DNA of 59,812 bases, filler included, from Sluysia triapertura (lineage: Eukaryota), in assembly GCA_046118255.1 (NCBI GenBank). It is 4 parts of 4 records of this genome, joined end to end, with 100 filler letters (N's around TTAATTAATTAA, not from the genome) between each part and the next. Parts side by side here need not be neighbours in the genome. Positions count along the whole stretch, not along the records: positions 1 to 22,527 come from JBJNIA010224018.1; positions 22,628 to 37,620 come from JBJNIA010242214.1; 2 more parts are not named here. One strand, written 5' to 3'. Numbering within the stretch: the first letter of the stretch is position 1; every line of letters starts with the position of its first letter. Both the position numbers and the translations under genes were made by a program. The notes under the pieces are model-generated. The model ran no database searches. It was not told where the DNA came from and saw only the letters and a list, made by a program, of their open reading frames with translations. Shown one piece after another: positions 1 to 59,812 of this stretch.

Positions 1-72
<72 letters not shown>
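1..72. repeat. (TTA)n microsatellite
   Basis: Perfect trinucleotide run. Confidence 0.97.
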
Positions 73-1998
73 GAATTTTGTGTTTCATAAATAAAGTTAA
101 TATTTTTGCGTTTATTTAATTATTAAAAGTTAAAAAATAAATTATTAAAGTTTTTTGAAAAAATTATACTTTTGAGAATTTGTTAAGACCCTAACTACAG
201 AATATTTGTATTTAGATAAACTATTAGCTTATATAGTTACAGAAACGCCCTCTTCACGTTTACTGTAACCGGATCCTGCTCAAAAAATATTTTGCCGTAG
301 CTTAGGTATTAGAAAAACTACAGCAATATTATGGACATTTAAATAAGATATCTTTTATTGTATATAAATTCTATGAATTAATCTCTGATGGTAAATATGG
401 AGTACCGCTAACGACAGTTAATTTAATTTCAAATTCTCAAAAATAATTTAACAACTTAACAAACTAAGGTTTATTAAAGAAATTCAGACTATACGAGAGA
501 AACTATAATATATAATTACGGAAAATATGGTCAAACGTAATTATATTTAATTAAAAATTTGATTATTTTTATTTTAATTTAATATTGCTATAAATTTACT
601 GATCCACTTGACTTTAATGTTCAATAAATAACAATTAATCAATTAATTTAAATGAATGTTCAGTCGCTATTTAAGATTGCTTTTGATATTTGATATATTT
701 TGGATAGAGAACACTGTTTTTATTCCATTACGTAGTAACTTTTCTGCAGTTTATCTTTTCCTATTGTTAAAATATTTTATATCTAATTTCTTTTTATATT
801 CGATAATATGATCAATTTCATCTATATATTAATTTTCTTTTGTAATATTAGTTCAACATATTAACATTAATTTAAACATGTGCATACATTCATTTGAAAG
901 TTATATATTGTGATTACCTTTCATTTCTATTTTAACGAAATAATAATACCCTAACCTTATCAACTTGATAAGTGTTAGGTTATTCAGAAAGTAATTTCGT
1001 TTTTTCCAACACAGGACCTTATTGTATTTTTTCACAGTCAACTTCGCACTTAACCGCATAATCATTATACATTTTGTCAGCTGATATAGCAAAGCTTGTT
1101 TATTAGTATGTATGTGAAAAATAATCTCTTTATCAAATTCTATTTTTATTATCTTTTGTTTCTTTTTTATTTCAGAACATTTAAGATATTTCTTCAAAAC
1201 TACTGCGATCTTTACAATTTTTAAAATATTTTAATATTATTTTAAGAACATTTTAAGACAAATTTTTAGATTATATTCATATAAAAAAATTTCATAATAT
1301 CAATTTAATTCTAATGAAATCTATTTTTAATGGCAAATTTTATTTCGAATGAATAAAAATTCATCAGAAATATTTTTTAACAGATATAATTACACTTCTG
1401 TATATTTTAAGTGTAATAATTTTGAATTAGACGGAATAATTAGGATGTGTTAACATTTCAACTATCAATTTTCGAGTCTAATATCAGCATTAATAAGAAA
1501 TTAGGTAACTAGAGTTGTAGTGAAAATTTTAGATAATTTTGGGAAAGATATTTTTTAAAAATATTTCTGAAATACAAATTATTTTAAACTTGTAATCAAG
1601 ATTGGGCTGAAAGTGAATTGTAATAATAATAATAATCATAGTAATAATGATGATAGTGATAATAATAGTAATAATAATAATGGGAATAATAAAAATAATA
1701 ATTTTATTTTTGATTTATACTGAAACCATAATGTGGTCGATTAATTTCTTAATTCCGTTTTATAATAATTTTTGTATAGTTAATTCCATCAAAAGTACAA
1801 CTAAATTTCTTTCTAGAGTTAAATGATACTGTACGCATTATCGAATCAGTGTGCATTTTTGTGTATGTATTGGTTAATTTTCTTCTATGATTTTGATTCC
1901 TCCATATTATAAATCATTTATATACCGAAAAAGAAAATAATATTCGAAAATAATGTAGCAAAACATTAAAATTTATTGATTATAAAAAAATATAAGTA

Positions 1999-2277
1999 TT
2001 AAAATAAAAATGCAGGTCGTTTTCTCCACAACGATAACACGTAACAAGAAACTCCAATAGCACTGATCCATATAACGAATCCGATAATTTCTAAAATCAC
2101 TTTTCGAATATCGGTTTGTTTTGTCGAATCGAATTCGGTTTCATTTCGTTGAGGTATTTCAAAATTTAATTGGGTGTCATTAAAATCCATTTCAAATAAA
2201 TGCGATTGTTCAGTTAAAATAAATAAAAGCAAGACAATTAAAATTAACAACAGTTTGATCATACTTTTAATCAACAT
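1999..2277 (-). CDS. Putative small single-pass membrane protein
   Basis: 92-aa ORF: signal-peptide-like MIKLLLILIVLLLFILTEQS, acidic ectodomain, TM-like VILEIIGFVIWISAIGVSCYVLSLW followed by basic RKR. No family recognised. Confidence 0.4.
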   Translation of the reverse strand: MLIKSMIKLLLILIVLLLFILTEQSHLFEMDFNDTQLNFEIPQRNETEFDSTKQTDIRKVILEIIGFVIWISAIGVSCYVLSLWRKRPAFLF

Positions 2278-3939
2278 ATGTACAGATTATATTCTTTTCT
2301 AACTTTAAATACAATAGAAAATTTTTCGATAAATCACCGCCTGCAAATTATAGCACAACATACAAATTGATAATTTCATAACATTTTAATTTGAAATTAT
2401 TGAGTCATATGATTTAGTTGTAATACATTATCAGTTTAATTTCTCTTAAAAATTGTTTAAAAATTTAAAGGCAGATAATAAATTATGACACATAATTATA
2501 AAGAAATATCTTTCTCATTTTCATTTCGTTAAGTTGTACCATTATTTTGATTAGTTTCGTATCATTCCTTTAATGGTTATTTAATAATTATATATTATTA
2601 TAATAATCCATTTTTGGATTTCATTGTTATTTCTTTATATTTTTTATTATTGGATGTTTATGGGTTGATTTAATTAGTTCCAGAAGTGATTTTGAGTCAT
2701 TGAAAATAACTATTTTATTTTATGTTTATGATAATATCTGAATTTAAAACGATTATCAAAATTAACACATTTTGTCACCACAGCTTTTACAAAACATTGG
2801 AGCTTATTTTGACGCATTTTACGTCAACCACGACATTTTCTATATATCTTTAAATCATGTAATTGAATAAATAAAGATATGGGTACAATATTTGAATATA
2901 ATAAATGTATAATTATATATTACAAGGTCTTTCTCCTTGAGTTTTATCGAACACAATTGAATTTTGATAGATCTTAACTCAGGCGAATGCTAAAAGATTT
3001 TAATGCAAAAGATTTTAAAAGATTTTAATGCAAATATATTAATGCAGTGCCTTAACAAAAATAGCATACTTATTCATGGAAAAATATCGGAGAATTCATG
3101 ATTGGTTCCAAGAAGCTGTTTGGTTTTTTCCAATTAATTTAAAGGACGAATAGTTCCATCAGTTGTACGGTTTTCTCCAAATGATTAAATGTTGAATAAT
3201 AATTAAAATTTTTCCTTAATCTTCCAATTAAACGTTCAAACGATTAAAATTTCCTTAATTTTTTCAAATAATTGTTTAACAATTATTGTATTTTTGTTGA
3301 GTGTCGAACTATTTATATATTTTTAGATTTGTTTGAGATTTTCCGATATTTTTCCATGTCCATGATTAATTTCGTAAACAAATAACAAATTATTTATTAA
3401 CGTCATTAATTTCGTAGACAAATAATTTATAAAATGAAAAAAATAATTAACCGAATTAATTAATTAACGTCTTTATGATATTTACATAAGTTGAAAAACC
3501 TTTAATATTTAATGAATTTATAATATTTAAAATTAAATTTACTATTAATATTTACATAAATTGAAACTTATAAAACCAAATTTCTAATATTTAAAATTAT
3601 TCACTAAAATATTCACTAAATTTATAAATGTATATCTAAATTCACTGTATTTACAATATTAACTGTAATGTTACAAGTATAAATATCAATTAAAAATTAT
3701 AATAAATAAAACTATAATAAAACATGTTGCCCTTATCTTCATGATACAATACAAACCATAATGCAGTATAAACTATTATTTTGATTATTTTAAGAGCTAC
3801 ATTAATGACTCTTTAAATCGAATTTCGTTACAGTTAGAATGTTCTTTGGTAAAATCATATTTTTTATTAATGTTCTTTATGTTTCAGAAGTATTGTAATG
3901 AATGATTTATCTTAAACAATTTTGAGCAATATAATGAAA

Positions 3940-4170
3940 CATGTATAAATAGAAGTAACAACAATAATAATAGTGATAAAAAGCGAGGAACAATACAAAA
4001 TATATGCATAAAGTTAAACGTACGTACAACAAAAACAAGAAACTAAATTTTAATAATTATAAATTATTACGACTGTGTTTATGTTTTGTATGTATTGAGT
4101 AATTTGTTTTGTTCATTTGTGCTGATGTTTGTTTGTGATTGTCATGAGTTGATCTGGTGTTAATCGCATT
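3940..4170 (-). repeat. Dispersed repeat, homologous to 41350-41740 (+)
   Basis: Reverse complement contains CAATACATACAAAACATAAACACAGTCGTAATAATTTATAATTA; about 41421-41464 has CAATACATACAAAACAAAAACACAGTTGTAATAATTTATAATTA. A second block (TCCTCG..CTTTATCACT-like) is also shared. Confidence 0.8.
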
Positions 4171-7100
4171 TACCCAGTAATCTATAATTAACAAATAACA
4201 CATAATCTACAGGACTTCACTTTTCTGTTTTCATGAAACTGACACTCACTAATCAAAACAACTTATTAAATCTGGCAAATATTGTCAGGTTTCTAATCTT
4301 AAAAAAATGATTAATTAGATTCATTAACTTCGTTAAACGTTCCTTTATTTTTCAATAAGCACATCTAATTTTCAAATAATTTTTCCGCATATAACTGACG
4401 TGGTTTCTTTAAAGAGTCAACCTTTAATCATAAGTAGTTAATAAACAAAATTAGTGAGTTCGCCGTGATCCGAGACATACGTAGTTAAGGGTTCGTCTAC
4501 GGGATTTAGATGATTAGTAGTAAAGTAGAGATACGGAGGTAGTATTAACTTATTTTACCAATCTATAATGCTATCAAAGGCTTAATTTCTAATCAACAAC
4601 TTTGAGGTATGAAATTAGCTTGAGATAATAAAACTTGATATCCTCGTATCAATGAGGTTGATTTTTGTGTCACAATTTTGAAGTCTTGCATTAAATAGGG
4701 TTTGAAAAATGATTTTATTACCGTGTCAAAAATACATAAACAGCATTTGATTTTAGAAAATTATAACTCTGAAAGTGATTTCCCTTCAATTTACTTCTCA
4801 ATTAAATGAGAATCGACAAATGAACGCAGAAGTTTAAATTTTGTGGGAGAAAGTCTTTCGTATTGGTTAAACAAAAAGTATTAGTTTACTAAATTAATTC
4901 AAAAACAAAAATTTAACAAAAATTTACAATTTGATAATAAAATAGAAGTTACTTTGAATATTTATAATTGAAATGACTAAATGAATTTTAATAATATATT
5001 TTATAAAGCCTACTTTGAATTCGTCTGAAAAATTTAATTAAAGAAGTTACGTGGATTTTAAAACATGTTAAGCGTGCTGCAAATTATAAGTACTAAACTA
5101 ACCAATATGCAAAATTTTATTATCATTTTGTCTCCTTTTATCTAAAAATATTTGTGTACATTTGTTTTATGAAATAATTCCTAAAAATTCTAACTAAGCG
5201 AGAATGACTGCAGCGAATAAAGTTGTGAAAAATCATTAAATAGTTGTAAATATTTTTATAAATAATTATTTATAGCCAAATTATTGCGTTTTTTATTGCA
5301 GTATGTGTTTATCTGAAATTAATATTAGAAATTTTCTTATGAACCCTCCATAATAGATTGATAATTATTTTGATGTAAAGATAAATAATAAAACTGTTTT
5401 CTATTTCATCTTTTGCTTACTTCGAAAATCATCATTTATATAAATTTTAATTGATAATATTGTTATAGCCCTTCAATTTTTAATTTTTATTGCAAAAAAA
5501 TTATAAATTTTAAAGCAAATAACAAAAAAAAAATATATTACAGAATCATCATGAAAGTATTGGAATGTCAGGATGGTTTAGCCTCAGATTGAGTACATTA
5601 CTAAAGTTAGTGAGGCAGAAGATCTTATTCATATTTACATCTACTTTACACATAGACTTTATTAAGTTTGCTTAACAGATACTGCTTAACTTCTCTATAT
5701 GATCTTTTATTAAGTTTCCTATTAAATATATCACTAGGATATTAATATCTTTTTCTATCTGAACTTTTAACTTTTAACTATAATTTTATTTGAAGTAATA
5801 TTTGATTTTAAACTTCGGTTCTGGTTTATTTCAACCTGAATACTGGTTATTTGGTAGTTAATCTTTCTAAAATCGTTTTCTATTTCATTTATTAAATCAT
5901 ATTACTTTGAAATTCTACGGCGCATGAATTTAATATTTATAATGGGATGTACAGAATGTATATAATTGTTATTATTATTAATATTACAATATCTTTATAT
6001 TAATCCCTTTAATATTAACCTTCCTTATTTCTCTAAATTCTTTTGAATTTCCTTTTTTTCAAATTCCACGAACTTTGTATAGTTTAATATTTAGAAAGAA
6101 AATACAGATGTATGGAGTTAAAAATGATAACCATTAAGGTCTGGAGTGAAAGATGTGTGGATAATTGTTTTATGATCTTGGAACGTGATTGTGAAGTAAA
6201 TCGAATGACTTGATATTCTGAAATGTGGATATGTGAAGCTAAAGGTGATCTATAGAATGAAATTATTTGATTAAAGAGTATTTATGTATTGAACTTCTTT
6301 TAATGATCTTTTAATCTTCTTTGCATTGAAACAAGAACTTACATAATATGAATATTAAATTATATGAATAAATGAGTGTTTACAGAAATTATGCAAATGG
6401 TACTCTTTGGAAACGATTGAAAAAATGAACTTACTAAGTGTTTTATGAATTAAGAATGATTGTAATTCTGTTGAATCTTTTGAATTTCATTGGAAATTTA
6501 GGGATGCTTTTTGGATCTATTTTTTTATTCTTATTAAATTATCATATTCTTTGACATTTTCTCAATATATATGTGTGCACTTTCTCTAGCTTGAAACAAT
6601 TATGAAAGTTTAAAACAGAAATGGTTCCGCCTACGTAACGCGATTTATCTTAAAAGGACGTGTTCGTAGGATTTTTATTTTCCTTTTTTAAAGAAAGAAT
6701 TATCAATGAGGGTCTATATAAACTCCTTTATTATTTTAGATTCTTTTGTCGTATTGTATTTTAACGTTTATCTAACGAATTTTACAATTTAATCCCTTAC
6801 AAATAATTTACGTTAGATTAGAAAATTCAAAAAGAAAATTGTTTAGATTTTAACTTAAAAGAAAAACCTATAATCCAAGTTTTATATCCAACGGAAGACT
6901 TGTTTATAGGTATGTCAAAGTCTACGAAAAGTTTTTCTTACTTCTAGAATGGAGGGTCTCTTTATATACGAATTTAACACAAGAATTATTCCGAACTTTT
7001 TAATTCCTGCTTTTCTAATCTATCCCTTAATTAAAATCAAAAAACTAAGACAATTAGTACCTAATGCACTCTATGAAAGTTTATTATTAAAAATAAAAAT

Positions 7101-7860
7101 GTTATTCACAAAAAACAAGTACACGTAGATTACAAATCAAAATAAGTTATAATCAATAATAATAAATTATATAAAATTTTAGGATTTCTCCTTAAGTATA
7201 ACAATGAGATTTTATAGTGATTTTGACTCAGGTTTAATACTTGAGCGTGAAAAATGATGTGATTTTAAGTTTAATATTAACGCAAATATTTATGCGAGAA
7301 AACCTAATATAAATAGCTTACTGGTCTTTAAACGTTAAAATTGATCCTTTCCACAAAGAAAATAAATTTAATATTGATCAGCGTCCTATCTCCGAACAGA
7401 TTTCGTAACCAAATTATTCCTTGCATTGTGTTCCGTAAAACCAAAATTCAATTAGTCTATCCGATATAGTGCAACTTGTTGATTCCAAAAAATAACCACA
7501 ATTAGATTGTTCAAATATAAATTAATATCTCCGGAATTAACACTTCAAAGACTTGTGAACAAGATTTGAAAGTATTATTTTAAAATTAATGTGTTGTGGA
7601 CTTTTAAGTGTAGCTATTTATATTAGTTGTTCTTTGATAAGATAAACATAATAATTATTTTATAAAATCAAATTATCAAATTTAATAATTAAATTTTAGT
7701 AGAATAGTTGAGAAAGTCCAATTGATTAATGTACTAATTAATTTTATCTATTAAAATCTTTATTTGCTAATCAAATTATTTAATTAAACTTTATACTTTT
7801 ACTTAATTACATTTTCATTCAGATAAACAATTTTGTTCAGATAAAAAATTTATTTATGAT

Positions 7861-7916
7861 TATGAAATTAATTAATTTGTACTTTGGATATGAAATTAAT
7901 TAATTTGTACTTTGGA
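7861..7916. repeat. Perfect 28-bp tandem duplication
   Basis: TATGAAATTAATTAATTTGTACTTTGGA x2. Confidence 0.9.
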
Positions 7917-7974
7917 CTTCCTAAACAACACAATTATTACCAACAATATTGTTTATTATATTGTTAATTTCTAC

Positions 7975-8015
<41 letters not shown>

Positions 8016-9437
8016 CTAAGCTAAAAAATTTTCATTTGTTATGTGCTGTCAATCGATTATAACTTTTTAAATCACTTCAGCAACATTTATTAAGCATAAT
8101 ACATTATTAAAATTTATGAGCACATAAATTCACATAACGTTAATTAACGTTACTCATCTGCAGCGATTGAAAAATGAAAAGTGTGAACAGTAAACAATTT
8201 ATTATGCTTTACTTGTAAAATTTATGTTTTTCTTTCTCAAATGAAAGTCATTTTTATTTTTTGATTATTATAGTAATATTACAAGAATTAGCTTTAGTTG
8301 GATTTTCTATTATGATTTACTTTTTGTTTATCGTCATAAAATTAAATAAACTTCATATTTACAATAAAGACTTTGTAAATTTATTGTAAAAATTAGAATA
8401 AATTATTGTATTTTGAAAATACCAAAAAAAATTAATGATCATGCCTATTGTGTAATAAGTACTCAAAAGGACTTAAAATACATCAGTTCTTCATATTTTT
8501 TCTGAAATATAAACTTTTATTTCGACATTAACAATAATATTATTTATCATATTCGCCATAATGGCTTTTATTTAAAAACTAATTTCGAATCTCTACGAAT
8601 CATTTTATATTATAAAGTATAAAAAGCAACAAAATTCTAGCCTTAATAAATGTATATTTGGCAGAATTCTTAAAAAATTTAAAATATTAGAAATTAAAAT
8701 TCAAATAATCATTAAAATGTCAAGTTTATGGACAAAACATTAATTATGATGATAGTAATAATAATATTAATAAAATTAAAAAATTATCTACTTATTAAAA
8801 TGAGTAATAAGTAATTATTTTTAAATATTTTCGAACAGTTACTAATAAAAGTAAGTAAATAAATTAAAATTTTAAATGCAAAAAATTGTTAATAATAATG
8901 TTGTATTACAAAATATCAATATAAAAAAACACTTTAAATAATGTATCGTACATCACCTATGAAAACATCGAACATAACGCTTAAAAAACGATTTTTTTGC
9001 CTTTTTAATGTCTCTCATATGTTTTGCATTAGTATATTGTTTATTGAATATATTTATAGAATTCAATTATTGTACTGTATTTTCAATTATAGATTTCTAA
9101 AGAAATAATTCAGAATGTTTTCCTATTTTTTTGTAACTTTTATATTTAAAAAATATTAATAACATTTTTAATGAGAATGGTTTAAAAGTTATTCAATAGC
9201 TATAATAATTTCCTATTATAATTGAAAAGAAATATTTTCTAACCTTGTTATGTCTAAATGAACATCATTTTTCTCATCTCATCAGTGCTGTAACAACAAC
9301 TTCTTAACTAATCATTTATGGAAAACTTCATATAAAATACAATAATATTTATTATAATTATAATAATGATAATAATAATTATTATTATATTAATAATAAT
9401 TATAATTATAATATGAATAAAAATTTGAGTAAAATTA

Positions 9438-9583
9438 NNNNNNNNNNNNNNNNNNNNNNNNNNNNNNNNNNNNNNNNNNNNNNNNNNNNNNNNNNNNNNN
9501 NNNNNNNNNNNNNNNNNNNNNNNNNNNNNNNNNNNNNNNNNNNNNNNNNNNNNNNNNNNNNNNNNNNNNNNNNNNNNNNNNNN
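9438..9583. other. Assembly gap (N run)
   Basis: 146 N. Confidence 0.99.
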
Positions 9584-10460
9584 AGACTTGGAAATATGAT
9601 TTATTTCCAAAAATAATTGATTCCGTTAAAGAAATGTAAAATAATGATTTACGAATGATAACAATTAATTAATTTTTATAATAAATAAATGTTTAATTCG
9701 AAATAAATACTATATTTAACACGGATTCGATGAATTTTAATCAAATAACCATATTGTTTTGTTTTAGAAATCCTTATTACATTAAAATATTGATAAATTG
9801 AAACTTTGTCTGTGGCAATTAGGAAATGATAATCAATTAAAAGTTTCATTTTCATAATCTCAGCTTTTTAGAGTCATTTATTTCAATTACTTTCAAAACC
9901 TTATTATGATTAGTAACAAAATATTGTTTTTATTTAATTGATACTTTACATCGTTAACATTGTATTTACCAACATGCACAGATCGAACTAAACTATAGTT
10001 TAACAAAAATATATCATCATGTGGCTTTACACTATTATCATTAGGGGATTGAGGGGTTTTTGGATAAGATCTACATTGAAAAACCATTTCATTTTGTTAA
10101 AAGACGAATTAAGATAATCATGAATTTCAGCAATTTTGATTAAATAGATAAATTCAGCAAATAAATTTACATTGTTCGTTGTTAAACATTGTTTTCCTTG
10201 GATGATAGTTTGTTTAATTCAATTTCTTGAAATCTTTGATTATTATTATTTTCCTTGTTAATTTAAAATTTTTATATCTGTACCAAATTGGCATAAAACT
10301 AATTTCGTTGCTGTTTTGCTTAAAGTTCATTAATCAATTTTGAATCTTATAAAATTTTATTATATAGTTTTTTAACATACGCATCAATGACTGTGGAGCC
10401 ATGATAGTGAAGTAGTGTGAATTATGTAATAACGATTCAATGTGATTATTAAGTAATTCA

Positions 10461-11013
10461 TGGTGGTGGCCAACCTATTACTTTTTACAAATATTATTAA
10501 AATTTTCTTTTCAATAAAATAAAAGTCATCTTTACTTTCAAAATCTACAATTCACATTTTTAAATTCATTATAAACACTTTCATACATAGTTCAATACTA
10601 ACATAATCAAAATCATATCTTTTTAACATCTCACAATTACCTCTTAGAATGTACCAAAATATAGCCTATAATTTATATTATTCACATCCACTAAACTACT
10701 CTCTTTCAATATATTTGCAAATCACAATCTTCTAACATCCAAACATTACCTTTAGTCAAAACATCAATGTATATTTAAAAATCCATATAAAACATTTATA
10801 CCATTTCAAAATACTTAAATCGTAAGTTTTCAACACCATAACATTTAACCTTCAGAAATCTAAATACATTTAACTACTTTAAACAGATTCAAATATGTCA
10901 AGAAATATTAAAGAATACAAAGAAGGTTCTTGTTAGTAATTCAAAAGAATTTATGCATTTGTAGCAATAATAATATTATTATTTTTTCATTATTTTTAAT
11001 TTTAATTACCACT
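10461..11013 (+). mobile_element. LTR-like G-poor repeat, copy A
   Basis: Starts (T)GGTGGTGGCCAACCTATT, A/C/T-rich body homologous to copies at 17.8, 23.4 and 50 kb (AACATCCAAACATTACC block), AAGGTTCTTGTT motif, ends TACCACT. TGGTGAC follows 5 nt later. Confidence 0.6.
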
Positions 11014-11165
11014 ATCAATGGTGACATTATTGGTTACTATGCATAAATTCTCGTCACCATTGATACCGGCCTGTCCGTCAATTTTATTCATTTCAATGTT
11101 ATTAATATTCGTCCAACCAGAGTGATCGTTTTCATTATTTTTATACCTCTGGTTGGACAGCCAAT
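11013..11165 (+). promoter_or_regulatory. Twin hairpins plus CCAAT upstream of cassette A gene
   Basis: Perfect 13-bp IR 11013-11025/11053-11065; perfect 12-bp IR 11111-11122/11147-11158; CCAAT at 11161. The function is inferred. Confidence 0.6.
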
Positions 11166-11454
11166 TACAAGTGATATTGAAGATTATATTTTGTATTTGA
11201 GTTTGTTGCTTTTCATAAGAAAAATAATATTTATTATTGTATCCTAAGTGTTACTTCTGAATCATACACTCAGCCAATTATAATATGAAAAGGACTGATT
11301 GATAATTATAATAGCAATTCGATCAAAAAATATACTTAAAAATAATTAAGAATTAAATTAACAAAATATTAACATTGTATTTACAAAACGAAAAAGCACA
11401 ATTTTCGATTCATTTATAATCATATCGTTAAAGACAATAGATTATGTAGATTTA

Positions 11455-12694
11455 ATGATAGACAAACGTTTCGTAAAACGAGTATCAACTGTAGATCATA
11501 CTTCTCGAATAAAACCTATAAATATGAATATAATGACTTCTACAACAGAGTTGGAAATTACCACTCCACCAAATGAAAAACATTATAGTCATGAACGACG
11601 GAAAAGCTTAGCAATAGTATTCCAGAAAAAATTGATTAAATTCTCATTTATAATATTTATTTAAGTGTCCTTTATCCTAGGTTCAATGTTAGTGTTTCAA
11701 AAAAATTTACTAATCAAAATCTAGAGCAGATCATTACTCTTATGGATTGCTATGAAAATATATTCAATATAATTAAACATTAAGTTTGTAGTTTGAGAAC
11801 TCTCACCACCAATTTCGACAATAAAACCAGATTAAGCATTGACAACTATATCAGTATATTTTTTCAATGTTATTCGATTTTAAAATAGATCAAATGAAAA
11901 TTTAAAAAGCATGCCCTTTATGAATTTATGATACCAATTCGTACAGAATTACTTGAAAATAATAAAGATAAATTTGAGATGATTCAAGGAAGGCTGAGTT
12001 TTCGAATAAGAGTAGATATAATTAGTCATGTTGATGTCATTGATCTGAATCAAAGTGTAAAGTTCGCACCAATAGTTGCTGGTAAGGTTTATGATTACTC
12101 TGTTCCATGTAAAGGAATCCTTGAAGAAAATAATGTATTGAACATAAACATTATCAAATCTTTTAAGATAAGAATAATGAATACAAGCCTAAACTTAATT
12201 TCAAATAAAGTTTTACGAATTAATGCATCCTAGTTAAGTATCGAGTACAAAGACAAATGTAGAAAAGATTTGAAAATACGTTCTGTATATCGTCATACTG
12301 ATCCTTATAAACGTCATCATCAAGAATTTAATGTACCTTCCAGTAGTTACTCTCAATCCAATTTCTCTCAACTATTTCGATAATTCATCATATTCAAATT
12401 AATGTATTAGAACATCACTTTGCCCATATAGTAGTGACATAAATGGTAGATGCACAAAATTCGGAATTAATTATGTATATGCACACGCAGTTAATCAGTT
12501 AGTGAATCATAAAATCGAATAAACGTCTCACACGGATCACCTGTCCAGACTTACGAATTTACTCAAAAGTATTGGAATACCAACTTCGGAAATATACAAC
12601 AACATTGGTTATACTGGTTATGATAAAGTAAATTCTTTCTATTATTATATCAAAGACAACTTGACTTTTTTTCCTTTTTAGATAGTGAAGCGTA
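11455..12694 (+). pseudogene. Cassette A: unidentified N-terminal region plus degenerate Unkempt-type CCCH finger
   Basis: 12421-12486 encodes CPYSSDINGRCTKFGINYVYAH (C-x9-C-x6-Y-x3-H), then HLSRLTNLLKSIGIP. GT-AG intron 12628-12681. Several in-frame stops. Confidence 0.7.
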
Positions 12695-13329
12695 GCTGAT
12701 CAAGAATATCATCTTAAATGTTATAATTTTTAAATTTTATATGTTGAATAAAAAGTTTCGTGTTTACAGATTTTCGTTAATTATTTATAAACTTTTTAAT
12801 TCATTCTTCATTAAGATTCGATGAATATTAACTTAGGAATAAAAATTTTAAAAATTAAGATAAAAAAATGTTGTAAAACCTAATTTTAAATAAATCAAAA
12901 CTATTTCGTTAATTAAACAATTCCCAACCACAACATTCACTATTTATTTCGTTATTTTAAAATTGCATTAAAATAAAAACCAAAAATCTTATTTCTTTAC
13001 TATTTCTTGCTATTTCTTTATTTTTGTCAATAATCAAATATGTCAACAAGTCATAAATATAAATAGAAAGAATAAATAATTATAATCGTGTGTTTAAGCT
13101 AAGAAATAGAAGGATTTATGCTAGTTAGTGTTAAAATCAATAATTTTGTATAGTGTTATTATTATTTTAAATTTTAAATAAAATAAAATAATTTTTTTAA
13201 TTTAAATTACACGATCTTACACGAAGTTTTACATAAATTAATTACTTTTAAAGGATTGTAATTGAATGTAATGCTCTGAATATTTAAAGATATCATTTCT
13301 ATGCTTTGGTTCTTCTAAATTTCATATTC

Positions 13330-14200
13330 TATTCTTTAATCCTTCTTTCTAATTTTGATTATGTCTATACTTTGAATATTCTTTATAAAGGTGGATATAT
13401 TTAGGTGATATGAATGTAGTTAATTTGTGTGAAATTAATTGATTAATGGTTTAAAATGTGAAATTGTTAAGCACATTTAATAGATCATGCTGCAATAAAT
13501 TTATGTTTAACATGTAAAATGTTTGAGTTTGTAAAATATCTAAGGGCTGCTTTTGAATATGCATCATTGTTAATATATTACGTTGGAAAAAACAGGGTTT
13601 TAAACTAATGGTTGCAAAATCTTGAGAAATTGTGTTCAACTTTTAATGAAGTAATTGATGTAACTCTCTTGCATATCCTTTTAATGATTGTATTTCACCG
13701 TTGTTGATGTTAATGTTTCTGTTTAGTGAATTGGCACAGAAATTTTATTATGTGCAGAAAGATCGGTGTGAATTAAAATTTACGATAATGACGGATATTT
13801 TGCATTCACATTTATCTTGAATAAAAATTTTTGAAGTGTTTGGTAAGGTCGCGTGTTCGTAGAGTATTTATGGTGTGAATTGATTCTGATTTAATTTGGA
13901 TTCTTCGAATGCTTTTCATTTGAATAGTTGAATAATGATTTTCTTTTGATACTCATTGGTAATAAGTAGATATGTATCTGAGTTATTTCTTGAATAATGA
14001 TTTCATTGAGTCTTTTATGTGCTTATTATCAAACTGTGCGTTCTTTTTAGACAACGAGGGATATTGTAAGTCGTGAGTCCATGTTGTAAAAAATGTGATT
14101 CTGTAATACATGTGATTGTAAAATGTATTAGGTGAATTGCATTATGTTTGGTGTTGAATAAGGTGTATATTTCTTTATAGATATAGAGATTTTTGCCTAA
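13330..14200 (-). mobile_element. Decayed non-LTR retrotransposon AP-endonuclease region
   Basis: Minus-strand peptides ITCITESHFL..YNIP (cf. IICITETWL..YNIPGY) and SVIIVNFNSH (cf. IIVGDFNSH) in the correct order. Confidence 0.6.
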
Positions 14201-14785
14201 TAAATTTATGTTTTATGGTTCGGTTCGCTACAATTTTCAATCCGTTCCAAAGCAAAATGAATTTAGAAATAAGATTACGATTTCAGTTGATTGGAATCTT
14301 GCACTCTGAATTTGTGCCGATTAAAAGAATTGGACGTGGAAGTTTTGCCGCTTCTCGGTCTGACCGCGTTTTTTTCCACTTCAAGGAACGATGCCGATAT
14401 GAATGATTCGATGAAATTGATATTCGATTCAAAGACGATATTTGGAACAAATAATGTTAATTTTTTGAGTCAACCTGTACTCGCACGCGCCTGTAGGATT
14501 TTTCAATCAATCTTTTATGTCAGTAATATTTTCCTAATCTAACTCTTTCTAAGAGCATATTCTATTTTTCTTTTCTTAAAATATTCTTTTAATGAGTTAA
14601 TGCTTATATGCATATAAATTTCTCTATAACTTAAAGCAATAGTCTTTACTATCTTGTATATATCTGTCAGACCACTAAATTTAGAATTTATTTAATAATC
14701 AAATTTATTTATTTAATAATCGAATATAACAAGAACTATATTTCAATCTATGTGACAATACAAATTATGTTAAAATGTTTTAATA

Positions 14786-15961
14786 CAAGGAATCATCCCG
14801 ATTATCCGTGGATAATATTTAGAAAATGCAGAAATGAATAAAGAATATTCATATTGACTACTGCGGTCATTGGTTTAAAAATAAACGTGTCCCAGAAGTT
14901 CGAGTTTTTATTAAAGTAAAGGTGATGCGACCCATTAATACTGACGTAATCAAAGAATTTATTGAAATATTTTTTTAAAAAAATTTACCCAATGAATATG
15001 TCAACCAATGTCAAAGAAATTAAGAATAGGACAAAGCACCGTAGACCTACCTCAATAAATTCTCAAACCAGTTTTTCAGTGTTCACGGTGTATGTACATA
15101 ACTGGGAGTTCCCGCGATGGTACCTCAAAAGTATTGCCACATAAAGCAATACTGTTATTAGATAATGCTCCTTGTCATCCATATGAAAGCATAATGAAAA
15201 CAGACGAGGGCCGTATAGCTGCAAAATTTGTATAATATCTTTAATTCTACCTATGGATCAAGGAGGTATCTCTTTAATGAAAGGCCATTATCGCAATGAT
15301 CTTAAAAGCTTTTGCAGCGAGAATGAACTTACGAAAAAACATGACAATGATTGGTGCAATATGTGGAGCCGTTAAATCTTGGAACAAAATTAAGCCATAA
15401 CACTAGTTCGATTATTGTTGAAAATTTTGTCAAATGCAGAAAGTAATGTTTCGGATTATATCGAACTTGAGACATGTAACATTTCAGAATTATGTGAACT
15501 AATGAAAAATTTAAATGGCTTTGAAAATGTTGATGACCAAAATATTAAGAAATGGATGGATTTTGATTCATCTGATCCAGGATTCCAGATCCAGAGTGAC
15601 ACCGATATTATTTCAAATCTAATTTCAAATCCAAATCAAAAGCAAAAGTGAGGTAGAAGATATTACCAATAGCATTAGTCACGACAAAACACTGACTTCT
15701 GTCGATACTTTACTGAAATACAGCAATCAATGGAGTTTCGACTATAACGATGTAACATCTTTACGAAAAATTCGAGATGATATTAAAATGTCATTGAAAA
15801 ATTCACTTAAACAAACCAAAATTACCGATTTTTTAATAAAGCATTGAGTTTATTGTTATTGTTTTTGTATTGTACTAGTATTATTTTATTATTTTTGTAT
15901 TTTGAGGATTATCCGCTCCGACCTTCCCCATCTTCAGCCCGGATAATTTGGGAGTTTACTA
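14786..15961 (+). mobile_element. Tigger/pogo (jerky-like DDE_1) DNA transposon, decayed
   Basis: Peptides AILLLDNAPCHP, SLILPMDQGGI and C-terminal KQTKITDF. Imperfect TIRs (..CCCGATTATCCG / CGGATAATTTGGGAGTTTACT) with TA flanks. Confidence 0.88.
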
Positions 15962-17749
15962 TATAAAGCTGTTTATTCACTAATTATCATTTAACACAAA
16001 ATAATCCTCGCTGCAAACAATGTCTAATAATATTCAAATTATATTATTAATAAATTACTTCTTAATAATTAGATTAAATGATTTTTAATCGAGTTAATAA
16101 CCAGTAGTAAACTTGCCTAAAAGTAAATAAAAATAAAAATCTGACAAACTGAGCTACAAGATTACGATCAAGCGGTCCATATTTGTTAATATACAGGAAA
16201 CTGATTCAGGTAAACGGTACAGTTAATCGAATATTGAGCAACAATAATTAATTTAAATTACTGATAATTTTTCAAATTTTTCTCCTTGATTTTATTATTT
16301 TATTTTGCGTCTTTTCGTAATAATTCTAAAACTATTTATGCGCCATATAATACTAAACCCATAAAAATTATGACATTTTTTAAATCATAAATGTGAAAAT
16401 AAAATTTTATAGTATTATAGAATTAAAATTTCAAACTATAAATAAAAAAATGATTTTCTAGACAAAAACATTTTTTTAACTTACATAAGACCTTAGTACA
16501 TGATTTTGTTGTCCCTTATTTTGCCAAGTTTAATCAAAATTGATGCAAAATAAAATTAAATTTCAAATTTATTATTTTTTTGAAACATTTTAGAAATTTT
16601 GTTTATGTAAGTTAACCATTTATATTTGACAATAATTTTCTTAATGTTATTTTATTATATATTATTTTATTATATATTTTATTATTATATTTTATTACAT
16701 GTTTTATTTATAGTATTTTATTATATATTAATTAAAAAAATGTATTTTTCTTTTATATTTTATTAAAAAAACTATCGATAATAATGAAGAAATATTTATA
16801 AAAACATCAATTTCTAATGCTAGTATTTTAATTTAACTCCAACATAGTTTAAATATGGGTTTAGCTAAAATCCACAACTTAAACTTTTAGTAAGCTTCTA
16901 ATTTAACCTTAGAATAAACTTAAATTGCTCGATATACATATAATATTTATTTATAAATTTTATTATTGTACTAATAGTGTTTTATCTTTATCCAATACTT
17001 TGAAGAAGCGACTGAAATTATGAGGAAAATATGGAATCAACACATTAGGACATAGCTGAATCAAAATGATACTTATACAAAGAAATTTACTTACAAAGCA
17101 GTAATGAACACCATTTTTTAAAAATGCTTTAAATCAAGAAACAAAAGAACTTAATCATCATTAGAATTATCTGAATTATTGGCAAATTAATCGACTCCTT
17201 TAAAGAAAAAAGATATTTTTATTATGCTTTTAAGTTGTTTGAAATTCATTATTAAACCAATATTTGCTATTTCGATGAAAAGAATTAACTATAAAAAACA
17301 TTATCATAGAATGGAATTAAGAACTAAAAAATAAATTGCACTGAATTATCATTACAACTATATCAACAATTATTGCTACTTGATTCCATTATTTGTTATT
17401 TGATATAATGATTATTACCATTTGAATAATTGCTGGACAGTTTAGTAATATTCGAATAAACAAATTGCTATTATTTGGTTCGAGTTCTTGTTTAGTTTAC
17501 AATATTATTTCGGCCGATTTATATTAATCCTATATTATTATTCACGTAATAAAATACTTAAATCAGAACTAATACGTATGATCCATTTACTATTTGTTTT
17601 ATTATTAAATATCTTATACTTTTAAGTGTTTTATTTATTAACCATTTTAAATTATAATGCCTGTTTGTAAATCTATTTGAATGAATTTATATAAAATAAA
17701 TAAACCTCTAGTTTAAAATTCAAAATAATCAATTCAATTGCATTATTAC

Positions 17750-18430
17750 ATTTTACATTGTTACCTTTTCAAAATTTATCAAAACCTTTTTATATTTTAC
17801 TTCTTTCAGATCCATTAAAACCATTTTCCATACTTCAAAACATTTTAAATTCGCATTCTACCAACATCCAAATTTTACTTTCATTCAAAACCATTAATCT
17901 ACATTTAAATATTCATTTAAAACATTTTTATTCATTATCTCACAACATTAGAACCACAATTATATCTTAAGTCATGAAATATCTATTTCAATATTAATCC
18001 AAAAAATTTCAATTTCACAATCTTTTAACACTGAATCATTATCATCAGTTAAAAACATTAAATTCACATTTTAAAACCAATTTAACATCACAAGTAAAAC
18101 GGAATTTCTTTAACATCTTTAAGAAGAATATAAAGTTCAGAATAACAAAATCTTAAAAGAATTTATTTAATAATTTTTTATTGATAAAGAATTTGATTTA
18201 TAAGAAGAAAGATTTATGTAATTTAGTATTACTCTCTTTTAATCAATTTTCACTCATTATTATCATCATTATCATTTCTAAGTGCAGTATATTAAAAAGA
18301 ATTTCAAATTAAAATTTTATCAAACAACTTCAAAAGAACCAATTTAAGGAAATTGCATTTTTTAAGAATAATCCAAAGGTATCGAAAGAAAGATCGTGTT
18401 AAAAGAATAAAGAACTTATGTATTTATTTA
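17750..18430 (+). mobile_element. LTR-like G-poor repeat, copy C (5' motif not found)
   Basis: AACATCCAAATTTTACTTTCATTCAAAACCATTAAT block resembles copies A and B. AAGATCGTGTT at 18390 is identical to 24000, followed by AAGAACTTATGTATTT. Confidence 0.5.
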
Positions 18431-18571
18431 ATTTAATTTTATTATTATTATTTTTATTTTATTTATACACCTTATTATAATAATTATTATCGGAATTTTT
18501 ATTATCATTATAATTATCATTGGTATTGTTCATTGGTATCATTTATTGCTGACCAAAAATTTTAATTTAGT

Positions 18572-18742
18572 TTCTGTCAGTCTTGACAGAATTTCATTAA
18601 ACACTTCAATACCTGTCACCATTTAACATTATCTAATCACTAACTTTTAAATTTCTATGGTGGCAGGCACACATTTACTAGTACATAAATATATGTATTA
18701 TACTCCATTTACCTTACACATTTCGACTGGACATCCAATCAG
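18572..18742 (+). promoter_or_regulatory. Hairpins plus CCAATCAG upstream of cassette C gene
   Basis: IR 18572-18579/18584-18591; IR CCTGTCACCAT 18612-18622 / ATGGTGGCAGG 18657-18667 (one G-U); GGACATCCAATCAG at about 18729-18742. Confidence 0.5.
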
Positions 18743-19220
18743 TTCTACTCTTCATATATTTATAAAATTTATTGCTAAGTATATAAACAAGGTATATTTT
18801 CATACGATCTATGTTAATTAATTAATTGCTATTATATGTGTGTATATATGTGGTTATGTTATAAAAATTGAAAAGATTGACTTTTGGTTAATGAGAGAAC
18901 GAGTTATAACAATGTTGCAGAAATAGGATTTAAAGACGAGTTGTAATTGGTCGTGCTCATAAGTTCGTTTAATACAAGGCATATTTGTGTATAGGTACCA
19001 GAAAATTCAGAGTTAAAAAATTACAACAATATATAAAAACAAGATAAAAAACTGTGGACAGAATATTTTAAAAATAACATTAACATTTCATTTCTTATTG
19101 TCAAATGAAAAAGACTAAAACCTGTAACTATATACAAATTAATCCTGTTATGTTTTAATATTAGAGTTCAATAATCATGAAGAATCAATTAGAGTTTCCA
19201 AATTAACGGATAATTTTCCA

Positions 19221-19553
19221 GTGTCTTTCGAAGCATTCAATAAATGTCAAATGATCAAATTAAAATTAATTGTTTGGGCTAATGCTTTATTAATTATTGA
19301 TGATGAAATTAGAGATGTGATAAATTTGACTTCACGAATTAATCTCGATTATATCCATACTTTGTTCGATAAATTAGTAGTATTGAAATTAAGTGGTGAC
19401 CTTGGTATTAGTAGCATTGTTCCTAAATCAGCCATTCTGATAGGAAACGATATGACATTTATGGATTTAATTATAAAGCAATTAAAAACATTAAATTTAG
19501 TTTATGATTGTGGTGTACCGCTAGTTTTAATGAATCCTTTCCTCACAAAATAA
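19221..19553 (+). pseudogene. UGP2: UTP-glucose-1-phosphate uridylyltransferase (UGPase) N-terminal fragment, cassette C
   Basis: DKLVVLKLSGDLGISSIVPKSAILIGNDMTFMDLIIKQLKTLNLVYDCGVPLVLMNPF matches the UGPase signature KLVVVKLNGGLGTSMGCKGPKS..TFLDLTVQQIEHLN..Y...VPLVLMNSF. The GGLG motif is altered and the ORF ends early. Confidence 0.88.
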
Positions 19554-19596
19554 AATTGCTCTTAATGATCATCCTATTTCAACCTACACTAACAAA

Positions 19597-19884
19597 GTGC
19601 AATTAAGTACAACATATTACAAGAAAGGAATATGCAATTACATTACAACAGCAACAGGCTACTGCATCAAATTCGGCAAAAACTGTGACTACTCACACAG
19701 TGTATTAGACTTACAATCATCTAATCTCAGCATAACCAATTTCCAATATTGTGAGTCCATACCATTCGGAATACCAATCATTCATATCGAAATGAACAAT
19801 GTTTTCTGTTTGCTAAAGGTAAATAAGTTTCTTATTTTGTGTTCCTCTTTTTTATAATGTTTTTATTTATTTTATTTTTTCCAG
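19597..19884 (+). pseudogene. Unkempt-type CCCH zinc-finger exon and short intron, cassette C
   Basis: YYKKGICNYITTATGYCIKFGKNCDYSHSVLDL (C-x9-C-x6-C-x3-H at 19633-19698) resembles Unkempt ZnF3 YYKTGTCIHETDARGHCVKNGLHCAFAHGPHDL. GT-AG intron 19819-19884. Confidence 0.78.
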
Positions 19885-21477
19885 AATTGCAAATAATTCT
19901 AACAAAAAATTTTTCTTATTCATAACTAATAAATGTATTAATTGTTCTGTTTATCATAATTTTTATAAAATTTTAAAATTGTGGGAATTAAATATAAAAT
20001 TTAAATTTACGATAATTAATTGTTTTGAGATGAGAAACCTTCCACATAAAGTAATAAAAAAACCATTAATAAATAAAATATGATTTTAAAGTGAAACATT
20101 ATCTCATAACATAGATTTAATTTTCACAAAAAAATCAACAAATTTCTTAGTTATCTTTCATTAATACACTCACTACTACTCGTTTAAATCGATTAATATT
20201 AGCAAAGTATGAAAATCATATTTAAGGAATAAAAATATAAATAGAATAAAATACGAAAATTTCATAATGAATTAAAAACAATATTAAAAGAAAACATTTT
20301 TATAAAATTAAATATTGATTACTTAATGTGTTGAAAATTTTATTGATTTTAAATGTATGTTTTGTGGTAGCTTAATTAGTTTACTTTATTTAATTAATGT
20401 AACAAATAAACTAAAATTTAGAAGATATTATTTACATTTCAGAATAACTAATAAAGTTAAAATAAGTTGATATAAATGGCAGAATTTAATATTGATAGTT
20501 TGGAAAGAAAATTGATAGCATATAAATATAAAAATTCAAAGTTTAAACCTCAATTTGAAATCGATGAGACAAGGAAAAGGAATTTGTCTTTCTGAACAAA
20601 TTGCTGTGCCAAAATTTGATATTTTTAAATTACTTTATATCTACTCTAAATAATTCTCGATTTTTAACCTTTACGAATGTTAGGTATAACTAACATTTAA
20701 ATTAATGGTCAAAATAGATGAATAATAAATATTTAAATAATAAAATAATTTTGTTATGCAATTGTATTATCCTCTAAATAAGTTAGATATATACTTTTTT
20801 CAATCCATTTTTGGAAGATATTTTTCAAATTTTTTTCTTTTAATAACTTCAACTTCTAAATAAATGCAATATCAAGATAAAAAGAAGAGTTTCCTTAGAA
20901 AACCAAAACACCTACAAACAAACAAACTTACTAATCCCAAAAAAACCATAATCGATAATACTTAGTTTAAATGTTGTTATTGAATGCAATTAAATTTCAC
21001 TGTTTATTATTACTCGATTTTAAAACTAAATTTATGTATTCAAATTTCTTGTACTTTTAAATATTTTACTTCTACCTATTTTTGATTTATCAATTAATAT
21101 TTTTTAATTATATTGTGCACTGGATCTTATCCAATTCCTAATTAATGATCTTTAAATTAAAATTTTAATAAATTAATCATTAACTTGTGTAGTGCTAATC
21201 ATTAACCGTAATATCCACAATCGTAACCATTACAATCTGCATAATTAAAATCTGTGGATTATTTTTACAAGTTTTCAAAAGTATTTCTTGACAACTTGAA
21301 CGATAAATAGTATTTGAAATAGTATTAACGACATCATTTATAATATAGTTTCTATGAATGACAATTAAAAAAATCAATTTTTTTATAAAATAAATTTTTA
21401 TTTGTATGTACATAATCAGCTTTGTGGAGGGCAAAGTAAAATTTGATTTAATTAATTTATATTACTTTTAATCCACA

Positions 21478-22340
21478 ATTAATGCGTGGATAATGACTAC
21501 TAGCCAAATTCCGACCACTTACAGTACCATCTAAGTTCATTGGCAATAAGAAATAAAACCATTGCTGATATTGATAACATTGTTAAGAAGGGTATCGCAC
21601 GACTTGCTTGATAATGATTAGTAATAAGATTGATGAGAAGTGCCGTACCAGAAACCAAAACGGGCATAATGTTTTTCAATGTACGCTTTAAAATCATGCT
21701 GATATAATAAACAAAAAAAGGCCATCATAAGTGAATTAAAGGTAGAAAACCCATGAATTCGATACTGAAGAAAAATAGAATCTAAATATTCTTTAAAACG
21801 TCTATTAATTTCCATAGTCGATGGTTTCCAAATAACTTTATATGTGAACCCAATTCTTATATCAGGTCGTAGTTTGATTTTGTTTCCACTTTTTAAGCTG
21901 ACTTCAACAATTTGTTTGTCATTATAACTAATCTTGATCAATTTGTGAGTGCACAAATAAAAATACCCTTCTTTAGATTGTTCACCAACTAAACCCCACA
22001 TTGGTAAATCATCTATATACATTTGATACCAGTAAACAATTTTAATTGTATATAAAAATAGATGCAATTTTTGTGACGTTAAAGTAATTTCGCAATATTT
22101 AATTCTTTTAACGTCAGTTTTGAAATCAATATCTGACTCACTAAATTCTAATTCTATTCCTTGCAAAACTTCGCCTAAAGTTGCATGATAATGATTTATT
22201 TCTTTTTTTGGACGTTTGTGGTAAAGTCCAACGGTATTCATCCATAAAACTACTTCCTCTCCATCATCATATTCATGTGTATGCTCATTTGCATAATTCA
22301 ACGTACAGAATGATATAATAAATATAAAAAAACTGTCCAA
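21478..22340 (-). pseudogene. TM9SF3: Intronless, internally deleted transmembrane 9 superfamily member 3 copy
   Basis: EHTHEYDDGEEVVLWMNTVG, HYHATLGEVLQGIELEFS, YWYQMYIDDLPMWGLVGE, then YQASRAIPFLTM and GTVSGRNLA. Frameshifts, two internal deletions, truncated, no introns. Confidence 0.93.
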
Positions 22341-22527
22341 GAAAGTGTGATGCGAACATTTAAAAGAAAATATATTATCTTTATATTTTATCTGCCATAT
22401 AACAATCAATAATTATGGATCTATATTCAATTTAAATTTATTTATTAACATATATTTATAATTTCAGAATCTGGTAACATCCAATAAACTAAGAAAGTAG
22501 GAGTTTGCATTGAAAACATTTTCGTTA

Positions 22528-22627
22528 NNNNNNNNNNNNNNNNNNNNNNNNNNNNNNNNNNNNNNNNNNNNTTAATTAATTAANNNNNNNNNNNNNNNNN
22601 NNNNNNNNNNNNNNNNNNNNNNNNNNN
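22528..22627. other. Artificial contig-join gap with six-frame-stop linker
   Basis: 44 N + TTAATTAATTAA + 44 N. Confidence 0.97.
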
Positions 22628-23397
22628 TGTGTTAATTCTTAAATATAAAATGTATAACTTATATTCTCTTGTTCTAAAAGTGAAAATTTTATGTTTTAAT
22701 AAAATATGTGGAAAAATAATAGGTAATCAGTATAGGTCAATGACATTAAATAGTTTGAATGATATGTTAGAGCATGATTCTATGTTTATGAAAATATTAG
22801 TACAGGCGAAACTCATATTGTTAAAACGAACTGTATCGAATTTTATTATTCATAACACCATCCAACTAAGTCCTAAGATAACCATCCTTGACATAACTAT
22901 TATATTAAAACTCCAAAATCTTAACCCGCTTGTGAGCTTCTTGTTTATTTCCTTAATGTTACGAAGAATTTAAGAGGTTACACAGTACTCAAAACTTATA
23001 CAAAGATAGATCTGCGTGAACTATTCAAAAATAAACAATCAAAAACAATTTCCGTTCAAAAATCAAAACTTTTAAGATCATTAATTTATAATAAAACAAT
23101 TAAACACTTAAATTGTTGTCAGGAGTTTACCTCTACAATTTCTTGTCTGGAATACACTTCTACAATCTGAAAAAACAAAAATTTATTTTTAAAACTAAAA
23201 TTTAAAAAACCTAATTCTTAAATTAATAATTTTCTAGAATTAAAAATTTTAAATATTAATCTTGCTAAAAGTGCCTGAAGCGACATCGCTAAAGTATGAT
23301 TAAACTACGTAGTTTGATGTTTAATCGAACTGGTTTTGAACATGGCTTCAACAACCAAAAATCCAGTGTCCTCCAAGAAAAAATGAGACGACGAAGG

Positions 23398-24045
23398 TGC
23401 GGTAGCTAACCTATTTCCCTAATAAACATTCTCTACAAATTACACCCAGAATCAACAAAAAACAACATTAAATTAAATCAACACATTCTACATAAAACCA
23501 TACTCTTAAACATTTTAATACTCTCACATTTATCTCTTTTACATACATTAAAAACATTTTCACCTGTAAAATCAACTAAACACATAATCTCATAACATCT
23601 AAACCACTGTTACATTCAAAACAATTAAACCACATTAAAAATTCATCTAAAATATTTTACTCTATATTTCTTATCAGTTCAATCACAATCACATTCGAAA
23701 TTAATCAACAAACATCTCCAAAGCAAATCAAACATCATAAATTCACGATCTGGTACCAGTAAATCATCCTAATATTCAAACATCACCTTCACTCAAAAAC
23801 ATTAATCAGCATCCAAAAGTCATTGTAAACATTTACACTTTAAATTATCTTCAGCTTGAAATATTATTTAATTCAGAACAGTAAGGTATATTCTAACATC
23901 TACATAAAGCATTCATATTATTTCAAAATATTAATTCTTAAGCTTTTAACTCCCATTACTCTTAATCATAATATGTCAGAAACATAAAAGAAAGAAAGTA
24001 AGATCGTGTTGGTTATTGCGAAAAAAGGAGTTCTGTGTTTTTAGG

Positions 24046-24087
<42 letters not shown>

Positions 24088-24168
24088 TTTTGTTATTATG
24101 ATCTCCATTTTTAATTTTTATTATTTTCATTTATAACAAATACATGAAATTATGTCGTAACTACCACT
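23398..24168 (+). mobile_element. LTR-like G-poor repeat, copy B
   Basis: Starts TGCGGTAGCTAACCTATT, ends CTACCACT (imperfect terminal IR). The body aligns by eye over more than 250 bp with the reverse complement of 49625-50061. Internal (TAA)n. TGGTGAC follows 5 nt later. Confidence 0.65.
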
Positions 24169-24326
24169 ACCAGTGGTGACTACATTGATTAACAATTACG
24201 GTCAATGTCACCACTGATAGTGATACACACATCAATCATCTGACTTTTGTTCTTAATTATTGATCGTCCAACCAGATTTATTTTGTAACTGTTTTTATAC
24301 GTCTCTCTGGTCGGTCGACCAATCAG
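24165..24326 (+). promoter_or_regulatory. Twin hairpins plus CCAATCAG upstream of cassette B gene
   Basis: IR 24165-24180/24207-24222 (15/16 matches); IR about 24259-24276/24306-24323 (15/18). Homologous to 11013-11165. Confidence 0.6.
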
Positions 24327-24528
24327 ATTGATAGTCATTATGAAAATTTTTATTAAAAGCTATGTAAAGCCAATCAGTAGTTGTAATTTTTTTGCATACA
24401 TAATTATTATTTTTGGCAACAGCATTATTCATTACAATTAAAAATTTCGTTCTGTTAATTTTAAAAAGTGTTTGGTAACTCAATTTTATTTCAACAATTC
24501 GTTAGCAGTTTTTTATATATACTAGATA

Positions 24529-25790
24529 ATGAGGCGAGGAAAATATTCGGATAATTAAGGAGATCGTAGAGATGGTTATCATGATTTAAATTCATTGGAA
24601 CAAATTCCTAGAACTGCTATTGAGTTTCAAAAGTTATTTGGTTATGATTTTTTTAGATATGTATCAGTCTTAAGATTCAAAAAAATCTCGTTATGGAAAT
24701 GATGGAACAGAGAGAAAATATTATTCTATTGGTTTAAGTAAACTTCCTCATCGTTTATCAGATTATGATGTACGCAATATTATTTATCGAGAGTGTGAAC
24801 GTGTTGATGCTGATTTCAATGTCAAATTTTCTACATACAATGGAGAAAGAGTCGCGTAAATTAATTTTAGATCATCAAGAGATGCATCAGATGATCAGCA
24901 TAAAGCTAATGATGATAAATATAACGATTATACAGTATGTAATTGTGAAGTTAAGTTTGACTCTATCGACAATAGTAGAGATAACAATGTTCCAGTTATG
25001 ATTACTCGAGATAATCAGAATAAAGTCGCTGAAGATGAATATGACGACTACCAAATATGTAATAATAAAGTTATTAATGTCGAAGTCGAGAATTATGATT
25101 CTTACAATTATAACCCTAATGATGATAAAGATAACAATGCTGCATGCGAATTTACGCAAATTAGGAGAAAGAAATATATTGATGGTAAAGCCAACAACGA
25201 AGAAGAACATGATGTTTTCTTTAGTTGCCGTAAAGACCAATTTTATAAACCTGAATGTTTTAGAGATAAATTTTTTAATATTCATAAAAATAATGTCTTT
25301 AAACCTTAATTATTATAATTTAAGTATAATTAATTCTCGTAATGGCAAAAATAATATTTATGTTATTGTTCATGCTAAACATAAGACTTATGAAAAATAT
25401 AATATTGACGATGAGTATTTTTGTAATGAATCTCAACATAGAGATTATAAGCAGGATTACTGTAAGTCATATAGACGAAAATTTATTCGTATGACTGTTA
25501 TTTGTCCAGGTTTTACTAATGATTGTGGTATCTGTTTATTGCGTGGTTTGTACTGCAGATACATTCATTCTATTCATGAGCTTAAGTTCTGTGAACAAGA
25601 TCATTCAACTTATGACCTGCACCTGCAACGAATTTCAGAGTTGTTGAATATGATTCCAGTAATTTCCAGCATTTCAACCTCAACGTAAGTAACGCCTATC
25701 TATATTCATTATGTGTTATCAACCATTATTACTGTTATGTTTTATTTATAGGTGGAACGCCAACAAGAAATGTCATGCATAGAAGTCAAA
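24529..25790 (+). pseudogene. Cassette B: RBM15-like RRM, D/N-rich linker and Unkempt-type CCCH finger
   Basis: ATG at 24529. Finger CPGFTNDCGICLLRGLYCRYIH at 25503-25568, then HLQRISELLNMI. GT-AG intron 25685-25751. Stops and frameshifts present. Confidence 0.72.
24719..24907 (+). pseudogene. RBM15: RBM15/Spenito RRM1 fragment (absent from the ORF track)
   Basis: YYSIGLSKLPHRLSDYDVRNIIYRECERVDADFNVKFSTYNGERVA*INFRSSRDASDDQH resembles Spenito/RBM15 RRM1 ..SD..I...LYRE...GDFS....ERVA(Y/F)V(C/N)FR..EDAR.AKH. TAA at 24857 sits at the Y/F position. Confidence 0.78.
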
Positions 25791-26049
25791 TACCAAAATT
25801 AAATCTTTTTAAAAATAAATCTTTACATTGTTATTTCGAATTTTTCTTTAGTAATAATATAATAATTGTTGTGAAACAAAAATATTTTAATAAAGAATTT
25901 TTGATAAAAATTAATTTTAAATTTGGTAAAGTTGAAAATAATTTGATTTTAAAATTTAAAAACGATTATAATGTAAAAACTATAAAAATCATTAATTCAT
26001 CACAACAGTGATGTTGAGGCAAATTAAAAAGGCGATATCCACGGAACTA

Positions 26050-26227
26050 ATTATATATATACGATCAATTATAATAGTTTATGTGTTGATGATTTTATTT
26101 TGAGTTTTGTGGTTTATGTGATATGAGTTGAGATTTTGAAATATGGGGAATATTTAATGAGTGGATTTTATGTAAATATGTGACTGTATGTGGCAATAAA
26201 AGTACAATGTACGACTGAGACACCACA
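26050..26227 (-). repeat. Truncated inverted copy of the TGTGGTG LTR-like family
   Basis: Reverse complement begins TGTGGTGTCTCAG and contains CACATATTTACATAAAATCCACTCATTAAATATT, cf. copy B CACATTCTACATAAAACCATACTCTTAAACATT. Confidence 0.6.
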
Positions 26228-26285
26228 TTAATTATTAAATTATGATTTAAATAATTTTTAATTCATTATATATTTAAATGCAATA

Positions 26286-27850
26286 TAGTGAAACTCCTAT
26301 TATCTGGATCAATCGGAACCAGAGGTGATCCGAATAAGAAAAAATCCAGATAATAGTAATAAATAAATTCGAAGAGACATGCACTTCTTAATTGAAATAG
26401 TCTTATTGATTTTTGCTTTAATGGGCCGCTAAATCCCAAATTTTTTTAACAAAGCAACTGCACTGGATCCGACTCTTGTGCTTCAAACCAACGTATAGCC
26501 ATCTCTAGTGATTTTGCATTACTCCGTATATCATCTTGTATACTTTCCACTTAATGTTATAACATCAATTATAACATTTATTATAATTACCAACACGTTG
26601 AACAATTTCATCATCATTTAGCACCTGAAACGCAGAATCAAATTGATCGCATCTATCCACTCATTAACATCTAGTAAATTACAGTCAGAATATCCTGGAA
26701 CTCCTTTTAACAATCCTACTAAATTATTATCTGCAGTTACATCAGCCACCATATTCCATGTTTCAGCTACCATATAGCAACAATCTTTTAAATTAATTAC
26801 TTCGCAAGTCTCCAAATCAGTTTTTTCATTATTATCAAGAAAAAAAACTTTAGAAGAAGTTCTTTATGATAATTACGCCTAACCGTAGAAATTACACTTC
26901 GGTCCACTGGCTGAAGGATTGATGTAATATTTGGTGAAAGAAACATTACTTATACTTACAATCAATGTTATTTAAAACATGTTCAGAAGGACGTGATGGC
27001 GCATTATCTAATAAAAATAATGCATTACCAACTTTTCCAACACTGTTTTTTTCGCCAGGAATGAATATTTTTCAAACCAGTGAATTCATGCATCCTCTGT
27101 TTTGACTGGTGTTGACTATTGGTAGAGACTGTATGCTTTTATTTTTCAATTAAGAACAACGTCCACTCGCTTACTTTAACTCCAGGAGCCTTCTCTCCAT
27201 TTCGTGATGCCGGAGACCTGTTAGGAAGAGCTGCCCAATATAAACCAGATTCATCAAATAAAGTCTTTGTCATATTTCTGGCGTACAATAAAATAGTTAA
27301 ATAAATTTTTGAATTTTTCCGCTGCAGCAAAATCTCATGAAAATTTTCTTCCTTAGATTTCTCACTCCCGTATTCTGTGTCTCAATTTAAATTTCATTAT
27401 TATCAATGTTTGTTAAAATATAAAACTTTCTCAAACAATAGCGGACCCGAAGTAAGTTGACGCATTTCTGCAAAAAGCCATTGCTAAATTACACTGTCTA
27501 CTTTATCATTGATTGGCTTTTTAACAGTTTTTGGTTTTTGGAACATCTTGGGATGATACAAATTTTGCGACAGAATCTTTATTTTTCCAAATGTCGGATA
27601 TAGTCGATGTTCCAACATTGTAATATTTTTTCCCTTCTCACCTTTTTCTGGACGATTTATAATTTTCATTTATCATTTAATTGCAACAACCTCTCTTTCT
27701 TTAAAGGATTTGCAATAATAATTAAAAATAATTAAAAATTAATTATTAATTTTTGATGGAACATTAATTAATTATGAATTTTATTTTTTAAATGATGATC
27801 CGGATAATAGAGTAATCAGCATAGTGGAGGTCCGGATAAAGGAGATAGTA
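26286..27850 (-). mobile_element. Tigger/pogo (jerky-like) DNA transposon, decayed
   Basis: N-terminal KIINRPEKGE (HTH_psq-like), FDESGLYWAALP, LFLLDNAPSRP, FLSPNITSILQPVD. TIR-like ends (AAACTCCTATTATCTGG / CCGGATAAAGGAG). Confidence 0.88.
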
Positions 27851-28793
27851 ATCTTAAAATTCAACGTAAATCATAGAATTTATCATTTTGATTTTAAAAG
27901 ATTATTTGGTTTTCTAAACTCTAAAATAATTGTTGGACATTGATAGAAAAGGATTATAAATACATTATAAAGGATTATAAACGAGAATACTTTTGAAATT
28001 TCTACGTTCATTAAAACGAATAAGAAATCAATGTTAAGATTTTACTTAACATGGCATTTTAACGTCACAAATATTAAATAATTTTACAAATCAAATCTAA
28101 CATTATTTATACAACTGGAAACATTGTTCGCATACTTAATTGCCGTTGATATATTTTGATACAAAGAATTGTTTGAAGTCTAAATTAGTGATAAAAATTG
28201 TGATGAACAATGTTTTATTACAGTAAAATACAACCAAGTTTAGAAATAATTACAAATAATACAATTATTTTAAAATATACGAATGTTTGTGGTTTATTTG
28301 TATTAGAAAATATAATTTTGAATCATATTTTGAATATGTTAAATCTCCCAGATCTTACTTTAGTTTAGGAAACAAAGTAGATAATAAGTTAAATAATCAA
28401 GTAAATGCCATTCCAACTTATGAACTGAGTAGTGACTTAAAAAATCTTAGGTTCTACATCGGCTCAATCGATGCAATAAATTCTTATAGCATCTCAGTTT
28501 GTCTACTACAATCCTAATCCTAATGTTCATAAAGTCATGAAATCAAATTACTCATGTCTTTAAAACTAGATCATGAAGCGACATAAATCACAAGATGTAT
28601 ACTGAATTAAAGCTAATTTTAAAATCTTCTCTAACTTATCATGAATTAACCAACAAAGTGAATAAGAGAAATTTACGATTTCATCTAGAATTCTCCAAAA
28701 GCCCTCAACAAGTCTTTCTTTGCATCTCTAATAATAAATGTAGTCATAAACTTATTAAAAAGATAAAATCTAGCTATGTGACACTCGACTAAA

Positions 28794-28849
<56 letters not shown>
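28794..28849. repeat. (ATT)n microsatellite
   Basis: Perfect run. Confidence 0.95.
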
Positions 28850-28850
<1 letters not shown>

Positions 28851-29974
28851 TGTCTTAATGTTATTACTGTAGAAAAAGATTCAATGAGTGTTATGCACAA
28901 CTCAATTGAATCCAGCGTGCCTATAGCAAGAAATTCTTGACTAATTTGTCAATTGTTATTGTGATTTCATGTAAAAAGTTAGCTCTTTATATAATATCGA
29001 GATAATTGCCAGATAGTCGGGAATTCAATTTAATTATTTTGCATGTCTACTACACATGCTATTTTCTTATGTCGACCCATTACTAACATGGAATTTTAAT
29101 ATTAATTTCCAATGAATTTCCGACTTTAGATTGCCTACAGTTATCTGGAAAATTATCGCAAATTCGTTGCTTAATCTTAAATTAACTTGAAATTTTAACA
29201 CTTAAATTCACTTTACAATGTCAAAATACTGAAAACCTTACTCTTAAATGCTTTATCTAGCTTAAAAACTTGAAATACCTTAAAAATTTAACGTTATATC
29301 TTTACTTATGTTGGTCCCAATTCCGGCGCCAAATTTTGCTGTGGTTTTTCTTACACTTAACCTACGGCAAAATATTTTTTGAGCATGGTTCGCTTATTGT
29401 AAGCGTCTTACAACGTATCGTTGGCACTTCTGTAACTAATAAGTTAAAGATCACTTAAAAAATAACGTCTCCGTCTAATAAATTAAGTGAAGAGAGTGTT
29501 ACAACTACTAAATAATTTAATTTTTAATTCAATAATTTAATAATTAAATAATGCAAAAACACAAATTCATTTATTAAAAAGTATACAAAAATCCAAAAAG
29601 CTTAGAATAGTAAATTATGAGAATAAGATTATGTCTTCGTGAGCGTTTAATCTGATTCTAATAAATTTTAAGTAGAGTTTACTCCTCAATATAAGGGTGA
29701 CTTAAAAATTGTATAAATTACTGTGAAATTTAAGTTGATTTAACGATGTTAAATCAGTTAAAATCTAACTTAATAAATATATAATTTACCAAAAATCTGA
29801 AGAAAAGTCCACAATTGATCGTTGAATAATTGGTAATTGTGACGCTTACTAATTTCACAATTATATTGAATGAAATTACCAAATAACTGTAAACATCAAG
29901 ATGGCGACGATAAAATGGCGATTTTCATTGTAAGATGCTAGTTTATATATTAGTCATCTCCAAAGAAAATCGAT

Positions 29975-30004
29975 GGAATGTTCTAAAATATTCTAGAAGA
30001 TTCT
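29975..30004. promoter_or_regulatory. Heat-shock element-like array
   Basis: GAAtgTTCtaAAAtaTTCtaGAAgaTTC: six alternating nGAAn pentamers, one mismatched. Confidence 0.5.
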
Positions 30005-30670
30005 AATCTATTTTTAGAAGCTTATTTTCTATTTAGAAATTTTATTTCCTTTTTTGGAGAAAATAATTTCTTTTATGGAAAATAAATTTCTTTTTTAGAA
30101 AATAATTGTTTTTTAAGTAATTTTAAAATTTAATAATTGATTTTAAGATGTTTTATGTGCTTTAAGTTAATTTTTTGATAGTTTTAAATATTTTTAATTA
30201 ATTTTAAGGTGTCATTTTGACATTTTAAAATTATTTTATAGGGTTGTGATGACAACCTAACATTAATATAATTATAATAATTATTATTATTATTATCAAT
30301 TGATTATGTAAGATACATTTCCATTATTAAAATTGAAATATTGTACATTAATTAAATTGAGATTTACTGTTTTTTTGTTCAATCGTTTAATAAGATTTAG
30401 CTTCAGTACTTAATGAATCAATCAGTTAATCAATTTATATTTTTTCTTTATAATACTCTTACAATAAAAAAGTAATATAGTAATAGTAAATTTAGTTTGA
30501 CTTACTTGAAGTATTTTGTAGAATTTCGATGAATTAGTTGTATAAAGTTGAATATGGTCTTTAACTGCAAGTTCCATAAATGATTCCACTTTGTTCATTT
30601 CACCTGATGTTGTTAAGAATAAAGTCAAATCAGCCGAATAACAATTGGACATTATCAACAGGAAAATCCA

Positions 30671-30930
30671 CTAAATGGCTAATATTACCCTGGCAGATAT
30701 TGCAAAAGGATAAAAATCTTGACTTTGTAATAAAGTAGCTCCAACAAAGGTCCATAAGTTTTCCATAAACGATATTTCATCAATGATGGCTATGTCTAAT
30801 TTCAAGTTCAAAGCAGACAGTGGTGTATATTTAGAAAACAGTAATGTAATACCTGCAGAAGCAAAGCAAGTAACATACAAAGTATCCATACATCTGGTTT
30901 TAATGGCTTTATTATCTAGACACACTCGAG
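30671..30930 (-). pseudogene. Degenerate PIF1-like (Helitron-type) SF1B helicase fragment
   Basis: Ordered motifs FASAGIT (cf. ASSGIA), TPLSALNL (cf. TAHSAFKL), IIDEISFM (Walker B IIDEISM), FVGATLLQSQDFY (cf. FGG..VIL.GDFYQ). Walker A not recognisable. Confidence 0.45.
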
Positions 30931-31299
30931 AAGTACATTATACTATGAAAAATTGTAGATTGCGATGTTAATTGTTTTTGTGGTGTTGAAACTGAGACTA
31001 CTCGATACCTCATTCTTCGATTCCGATATCGACTCATTTTTAACACCATTATCGGGAAGAATATGTTTTAAACTTCTTTGTAGATGGTAAATTGAATAAA
31101 TTATTTGACTATAAGCTATTAGAAAGGTAATCTTTAACATCGTGTTTCACAGTAACCAATAAAGTAATATTATCCATAGAAAGTATCAGCGTATATCTTT
31201 TGCGACCGTAGTATTCGAATAATTGACTTTCCAGTTGAAATGTTGGAGTTATTAAAAAAATAAATTTTATAACAAATACTAAATGTATACTTTATAGAT

Positions 31300-31666
31300 T
31301 AACGCATGCATAAATGCGTAAAAAAAAGGAAAAGCGAAAGAATAAAATAAAGGTTGATAACAATAATAAAAAATAATGATAACAACGCAATTATTATATA
31401 ATTTAGAATAATGATATTGATAATGTTAATATGAAAGTTATTATAAAAGTTATTATAAAGATTATTATTTACTAATCATATTATATAACAATAATGACAA
31501 TAATTACTATGTATTTTAATATGATTGAAATTATAATAATAGCTGTAGTTCATGATAATTATATGCAATGGTTACGTTTGTTTTCTGAATGAGTTTAGTA
31601 GTTTGTTTAATGATCTGTGTATATACGAAATGTTTTTATGAGATGAAGTGTGAGTCCCCTTTTGAG
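31300..31666 (-). mobile_element. Probable PPT and 3' LTR remnant of the adjacent Gypsy element
   Basis: AAAAGGGGA purine tract (minus, about 31655-31663) downstream of the integrase, followed by G-poor sequence resembling the 41350 and 3940 repeats. Confidence 0.4.
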
Positions 31667-31929
31667 ATGTAGTAAAGATGTAGTAAAAGAGACCTTTTAA
31701 GGTTTTCGATTGTTCTCACAGGCTCCAGTATCGAAAGTGACTGATTTGATTGCTTTTTTCGGGTCATTTTCTTTGTTGTCGATTAAAATTATCGCTGATT
31801 TGATTTTGCACTAGTTTATAGTTCGATGTTGTCCAGCGATTGAGATGATAACAGTTTGGTTTTCCTTATTTATATTTATTACTTTATACTGACCGGTATA
31901 TCTTGGCTGCAACTAATGCGGATTTTCTA

Positions 31930-33730
31930 CGATCATCCAGACATATTCACTATCCGTGATACTTTGCGATATGTATTATACTGGTATGAATTATTATATA
32001 CCGGTGATTTGTTTAATTCACTGAAATATTCTCTTGAATGCTTAGAGAAAACGTAGTCTTTTGGCAGCGAGATTTCCAATAGTTTGTGTGGCAGTCTTGT
32101 ATTTGTACCAAACACGATTTGAGCTGGAGAATATCCGGTAGATGAGTGTGGAATATTCCTCCAACCAGGTAATATAATGCAGATTTGGCTCCTGAGTGCG
32201 TTGTTTTGTGTATAAACTCGAACTCTTTAAGTCTCAGGCTTGGAACAAGAACTGGCCGTGAAATTTCTAACAGTTGGTAATCGAAAAATACTCCTTTTCG
32301 TAACGTTGATGTTACAAAATCTTCGATAGATCTTCTGCTGAAAGAGGATCACTTTTTAGGTCCTCAACTGAATACATCGACTGAAATTCGATGCTGCTGA
32401 TGCCAACTCGTGATAAGACATCAGAGTCCATGTTTTCCTGTCCAGGGATATGCTGTATATCGAAATTGAACTACGACAGGTACCTGATATGCCTTTATTG
32501 CTTTGGCGAAGGGTTTTCCATGGAGAAGATTAGTAACAAAGGCTTGTGGTCTGTTCGAAGTGTAAATTTCACTGGAAGTAGCAAATATTCGAAGTGTTCA
32601 CTGCCAGGTAAATTGCCAAAAGTTCACGATCAAAAGCGGAATATCGGTTGTCAAAATGAATGTTTGATTGGGTGATGGAAACGCTGGACTCTGCATTTTG
32701 ATTTCTTGAAATGTAGCTAACGAAGTTCCATTCCAATTTATTATTCGCGTCTTCTTTCCGAATGATAGAGCAGTAAGTGTTTCTCAGATGTCAGAGAGTT
32801 TTGGCAGAAATCTGCGGCAGTAATTGTCGAGGCCAAGGAAACTCCATATATGAGTGACTGTTTCTGGTTGCGGGAAATTCCTTAATGCTTCTGTACGACT
32901 TGGTAATGGCTCAGTGGCGTCAGAAGAGATCTCGTGGCCAAGAAATGCAATTTTAGATTGAAAGAATTGACATTTATTCGATTTGATTATTAAATTGTTA
33001 TCAGCCAGCGATGATAATATCATCGATGTATGGTGCAACGAATGTTAGACCTTGAAGAATATGATCTATGTGTCGCTGAAAGGTCTGAGCAGCATTTCGA
33101 AGACCAAACGGCATTCTTGTATATTCGAATAAGCCGAAAGGTGTTCTGACTGAGGTCTTCGCGATATCCTCTGAGTGTACCGGGATTTGATGGTACGTTT
33201 TGGCTAAGTTAATAGAAGAGAATATTTTGCAGCCAGAAAAACTATGTAAGATCTCTGTTATTAGTGGCATAGGATATGCGTCAGGGATTGAGACTTTATT
33301 TAATATTTGATAGTCACCTCATATCCTTTTTCTTTACTATTTGCAAAGGTGCAGCCCAAGACGAAGAGGATCGGTGCACAATTACTTGTTTTTCCATGTC
33401 GAGAAATTCTTGTTCTGCCTGTGCGCGAACTTCTTGTGATAATTCCCGACGACGTAGTTTGCACGGTGCAGTTGGGATTGTGTTTATGAAATAGACAGAG
33501 GTAGAGTTGTGATCTGTTGAAAACTATTCCATCAGTAAGCTTGGATATTTTATTTCTATGCATTGTGTAACATTTTCTTTTTTGATAGAATTGTGTCCAA
33601 ACTTATCTGGTACAACTGCCTTCCAGATTTATGAGTTTTTTATTTCTGCAGTCTACTAGGAGTTCGTAATAATCGAAGAAATCAGACCCTAGTATTGGTT
33701 GTTGTACTGCAGCTATTGTGAAATCCTGTT
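31930..33730 (-). mobile_element. Ty3/Gypsy pol remnant (protease-RT-RNase H-integrase tail)
   Basis: QQPILGSDF (protease), SSWAAPLQIVKK, PFGLFEYTRMPFGLRNAAQTFQR, YIDDI (RT), YSAFDRELLAIY..TDHKPL..IQHIPG (RNase H), RNIPHSSTGYSPAQIVFG (integrase). Frameshifts and deletions. Confidence 0.95.
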
Positions 33731-34149
33731 CAAACTTTTTGTTGAACTTTGCTATATGAAATTTTAGTTTAATTACATGTCATATACTAATAAAAGTAAT
33801 AAAAGTCTTAATATGTGCATTCCATCTTTCTAGTAGCCTCAGATTATTCATCTGGACCCTTGAATAACGCGAAATTACGAGGGCATTAGCGAATCGCATA
33901 AACATATAACTCACTTAAACCGTTGTTTATGTTGGTTAAACGGATAAAGCTGAACGATTGCAAACTTTGTGGTCTAAAATTAGTACTTATATCCTTAATT
34001 TGCAATATAAATACAATATCAAGTCACCTACATCAAATTACATTGTTTATTAAATCTGACATTATTATGGATGATTATGTGTTTATGAGTCAATTTCATA
34101 ATAATAAAGAAGCTAAATATCTACATATGTTTATGAGTCGTACGTGTGG

Positions 34150-35130
34150 ACTGACTTAGGAAAAGTTTCTTAATTCTGATTAAGTAATCAATGTTGGAAA
34201 TTTTGGTGAAAGCGCTCAAAAATATCTTATTAACTTTTGTCCACAGAACTGCTTGGGAAACCATGTTAAAGATAGTTGGTGTTGATTTGAAAAAAATCCC
34301 TAGCGCATTTTCTGTCTCCGTCCTCAGACAACGTCGGGTGCACACTGAGACATAATAAAATCCTGAATTGATTGGTGGAAAAATTGAAATCCATAGGATG
34401 TTATATAAAAAAAGTATTCTTAATACTGATATCCGGTGACACGCAGCGTGACTGGATATTCCATTTCGGCACACAAAATACTCATAGTCCTAGCTCATAA
34501 ATGTCAAATCCCCACTGAAAAATGCGAAAACTTTAGAGCTGTCTGAAGACTGAATGACGAAAATATGCCGAAGTTAGGATATATTAAGGAAATAAATAAA
34601 TTGTCAAGTTTCTCTTGACACTTTTGTTATAAGGGCCATTAGTTCCTGGGATCCAGAAAATGCAATTTTACTGAAATCCTCGAGTTTCCTGAAAGCGTAC
34701 ATTACCAGTATAGCGCAATCATACATCAAATTGTCTATTGAATCATCTTTTAATACCTATAGAGACAATACATTCAAATATCCAGGGTAGGGTATTTGAT
34801 GTAAATGAATATTTTTCATTCCCTAAATAAGCAGCAAAAAAATCCTTTTTTCTATTATCCTTTAAATCCATCCATTTCCTCTTTTCCGTATTGTCTCTCA
34901 GCAAATCGAAAACAATTGAGGTATCAGCAGTAGCAACAAGAATTAACAACAGCATATAATAACAAATATCTCAGTGTGATACATTTATTGTATAAATACT
35001 TCTTCCTTCTTTGCGAATGCTATGAGCAGAAATACTTTCTCAGATATTTTAAGATTTCTCTTATTCGACAACAGAAAGCAATGAATCCAACGTTTGGTTA
35101 AAGAAAAATTAGTTCTAATTTTAGACATGG
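34150..35130 (-). pseudogene. Decayed NACHT-domain (NLR/STAND-like) gene
   Basis: Collinear motif remnants across frames: EKVFLLI (Walker B-like), LILVAT (sensor 1), LPWIFECI (C.IP-like), FSKIAFSG (KLAF.G), FQFFHQSIQDF (winged-helix F.H.S.QEF). Confidence 0.5.
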
Positions 35131-35729
35131 ATTAAGAAGTAAATTTACCCAAAATGTTAATTAAACCTGACAAATTTTGTTTATAAATAAAAATATCTGT
35201 TTGATTATTTTATTAGAAATCTGAAATTAGGTTGAAAATCATTTCCTTTAATAAAATTAGAAATTTCTTTTTGAAAATTAGCGTTTATTTCATAAGTGAA
35301 CAAAGGACTCCTCGCGGTAAGAATAGATAGGTGTGAAGTACTAGTATTTTTAGTGTTAACATTATAAAAAATTAATTAAAAGACGTAATTTTCACATCAT
35401 CTGCGTCATCATCAACATTATATTTTAGTCATATGTTATTTTCTCATATAAAGACATCTTTCGTAAAATTATTAAATCGCAACAATTTTAAATCAAATTA
35501 ATTATAAATGTACTTTAATATTTATAAAGGGTTCCCCCTGCGAATTTGTCTTTAATTTTATTCGTTGAGTTACTACAAATTCTGCATTTCTTTTGAACAG
35601 AAATGAAAAATAATTGTTCTTACATCGATAAAATGCACTGGACTTAAAATGACGTAATTGAATTGATAAGGTTGTACATGTTGCAATATGAATTAAAGTT
35701 ATGATATACTTTGCACAAATAGAAAATAA

Positions 35730-36168
35730 GCAATCACAATACATAAAAAACAGAATAATAAAATAAAAATAAAAATGATAAAATAGAACGGTAAAAAGAA
35801 AACAAGAATAATCCAATGACAATAATGTTTTATAATATAACGTTGTTGTTATAATATAATAAGGTTGTTGAAGTTTATTCAAGGTTTAATGGTGGTGACG
35901 ATAATAATAATGACAATCGTGAGTTATACTGTTTTATTAAATTTAAGTTTAATAGTGTTATTAATGAAAAGAATAGTTTAAATTATTCAAAGATTTTATA
36001 AATTTACTATTTTAAAAGTTGATGTTTGGTAATGATTATGTAGAAATTAATGCGGTTTTATGCGGTATGGGTGTAATGTGTTTTGATATGTGTTCAAGAT
36101 GAGGTATTGAATATGTACATAGTGTTGGCGAAACAATGTAATCGTAGATAAACAGTTGAGCCACCACA
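35730..36168 (-). repeat. TGTGGTG LTR-like family copy
   Basis: Reverse complement begins TGTGGTGGCTCAAC; G-poor body. Confidence 0.55.
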
Positions 36169-37620
36169 TTATTTTATTTTTAAAGGATTTATTAAGGTTC
36201 TAAAATTATTTAGCACTCTATAAGGCATAAATGCTTTTAACTTCAATACTTTGATTTCATTTCTAGTTCATTATGTTGATTACTGCTGTTTCAAATTAAT
36301 CTTTAGCAATGAATTTATTTGTCAAATATTTGAAATATTTCAACTACTTTACAAAGTTACTTAAAGATTTTAAATGCTTATCAAGGTTTCAAGATCACCT
36401 AATTAAATTACGAAGGAATAGATAATAAAAATATGAATGAAAATTGAATAAAATGTTAATGACTCATTCAACCATTTTAATTAATAAAATTTTATTAATT
36501 AATTAATTAATTAATAAACAGTAGTAATAAACTGAATTAAATGAAATGATTTTCAATAATTTAAAATTATTGCTAGTATTTTTATGTTTCATTTTTTATT
36601 TAATTAAAGTTTATCTCAATTTAGATGTTTCGCTTTAGGTCGATGTAAATATATTTACTTCAATAATAATTTGAAATTGTGTATTCTTAGTCGTTATATT
36701 GGATCTCGATTGTCATAAGCTTTATTTAAAGGTACAACAAAGTGATATTTTAATTCAGCTCACTTTATGTAAAGCTTTTTCTTAGAAGTGTTCTTTAAAC
36801 AAAATTGTGATACTTATTGTTGTAATTAAATTTTATTAGATGAATGACTTAATTAAGTATTTGACTTGCACAAGAATGAAATGTAGAAAGCTTTATGTAA
36901 ATCGTATATTATGTAATATTTAAAATAAGTCAGAATAAAATATTTAAGAAAATAATTTAGCGTCGATTGTTTATATTCGACGCTTAATATAAAAATGTAA
37001 AACAAAATTTCTACAAAAAACAGTCAAAATTCGCTCTCGAATAACTTTAAAAATTCATTGTAAACATAGGTATTTGGAGAGATGGTCTTATGTAAGTTTT
37101 GAAAAATAATTTTATTATTTATTATTACACATTACTTTGTGGCCCTTTAATTGATTTCTGACACAAAATTATGTTTACTTTTTCTGAAAACACCAGTAAA
37201 ACTTGCTTGAGTGTTTGTCATAAACCAAGTTTATATCAATACTTAAAACAAGTCTTATTTAAATCCTTTAAATTGTTTGGATTGGTGAAGAATAATGGAA
37301 GATATAATGGTCAAAACTAAGGATGACAGAATAGGTTCAACATTATTAAAGAACTAAGACGAGGCATTATGGTGAAATGTAATGGTAAGATAACAATAGA
37401 GAATATTTGAATAGAAATAAAATAATGAGAGATACGAAAAAATAACCCTGTAAAATGTTTTATTAGTTAAAACACTAAAGTATATTTGTAAATTAATTTA
37501 ATTAAAATTTATTTAATTTAATAACTCAATGGAAATGTTTGCTCTATAATAATATTAAATTTAGTGTATAATGTTGAGTTTTATTATTGGTTCCAATGAT
37601 GAAGTATTGCGAAGCACGTC

Positions 37621-37720
37621 NNNNNNNNNNNNNNNNNNNNNNNNNNNNNNNNNNNNNNNNNNNNTTAATTAATTAANNNNNNNNNNNNNNNNNNNNNNNN
37701 NNNNNNNNNNNNNNNNNNNN
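37621..37720. other. Artificial contig-join gap with linker
   Basis: 44 N + TTAATTAATTAA + 44 N. Confidence 0.97.
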
Positions 37721-38747
37721 TTATATCTGTTATCGAAATATCATTCGATTTAACTATATCAATAATTCCTTTTACTCTTGTAGTCACGGGTAATTCTTTA
37801 AAAACATTAATCGACTCAATTTTCATTCACCTTAATAACTTAATTGCTAATATATTAATTATTTTGTTAATATTAAAACTAAATTTTGTATATTAAAAAT
37901 TAAAAATGTTAAAACAAGTCATTAAATAAATAATCATAAAATAAAAAACAAACTTATGGAATCAATATTTGACTTATTAAGTAACTGGTAATTTAAGGAA
38001 TATGTAATTTTTCTTGTTGAAATTTTGGGTTTGGCTATATTTATTACAATGACATGATGGTGGTAATAAAAATTTAGAAAATCAAACACTCAGTCTTTTT
38101 ATTTTATAAAGAGATTGCTCCATTTCCATCTCACCAACAGAAACGAGTTAAAGGAACTCATGTAACTTTAATTAATTTAAAAGCCATACTTCTATTTTAG
38201 TGATAAAGCTTTAGAAATGCTAATATAATTTTATAAGATTTACAATACAAAAATGCATATTTCAATACCTAACATTCTTCTTAAATTAATTTAAAGTTCT
38301 CTGTTGTCTTGGTGAATAGAAACTTATTTTTCATTGCAATACAGTTGGAATGATATAACTATTTATATTTGACACTTGTATTAGTGAGTATTGTACTTAA
38401 ATTAATAATTAAAATAATAGATAATATATGTGATTCAATTAGTTATTGTGTATTTTTATTTTGATATTTGTTTATTATTAATATACCTTAGTGTATTAAG
38501 AGTTTAATTTCTTTCTCAGTACAGGGATTTACTTTAACTACTAAATTTGCACTTCCATTTCTACCATCAGATACGAGTTTAGAAATAATCTCTACAATAC
38601 AGTGACTAATCATAAACAGATTCGATTTATATGAAATAAAAATTATCCATCATATTATAAGGAGAAACATAATCATTATTTCTAAAATAAATAAAATAAA
38701 AATATTTTTTGTTACAATAACAATATTAATACTTAACGAGCTTATTC

Positions 38748-38806
38748 GAATTAATTCGATCGGGCTTAAATTTTTCAGAATTAATTCGATCGGGCTTAAA
38801 TTTTTC
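38748..38806. repeat. Tandem duplication, 30-bp period
   Basis: GAATTAATTCGATCGGGCTTAAATTTTTC x2, separated by one A. Confidence 0.9.
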
Positions 38807-39327
38807 TATTTCTACCCACGATTTTGGGCATATTATACCGCTAAATAAATTTAACAATTATTATATGAAAAGTCAAAACATGAATTGAAAAAAATGGTTA
38901 AACTTATAAAATAATTTCAAATTAAAATGTTAAAATGTGTTTTTGACACCTTTAGTAGAAATGGTGATAATAATAGTAGATAATAGTGATAATGATAATA
39001 ATACACATTTTGCTATGATTTAGTTTATATAATATTTTTTTGGAATAGTGATTTTCTGTTCTTAGTCATTTTGTGGGCTGTGAAAAACTTTTGTTAAATT
39101 TATTAATTTAATTATTTTTTTTCTATAAGCGAAATTTGGTTATAATGTTTGTTTAATATTACATTAAATTGCAAAAATTTGAGGTTGACAAAATTCATAA
39201 CCGGTTTTTACTGCATTTTATATCTCAATTTTTAAAGAGTGTTTTTTAACATTTTTAATTTAAGAATTAAAAATGTAAAATGTGATGATAATATTTTTGG
39301 AATTTATTTTTAATTTTTATATTTAAG

Positions 39328-39667
39328 GGATAATCCTCAAACGGATATTTATGGTGCAAATTTATATAATCGTTATTTGGAATCTCGACATGGAAGTGAT
39401 ATATCTGAAGAAGTTTCTAAAATTCGTCAAATGGTTTCAGAAACATTTTTCGGAAGTTCGAATGTACAAACTCGTGGGTTTTTTAGTAGTACTAAGGAAA
39501 AAGATCTTGAAATATATAAAAGTACTGTATGTGGCAGAAGTGAAAATGAACATGTTGAAAATAAATTGCCCTTTAGTCGAAATATATCTAGAAAGGAAAA
39601 TAATATCATAAGAGCTGGTTTTGCAGAATCATGCAAATCTATATTAGTGTTAACTGGTGTCGTTAGG
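39328..39667 (+). CDS. HDHD5: Exon of an HAD-superfamily IIA hydrolase, HDHD5/CECR5-like
   Basis: AG acceptor 39326-39327; open frame (G)DNPQTDIYGANLYNRYL...ESCKSILVLTGV matches HDHD5 GDNPMSDVYGANLF..YL...SCISILVCTGV; GTTAGT donor at 39668. No stops. Confidence 0.8.
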
Positions 39668-39729
39668 GTTAGTACTCTTAAAAGTTTATTGTTTTATTTA
39701 GTGTCGTAACTTGCAAAGAATGAAATGGG

Positions 39730-40200
39730 TCTTTTCACGACGTTTTAACTAAATACTTATTCGTACAGGACGTGCTCCTCTCAAGAGCCTCGATACTTAA
39801 TTGTTCGATTTTATCAAAACACATGAATACAGAATGAAATTCATCATGTATTGCTTTATTTCTACTTAAAACAAATAGATAAATCTGGAGCATCTCTACA
39901 AAACCTGTAAATATATGCAAATATCTGTAATATTTAGCTGGCTTTCGACCCGTTTTTTGAATTAAACGAAGAATTCTATCGCCGATTGATAAGATTAGCT
40001 TATAAAAAAATTCTCTTACAAACGAAAGCGGTGCCCTTGAGAAGAATCAATGAATGTAGCACAACAATATTTTTAGTTTCTGCAGTAATTAGACTCTTAC
40101 TGAAATTCGAGGTCAATCTTTTGTGGCATTTATTTGATAACATATTTCCTTGAATAATTTCCAATTTTCAGATTTTATATTTTTCACACCTGTTACCTTT
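39730..40200 (-). mobile_element. Decayed hAT (ZMYM1-like) transposase fragment
   Basis: CYIH*F..HRFRL (cf. YIHCFAHRLNL), followed by IFTGFVEMLQIYLF (cf. FFG.V..LY.FF). Confidence 0.4.
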
Positions 40201-41349
40201 CTTGAAAGGAATCAACTAAAAAATTTGTAACGCAATAAAATTGTTATTTTTAGAAAATTTATTTATATTTATAGTGAGTCGAAATTCCAAAACTTCTTTA
40301 AAATCTTTATTTGTATAAATTTAAACGTGACTTCGAAAATCTAAAATATCTTGCATCAAACAAAGGCAACATTTATAATAACATCAAACTATACATTTAA
40401 AGTAAAATATGTAAGTGAATCTCCTAAAAGCGGTTATAAACAATTATATCAATGCAAATACAATGTAAAAGATAAATAAATCAAAGAAAGCATTGTAATT
40501 TAATAAGTTATTGAAATCAGATTTCACCCACTAAGTACAAATGCAAGAATTATAAATTCCACATTCAACAATTATAGCATCATTAATTAGTTAAATCGCT
40601 CTAACAAAATCGTATTTTTATTAAAAATTGCATGAAATGTGCTAATATATACTCCATCTAAGAGAAAATTTTCAAATCGTCCAGAACTATCAATTGATTG
40701 AATTATATATCATTATCTTGCACACGAACTACAATATATTAGTTTAGATTCATTTTCTTTCAAAAATTGAATTATAAGGATTCTATAAGCAATTATAAAT
40801 ATTGTAATCCGAACTAAGTGCATAATGTTTTGAAACAAAATATGCAGCCTTTTCATAATAAATAATTAGATTTATTTTCTTCGCATTCAAAACTCAGGTA
40901 AAACTTTATCTTAGAAATTTTTAGTTAATCTTACAACCTAATTTACATTCATTTCATAAAGCAAATAATAAATCATTGTTCAAAAATTAGTTCGAACTCG
41001 AATATTTCATACTTTATTGTAAATTCAAGAATAAACCACAATAAATGAACTTCTAAAATCTTTACGCTTTATGAAAATTTACAATATTTCTTGTTTAAAA
41101 AGCTAAAACTAGTAACCTAAATAATAGTAATGAATGCAAAAGCAAGCCAATTTGGAAACTTTATAGGCTTATTTTTATGAAAGTTAATAGTGCAAATGCC
41201 GAAGAAACAATCACGAGTACTGGATTTACAAAAAGCTGTATGATTGAATGCATGTTATAAAAACAATTACATTACTACTTCAAATGTACCAATGTTATTA
41301 AATACAAAATTTTATGTTTAAAAAATGAATATTTTCAGACTATTTTTTC

Positions 41350-41740
41350 TCATCACAATCATAAACACATTTCATCACAAGTAAACACTTCTTACATAAA
41401 CAAATTATTAAACAAGTTATTCAATACATACAAAACAAAAACACAGTTGTAATAATTTATAATTACTATAATTTTATGATTATTATTAGCATAGTTATTA
41501 CCACAATCATAATAACTATCATCGTAATTATAACTATTTGTTATAATTTTATCACTGTTATTATGATAGCTGTTGTCGTAACCACAATTATCTTCATTTG
41601 TTTTTTCTGTACGTTTACATCTATTTATCCTTGTTCTTGTCTTATTAGTGTTATTATTTTGTCCTCGTGCTTTATCACTGTTATTTTTGGTATTATTTTT
41701 TACTACTTCTGCTTCGTTATACTGTTAAAATTGTCTAAGA
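41350..41740 (+). repeat. Dispersed repeat, homologous to 3940-4170 (-)
   Basis: Shared blocks as listed for the 3940 copy. The hydrophobic 41476 ORF is a by-product of its low-complexity tail. Confidence 0.78.
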
Positions 41741-44700
41741 TAAATCATTAATCACAACGATTAACCTAATTTACGTTGTACTATCAAATTCTGGAACTAC
41801 GGATTTTCAACCTGTCAGTAGTCAAGAATCATCTTTCTATTATTTGCACTCAACTTATTCTGAACAATTCGAAATTCAATGACATTTTTAACATTATATT
41901 TCGCCTTCAAAGCATCCTTTACAAGTTGTATTTACTCATTATTGAATACCATTTATTAAATGTATGGAAATTTATCAATGATGAGATGACATTGATCAGT
42001 AACTGAGATATTACTCACAAACTAATGTTCATAGTTTAAAAACCACAAAACAAAGAATTGACTGATAAATATTAATTTTAATTTCATAAAATCTTCATTC
42101 CGTAAACGCTCTCAAATATTGTTAGACTATTTTAATCATAATCTTAACATAATCGCCCCAATGATATTTATTCTAGAAAGCGTTTTCCTATGTGAAAGAT
42201 GGACCACATAGTTGTCCGTCACGGAATTGTGTTAATAGAAAAGTAACTAAACCCTTTTGAATCAAAGTTATCCATTCATTTTTAGAATTTTTACATTTTT
42301 ACATTTTGCATCGTTATTTAAAATGCCTGGCTTGTCTAAATCAAATTCAGATAATTTAGTAAATCAACTATTCAATTTACTTACTTCGTCTCTATGATTA
42401 CATAAGTAAGTTAGTGGTTTTTGATCCATATATGGGATAATTTAGAAGCATAGACTATAGCTAAGCATTCTCTTCACATTGTTGAGTAGTTCATTTTTAC
42501 CTTAGTCTTCTACTACCATACACTATTGATTCTAAATTGTTTTTATTTTTTTAAATTGTTTTTATTTTCACTCCTATAGCATAATTGCTCTGTTAAAATA
42601 AAAGGTTTATTTTGTCTGGGAAAATCAGAATTAGTGCCTTGGTTAATTTTTCTTTCAAAAGAGTAAACTCAATTATTTGTGCTTCTATCCATTTAAATTA
42701 TAGATCCTTTAAAGTTAAAATTCAATATGAATATGAAGTTTTCATTATGAATTCAATTTAATAATTCCTTAACTAAAAATAACAAACTGTGGATTAAGTT
42801 CTATTATTAAAATCAAACAAATTACGATTAAATATTATAAATAAATGTCACTTAAAATTTAAAAAAATTTTCTATACAAATTATAAGTGTTTAATTACTT
42901 AAGTTCCAATTTAGAATGTTACTTTTACAATAAAATTTTCACGATAGATATCCAATACTTCTGAACGAATATTCCCAACTATTTCTAATGTAAAATAACT
43001 GCAACAAATGTCCAATATTCTACAAAATTTCCACGATTATTCTATTAAATAATATTTATCCAACAAATATTACTAATGATTTTAGTGATAAATTTTAGTG
43101 ATAAATGTATATTATATTTCCCTGTTCAGAATTTATAGCCAATAACTATAAAATGTTAAACATATAAAATCTTTACTGTAATAAGCTTTCTTTTAATTCA
43201 ATATTCTTTTGCCAAATAATTTATCCATCTATATCCACACTGTGCAAGTTTGTGTTTGAATATGTTACTATTCATTATTATTGCTATTTTGCTAACAATG
43301 TATGTTTTAGTTCCTGATGCCTCCATTTGGTTTGGAGCTCTCTTGCTAATTAAGTGCGATAAGTTCTCTATATTTCTTACACCCTACTTTCCTTTTTATA
43401 TCGTTTTTCCAAGGCATGTTTAGAATTTTTTTACAATCTCTTCTAATTTATTCTTCCTAATCAAGGAGTAATTTTTCAATAAAAATAGATGTTATCTAAA
43501 TTTTAAATTACTTTATGTTCTTAGATTATTTCTTTGATTTTTTATTTTAAATTAATAGATTTAGATATTTATTTTGGATTTTAGGTCTCGCATATTACAT
43601 AAATCTATAATTTTCTGTTATTTAGAAAAATCAAACAATGAATACCAAATCAATGGTAGAGTTAATGTCTCAGTGTAATGTGAACCACAACCACCGAGAT
43701 TTTCCAGATTATCCAGAATTAAAAACTCCCTCGTATATGTGTGATGGTGTCGATGAGGCAGTTAGATACGTGTTCGAACAGGAAAGTTTCACTGAATAAG
43801 TGCAGCGGTTTGTTTTGGTAATTATTTCACTTACTATGTCTGCCATCGGTTTGTCAAGAATAGAAGAGGAAAAATTAAAGTCGAATTTATTTTTATATTT
43901 TTGATGTGAGTCATCATGTATTGGCAAAATTTTACGAATTAGATCAAATGTATTTGTAGTACTTTTATTGTGACAACAGAAAATACGGATTAATTATAAC
44001 AAACTAAATTTTTAAAGTATACTTAATAGAGATTGAATAAAATATAATTACAATAATTACAACATTGTATCGAAATCGCACATTAAATATATATATATAT
44101 ATATGTTAAAAACTTAGTCCTAAATAAAAGTAGTAAATGTGATGTTGAAATGAATCTAGTTTGGTTTATATTATTTTAGATTGGAACATTAACTTATATT
44201 TAATAAGTAATAAAAATAAGTTAGTTTATTTTTTCTAAATTATTATATTTAGCATCACATTTTAAAATGTCTTCAAATTTAAAAAATAATTATAACAGAA
44301 AACTTCATATTTTACTAAAAATAAAAATTTAATGAAAAGATGGAATAATAAAGTTAATTTATTTTAAATGAACTTCAATTAAAAATTGTATAAGAAAAAA
44401 TAAAACTTATTGTTTGAATTAATATTTTTTATGTTTTTGTAAGTTAAGTAAGAAGTAGTTTATGTACATTTATATATTTATAAATAATCAATACGAATTG
44501 ACGAATGTTAAAATGATATAATAGGTGTAATATTGAAACAATAATTAGGAAAATAAAATATAAATAATTTAATGAAAAATATTTCATGTTTTAGATTTTA
44601 GGCGATATCTAATTTTTGTTTGTTCTTATTTTCTTAGATTTTATCAAGTATATTCGACATAAAGTAGCGGCATTTTTTGCACGATGCCGTGTTTACTAGT

Positions 44701-45618
44701 CACAAGAAGAGTAAAAAATTTGCGAGCTTATTTGTGGAAATCATGTATGAATTGCAAATTGGTCATTTCCGTAATCTTTGGATAAATTTCTTTTAGTAAT
44801 TTTTGTTTTCTTTGATCAGATAAACAACGCGTTTTTAAATTTTCATTCTGTTACCCTTGGAATCGCTGTAATTGTAAGTATTTTTTAAAGATTTTTTATT
44901 TTGCTTCCCGGATAAATTTACTTGTTTTTGTATGATGTAAAAGCGTATGAATGAATTAATAAATATTTCACTCATTGACTCAAACAGAAAGCATATGCGT
45001 TTCTTGGAGAAGATAATGAGCTCAAGAGATTTCACAGATATAGAAAGGATGGGGATTCCTGCTTTGGAATATACGTGTCATTACTAAAAATTAATTAAAC
45101 AAATAAAGCAATGTTTGCCAAAGATTCTTTATACAACAAAGAATTTAAATACAAAAATATCTTAATTCTTATTCTTTTGGAATCATGTTTTTTGTGTTTC
45201 TGATAAATGATTCGTATATTAAATTTGTTCGTGTTTAATAATGTTTAAATGAAACTTATGATCATTTATGAAATCTTTTTATTTTCAATCTTAATTAAGC
45301 GAACATATACGAATTTATGGTGATAAATTAAAATTATCTAATATTAATAAATATTGTGTAACATATTTACAAAATGATATAAATTAATCCGACTTTTCGA
45401 CTTCTAGATTTATTTTATTACTAACGTTGATTAATTTATATCAACAAATTATTTTTCTCAGTTTTATTAATATCATATAATAAAGTTTAATATTGATACA
45501 CGGATATGAACATTTCATTATTTCAAACTGATATTGTCTTTCAAGACTGAGGAACACTATAATATAACATTGGTATGTAGTTTTAATATATTGTAGATGA
45601 ATTTGTGACTACTAGTAC

Positions 45619-45697
<79 letters not shown>
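45619..45697. repeat. (TTA)n microsatellite
   Basis: Perfect run. Confidence 0.95.
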
Positions 45698-45698
<1 letters not shown>

Positions 45699-46699
45699 CT
45701 ATGTGAGTGAAATTTCTTATTTATAAGCATTTCTGTGTATTTTCTTATTTTACGAGTTTGATTTAACAAATCCTCGACTTAAATAAACATTATTTTAATA
45801 AGATCTAAATTGATTAAATAAGATGCAGAAGTATAAATTTAATAAATCAAATAAAAATAGTGAAACTACAAAAAACATTTGGTATTTTAATTTAATAATG
45901 CTATAAAATCTTCATAAACACTCTATATTTGTAACTATTTCAGTTTCATTAGATGGTAAAGTACTAAAATATTTTAGATTTTAATCAAAGCAGTGTTAAA
46001 TATTTAATGTCATATTTGTTTTTGAAAGATATTCATACATTAAATCATAAATTTTAAAACTATTTTTATGTAACAATTTTAATACATATTTCACATTGAC
46101 ACAACCTTTTGCATCGAGGTATTTCGAGTGTTATATTGCCCAAGTCTATGCCTTTCATTTTGATAAAATATATTTCTAAATTACTGTTATTTAATATGCA
46201 TAACTTAAGGTTTAGTTGATTTAATAAAATCTGTTTTGTCTGATAGATGTATTATAATAAACTTTTTTTTACTAATATTCCATTTTTACGTTTCAGAGGT
46301 ATTTGTTAAATCAACGGCGTACATTGTAAAAAATATTTCAGTTAAATTAAAAATAAATACCTCAAAATTAAGAACGTGATGTAACATTTTATCAGTTATT
46401 TTACATGAATGACTTTACATTGATTGTACAAATCATTTTAATTTATGTTTATGTTTAGTGAAAATATTTTGTCTGCTGCGTCAAATCAAAAAATAAAATA
46501 TTTTTATTATACATATATAAAATATTAAATATAATATTAGGTTATACCAAAAATCATGAAAAAAATAAAATAACACTTTTATTGAAATTATGCATTTATT
46601 AAAAATATAATTCTAAATAGTTTTTCTAATGACGATGTAACTGTTTAAATCAATTTAACTACTAATCCTATTAGAAACAAATTTTTTGTTATATTTATC

Positions 46700-47285
46700 A
46701 CCGTCGCTGTTGAAGGTAACCAAATCTTAACTATAAACTACATGTAGAATTAACTCGAATGTATCAGGATTATCTAATAATTTCTTCATTTTTTTGAACC
46801 TTATGCCGACTAGTTCTTTATAACGATCAATCAAATATAAGTCACAGTTGTTAGATCTGGCCATCAGGAATTAATTCAAAGTGAAATTTACCTTAAAAAT
46901 TCCGCAAAACAGAATTCATGACTTTAACTTGTTTGCCAATCTTGCCTTTATTTTATTTACCATTATTATTTATTATGATGATTTATTTTTTACTAATAAC
47001 AACCCCTCAAAAAGATTGTTTGGCATTGTGGTATTCCATCATATATTTACAAATATATTATCTTCGTTCTCTTTGATATTCATTTACCCAAGTAATATTT
47101 CCTTGTACCATTTACTTAGTAATTTCAAACTCCAAAAATCACTCGATTATCGAGTGACCAAGTCTACCGTTAAATCTTTGAAGCTTTACCATCGCACCAA
47201 TCTTACAATCGTAACATCAGAGCCTTTAGTTCGTGTATTATTCCACTCACGTATGCTGCTGTGACTCCTTAATACTAGAGCAAAC
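46700..47285 (-). pseudogene. Possible RPA70-like OB-fold remnant
   Basis: HSSIREWNNTRTKG resembles RPA70 DBD-A KSQIRTWSNSRGEG. Downstream EFEIT and QVKVMNSVLRNF*GKFHFEL are OB-fold-like. Many stops. Confidence 0.38.
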
Positions 47286-48149
47286 CAAGTATTACAATTT
47301 TTCAATGAAATTAAATAAACACTTGAAGCGTTAAAAGAAATTATTGAATAACATCTTTAAATTAATTATTGTTTTTAAATATTTCTCATGTTACATAAAT
47401 TTAAAAATTGTATTGAAAAATGATGCATTACATATTGGTTAACCTAATAATCAAAATTATAAAGTAAAAATTATTTATAAGTAATAGATACATTTCTCAA
47501 ATTATTTCTTACACTTATATAATTTACGTAATATCTTAAGTATATATTGAATATATTTTTTATTCTTACTTCAATTTTACCGATTTACTTGATTTTTCAT
47601 TCAATATTTTCTTTAAAGAAAAAACTAATTATTGTATGACGAATAATAAAATACAATAGTTAAAACATTTATTAGTAAATTTTCGTATTTCATATTTTAG
47701 GTAATATTCCATTACAAAAAAACGTAAAGCAAAAAATTTATCGTTTTTTGAAATTATGAAAACATTGTATCAAAATGTAAATTTAATTATGAAAAAATAT
47801 TGTACACAATTGGAAAGAAAGTCTTTGCTGAAATTTCAATGCAGGTTTAAAAATTGAATACCTCAAATTTAACAAAATATTGTTTAAATATCCATTATAA
47901 TTATTAAAAACAGAGTAGATTAAATTTGAAAAGTAAATTTATTTTATTCATTTCAGATGTTTTATTTTGATGAGGTTTGTGTTCAATATTACATTCCTTT
48001 CAATTAAATGCTGGTTTCGAAATCACTGAAGGTTTTAATAAAATTTTAAGAACATTCAAAATTTACAAAACTTATATAGGGAAAATATAAATGAAAAATG
48101 TTGTTCTGAAAACAACAAAATGACAAATTTAAAAATCTAAAATTACTTC

Positions 48150-48640
48150 GAAAGGTAATAAAGTGTAGTGTTTAGGTTCCGAATAATTTGAAAGTGGAGC
48201 AAAAGTTTCTAAAAGTCTGAAGCATAACTTTATTTTCAAAATTGAGTAGTGGACATTTTTGGACCGATGAAAAATTAGTTTTGTGTTAATCCTCAAAGTG
48301 GCTCACATAAAAAAAACAAACATTATGAATGAATCGTTATTACCTGAGATGTTATCAGCAATTACATCGACTAAGCCAGAAAATATGATAAAGTGAAAGT
48401 GTAATTTTTCTTCATGGCATTACAAGACATATACTTCAAAAATCATTCGAAATGTGTATTTGGGAAATGTACCACATCCCAAATTGTAGTTTGTTTCGCT
48501 CGATGCAAAATTTGTGAGAAGACATAACGTTAAGCACTGGATAATATAAAACTAGTATTTATCAGATATTCAGCTCCAAATCGAAAATTTTTAAATCAAT
48601 CGATATGGGGGTTTATTTAAAAGGGGATATTTATAAATAC
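48150..48640 (+). mobile_element. Mariner transposase remnant
   Basis: *VPNNLK (WVPHEL), TDEKLV (GDEKWV), VIFLHG (VIFLHDN), PHP and LFRSMQN in order. Confidence 0.72.
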
Positions 48641-48849
48641 ACGCATTTTATATATTTTTATTTTTCAGTAGACTTTCTTCCAACCTAATACTTTATGTAA
48701 AAAGTACGACTTACATAATTTTAGAATATTTATATAAAATTTTTTTATTTTATTACCTGAGTAATATTGACTGTTTATTTAAATAAAGTGCTGTATTTTT
48801 CTTTTTGAATTAATAGTGTAATAGAAATCTTTTTGATTTTCTGCTTATA

Positions 48850-48949
48850 NNNNNNNNNNNNNNNNNNNNNNNNNNNNNNNNNNNNNNNNNNNNTTAATTA
48901 ATTAANNNNNNNNNNNNNNNNNNNNNNNNNNNNNNNNNNNNNNNNNNNN
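48850..48949. other. Artificial contig-join gap with linker
   Basis: 44 N + TTAATTAATTAA + 44 N. Confidence 0.97.
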
Positions 48950-49624
48950 AAGATTATGATATAATCTCTTACAGTAAGTTTAATTAATTTATTACCTCCC
49001 TCTTAAAAAGGGGGTCGAGAAAAAGAATTAAAGTAAATATTACATGTGTATTTTACTTTCATTTAAAAGAGAATTAAGCTTATAAAAAACAAACTAACGG
49101 TTAACAAATCTGTTTAAAAAATCAATGTATTTGAATAATTTCCGATAAACGTCAAAGAAAACCAAAGAGTTGAATAACAATAAGTCGAATAATCCATTAA
49201 ATATTTCTCGATCGAATATCAAGCCAGAAAATTCCAAGAGAAACTTGAATTTGTGAAAATATTTTTAAAAATTTCGTGTGTTTTTATGCTATTTTGCTTT
49301 ACTATTTATATTATTTATATTATTTAATTATCGGCCTTGACCGATATATTTTAAAAACAAAATTAATTTATTTAAAAAACATAGATTAAAGAATTAAAGA
49401 AGAATATAAAAGAATATAATACTAATAATGATTTTAATAATAATAATAATTAACGAAATAAAATAATAATAATAACAATAATACGAATTTAGAAAAATCT
49501 ATATTTATTATAAATTTACACACAAATTATTATTTTAAAATTATTACTTTATTTAGATATTTACACATTAACTATAATTCAAAAAATCGATACTATTCAT
49601 ATTATAAACATATTGTAAATACAC

Positions 49625-50061
49625 ATTGACTAAAATTCGTGAGTTTAGAGTGTATGAAAAGATTTGAAGGTGTATGATAATTAATTTGGAATGTGGTTGA
49701 AATTGAATTGTTTAGAAATGAAGAATACAATGTTTTAGATGAATTTTTTAATATAATTTAATGGTTTCGAATTTTATGAGATTATGTGTTTAGTTGATTT
49801 AAACGGATGAAGATGTTTTTAATGGATGTAAAAGAGAAATAACGGAGTGGTCAAATGCTTATAAGTATGGTTTTATGTACAATGTGTTAATTTAGCATAA
49901 TGTTGTTTTCTGTTGATTCTTCTGTGTGATTTGTAGTTTTTGAGGATGAAATTGTTATGTTGGCAAAAACTTGTATAAGTAGAATGTTTTTGATGAGTTT
50001 TTTGAAAGTGTGTGACATAAATTTTAGCAAAATTTATTAAGAAAATAGGTTGGCCACCACA
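49625..50061 (-). mobile_element. TGTGGTG LTR-like family copy, closest to copy B
   Basis: Reverse complement begins TGTGGTGGCCAACCTATTT and shares AAATCAACTAAACACATAATCTCATAA and TACATAAAACCATACT with 23.5 kb. Confidence 0.75.
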
Positions 50062-51930
50062 TCGTAAAATAAATTAAATAAATGAGTTCATTAAATACTT
50101 ATAACTTTAATCTTCATTTAACCTAGGAATGTAAACTTTTAAACCCTAAATTATTAAATTTTTAATGTATAAAATTTTATTTTAAAATTATTTTTACAAA
50201 TAAAGAAATGAACATTAATTTGATTACATTAAAAAATAAAAAAGACTACATTTAAAATTTAAAACAAATTTAAGTAATTATAATATAAAAATATTTAACT
50301 TAAAGTTTGTATCATTTATTTATTATTAATAAAATATTATTACATTTATTTTTGATTAAAAAATATATAAATGTTACGTTCATTAAGAAGTTGGCCTAAC
50401 ATCAAATGAAAATAAATACCACCATAATATTTCACATATTTAACAAAACATTTAACAGCATCATTCTTAATTATAAAAGCTATTTCATTCCATACATTTT
50501 TAAGGTGTTACAAGATCATCGACAATATTACTTCTTATAAACAGTTTGAATAACTTATGATAATAAACTAAATGGTAATATAACGGTAAAAATAATTTCA
50601 TTTGCAGTTGTCAATCTGTCTACATTTACTTGTATTTACTATCACTTTAGCAACCTGAACACGAAGACCTTTTCAAAAATTCAGTACAATAATTTTTTGT
50701 TTTGTTTGTTTTAAAAACAAAATTTGACGTTTTGAATTATTTTGGCTTAAATTATTCTTCAATTGATTCAATATTTAATTTTATAAACATTTAAATTATT
50801 TAGTAACTAAAAATTTTATAAAGAAACTTAATACTTTATGATAATATTTTAAATTAATAAAACATTATATAGTGTTTATTGTTGTAGTAAATTTTGATTG
50901 ACAAGAATTATTATTTGTATATTTTGTTTTGATTTTATTGAATAGCAGCATTAATTATATTAGAAAATCAAAAAATTAATATGTTTATTTTATTTTAATT
51001 TTATCAAAAAACAATATTAATTATATTAGAAACATCAAAAATTTAATTAAATTTTGTGAAAGAATGAAAAAATTTTTATTGTTTTCACATAAATTAAAAA
51101 AGAAACATAAAATTTTATTTTGAATTGATTTATGAAGATCAATAATTTATTCTATGAAACAATAATAATATAATAATATGAATTACAAGAATATTGTTTA
51201 TTTTCAGTTAAGTTCTACAGTTTATTACCTATGCTTTATTACATAAATATTAAATTATTTTATTAAAATGAATTTTCATTTTTATTTTTGATATGCAGAG
51301 CAAGTTGAGTTATGATTGACAATTTAAATAATTCATTACGCCTGAATTATTATTATAATAATATTATTATTATATTATAATTAAAATATAAAAATTAATA
51401 ACATATAATTTATTAATTAAAATCTGAATTCATTTAAATAAGTAAAACCAAAATAAGTAATTATAAAATTACAAAATAACGATGCAAAATATTTTTATTA
51501 AAAATGTGTATAATTGGAGTCGATCAAAATTTATTTTAAATTTAATAATTACATTATAATTCTGATTTAAATAAATTTATGAAAAATGATTATAAAGTTT
51601 AGATCCAAAATAAAATTTAATTAATTCAAATAAATAAAATAAAATAAAAATAAATTCAAATATTGGCAAATAATAATCATTGAAAATTAAAAAATTCCTT
51701 ATTTTTACATAACCACCCAAAAACAGCTACCATAAGAATACATTACAATATTTTAAATGATTTTAGTCGTATTAATCTGTGTTTTGGTGATTTTTTTTAT
51801 TGTCTTTTGTTTTATACAATAGATCTTGAATTCCTCAGTTTGTACAATAAAATAGTTTGAATCATATTTAACAGAAAGAAAACAATATGTTTATCAAATA
51901 ATGTGAAATCAAATGAGATATGTTTAAAGT

Positions 51931-52046
51931 ATGGAGTATGATACATTATTGTTTATAATATATATCATTTATGTTCTAAGTATAATCGAATCAGAAGCCG
52001 ATGATAATCAAAATACAATCCAAGTAATAATAATTTTAATAATAAT

Positions 52047-52092
<46 letters not shown>

Positions 52093-52220
52093 TACATACA
52101 TCAAAAAACACAAAGTTGTGACAATAAATATGTCCAAAGAAATGTTTGAACAACGATAATTGCAAAGAATTTGTATAATTAAGAAAAACCAATTGTAAAA
52201 TTTCATATGAAAATTGCAAT
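51931..52220 (+). pseudogene. Possible signal peptide plus PAN/Apple-like Cys remnant
   Basis: MEYDTLLFIIYIIYVLSIIESEA, then an (AAT)n run, then ICPKKCLNNDNCKEFV*LRKTNCKIS in another frame. Confidence 0.3.
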
Positions 52221-52559
52221 TAATATTGAATCAATCAGCAAAACTAAGTGATTGAATGCATCAATTGAATCAATCATGCATCACTTTATTTTAAGACATT
52301 ACATTCAATGTCATTCAAATATGAATGACGATATACGTCATCATAATTAAATCATAACATCAACACATCACCAAGTGGCAATTTTGTCATATGTCTCATC
52401 TGTGGTGGTTCAACATTTTTAAAAAATATTTTTTGCACAAACCAAAGGAACAAAACATTATCTATTACAACAATATAATCATAAAACAATTTCTCAAATT
52501 TTTAAATACCTAAATACTTTAACATAAAAGATCTTAAAATTTGAAATTAACACCTTAGT

Positions 52560-53590
52560 AATAAAAGAAGATAACAATGAAATTTCTATAAAAGTTAGTC
52601 AAGTTTTCTTTTCTTCTCTTTTTTGATTTTCGCTTACTCATGAACTTACTAATAAGAAAAATGCGGAATCCGACATTATGTCTATAAAATAAACACCAAG
52701 AAAATACAATACAGAAGCAAACACCGATAAGACCAATGTAGATCCAACCATACTCGAAACATGTATAAATAAAGGAAATAAACGATGGATCTACTACATT
52801 GATTAATATAGTATCAAAAAAATGCCGACGAAAACGAGTCCGAAATAAAAAGTACCCATAACAAAGCAAATACAGATTAGAACTCAGATGTAATAATATC
52901 TAATACACATGATATAAACAAATTTAAAAGTGCCATGAAAGAATATGAGAAACATGGAACAAAGAAAATAGTTCACCAAACACAATTAGAAAGTGGTATC
53001 AAAGAAAACAATGAAAAATCAAGAAATTAAAGTTCAAAGTCTTAGAACTAAAGTTGAAATAAAGAAAAACAAAATTTGGCAAGAAGTAAAGAATAAATTT
53101 CTCAAAACTAAAGAAAAAAGAACCCTGAAATAATGGATCAAAATTGATCAACTGTGTATCAGTAAGGGAAGCTAAAATACACGTCTCAAAGAGTCAAGTA
53201 ATACAGAAAAATCTTCCATTATGCATTTGACTTATTTGAACAAATAGAAAAAATTTATCAGATCTGGAGAAAACGTAACTCTTATTGATAATCAAAGAAA
53301 TGATACAAATTAAAAGTAAACCAGCAGAGCAATGCAGATTACTCCTTGATAAATAATAATAAAGATAAGAAATAATAATAATAATAAAAACTAATAATGG
53401 TAATGAAAAAATTAATTTATTTTTAAGTAATTAAAGATGGCTCTGCACATCATTTTCATCTACGCTGATGTCCATGCAATTGGCTAAATCTGAACAAAAT
53501 TTTCAGAAGCCAATAAAAATTGGCCAACAAAAGTTAAACAAAATAAATATAGCTCCCATGAAACAGGAGTGAGGATGGACAAAAGCCGTC
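52560..53590 (+). mobile_element. Decayed non-LTR (RTE-like) reverse transcriptase
   Basis: A-rich strand; FIYADV (YADD-like) at about 53455 followed by LAKSEQNFQ..KINI. Heavily frameshifted. Confidence 0.45.
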
Positions 53591-55499
53591 GGAATGAATT
53601 AAAAGTTCTTAGATTAATTCAAATTTAATTTACAATTGGCACCAATAAAATTCACGTAAAAAATAGTAGATCTAGATTTACTTCCAAACGTTCCGATGTT
53701 AGTGTTTCAACTTGTTGTGTTTCACTACATCCTTACTTATTTTGTAAATTTTTATTTTCGTGTCATAAATTTTCTGTTGTCTTTTGCGGGTACTTCATCC
53801 TGTATTAAAATTCAATTCCTGATACTTTTTAATAACACAAATTCTATTTTATAATGAAATTTATAACGATAGATATTTTTAGTAATCGATTTTATATCTT
53901 TGAATATAATATCAATGTTTCTTTAAAGCTTAATAATGAAATAATAAATAAAATTATCATAAATCGTAAGTTACTTTGTCTTCAGGCAAATTCGATAATA
54001 TATGTTAAGCTTATGCGGACATTATGTAAGATACAGTACATAACATCGAGCACCATAAGTGTTACCAAACTTACTAGATGACATAATGTAGTTGTCCGAA
54101 TTCGGTAGAATACATTACATATCACTTTCTTTAGAAGCATTCAAATCAGAATTATTTTGCTTCCATACGTAAACTCTTATCCTCCATTAAACCTTGACCA
54201 TCCACACACATCGTAAACACGCTAAACAATATTAAAACAAAACCAAAACTTATCCATCATATAAAACGAACAACCGTAAGACAACATCATCATATAATTT
54301 AAAACAATTAAAATTCATTGCATCATATCACCAAACAGCGCTTGGCACATAACTTGTGTTAAAAAGTTGATTTTGTTACCAGTAAAGGTAAGAGTAGAAT
54401 TCAAAATCATTATAGCAATCTGTAAATGCTTGAACTATGAATTTTCTGTATATCTTTTGGAAATAATAAAAAAATTCGAAACCAAAATAAACGTTATCCA
54501 CCTAATAAGTCAAGGTACCTTTCACCAGACACATTTTTCAATCTAATTTTTAATAATAAATTAAATTAAAAAAATAATAATTTTAGTAAATTTTAAAATC
54601 TGATAATATACTTTAAATTCATACAAAATAATAAATATGTAAAAATCAAAACAATAAGATGTGAAAGTATTAACAAATTTGTGCTATAAGTGATAATAAA
54701 TTCATAATAAAGTCTATAATAAAACTGTAATAAAAATGTGTGTGAACGTATACTTATGTATTAAAGAATACAAGATCGATATAAATAAGACAGATTTTAA
54801 AATTTACTAAGTGCTAAACGATAAATAAACTCTGAACTTCATTGATAAAAGTATCATATTATCTACAAGAAATCGATCAGTGATAATTAGTCATACGAAA
54901 TATCTATACATAAATTATAATTTGACAGTTGAGAAAATCGAAGACCTAATCAATAAAAGCATATTCTTTTACGATTATTGTATTCATTGAGTTGTAAGTT
55001 TTATTTCAATATGTTGTCTTCCTTAATTAACTTAACGAGTAAATTGCCACTCAAAATCTAATAATTTTTGCAGCTAATTTACTATTAGCTTTAAAATCAT
55101 ATCAAATAAAAATATTAAGAGTTTATTCTTAATATTGTAGTTTTATATTTTACTATATATTGCTTGGATATTCAACTGTTTAACTGAGTGGTCATTTCTA
55201 TCATCATTATTATTTCATTTAGTTAGATTTGGTTATTTTGTGAATAAAATATTTTGATTCAATTTTAACATTTGCAAGCTAAGATTAGAAAATAAGTAAT
55301 AATAAATACGTTTAATTAAATTTATCCAATAAGTTGGAGTATAAAGATATTAGCAATACGTAATATTAACAGTAACTGATACATTGAAATACTAATCCAA
55401 GTAGTGGAAAGGATGACGTTAAAGTTAAATTACTACTGCCTACGGGAGATTGTTAGAATAATTTATGAGATTTAATTGCGAGCTAAAACTTGATATTTC

Positions 55500-56200
55500 A
55501 TCATTTTTGGAAACGATAATCTATCCAACATGTTTGCCAACCATGAAAAGAGCTCCATCCAACTTATAAATCTGGTAATTGGCGCGACTTATGCAATATT
55601 TAAATAAATTGTAAATATCTTAATTCCTTTAATTGGAAAAATATTTAATAGGTCTTCTGTGGTTGAATGATCTTCGCAATTCATTCGAATAAAGATGCAC
55701 AATTGCGCACTATCAGATTCATCAAACTGCAAGTAAAGAAAGCAGCAATCAATAATATTTTCTTTCAAAATATTTTCCAAATATATGCAAGATAAAACTT
55801 TGCGTTCTTTTATATTTTTACTAATATTCATCGTCCTATGCATAAAATGTTGATAGAATTTATTTATACGATTATAAATAATACCTAATCAGCTTTTATA
55901 AATGCTTCTTTCCATATTTCGACATATTCAAAAGGTTTCTGCTTCATCAAAACATTAGCTACTTTGAATGATGCTACGGTAGATGATTTTGATTTGGAGC
56001 TAAATTTAGTAAAATGAGTTTGTTGTGCACCTAAATGTAACTTTAACTATTTGACTTTTTCTTTTCATATAAGTTTGAAATACGTTTGAATTAGAAATGA
56101 GGCATGCATACTTATCTTTTAGCATAATGCAAAAAAATCATTGTTTCATTCAATATGATAGTGACGTGTTTAAGTTTTTTGCTTGGTTGAGTCTTCGATG
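55500..56200 (-). mobile_element. hAT transposase remnant (SPIN/GTF2IRD2-like)
   Basis: TVASFKVANVLMKQKPFE, LQFDESDSAQLCIFIR..EDLLNIFPIKG, DGALFMVGK in order. Confidence 0.85.
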
Positions 56201-59200
56201 AATAAAAAATTATTCATATTTATGAAGCAAATAATAAATTAATTGATATAATTAATTACCGTATGGAGCGATATTTAAAATTGAAGTTCTCAGTTATTAT
56301 TCAGCGCTTACTCAGAAAGCATAAGTGTTGATGTATGTAAAACAATTTCGTTTTTATTTCATCGCGCCTTTTAATAATATTCAAAAGTAGTTATACTCGA
56401 TTACTTTGCTACAAGTTGTTTATGCGTCGAGTAACAAACTGTTTTAAATAATTGTACTAATCAACAACAACAAATCATGTACATGACAGGCGAACTTTGC
56501 TGTTAAATTCTTAGTAAATTTATCAAACATTTTAGTATGCGTTCTCTGCATTATTATTTTTATCAAGTTAATTTTTATTGTCAAATTCATTGATATAACA
56601 TAAATCACATTAATTTCTATTAATTTTTATTTATAATCAAGGCAAAGTCTTTGCCCTTTCAATTACAAGATAAAAATTTGCGTTCTTATTTATTGTTAAG
56701 GAAATAAAAATCATTTTCAAAACTAAATTAATATTAAAATTGATTACAGGAGCTAAAATAAATTCCTACCAAGTTCGAATAATTGGTCTTAATGTTGAAA
56801 TAAGCTTTAGCCATTTTTATAAACAATTCAAAGTTATAAAATATTATATCAAAACTTTTCTAGATAAAAACAGAAAAAGAACTAACAAACATTGCTTTTA
56901 ATTTGATTTCAATACAATTTATAAGATTAAAACTTTATTAAGATTTTATTAAGAAAGAGACATCTAAGTTTAAGTTATTACATAGTTTGCAATTAATTCT
57001 TCATTAAAAGGCTATCAATGATTATTTTAAGTTATATCAAAGACATATTGACAAGCTCAGATCCAACATAACACATCATAACTCTTAACAATAATTATAT
57101 AAATGATATTATATATAAATGAGATTCTTCTATTCTAATTCATTACAAATAGTAACATCAATTTTATTATATCACTCTATCTTATCAGTCATATTTCTTG
57201 AATATTCAGTATTTTCTCTTAATTAATAGTAGTAATTATAATTACTACATATCGTCTTCTAGGCTTATTGTCACCAATACAGTATACATTTACAAAAACC
57301 TTTCTCAACTCCAAAAAATACTTTCATCATAATACTCGTTCAGAAAATTGGTGTCAGGACTCTTTTCAGTTAACGTTTCCTTACATACTACGTAACAAAT
57401 CAGAAAACTGTAAATAGCTTTTCCTTAAGTCTATATCTGAATTCAAACATTTATATTATGTTTATGCTATAAATAAAAAAATACATAGAAAAGTAAGTAA
57501 AGTAAACGATGCTTTGTTGAACACATAATTTACAAAGTGTTTACAAACTGCGTTATCAATTAATTACTATTAATTATTCAGTGAAACACGATAGTGCGAT
57601 AATTTTACTCATTTTGTTTTTCATCTTAATCGTATAATTCATTTTCAACCGTTTTTGTTTATTTGTATTAATTTGTACACACTGTAACTTTTCATTTTGG
57701 CTAATTAAATGAGACAGTTTCCATTTTTCATTTTATTGTGTCTCAGTTTAACCTCATTCTTGAAGCATTTTTTCAGATTTTAAGCTTTTTCTTTATAAAT
57801 TTTTATTTTACAAAAAAAACATTTAAATTTCGTCAGAAGCAGTTGTTTTTATCGTCATTTATATCAACTTTGTATTATTATACTTATCTATGTAGTATTT
57901 AAAAAATAAAATTGACTATAGAATATCTAATGAATATCTAATTTTCTATGCGATAAATTGTGCGCAATTCTTCTTTTAAATTTCATGAATATCTATTTGT
58001 TGACTAAGACATCGATGCACCTTTTGGTTTAAGAAAATGTTAAGCAACAGTTTATCTTTGTAAATCAAATTCTGAAGGTGTAGATAAAGTGTGTAATCTA
58101 TTACAAAGCCCAATTTAATTATGTTGTTATATATTCTAATCTTTTTTGGTGCGTAAATAACATAATATCATTTAAAACTATAACATTAATAAATTTTAGT
58201 TTCTATTTGCTGTGCAAATTAATAATTTGAACACGGTTTTTTATTAAAATTAAATTTTAATCTACATCTCTTCTTTATTTTATCGTCGTCAACTAGACAC
58301 TTAACTAGACATTGTATCGAAGGGACAAATATTTTCTAATTATATATATCCGAATTAAATGATAACCTATTATTTAATTTGTTTTAAAAGGTTATAAATA
58401 ATCTAAATAATTAAAGTCAATATAAAAAGAAGTCATACCTACAATAAGAATCGAGGTTAAAAAATCACACTTTAAATCTTCAAAAATTTCTTTTACTTAG
58501 CGTGAATTTACTTTTACACAAGCAATAGACGCTTAAAATAATACTAATAATAATTGTATTGAATATTATATTATAAAATGAATTCCTACAAAATTTGTTT
58601 TTGGCAGTTAAAATTTTCTCAAAACGATAATAAGGATGTACTTAAAGAACCTTGAAAAATCTTAGTATATTTTACTAACAAAAGAAATAGTAATTTATTT
58701 TTAGAAAACTTTTTAAACATTTAATAATTATTAAAAGAATTAAAAAAACAAAACTATTAAAAATCTGACTCAATTTTTAGACAATACAATTTAATATTTT
58801 ACATCTGCAATACTCAACATTATTAATAATAGTAATATTAATAATAATAATTAATAAGTTTGAAAAATGTGCTGATTTTAAACTAAAGACATTTTATAAA
58901 AATGAAACATTCGTTTAACGGATGAGTAACGTTTAATTGTTACTGATTAACAATGTTAGTATTCATTAAGCTTTAATACTTAATCTATTGTTTCATGTAA
59001 TCCTCTTACCATATTATTATTTAAAATTTTTTTTATAAAGGTGAATCACTTTCCACTTTTATTGAACTAAACAACACAATTCGTAAAATGGATTTTAATT
59101 TAAAGTTTTATTACTTGTATAAACTTTTGTATCTTCGTTATTCTTAAGATTATTTATCGTTTTTATATATTGTTAAAATAGAATTAACTGCAATTAACGG

Positions 59201-59575
59201 ATATAAGCAAGTAATATCACCAAAAATTACAGAAAATAGTGTTGTCAGTTTTTCAAATAAAAATATTAAATATCAATTAAAAATTTATTCATCTTCCAGA
59301 TATTTCACGTCTTCATAATAATCATAATGTAATCTAATTAGCTCTTTGATGTTATAATATTTTCCATTAGAATAGTGATATTATTTAAGTAGTATTACAA
59401 AAAAACAATTAATAATGTTACTATTTGGCGATTTATGATATTTCACTTTACAGTCAAATCAGTCGCATTATTTACCATATTTACCATTCAAAACACTACT
59501 ATAAAAATACTTCTTAAAATTATTATAAATTTCATCTGTAATAATTATTTTTTAAAATAATTAAGCATGGCTATT

Positions 59576-59576
<1 letters not shown>

Positions 59577-59640
<64 letters not shown>
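59577..59640. repeat. (AAT)n microsatellite
   Basis: Perfect run. Confidence 0.95.
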
Positions 59641-59642
<2 letters not shown>

Positions 59643-59812
59643 AAAATATTATTATTATATTTATAATCATATTTATCACCACTTTACATCAACAAATCAT
59701 ATTAAATTGCAAACTGAAATTACTCTCAGTAACTTTTCTACTGAAACAATTCATTGTCGCGTCAATGAAGTGGTTTTCTAGTTGTCAAAAATAAATTCAT
59801 TTAAAAACTTTA

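Follow-up and report, generated by a model that had tools for sequence, protein, structure and literature searches.

The three units described here raise the question of how one Unkempt-type zinc finger came to stand behind different coding regions in AT-rich animal genome DNA, and whether a mobile element or a host gene family placed it there. The window, i.e., the whole stretch of DNA analysed, comprises 59,812 nt, filler included, from Sluysia triapertura, with four pieces joined end to end. Units A, C and B lie on the same strand, and their parts follow the order first described, namely a G-poor arm, hairpins with CCAAT, a variable coding region, the finger and a short GT-AG intron; as the initial annotation also held, all three now carry stops or frameshifts. 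A 100-nt assembly linker (N44-TTAATTAATTAA-N44, 22528–22627) is situated between C and B, and two more of the same kind are found at 37621 and 48850. Since the first of these parts B from A and C, the three-unit "cluster" may partly be an assembly product. The window yielded no RNA-family and no tRNA matches. It does contain an intronless TM9SF3 pseudogene 1.6 kb from C (best match 53%) and a Gypsy pol remnant within another stretch bounded by TGTGGTG...CACCACA, which together indicate that this genome has had a Gypsy integrase and copying through RNA. A pogo-like remnant is also present in the window.

Each unit starts with a G-poor non-coding arm: 10480–10960 (+) in A, with a purine-rich motif at its end, 17700–18420 (+) in C, which ends in AAGATCGTGTT, and 23416–24087 (+) in B, where the core is duplicated internally and the AAGATCGTGTT motif and a (TAA)14 run are present. 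A fourth, truncated arm was found on the opposite strand (unit D, 49637–50061, −; terminal motif TGTGGTGGCCAACCTATT), where no hairpins, cargo or finger were detected, so that arm copies occur in both orientations and in three of the four linker-separated pieces. All six pairs among A–D scored higher than 100 out of 100 trinucleotide-preserving shuffles (z 8.9–69), which exceeds an effect of composition, and BLASTN aligned the arms at 69.5–78.5% identity over 65–319 nt (D and B, 75.5% over 319 nt). The arm proposed as common to A, B and C is therefore homologous, while the motif assigned to it is exact in B and C but degenerate in A. The arm of the Gypsy-holding stretch did not align with any of the arms A–D (z ≤0.7).

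The homology has a sharp boundary, as the 400 nt downstream of the arm starts are related in six of six pairs (z 3.1–72), whereas the 400 nt upstream are unrelated in all six (z −1.6 to 1.3). A, B and D have the left end TG(T/C)GGT(G/A)GC(C/T)AACCTATT in common, with an abrupt start and unrelated flanks. This TG-type terminal motif occupies 10461–10479 (+) in A and 23398–23415 (+) in B, with one and three mismatches, respectively, to the 18-mer of D; with D's own sequence as the pattern, three matches (A, B and D) were obtained against 0.01 expected. Unit C lacks the motif. Judging from its letters, the left end of A, B and D looks like an integrase-type insertion end, and a check against TGTNR termini gave TGTGG for D, TGCGG for B and a degenerate form for A. 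Such an insertion-type end had not been part of the first description. Scans for the terminal motif elsewhere returned five metagenome matches and one viral match, all with 39–60% GC and no arm, suggesting chance matches. Three other interpretations were rejected: the arm as an antisense coding region, by stops in all frames, 1–2-nt gaps and no codon periodicity; the arm of C as the 3′ LTR of A, since C has no terminal motif and differs from A in both hairpins and finger; and the terminal motif as a PBS, by the unrelated upstream flanks.

All three fingers are located 1.9–2.1 kb downstream of the arm start on the strand of the arm, and no others occur in the 60 kb. Their spacing is C-x9-C-x6-C-x3-H, and their assignment to Unkempt ZnF3 is strong in C, moderate in A and weak in B. 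In unit C, the finger, approximately 15 residues of Unkempt linker and a tail (19615–19818, +) match Pfam zf-CCCH_UNK (PF25427) above the cut-off with E 9.7e-10, and the best PDB match is mouse Unkempt 5elh (E 7e-6). The finger and tail of unit A (12409–12627, +), with the third Cys changed to Tyr and one stop in the tail, remain below the cut-off (E 1.3e-5). Those of unit B (25491–25688, +) have the CCCH residues intact and a weak score (E 0.077), again with 5elh as the best PDB match (E 0.19). Against a profile of 12 Unkempt-like proteins running from ZnF1 to the start of ZnF4, the units score at ZnF3 only, and further Unkempt fingers (ZnF1-2) were not significant (B, E 0.12). According to the available text of PMC5888374 and PMC10862761, Unkempt binds RNA through two clusters of three CCCH fingers, a layout absent from the units. 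Since these keep ZnF3 alone (B weakly more), specific RNA binding would be doubtful.

In all three fingers, the Gly that is invariant after the last His of Unkempt is replaced and H-[SA]-[VI]-x-x-L is common to them, which favours one origin. The tails of A and B are homologous (tBLASTx E 6e-5 over 59 aa). A strict filter for a phase-0 GT-AG intron behind the finger, chosen after the units had been seen, was passed in A (predicted intron 12628–12681, +, 54 nt, then a 5-codon last exon) and C (predicted intron 19819–19884, +, 66 nt, then a 3-codon last exon), against a background of 54 in 16,579 positions. For the candidate intron of B (25685–25751, +), the donor may be either 25685 or 25689, and with 25689 the distance to the His would be 41 codons, which matches C; the weak acceptor of this intron, however, fails the filter, so the intron first ascribed to all units holds for A and C. 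These observations bear on the possibility that an abundant solo-LTR-like repeat came to lie by chance beside independent retrocopies of Unkempt, UGPase and other genes. The window is indeed rich in relics (the TM9SF3 pseudogene and the pogo-like and Gypsy remnants), the arm of D has no finger, and identity among the fingers (9–12 of 32) is about the same as that of the A and B fingers to true Unkempt (mean 11–12 of 32). Nevertheless, with three of three fingers at a like distance on the same strand, aligned tails in A and B, derived residues common to all three behind the His and an identical intron phase in A and C, chance juxtaposition appears very unlikely.

The cargo regions in front of the finger are mutually unrelated, as claimed, since tBLASTx among A, B and C gave meaningful matches at the finger only, and a host-gene fragment is proven for one of the three. 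Unit C carries an intronless N-terminal fragment of UGPase, a sugar-activating enzyme (19143–19550, +), which confirms the earlier call: Pfam UDPGP (PF01704) matches at positions 7–113 of 413 with E 1.6e-17, and the PDB match has E 9e-14. This piece is an uninterrupted 136-codon frame in sense orientation that starts near the N-terminus, has its 3′ side cut off and lies in a different frame from the finger. Being a fragment with an altered LNGGLG loop, it is not an enzyme. The cargo of unit A consists of broken reading frames (11362–12380, +) with no Pfam match apart from a weak DH_ALS2 hit in an upstream piece (E 0.022) and no PDB match. Its piece 11898–12230 is predicted with low confidence to be all-beta (pLDDT 52); Foldseek gave no match at E ≤0.001, and an Atlas search yielded Ig-like leads only (0.83–0.86). 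In unit B (24529–25306, +), broken frames from an ATG are followed by an acidic Asn/Asp-rich frame with no PDB match. The RBM15/Spenito RRM1 first assigned to B was not supported by any search, as neither Pfam nor PDB gave an RRM and a word-seeded protein search, in itself weak evidence, gave none among 18 candidates. In simulations, the C and B frames had a probability of 0.02–0.09 of containing no stop at 33% divergence; since, however, the TM9SF3 pseudogene, though plainly broken, likewise contains a frame of "improbable" length (P <0.01), this test was not counted as support. Of the mobile gene-capturing chassis originally envisaged, a chassis with unrelated cargo beside one Unkempt-type finger is thus supported within the window, but the RRM is not.

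Between arm and cargo, unit A has two inverted repeats and a first CCAAT (11011–11165, +; arms of 12–13 nt, spacers of 24–27 nt), followed by a second CCAAT at 11274. The inverted repeats of unit B (24165–24375, +) are homologous to those of A and accompanied by two CCAAT (24319 and 24370), and hairpin 1 of B differs from that of A by one two-sided base-pair change. Three of the five perfect GC-containing inverted repeats in the whole window fall in these two modules. Unit C has hairpins unlike those of A and B and a CCAAT at 18735 (18572–18740, +); this module neither aligned with A or B (z 1.0–1.7) nor matched the A/B profile. Folding z values were −3.9 and −5.6 for A, −5.5 and −0.4 for B, and −4.9 for C. 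Hence the hairpins described as shared do fold in A, B and C, but the module of C is not homologous to the other two. Stem-loops, microsatellites and central repeats are described for DINE-1/HINE elements, and Helentrons carry gene fragments (PMC4067079, available text), so that a rolling-circle element of this DINE-1-like kind might be considered. The hairpins are, however, internal, 550–800 nt from the left end rather than 8–35 nt from a 3′ end. In addition, a 12-nt subterminal inverted-repeat partner was found neither for A nor for D and only as 2-mismatch chance matches for B and C, and the left flanks are not TT. The Helentron/HINE reading is largely refuted, and we grant it hardly any probability.

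Candidate right ends were found behind A and B. The G-rich tract at 13300–14232, ending in CGCTACA, may terminate A on the right, unless it is the end of a separate inverted element, and the one at 26000–26227, ending in GAGACACCACA, is a candidate right end for B; they show no homology to each other or to the left arms. Inward-facing TG...CA ends thereby enclose 3.8 kb around A, 2.8 kb around B, and the stretch with the Gypsy remnant, although it is unproven that the CA-ending tracts behind A and B belong to these units. [quoted passage not shown] The retained intron, the TGTNR ends typical of Ginger (PMC2836005, available text) and the existence of multicopy Pack-TIRs in animals (PMC8277862, available text) agree with this. 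Yet TIRs are lacking in 16 of 16 pairs of left arm and right tract (z ≤1.4, trinucleotide shuffles); a signal for long TIRs under block shuffles (z 3.4–4.1) was gone under trinucleotide shuffles and was discarded. Neither a 4-bp nor any other TSD was seen at the candidate ends, of which the right ones are uncertain in copies 25–30% diverged, the flanks are neither CCGG nor RTATAY, and the window yielded no Ginger transposase. We therefore regard a DNA transposon as distinctly unlikely.

The divergence of the fingers introduces another alternative. Eleven of the 12 zinc ligands across the three fingers are kept, the amino acid identity between fingers is 9–12 of 31, and third codon positions are near background (6, 12 and 12 of 31 identical). 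Given that the arms have remained 70–77% identical while these third positions are close to saturation, the finger was likely a selected gene and not neutral cargo; its divergence points to a gene of the element or a host paralog, probably under long selection, rather than to recent cargo. Accordingly, the units might be a stationary lineage-specific host gene family, in which a truncated Unkempt retrogene once obtained its promoter from a TE end, then underwent segmental duplication, acquired new 5′ exons and died. Fingers that diverged like old selected genes, a retained intron with a short last exon, a double CCAAT promoter and the lack of a right end, TSD, TIR and LTR pair all speak for such a family. 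In contrast, segmental duplicates would share flanks to varying extents, whereas in A, B and D homology sets in sharply at the TG-type end, and D is a bare arm in opposite orientation on a different piece. The identity of the non-coding arms despite synonymous saturation is also more readily explained by an element end under constraint or exchange than by ordinary promoters. A host family is thus somewhat unlikely, but it deserves serious consideration.

We prefer to interpret the units, with a probability of roughly two in five, as dead copies of an old non-autonomous, probably LTR-retrotransposon-derived, gene-capturing element moved in trans by an integrase. That they are an element is supported by the arm homology, the related downstream and unrelated upstream flanks, the TG-type end in three of four arms and the scatter of copies over orientations and pieces. 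An LTR origin is supported by the apparently intronless sense UGPase piece with its 3′ cut, which resembles LTR-mediated retrocopies (PMC5131818, available text), and by TGTNR as the end pattern of both Gypsy and Ginger (PMC2836005). The 0.8–1 kb front would serve as a cis-acting end and Pol II promoter, with the inverted repeats and the double CCAAT. A single capture of the Unkempt ZnF3 exon by an ancestor may have provided the element with a small gene of its own, composed of the finger, 41–48 codons, a phase-0 intron and a tiny last exon, which would have been selected until third positions were saturated. Sub-lineages then would have swapped the 5′ coding part for the 5′ part of unrelated host mRNAs, as seen for UGPase and presumed for A and B, most likely by template switching in reverse transcription, giving a promoter-driven cargo-finger fusion.

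Several observations weaken this interpretation. An LTR origin is weakened as A and B show no second terminal motif or arm in their piece besides the motif-less arm of C, no PBS and no polypurine tract before the TG (simple pattern scan, decayed copies), no TSD at the candidate ends and no homologous right ends. The sense-strand intron kept in A and C argues against an RNA cycle, which tends to remove introns. A shared element is weakened by the differing hairpins and missing terminal motif of C, and the capture model by the single proven cargo, which is not in frame with its finger. Moreover, finger-profile and terminal-motif scans found no relative outside the window: of 113 protein matches to a three-finger profile, 15 agree with the ZnF3 pattern (13 Unkempt-like and two other CCCH on visual inspection), none of these 15 with a unit-like tail, while the other 98 were counted by finger spacing only. 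With four arms in 60 kb over four joined pieces, a more far-reaching version can be sketched, in which a mobile promoter and a selected fixed C-terminal Unkempt finger, with host mRNA N-termini swapped in, form a domain-fusion platform of thousands of copies whose chimeric adaptors tether host complexes to RNA, which might be that of the element itself. This version is speculative and rather improbable.

LTR and TIR elements of animals are known to capture genes, and the described cases are mostly young and have one cargo. A literature search on capture of Unkempt, CCCH or other zinc fingers by transposons or LTR elements, outside whose scope lay most subscription papers and Repbase-type catalogues, gave no match. 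As far as the available text of the following sources goes, LTR-mediated retrocopies (Tan et al. 2016, PMC5131818) are partial, more often 3′-truncated and without poly(A); two genes can be joined in them, and re-amplification as a non-autonomous element can follow. In the units, too, host coding pieces that are partial, sense and free of poly(A) lie within element sequence. Those retrocopies are, however, flanked by both LTRs and known-family pieces, while the units show one end and combine a fixed, long-diverged Unkempt ZnF3 exon and its intron with varying upstream cargo. Pack-TIRs such as Ssk-FB4 (Tan et al. 2021, PMC8277862) are similar in being multicopy host gene pieces with introns kept and possible protein products, but they have TIRs, TSDs and one cargo per family, whereas the units show neither repeat and vary in cargo. 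Ginger1 and Ginger2 (Bao et al. 2010, PMC2836005) resemble the units in their TGTNR ends, size of 2.6–7 kb, introns and C-terminal host-like domains (OTU, Ulp1, PHD), and differ by a 40–270-bp TIR, a 4-bp TSD and an integrase-like transposase. At present, the evidence consists of three dead copies, among which one cargo and one end are proven. If the preferred interpretation is true, a constant selected host-derived RNA-binding finger, combined with N-terminal cargo that can be exchanged, would act as a built-in device for exon shuffling, and the element would have domesticated one host domain while sampling others. Giant Gypsy elements (PMC6431247, available text) differ from the units, which have no gag-pol, and that text mentions no Unkempt finger; like the units, Burro and Ogre keep host-derived domains as accessory genes, and since LTRs of several kb exist among such elements, a unit in its entirety could represent a single long solo LTR.

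A G-poor, non-coding 5′ arm is common to the plus-strand units A (10461–12694), C (about 17700–19884) and B (23398–25790), with a skew of −0.67 to −0.83 over 200 nt where each arm opens. A fourth copy, D, lies bare on the minus strand (50061–49637) and is 75.5% identical to that of B over 319 nt. All six arm pairs gave z scores of 8.9–69, and none of 100 trinucleotide-preserving shuffles scored as high (51 pairs were compared in all, seven at this level), confirming the common G-poor front end proposed in the initial annotation for A, B and C. The arm core is present twice in B. Arms A, B and D open with TG(T/C)GGT(G/A)GC(C/T)AACCTATT, which was matched three times with up to three mismatches against 0.01 expected, the query pattern being D's own sequence; the terminal TG motif is absent from C. 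All six pairs are unrelated over the 400 nt before the arm starts and related over the 400 nt that follow them. The sharp TG end provides the strongest indication of an insertion.

TGTNR is the terminus of both Gypsy and Ginger elements (PMC2836005). DNA capture by a Ginger or Pack-TIR element (PMC8277862) is improbable, and a Helentron (PMC4067079) is very remote. The membership tests assign the units to none of these families, LTR elements included. No TSD was found at the candidate ends, and searches of A and B for a further copy of the terminal motif, a PBS, a PPT or a subterminal repeat were negative.

As candidate right ends, the G-rich tract after A (13300–14232) closes with CGCTACA at 14232 and that after B (26000–26227) with CACCACA at 26227; the TG...CA brackets so formed measure 3.8 and 2.8 kb. 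The tracts match neither the arms nor one another, and they may be the ends of separate elements. Each is immediately followed by a decayed transposase remnant (14780–15990, plus strand; 26288–27830, minus strand), both presumably pogo/Tigger-like from an LLDNAP.HP motif. A third bracket of 5.2 kb, TGTGGTG...CACCACA (30979–36168, minus strand), has a 5′ arm that is likewise G-poor but shows no relation to arms A–D, and contains a broken Gypsy pol remnant, with RT and RNase H detected by Pfam and putative protease and integrase pieces; no LTR pair was found in this stretch. Further reading frames inside it lie at 34124–34970. The window contains seven copies of TGTGGTG where 1.8 would be expected (1 of 100 shuffles). 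Another G-rich tract (6050–6635) ends with GGTTCCGCCTACG, which resembles the end of the tract after A, but the two tracts are not alignable (z 1.4).

At 52401–53400 (plus strand), another TGTGGTGGTTCAAC start precedes broken Lys/Glu-rich frames without a Pfam match, and this stretch includes a GC-bearing inverted repeat (52738–52794). A G-poor segment of 263 nt running from TGTAG to GGCACA (54087–54349, plus strand) is possibly a solo LTR, with no TSD obvious by eye. An Asn-rich repeat is present in two inverted copies (3893–4109 and 41410–41757; 77–91% identical), and its frame of 110 codons (41392–41724, minus strand) had no Pfam match.

A and B share the order of a purine-rich motif, an AT microsatellite, two inverted repeats and two CCAAT boxes. 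The motif AAGATCGTGTT is exact in B and C and degenerate in A. The two inverted repeats of A and B are mutually homologous (z 4.0), and three of the four hairpins fold well (z −3.9, −5.6 and −5.5; the fourth −0.4), with one two-sided change in hairpin 1 between A and B (CAATGGTGAC/GTCACCATTG versus CAGTGGTGAC/GTCACCACTG). The hairpins of C (z −4.9), accompanied by a single forward CCAAT box, are distinct and could not be aligned with those of A or B. We infer that the module is a Pol II promoter.

The cargo, the variable coding part before the finger, is best identified in C, where an uninterrupted frame of 136 codons corresponds to UGPase positions 7–113 of 413 (Pfam E 1.6e-17; PDB E 9e-14), in agreement with the initial assignment. 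In the protein search three of 243 candidates matched, each a plant UGPase. The glycine loop is altered, and the frame stops short of the finger and is out of frame with it. The RBM15/Spenito RRM1 identity suggested for the B cargo, a plausible resemblance, was not supported by Pfam, PDB or a word-seeded protein search, and the A cargo remained without a significant match in Pfam, PDB and structure-model searches. No matches were obtained between the three cargoes.

The Unkempt ZnF3-type finger (C-x9-C-x6-C-x3-H) is strongly supported in C (zf-CCCH_UNK, E 9.7e-10), moderately in A (E 1.3e-5; third Cys replaced by Tyr) and weakly in B (E 0.077). A profile of 12 Unkempt-like proteins, out of 113 profile-search matches, found just these three sites at E ≤ 0.12 among 1,596 six-frame segments. 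The matches are confined to ZnF3, extending in C into about 15 residues of the linker. The 9,6 spacing is uncommon among CCCH fingers within the 113 matches (17 versus 274 of type 8,5), and the unit fingers retain 9, 8 and 7 of 12 positions invariant across 14 Unkempt ZnF3s. All three lack the invariant Gly that follows the His in Unkempt and have H-[SA]-[VI]-x-x-L in common. Together with the alignment between the tails of A and B (E 6e-5), this favours a single capture. The finger DNA is 39–52% identical among units (third positions 6, 12 and 12 of 31; background about 8) and its alignments are no better than chance (z ≤ 0.4), whereas the arms reach 70–77% over their best stretches, a figure somewhat inflated by low complexity. 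The finger is therefore no recently acquired neutral cargo. Selection probably acted on it in separate lineages, the arm being constrained or exchanged. Since Unkempt binds RNA through clusters of three fingers (PMC5888374), specific RNA binding by a lone ZnF3 is doubtful and may not occur.

A short phase-0 GT-AG intron is predicted 48 codons past the finger in A (54 nt) and 41 codons past it in C (66 nt), leaving last exons of 3–5 codons; the pattern filter was chosen post hoc, with a background of 54 of 16,579. The intron initially assigned to all three units is less clear in B, where the candidate donor, likewise at 41 codons, lies behind a stop and the acceptor is weaker. The Unkempt fragments P0089 and P0076 diverge right after a DP.W motif, 46–53 codons past the ZnF3 His, as if read into an intron near that of the units and apparently out of phase with it.

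The window is AT-rich (GC mostly 20–30% per kb) and is divided by three identical 100-nt linkers (N44-TTAATTAATTAA-N44; 22528–22627, 37621–37720 and 48850–48949) into four pieces, with A and C on the first, B on the second and D on the fourth. We take these linkers to be contig joiners; the window is thus likely four joined scaffolds, and pieces on either side of a linker need not be neighbours. The TM9SF3 fragment, the Unkempt-type fingers and the relics of Gypsy and pogo-like elements identify it as animal DNA. The TM9SF3 pseudogene (21478–22322, minus strand) covers homolog residues 7–245 and 355–421, with frameshifts and two deletions (14 and about 110 residues); the best of 50 matches (253 candidates) came from diverse animals at no more than 53% identity, the value for the best animal match. 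Intronless and internally deleted, it reveals RNA-based copying close by.

Taken together, the units are best explained, with a probability of roughly 0.4, as an old non-autonomous element, probably LTR-derived, although no LTR pair was found and the intron was kept. A single capture would have given its ancestor the ZnF3 exon, which was kept as a small gene, and template switching of the kind known from LTR-mediated retrocopies (PMC5131818) would then have swapped the 5′ coding part for pieces of host mRNA. Among the rivals, a host gene family spread through duplication is less likely, and chance juxtaposition is very unlikely. No report tying Unkempt or captured fragments to transposons was found in a literature collection without most subscription journals. 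The layout of fixed finger and variable cargo, resting on three dead copies and one proven cargo, appears undescribed. It is rather doubtful that the units form a domain-fusion platform, in which a mobile promoter and a fixed, selected finger would accept exchangeable N-terminal cargo. In the way they work, the units resemble known gene capture by transposons.

Follow-up and report, generated by a model that had tools for sequence, protein, structure and literature searches.

Three neighbouring units on the plus strand of a 59,812-nt stretch from the assembly of the animal Sluysia triapertura (GCA_046118255.1; the whole stretch is called the window below) are, as far as the sequence can be read, probably old duplicates, copied as DNA, of a chimeric and selected gene for a predicted RNA-binding protein, and they are now likely mostly decayed. 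We read these units (A, B and C) as a birth-and-death cluster, specific to this lineage, of chimeric genes founded on a partial unkempt duplicate; they are not Unkempt orthologues. Each ends in a zinc finger that closes a same-strand unit of ~2.3 kb. The 3' module of finger, helix and mini-intron described in an earlier note on this DNA is confirmed in part, and it makes up the last stretch of a larger duplicated unit whose upstream region is shared between the copies and whose middle is unrelated from copy to copy. The shared upstream region, taken with the shared finger and the likely intron after it, suggests that A, B and C are old copies of a patchwork gene; since the middles give no alignment signal, the case for descent of the entire unit from a single ancestor comes from its two ends only.

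A six-frame pattern scan of the window found one finger per unit, all three with the spacing C-x9-C-x6-[C/Y]-x3-H: finger A (12421-12486, CPYSSDINGRCTKFGINYVYAH), which is Unkempt-ZnF3-like and has Tyr (TAT) as its third Cys, and fingers B (19633-19698, CNYITTATGYCIKFGKNCDYSH) and C (25503-25568, CPGFTNDCGICLLRGLYCRYIH), which keep all four ligands. The earlier note had pointed to identical spacing at low identity and to the TAT codon of copy A, and both hold, the pairwise identities being 10/22, 7/22 and 8/22 amino acids (37/66, 28/66 and 25/66 nucleotides). The pattern occurs three times, and 200 local shuffles gave 0.045 on average and never more than 1; it was derived from the observation itself, and Pfam and PDB agree independently. 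A fourth, relaxed match at 43210 was dismissed, as its spacing differs and it has Tyr. Finger B scores 38.7-39 bits against Pfam zf-CCCH_UNK (PF25427), above the gathering cut-off of 31.1, and fingers A (23-25.5 bits, E 1.3e-5) and C (13.2-13.6 bits, E 0.07-0.09) match the family below that cut-off. Finger 3 of 5ELH, a structure of Unkempt, the protein from which the note had derived the fingers, is the top PDB match of all three copies (E 0.031 for A, 4.4e-6 for B and 0.022 for C) and ranks first with a three-copy finger profile (E 2.3e-7); unit B aligns to 5ELH residues 92-142, the match continuing for 20 residues beyond the last His. Among Unkempt fingers (UNK/UNKL) it is zinc finger 3 alone that A, B and C resemble, in its C-x9-C-x6-C-x3-H spacing and in flanking residues.

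Unkempt has its tandem CCCH fingers in two clusters of three, ZnF1-3 and ZnF4-6 (excerpts of PMC12136788), whereas each unit has a single finger, and the N-terminal parts of the units are unrelated to it; Pfam found neither an additional CCCH finger nor a RING family match in 20 + 149 frames. Unkempt is also highly conserved according to excerpts of PMC11436793 and PMC8357790, whereas fingers A, B and C share 7-10 of 22 residues. This low overall identity between copies, the absence of A/B/C cross-matches in tblastn and a setting with many decayed genes and transposons would suit three independent, neutrally decaying unkempt scraps or chance motifs in a pseudogene-rich region. We regard that as very improbable, and largely excluded, because it is the same finger all three times, in each case preceded by a homologous tract about equally far away and followed by an intron candidate, and because the ligand and codon-position patterns considered below are non-neutral.

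The homologous tract lies at the other end of each unit. Tract A (10466-10920), which is C-skewed and starts with GTGGCCAACCTATT, is homologous to the tracts of B (17709-18093), C (23398-23953) and a fourth copy, D (49600-50061), which is inverted on the minus strand, consists of the upstream tract only, has no finger pattern and is followed by an assembly gap at 48949. Homology was found in 6/6 pairs among A-D, each with 0/60 shuffles, the z scores of A against B, C and D being 8.1, 5.8 and 3.8; B is 69.5% identical to A over 223 nt and 65% to C over 244 nt, and C is 75.5% identical to D over 319 nt. From tract to finger the distance is 1955 nt in A, 1924 nt in B and 2101 nt in C. Units A and C have in common two inverted repeats and CCAAT boxes. 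In A the first repeat (11013-11065) has 13-bp perfect arms and a 27-nt spacer, and the second, followed by a CCAAT box (11111-11167), has 12-bp arms and a 24-nt spacer, with a second CCAAT at 11274; in C the block (24162-24376) comprises repeats at 24162-24225 and 24259-24323 and CCAAT boxes at 24319 and 24370. The C block aligns to A 11003-11197 at 63.5% over 200 nt (E 1e-8), with one two-sided change among the 13 pairs of the first repeat, and three of the window's four GC-rich inverted repeats with 9-bp arms (0.63 expected in total) lie in this block of A and C. In unit B, positions 18612-18741 hold an inverted repeat with the GTCACCA core, its arms in the opposite order, and then a CCAAT box (18735). 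Folding of the hairpins gave z -2.9 to -5.2. Rfam gave no match at E ≤1 across 9600-27000, and the inverted-repeat pattern recurred in 2 metagenome loci only (64-69% GC), which are chance matches given that they lack further similarity.

The units might also be copies of a DNA transposon, non-autonomous and Pack-TIR/hAT-like or Helentron/HINE-like, with the upstream tract and inverted repeats as its left end; the unkempt piece would have been captured early, and other gene pieces later. A, C and D begin at a common motif, which we take to resemble a hAT terminal repeat, D is a dispersed inverted copy 24 kb away in window coordinates, and every unit is flanked by C skew on its 5' side and G skew on its 3' side. 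The TAA/TAT microsatellite beside 12-13-bp inverted repeats recalls the anatomy of DINE-1/HINE Helentrons (excerpts of PMC4067079), and animal Pack-TIRs such as Ssk-FB4 are likewise multi-copy units whose captured gene pieces build chimeric genes and may become selected protein families (excerpts of PMC8277862). We nevertheless consider a transposon origin unlikely. No start motif turned up in B, and no right-hand repeat was found downstream, where the best match has 4-5 mismatches in 14, an end that decay could have erased. Unlike in Pack-TIRs, paired terminal repeats and target-site duplications were not found and the divergence is far older; unlike in DINE-1/HINE, the two repeats lie inside the 5' region, with spacers of 24-29 nt against the 3-22 bp given for DINE-1 in the excerpts of PMC4067079, and downstream of A, B and C there is neither a hairpin-CTRR end nor a 3' subterminal repeat with a stem-loop, neither inverted-repeat arm having a third copy near a 3' end. 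For the G-rich tracts on the downstream side, homology among themselves or with the upstream tracts is not clear (z at most 3.9 in 45 comparisons), and the idea that the skewed tracts on the two sides form long inverted termini was not supported.

Beyond the finger, unit A has a linker and a predicted amphipathic helix (12487-12627, HLSRLTNLLKSI) that aligns without gaps to C, whose intact finger and helix (25503-25684) lie within an open frame (25002-25688) other than that of its middle; unit B has an open frame (19534-19818) with an intact finger and an Unkempt-like linker. The motif HLxRxxxLLxxI is common to A (12421) and C (25503), and SI..GIP..NN..K to A and B (19633), the note having assigned the former to A and B and the latter to A and C. 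As for a conserved helix module, of the three pairs only A-C is significantly similar (over an ungapped 34 aa; reached by 11/2000 shuffles with free alignment and 1/20000 at a fixed offset); A-B (597/2000) and B-C (317/2000) are not. The reported GT-AG introns are present as candidates at matching places in all three units: 12628-12681 in A (54 nt, phase 0; last exon 12682-12699, IVKRS and a stop), 19819-19884 in B (66 nt, phase 0; last exon 19885-19896, NCK and a stop) and 25685-25751 in C (67 nt, phase 2; last exon 25752-25782), the frames ending 3-16 codons past the candidate intron. A and B pass a strict intron filter and C fails it, the filter's 5 plus-strand matches not being above shuffles (mean 3.7); a relaxed filter, with thresholds set after the fact, passes all three at a background of ~0.01 per 60 nt. 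No DNA similarity was found beyond the finger among the introns and 3' ends.

The middles are of different kinds. That of A (11667-12383) is a coding-like frame with 5 stops and a weak all-beta/Ig-like lead (Atlas Ig-like/ASH 0.86, recognition below threshold; model pLDDT 38, best Z 5.1). Unit B carries an uninterrupted but truncated N-terminal fragment of UGP2 (UDP-glucose pyrophosphorylase; 19143-19553), supported by Pfam UDPGP (E 1.6e-17, profile positions 7-113 of 413) and PDB alignments, and overlapped out of frame by the finger frame; its glycine loop is altered, with a 2-aa deletion, and it is not a full-length enzyme with an intact glycine-rich nucleotide loop. That its frame is open is weakly unexpected (neutral survival 0.01-0.18). 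The middle of C (24704-25309) consists of a putative RRM-like stretch, presumably reminiscent of the RBM15/Spenito RRM and interrupted by a stop at 24857, and then of a frame rich in Asn and Asp, part of which is duplicated within it (24889-24953 / 25009-25073). The RRM-like stretch has no Pfam, PDB or database match (12 database candidates, none scored), and its model has a helix-strand layout (pLDDT 62, best Foldseek E 0.45, best Z 4.7); an N-terminal RRM shared by A, B and C was not supported (z below 1; score reached by 874-4093/5000 shuffles). Many decayed genes and transposons lie in the region. Between B and C there is a TM9SF3 copy, its frame uninterrupted, yet decayed, which has no reliable placement among 120 homologues (branch length 1.43) and which shows that the region collects such gene copies.

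One Atlas look-alike cluster for B is Nucleocytoviricota (score 0.87, a lead only), and units that are compact, AT-rich and equipped with small introns might be remnants of an endogenous DNA virus, or of a polydnavirus-like segment, with host-derived genes, an origin that we find scarcely credible given that the 20 + 149 frames hold no viral hallmark family except LTR-retrotransposon RT/RNaseH and that the cargo genes are cellular. Pattern matches in viral contigs (35) and metagenome contigs (261) yielded none that was confirmed, the 119-aa finger frame of C gave one spurious repeat-protein match only against 1.84 billion representatives, and B gave 18 candidates among longer proteins, none scored.

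A single-finger Unkempt derivative under past purifying selection, as the note had suggested, is supported by the PF25427 and 5ELH matches and by a neutral simulation of the ligands. The three fingers together retain 11/12 metal ligands (neutral P ≤0.017). With divergence set to that of the fingers themselves, 0/4000 neutral runs retained at least 11, and with identity at 59-68% the share was 0.075-1.7%, in a simulation with substitutions only, a star tree and finger B as stand-in ancestor; the conservation is partly ascertained, since the fingers were first noticed through their ligands. In the A-C helix, identity at codon positions 1, 2 and 3 is 7/34, 23/34 and 14/34 (binomial P 1e-4 to 1.5e-3), and synonymous differences occur in 5/10, 5/7 and 7/8 of the same-residue finger codons in the three pairs. 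The flanks align at 50-60%, a gap-inflated figure, and finger identity (38-56%) is slightly below it; positive selection on the spacer residues is not claimed.

All three units also carry lesions, some of which could be assembly errors. Unit A has stops in its middle frame, in-frame TAA codons at 12400 and 12520 and the Cys-to-Tyr change; unit B has an out-of-frame junction and no ATG before the finger in the finger frame; in unit C there is the stop at 24857, the reading frame changes ahead of the finger, and the phase shifts at the intron candidate. If these were assembly errors, or were bypassed by splicing or an internal start, B and/or C could be live, expressed, fast-evolving genes, and both do retain four ligands and strong splice signals; the frames of B (136 + 95 codons) overlap at an A-rich junction, and the finger frame of C is open for 228 codons, with ATGs at 25293 and 25491. 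We think this improbable, however: C would have to tolerate three separate defects, no bridging acceptor was found at the junction of B, where the finger frame lacks a start, and the lesions of A are several and independent.

Our data suggest instead that the duplicates arose and decayed in several steps. A partial unkempt copy, running from finger 3 through the linker helix and including one intron, would first have gained a CCAAT-type promoter. The whole unit, its homology evident in the copies, would then have been duplicated locally with its intron, presumably as DNA and not through RNA, because the intron was carried along. Pieces of other genes, among them the UGP2 fragment found in B, would next have taken the place of the middles or grown over them, probably through retro- or repair-templated insertions. 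Selection, a step that the statistics above support, would have preserved zinc ligands and helix as the remainder drifted, and the copies would finally have decayed, leaving the lesions seen in the assembly. A further reading, which we consider doubtful, makes the unit a cassette for repeated gene shuffling, perhaps carried by a transposon, in which a fixed promoter and Unkempt-finger RNA-binding tail took up different housekeeping-gene fragments time and again to give a selected family of chimeric RNA-tethering proteins, some of whose members, in this cluster or at other genomic sites, would be live.

Young chimeric, lineage-specific duplicate families reportedly include Drosophila kep1 (PMC3009665), and also jingwei and Sdic. 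The present units are like them in being local duplicates assembled from older-gene pieces, with selection and then pseudogenisation of some copies, and differ in that both ends are shared and the middle differs per copy. A literature search did not find Unkempt as a donor of chimeric duplicates, nor, with subscription papers thinly covered, a chimeric family with a single Unkempt finger. Unkempt binds A/U-rich or UAG-containing RNA. Should the rest of our reading hold, the encoded proteins might, tentatively, have bound A/U-rich RNA weakly through their single finger, the helix offering a surface for partner binding or export and the N-terminal part varying between proteins.

Dead local duplicates, if that is what the copies are, would make a neat yet minor example of how chimeric genes are born and die. 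A constant finger tail on variable cargo, if true, would make it testable whether a lone Unkempt finger functions. Unkempt is a deeply conserved multi-finger regulator, and a selected single-finger offshoot of it would show the assembly of new RNA-binding proteins.

A pattern scan recovered the three fingers of the earlier note, each with C-x9-C-x6-[C/Y]-x3-H spacing, at 12421-12486, 19633-19698 and 25503-25568, where they close units A, B and C; a mean of 0.045 such patterns per shuffle (200 shuffles), against the three observed, makes it unlikely that the fingers are chance motifs. The B finger scores above the cut-off of the UNK-like CCCH model in Pfam, to which A and C match more weakly, and the top PDB match of each copy individually and of a three-copy profile is Unkempt finger 3 (5ELH), which bears out the Unkempt kinship proposed in the earlier note. 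The B match reaches 20 residues beyond the last His, and in C YDLHLQRISELL resembles YDIRELQAMEA of the 5ELH chain (comparison by eye, unscored), so that the predicted amphipathic helix after the finger may itself derive from the Unkempt linker. Since neither an extra CCCH finger nor a RING was found in 20 frames plus 149 of 178 filtered frames scanned, A, B and C are not Unkempt orthologues. A strong 48-nt GT-AG candidate (25462-25509, plus strand) overlaps the first Cys of C; as read from the sequence, its removal would restore a Cys codon and give an in-frame C-x7-C-x6-C-x3-H.

The units are larger than the fingers. A strongly C-skewed tract lies about 2 kb 5' of every finger, and a fourth, inverted copy without a finger (D) lies at 49600-50061; all six pairs among the four tracts are homologous (z 3.8-28.8; local blocks 65-75%). 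Downstream of the tract, A and C have in common a block of 200 nt that contains CCAAT boxes and two inverted repeats with long spacers, inferred to be a promoter or 5' region, while B carries a rearranged version with a single CCAAT box; the CCAAT count is circular because the pattern was derived from these very sites. Of the four such GC-rich inverted repeats across the window, three fall in the A/C block, the first repeat shows one two-sided change in 13 pairs (weak, as two sequences were compared), and an Rfam search of the block gave no match. All four A and C hairpins (11013-11158, 24162-24323) fold better on the minus strand, where the C-A mismatches of the C repeats become G-U wobbles (24162-24323); minus-strand RNA or a single-stranded DNA structure is possible.

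That the units are carried by a transposon is the main rival explanation, suggested by the dispersed position of D and by left ends that look hAT-like. Their anatomy also recalls HINEs, as outlined in PMC4067079, and Pack-TIRs, as outlined in PMC8277862, but searches found no right end, nor the 3' stem-loop of the former or the terminal repeat pair of the latter. A viral origin of the units is unlikely.

Past the finger, A and C align over 34 ungapped residues (score reached by 11 of 2000 shuffles; 1 of 20000 at fixed offset), and the motif GIP..NN..K, seen by eye, belongs to A and B without significance (597/2000 shuffles); the earlier note had interchanged the two motif pairings. The helix of A and C fits the spacing of leucine-rich export signals and is a candidate for one. 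The 54, 66 and 67 nt GT-AG candidate introns do follow the fingers of A, B and C respectively, starting 141, 120 and 116 nt past the His in phases 0, 0 and 2. Such candidates are not enriched across the window as a whole; three at matching places are improbable by chance (background about 0.01 each, with thresholds set post hoc).

Past purifying selection, also proposed earlier, is supported by two observations. Eleven of 12 metal ligands are retained; neutral simulation yielded this in 0 of 4000 runs when divergence was set to that of the fingers themselves, and in 0.075% and 1.7% of runs at identities of 59% and 68%. Ascertainment on the ligands is partly offset because upstream homology defines the units independently and three of the four tracts precede a finger. 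Codon-position identity in the A-C helix is biased to the second position (first 7/34, second 23/34, third 14/34). All copies are lesioned as assembled: stops lie on both sides of the A finger (two in total), which also carries the Cys to Tyr change reported earlier, B has an out-of-frame junction, and C shows a phase shift in addition to a stop and a frame change. It is possible that B and C are live genes whose lesions are assembly errors. The middles, between upstream region and finger, align neither as protein nor as DNA: A has a frame with five stops, B an N-terminal piece of UGP2, uninterrupted but broken in its glycine loop, which overlaps the finger frame out of frame, and C an RRM-like stretch, which may resemble RBM15/Spenito, then an Asn/Asp-rich frame with internal duplication. 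No search confirmed an RRM or RBM15/Spenito identity for that stretch.

A TM9SF3 copy (21478-22340, minus), intronless within the aligned part, sits in the interval from B to C; its best named matches are metazoan (45-55% identity), and on these matches the window is animal DNA. Orthologues that match the Limulus protein at 73-84% identity share 47-54% with this copy, whose very long branch prevented its placement in a tree of 120 homologues. It carries 14-aa and roughly 110-aa deletions, two frameshifts and a truncation, but because its first 228 codons remain open (rare under simulated neutral substitution, ≤0.005) it may have persisted as a fast-evolving truncated gene.

Directly downstream of A (about 14775-15960, plus) and C (about 26280-27400, minus; DDE_1 match 26800-26949) are decayed DNA transposons that resemble each other, presumably Tigger/pogo-like. 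Other features are a decayed LTR retrotransposon (about 31900-33600, minus; RVT_1 and RT_RNaseH matches, frames broken), a ligand-gated ion channel (ionotropic-receptor-like) fragment with a stop inside (30422-30937, minus; Pfam Lig_chan E 5.6e-5), and two dispersed repeat families in short blocks of 75-90% identity, one at 3893-4206, 31534-31715 and 41366-41757, which is reminiscent of a Penelope-like element, the other at 256-330 and 29261-29455. A 95-aa open frame (1999-2286, minus), hydrophobic at its N-terminus and in one further segment, resembles a small single-pass membrane protein; Pfam gave nothing significant for it, and no family on read-through of the stop-interrupted coding-like frames at about 33900-35300 and 43200-44000 (minus). 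All results derive from this window alone; its GC content is about 24%, and it contains TAA microsatellites as well as assembly gaps. The assembly linkers (44 N, TTAATTAATTAA, 44 N) occupy 22528-22627, 37621-37720 and 48850-48949; as one separates B from C, the spacing and order of these units are scaffold-inferred.

The feature holds up and extends beyond what the earlier note reported: A, B and C are best read as a chimeric duplicate gene cluster, a variant of an already known phenomenon, and our literature search found no family of this chimeric kind described. A new gene likely arose with a partial unkempt duplicate and its intron as the 3' end, the whole unit was likely copied locally, and the copies likely then gained differing middles and later decayed. 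In the comparison reported in PMC7738191, unkempt is missing from one mite and kept in the other arthropods. Unkempt itself is described as highly conserved (PMC11436793, PMC8357790). Unkempt ZnF1-3 is reported to bind A/U-rich RNA less tightly than ZnF4-6 (2.4 vs 0.4 uM; PMC12136788), and finger 3 alone would bind weaker still; such a weak lone finger would fit a role as a tethering tail aided by the amphipathic helix.
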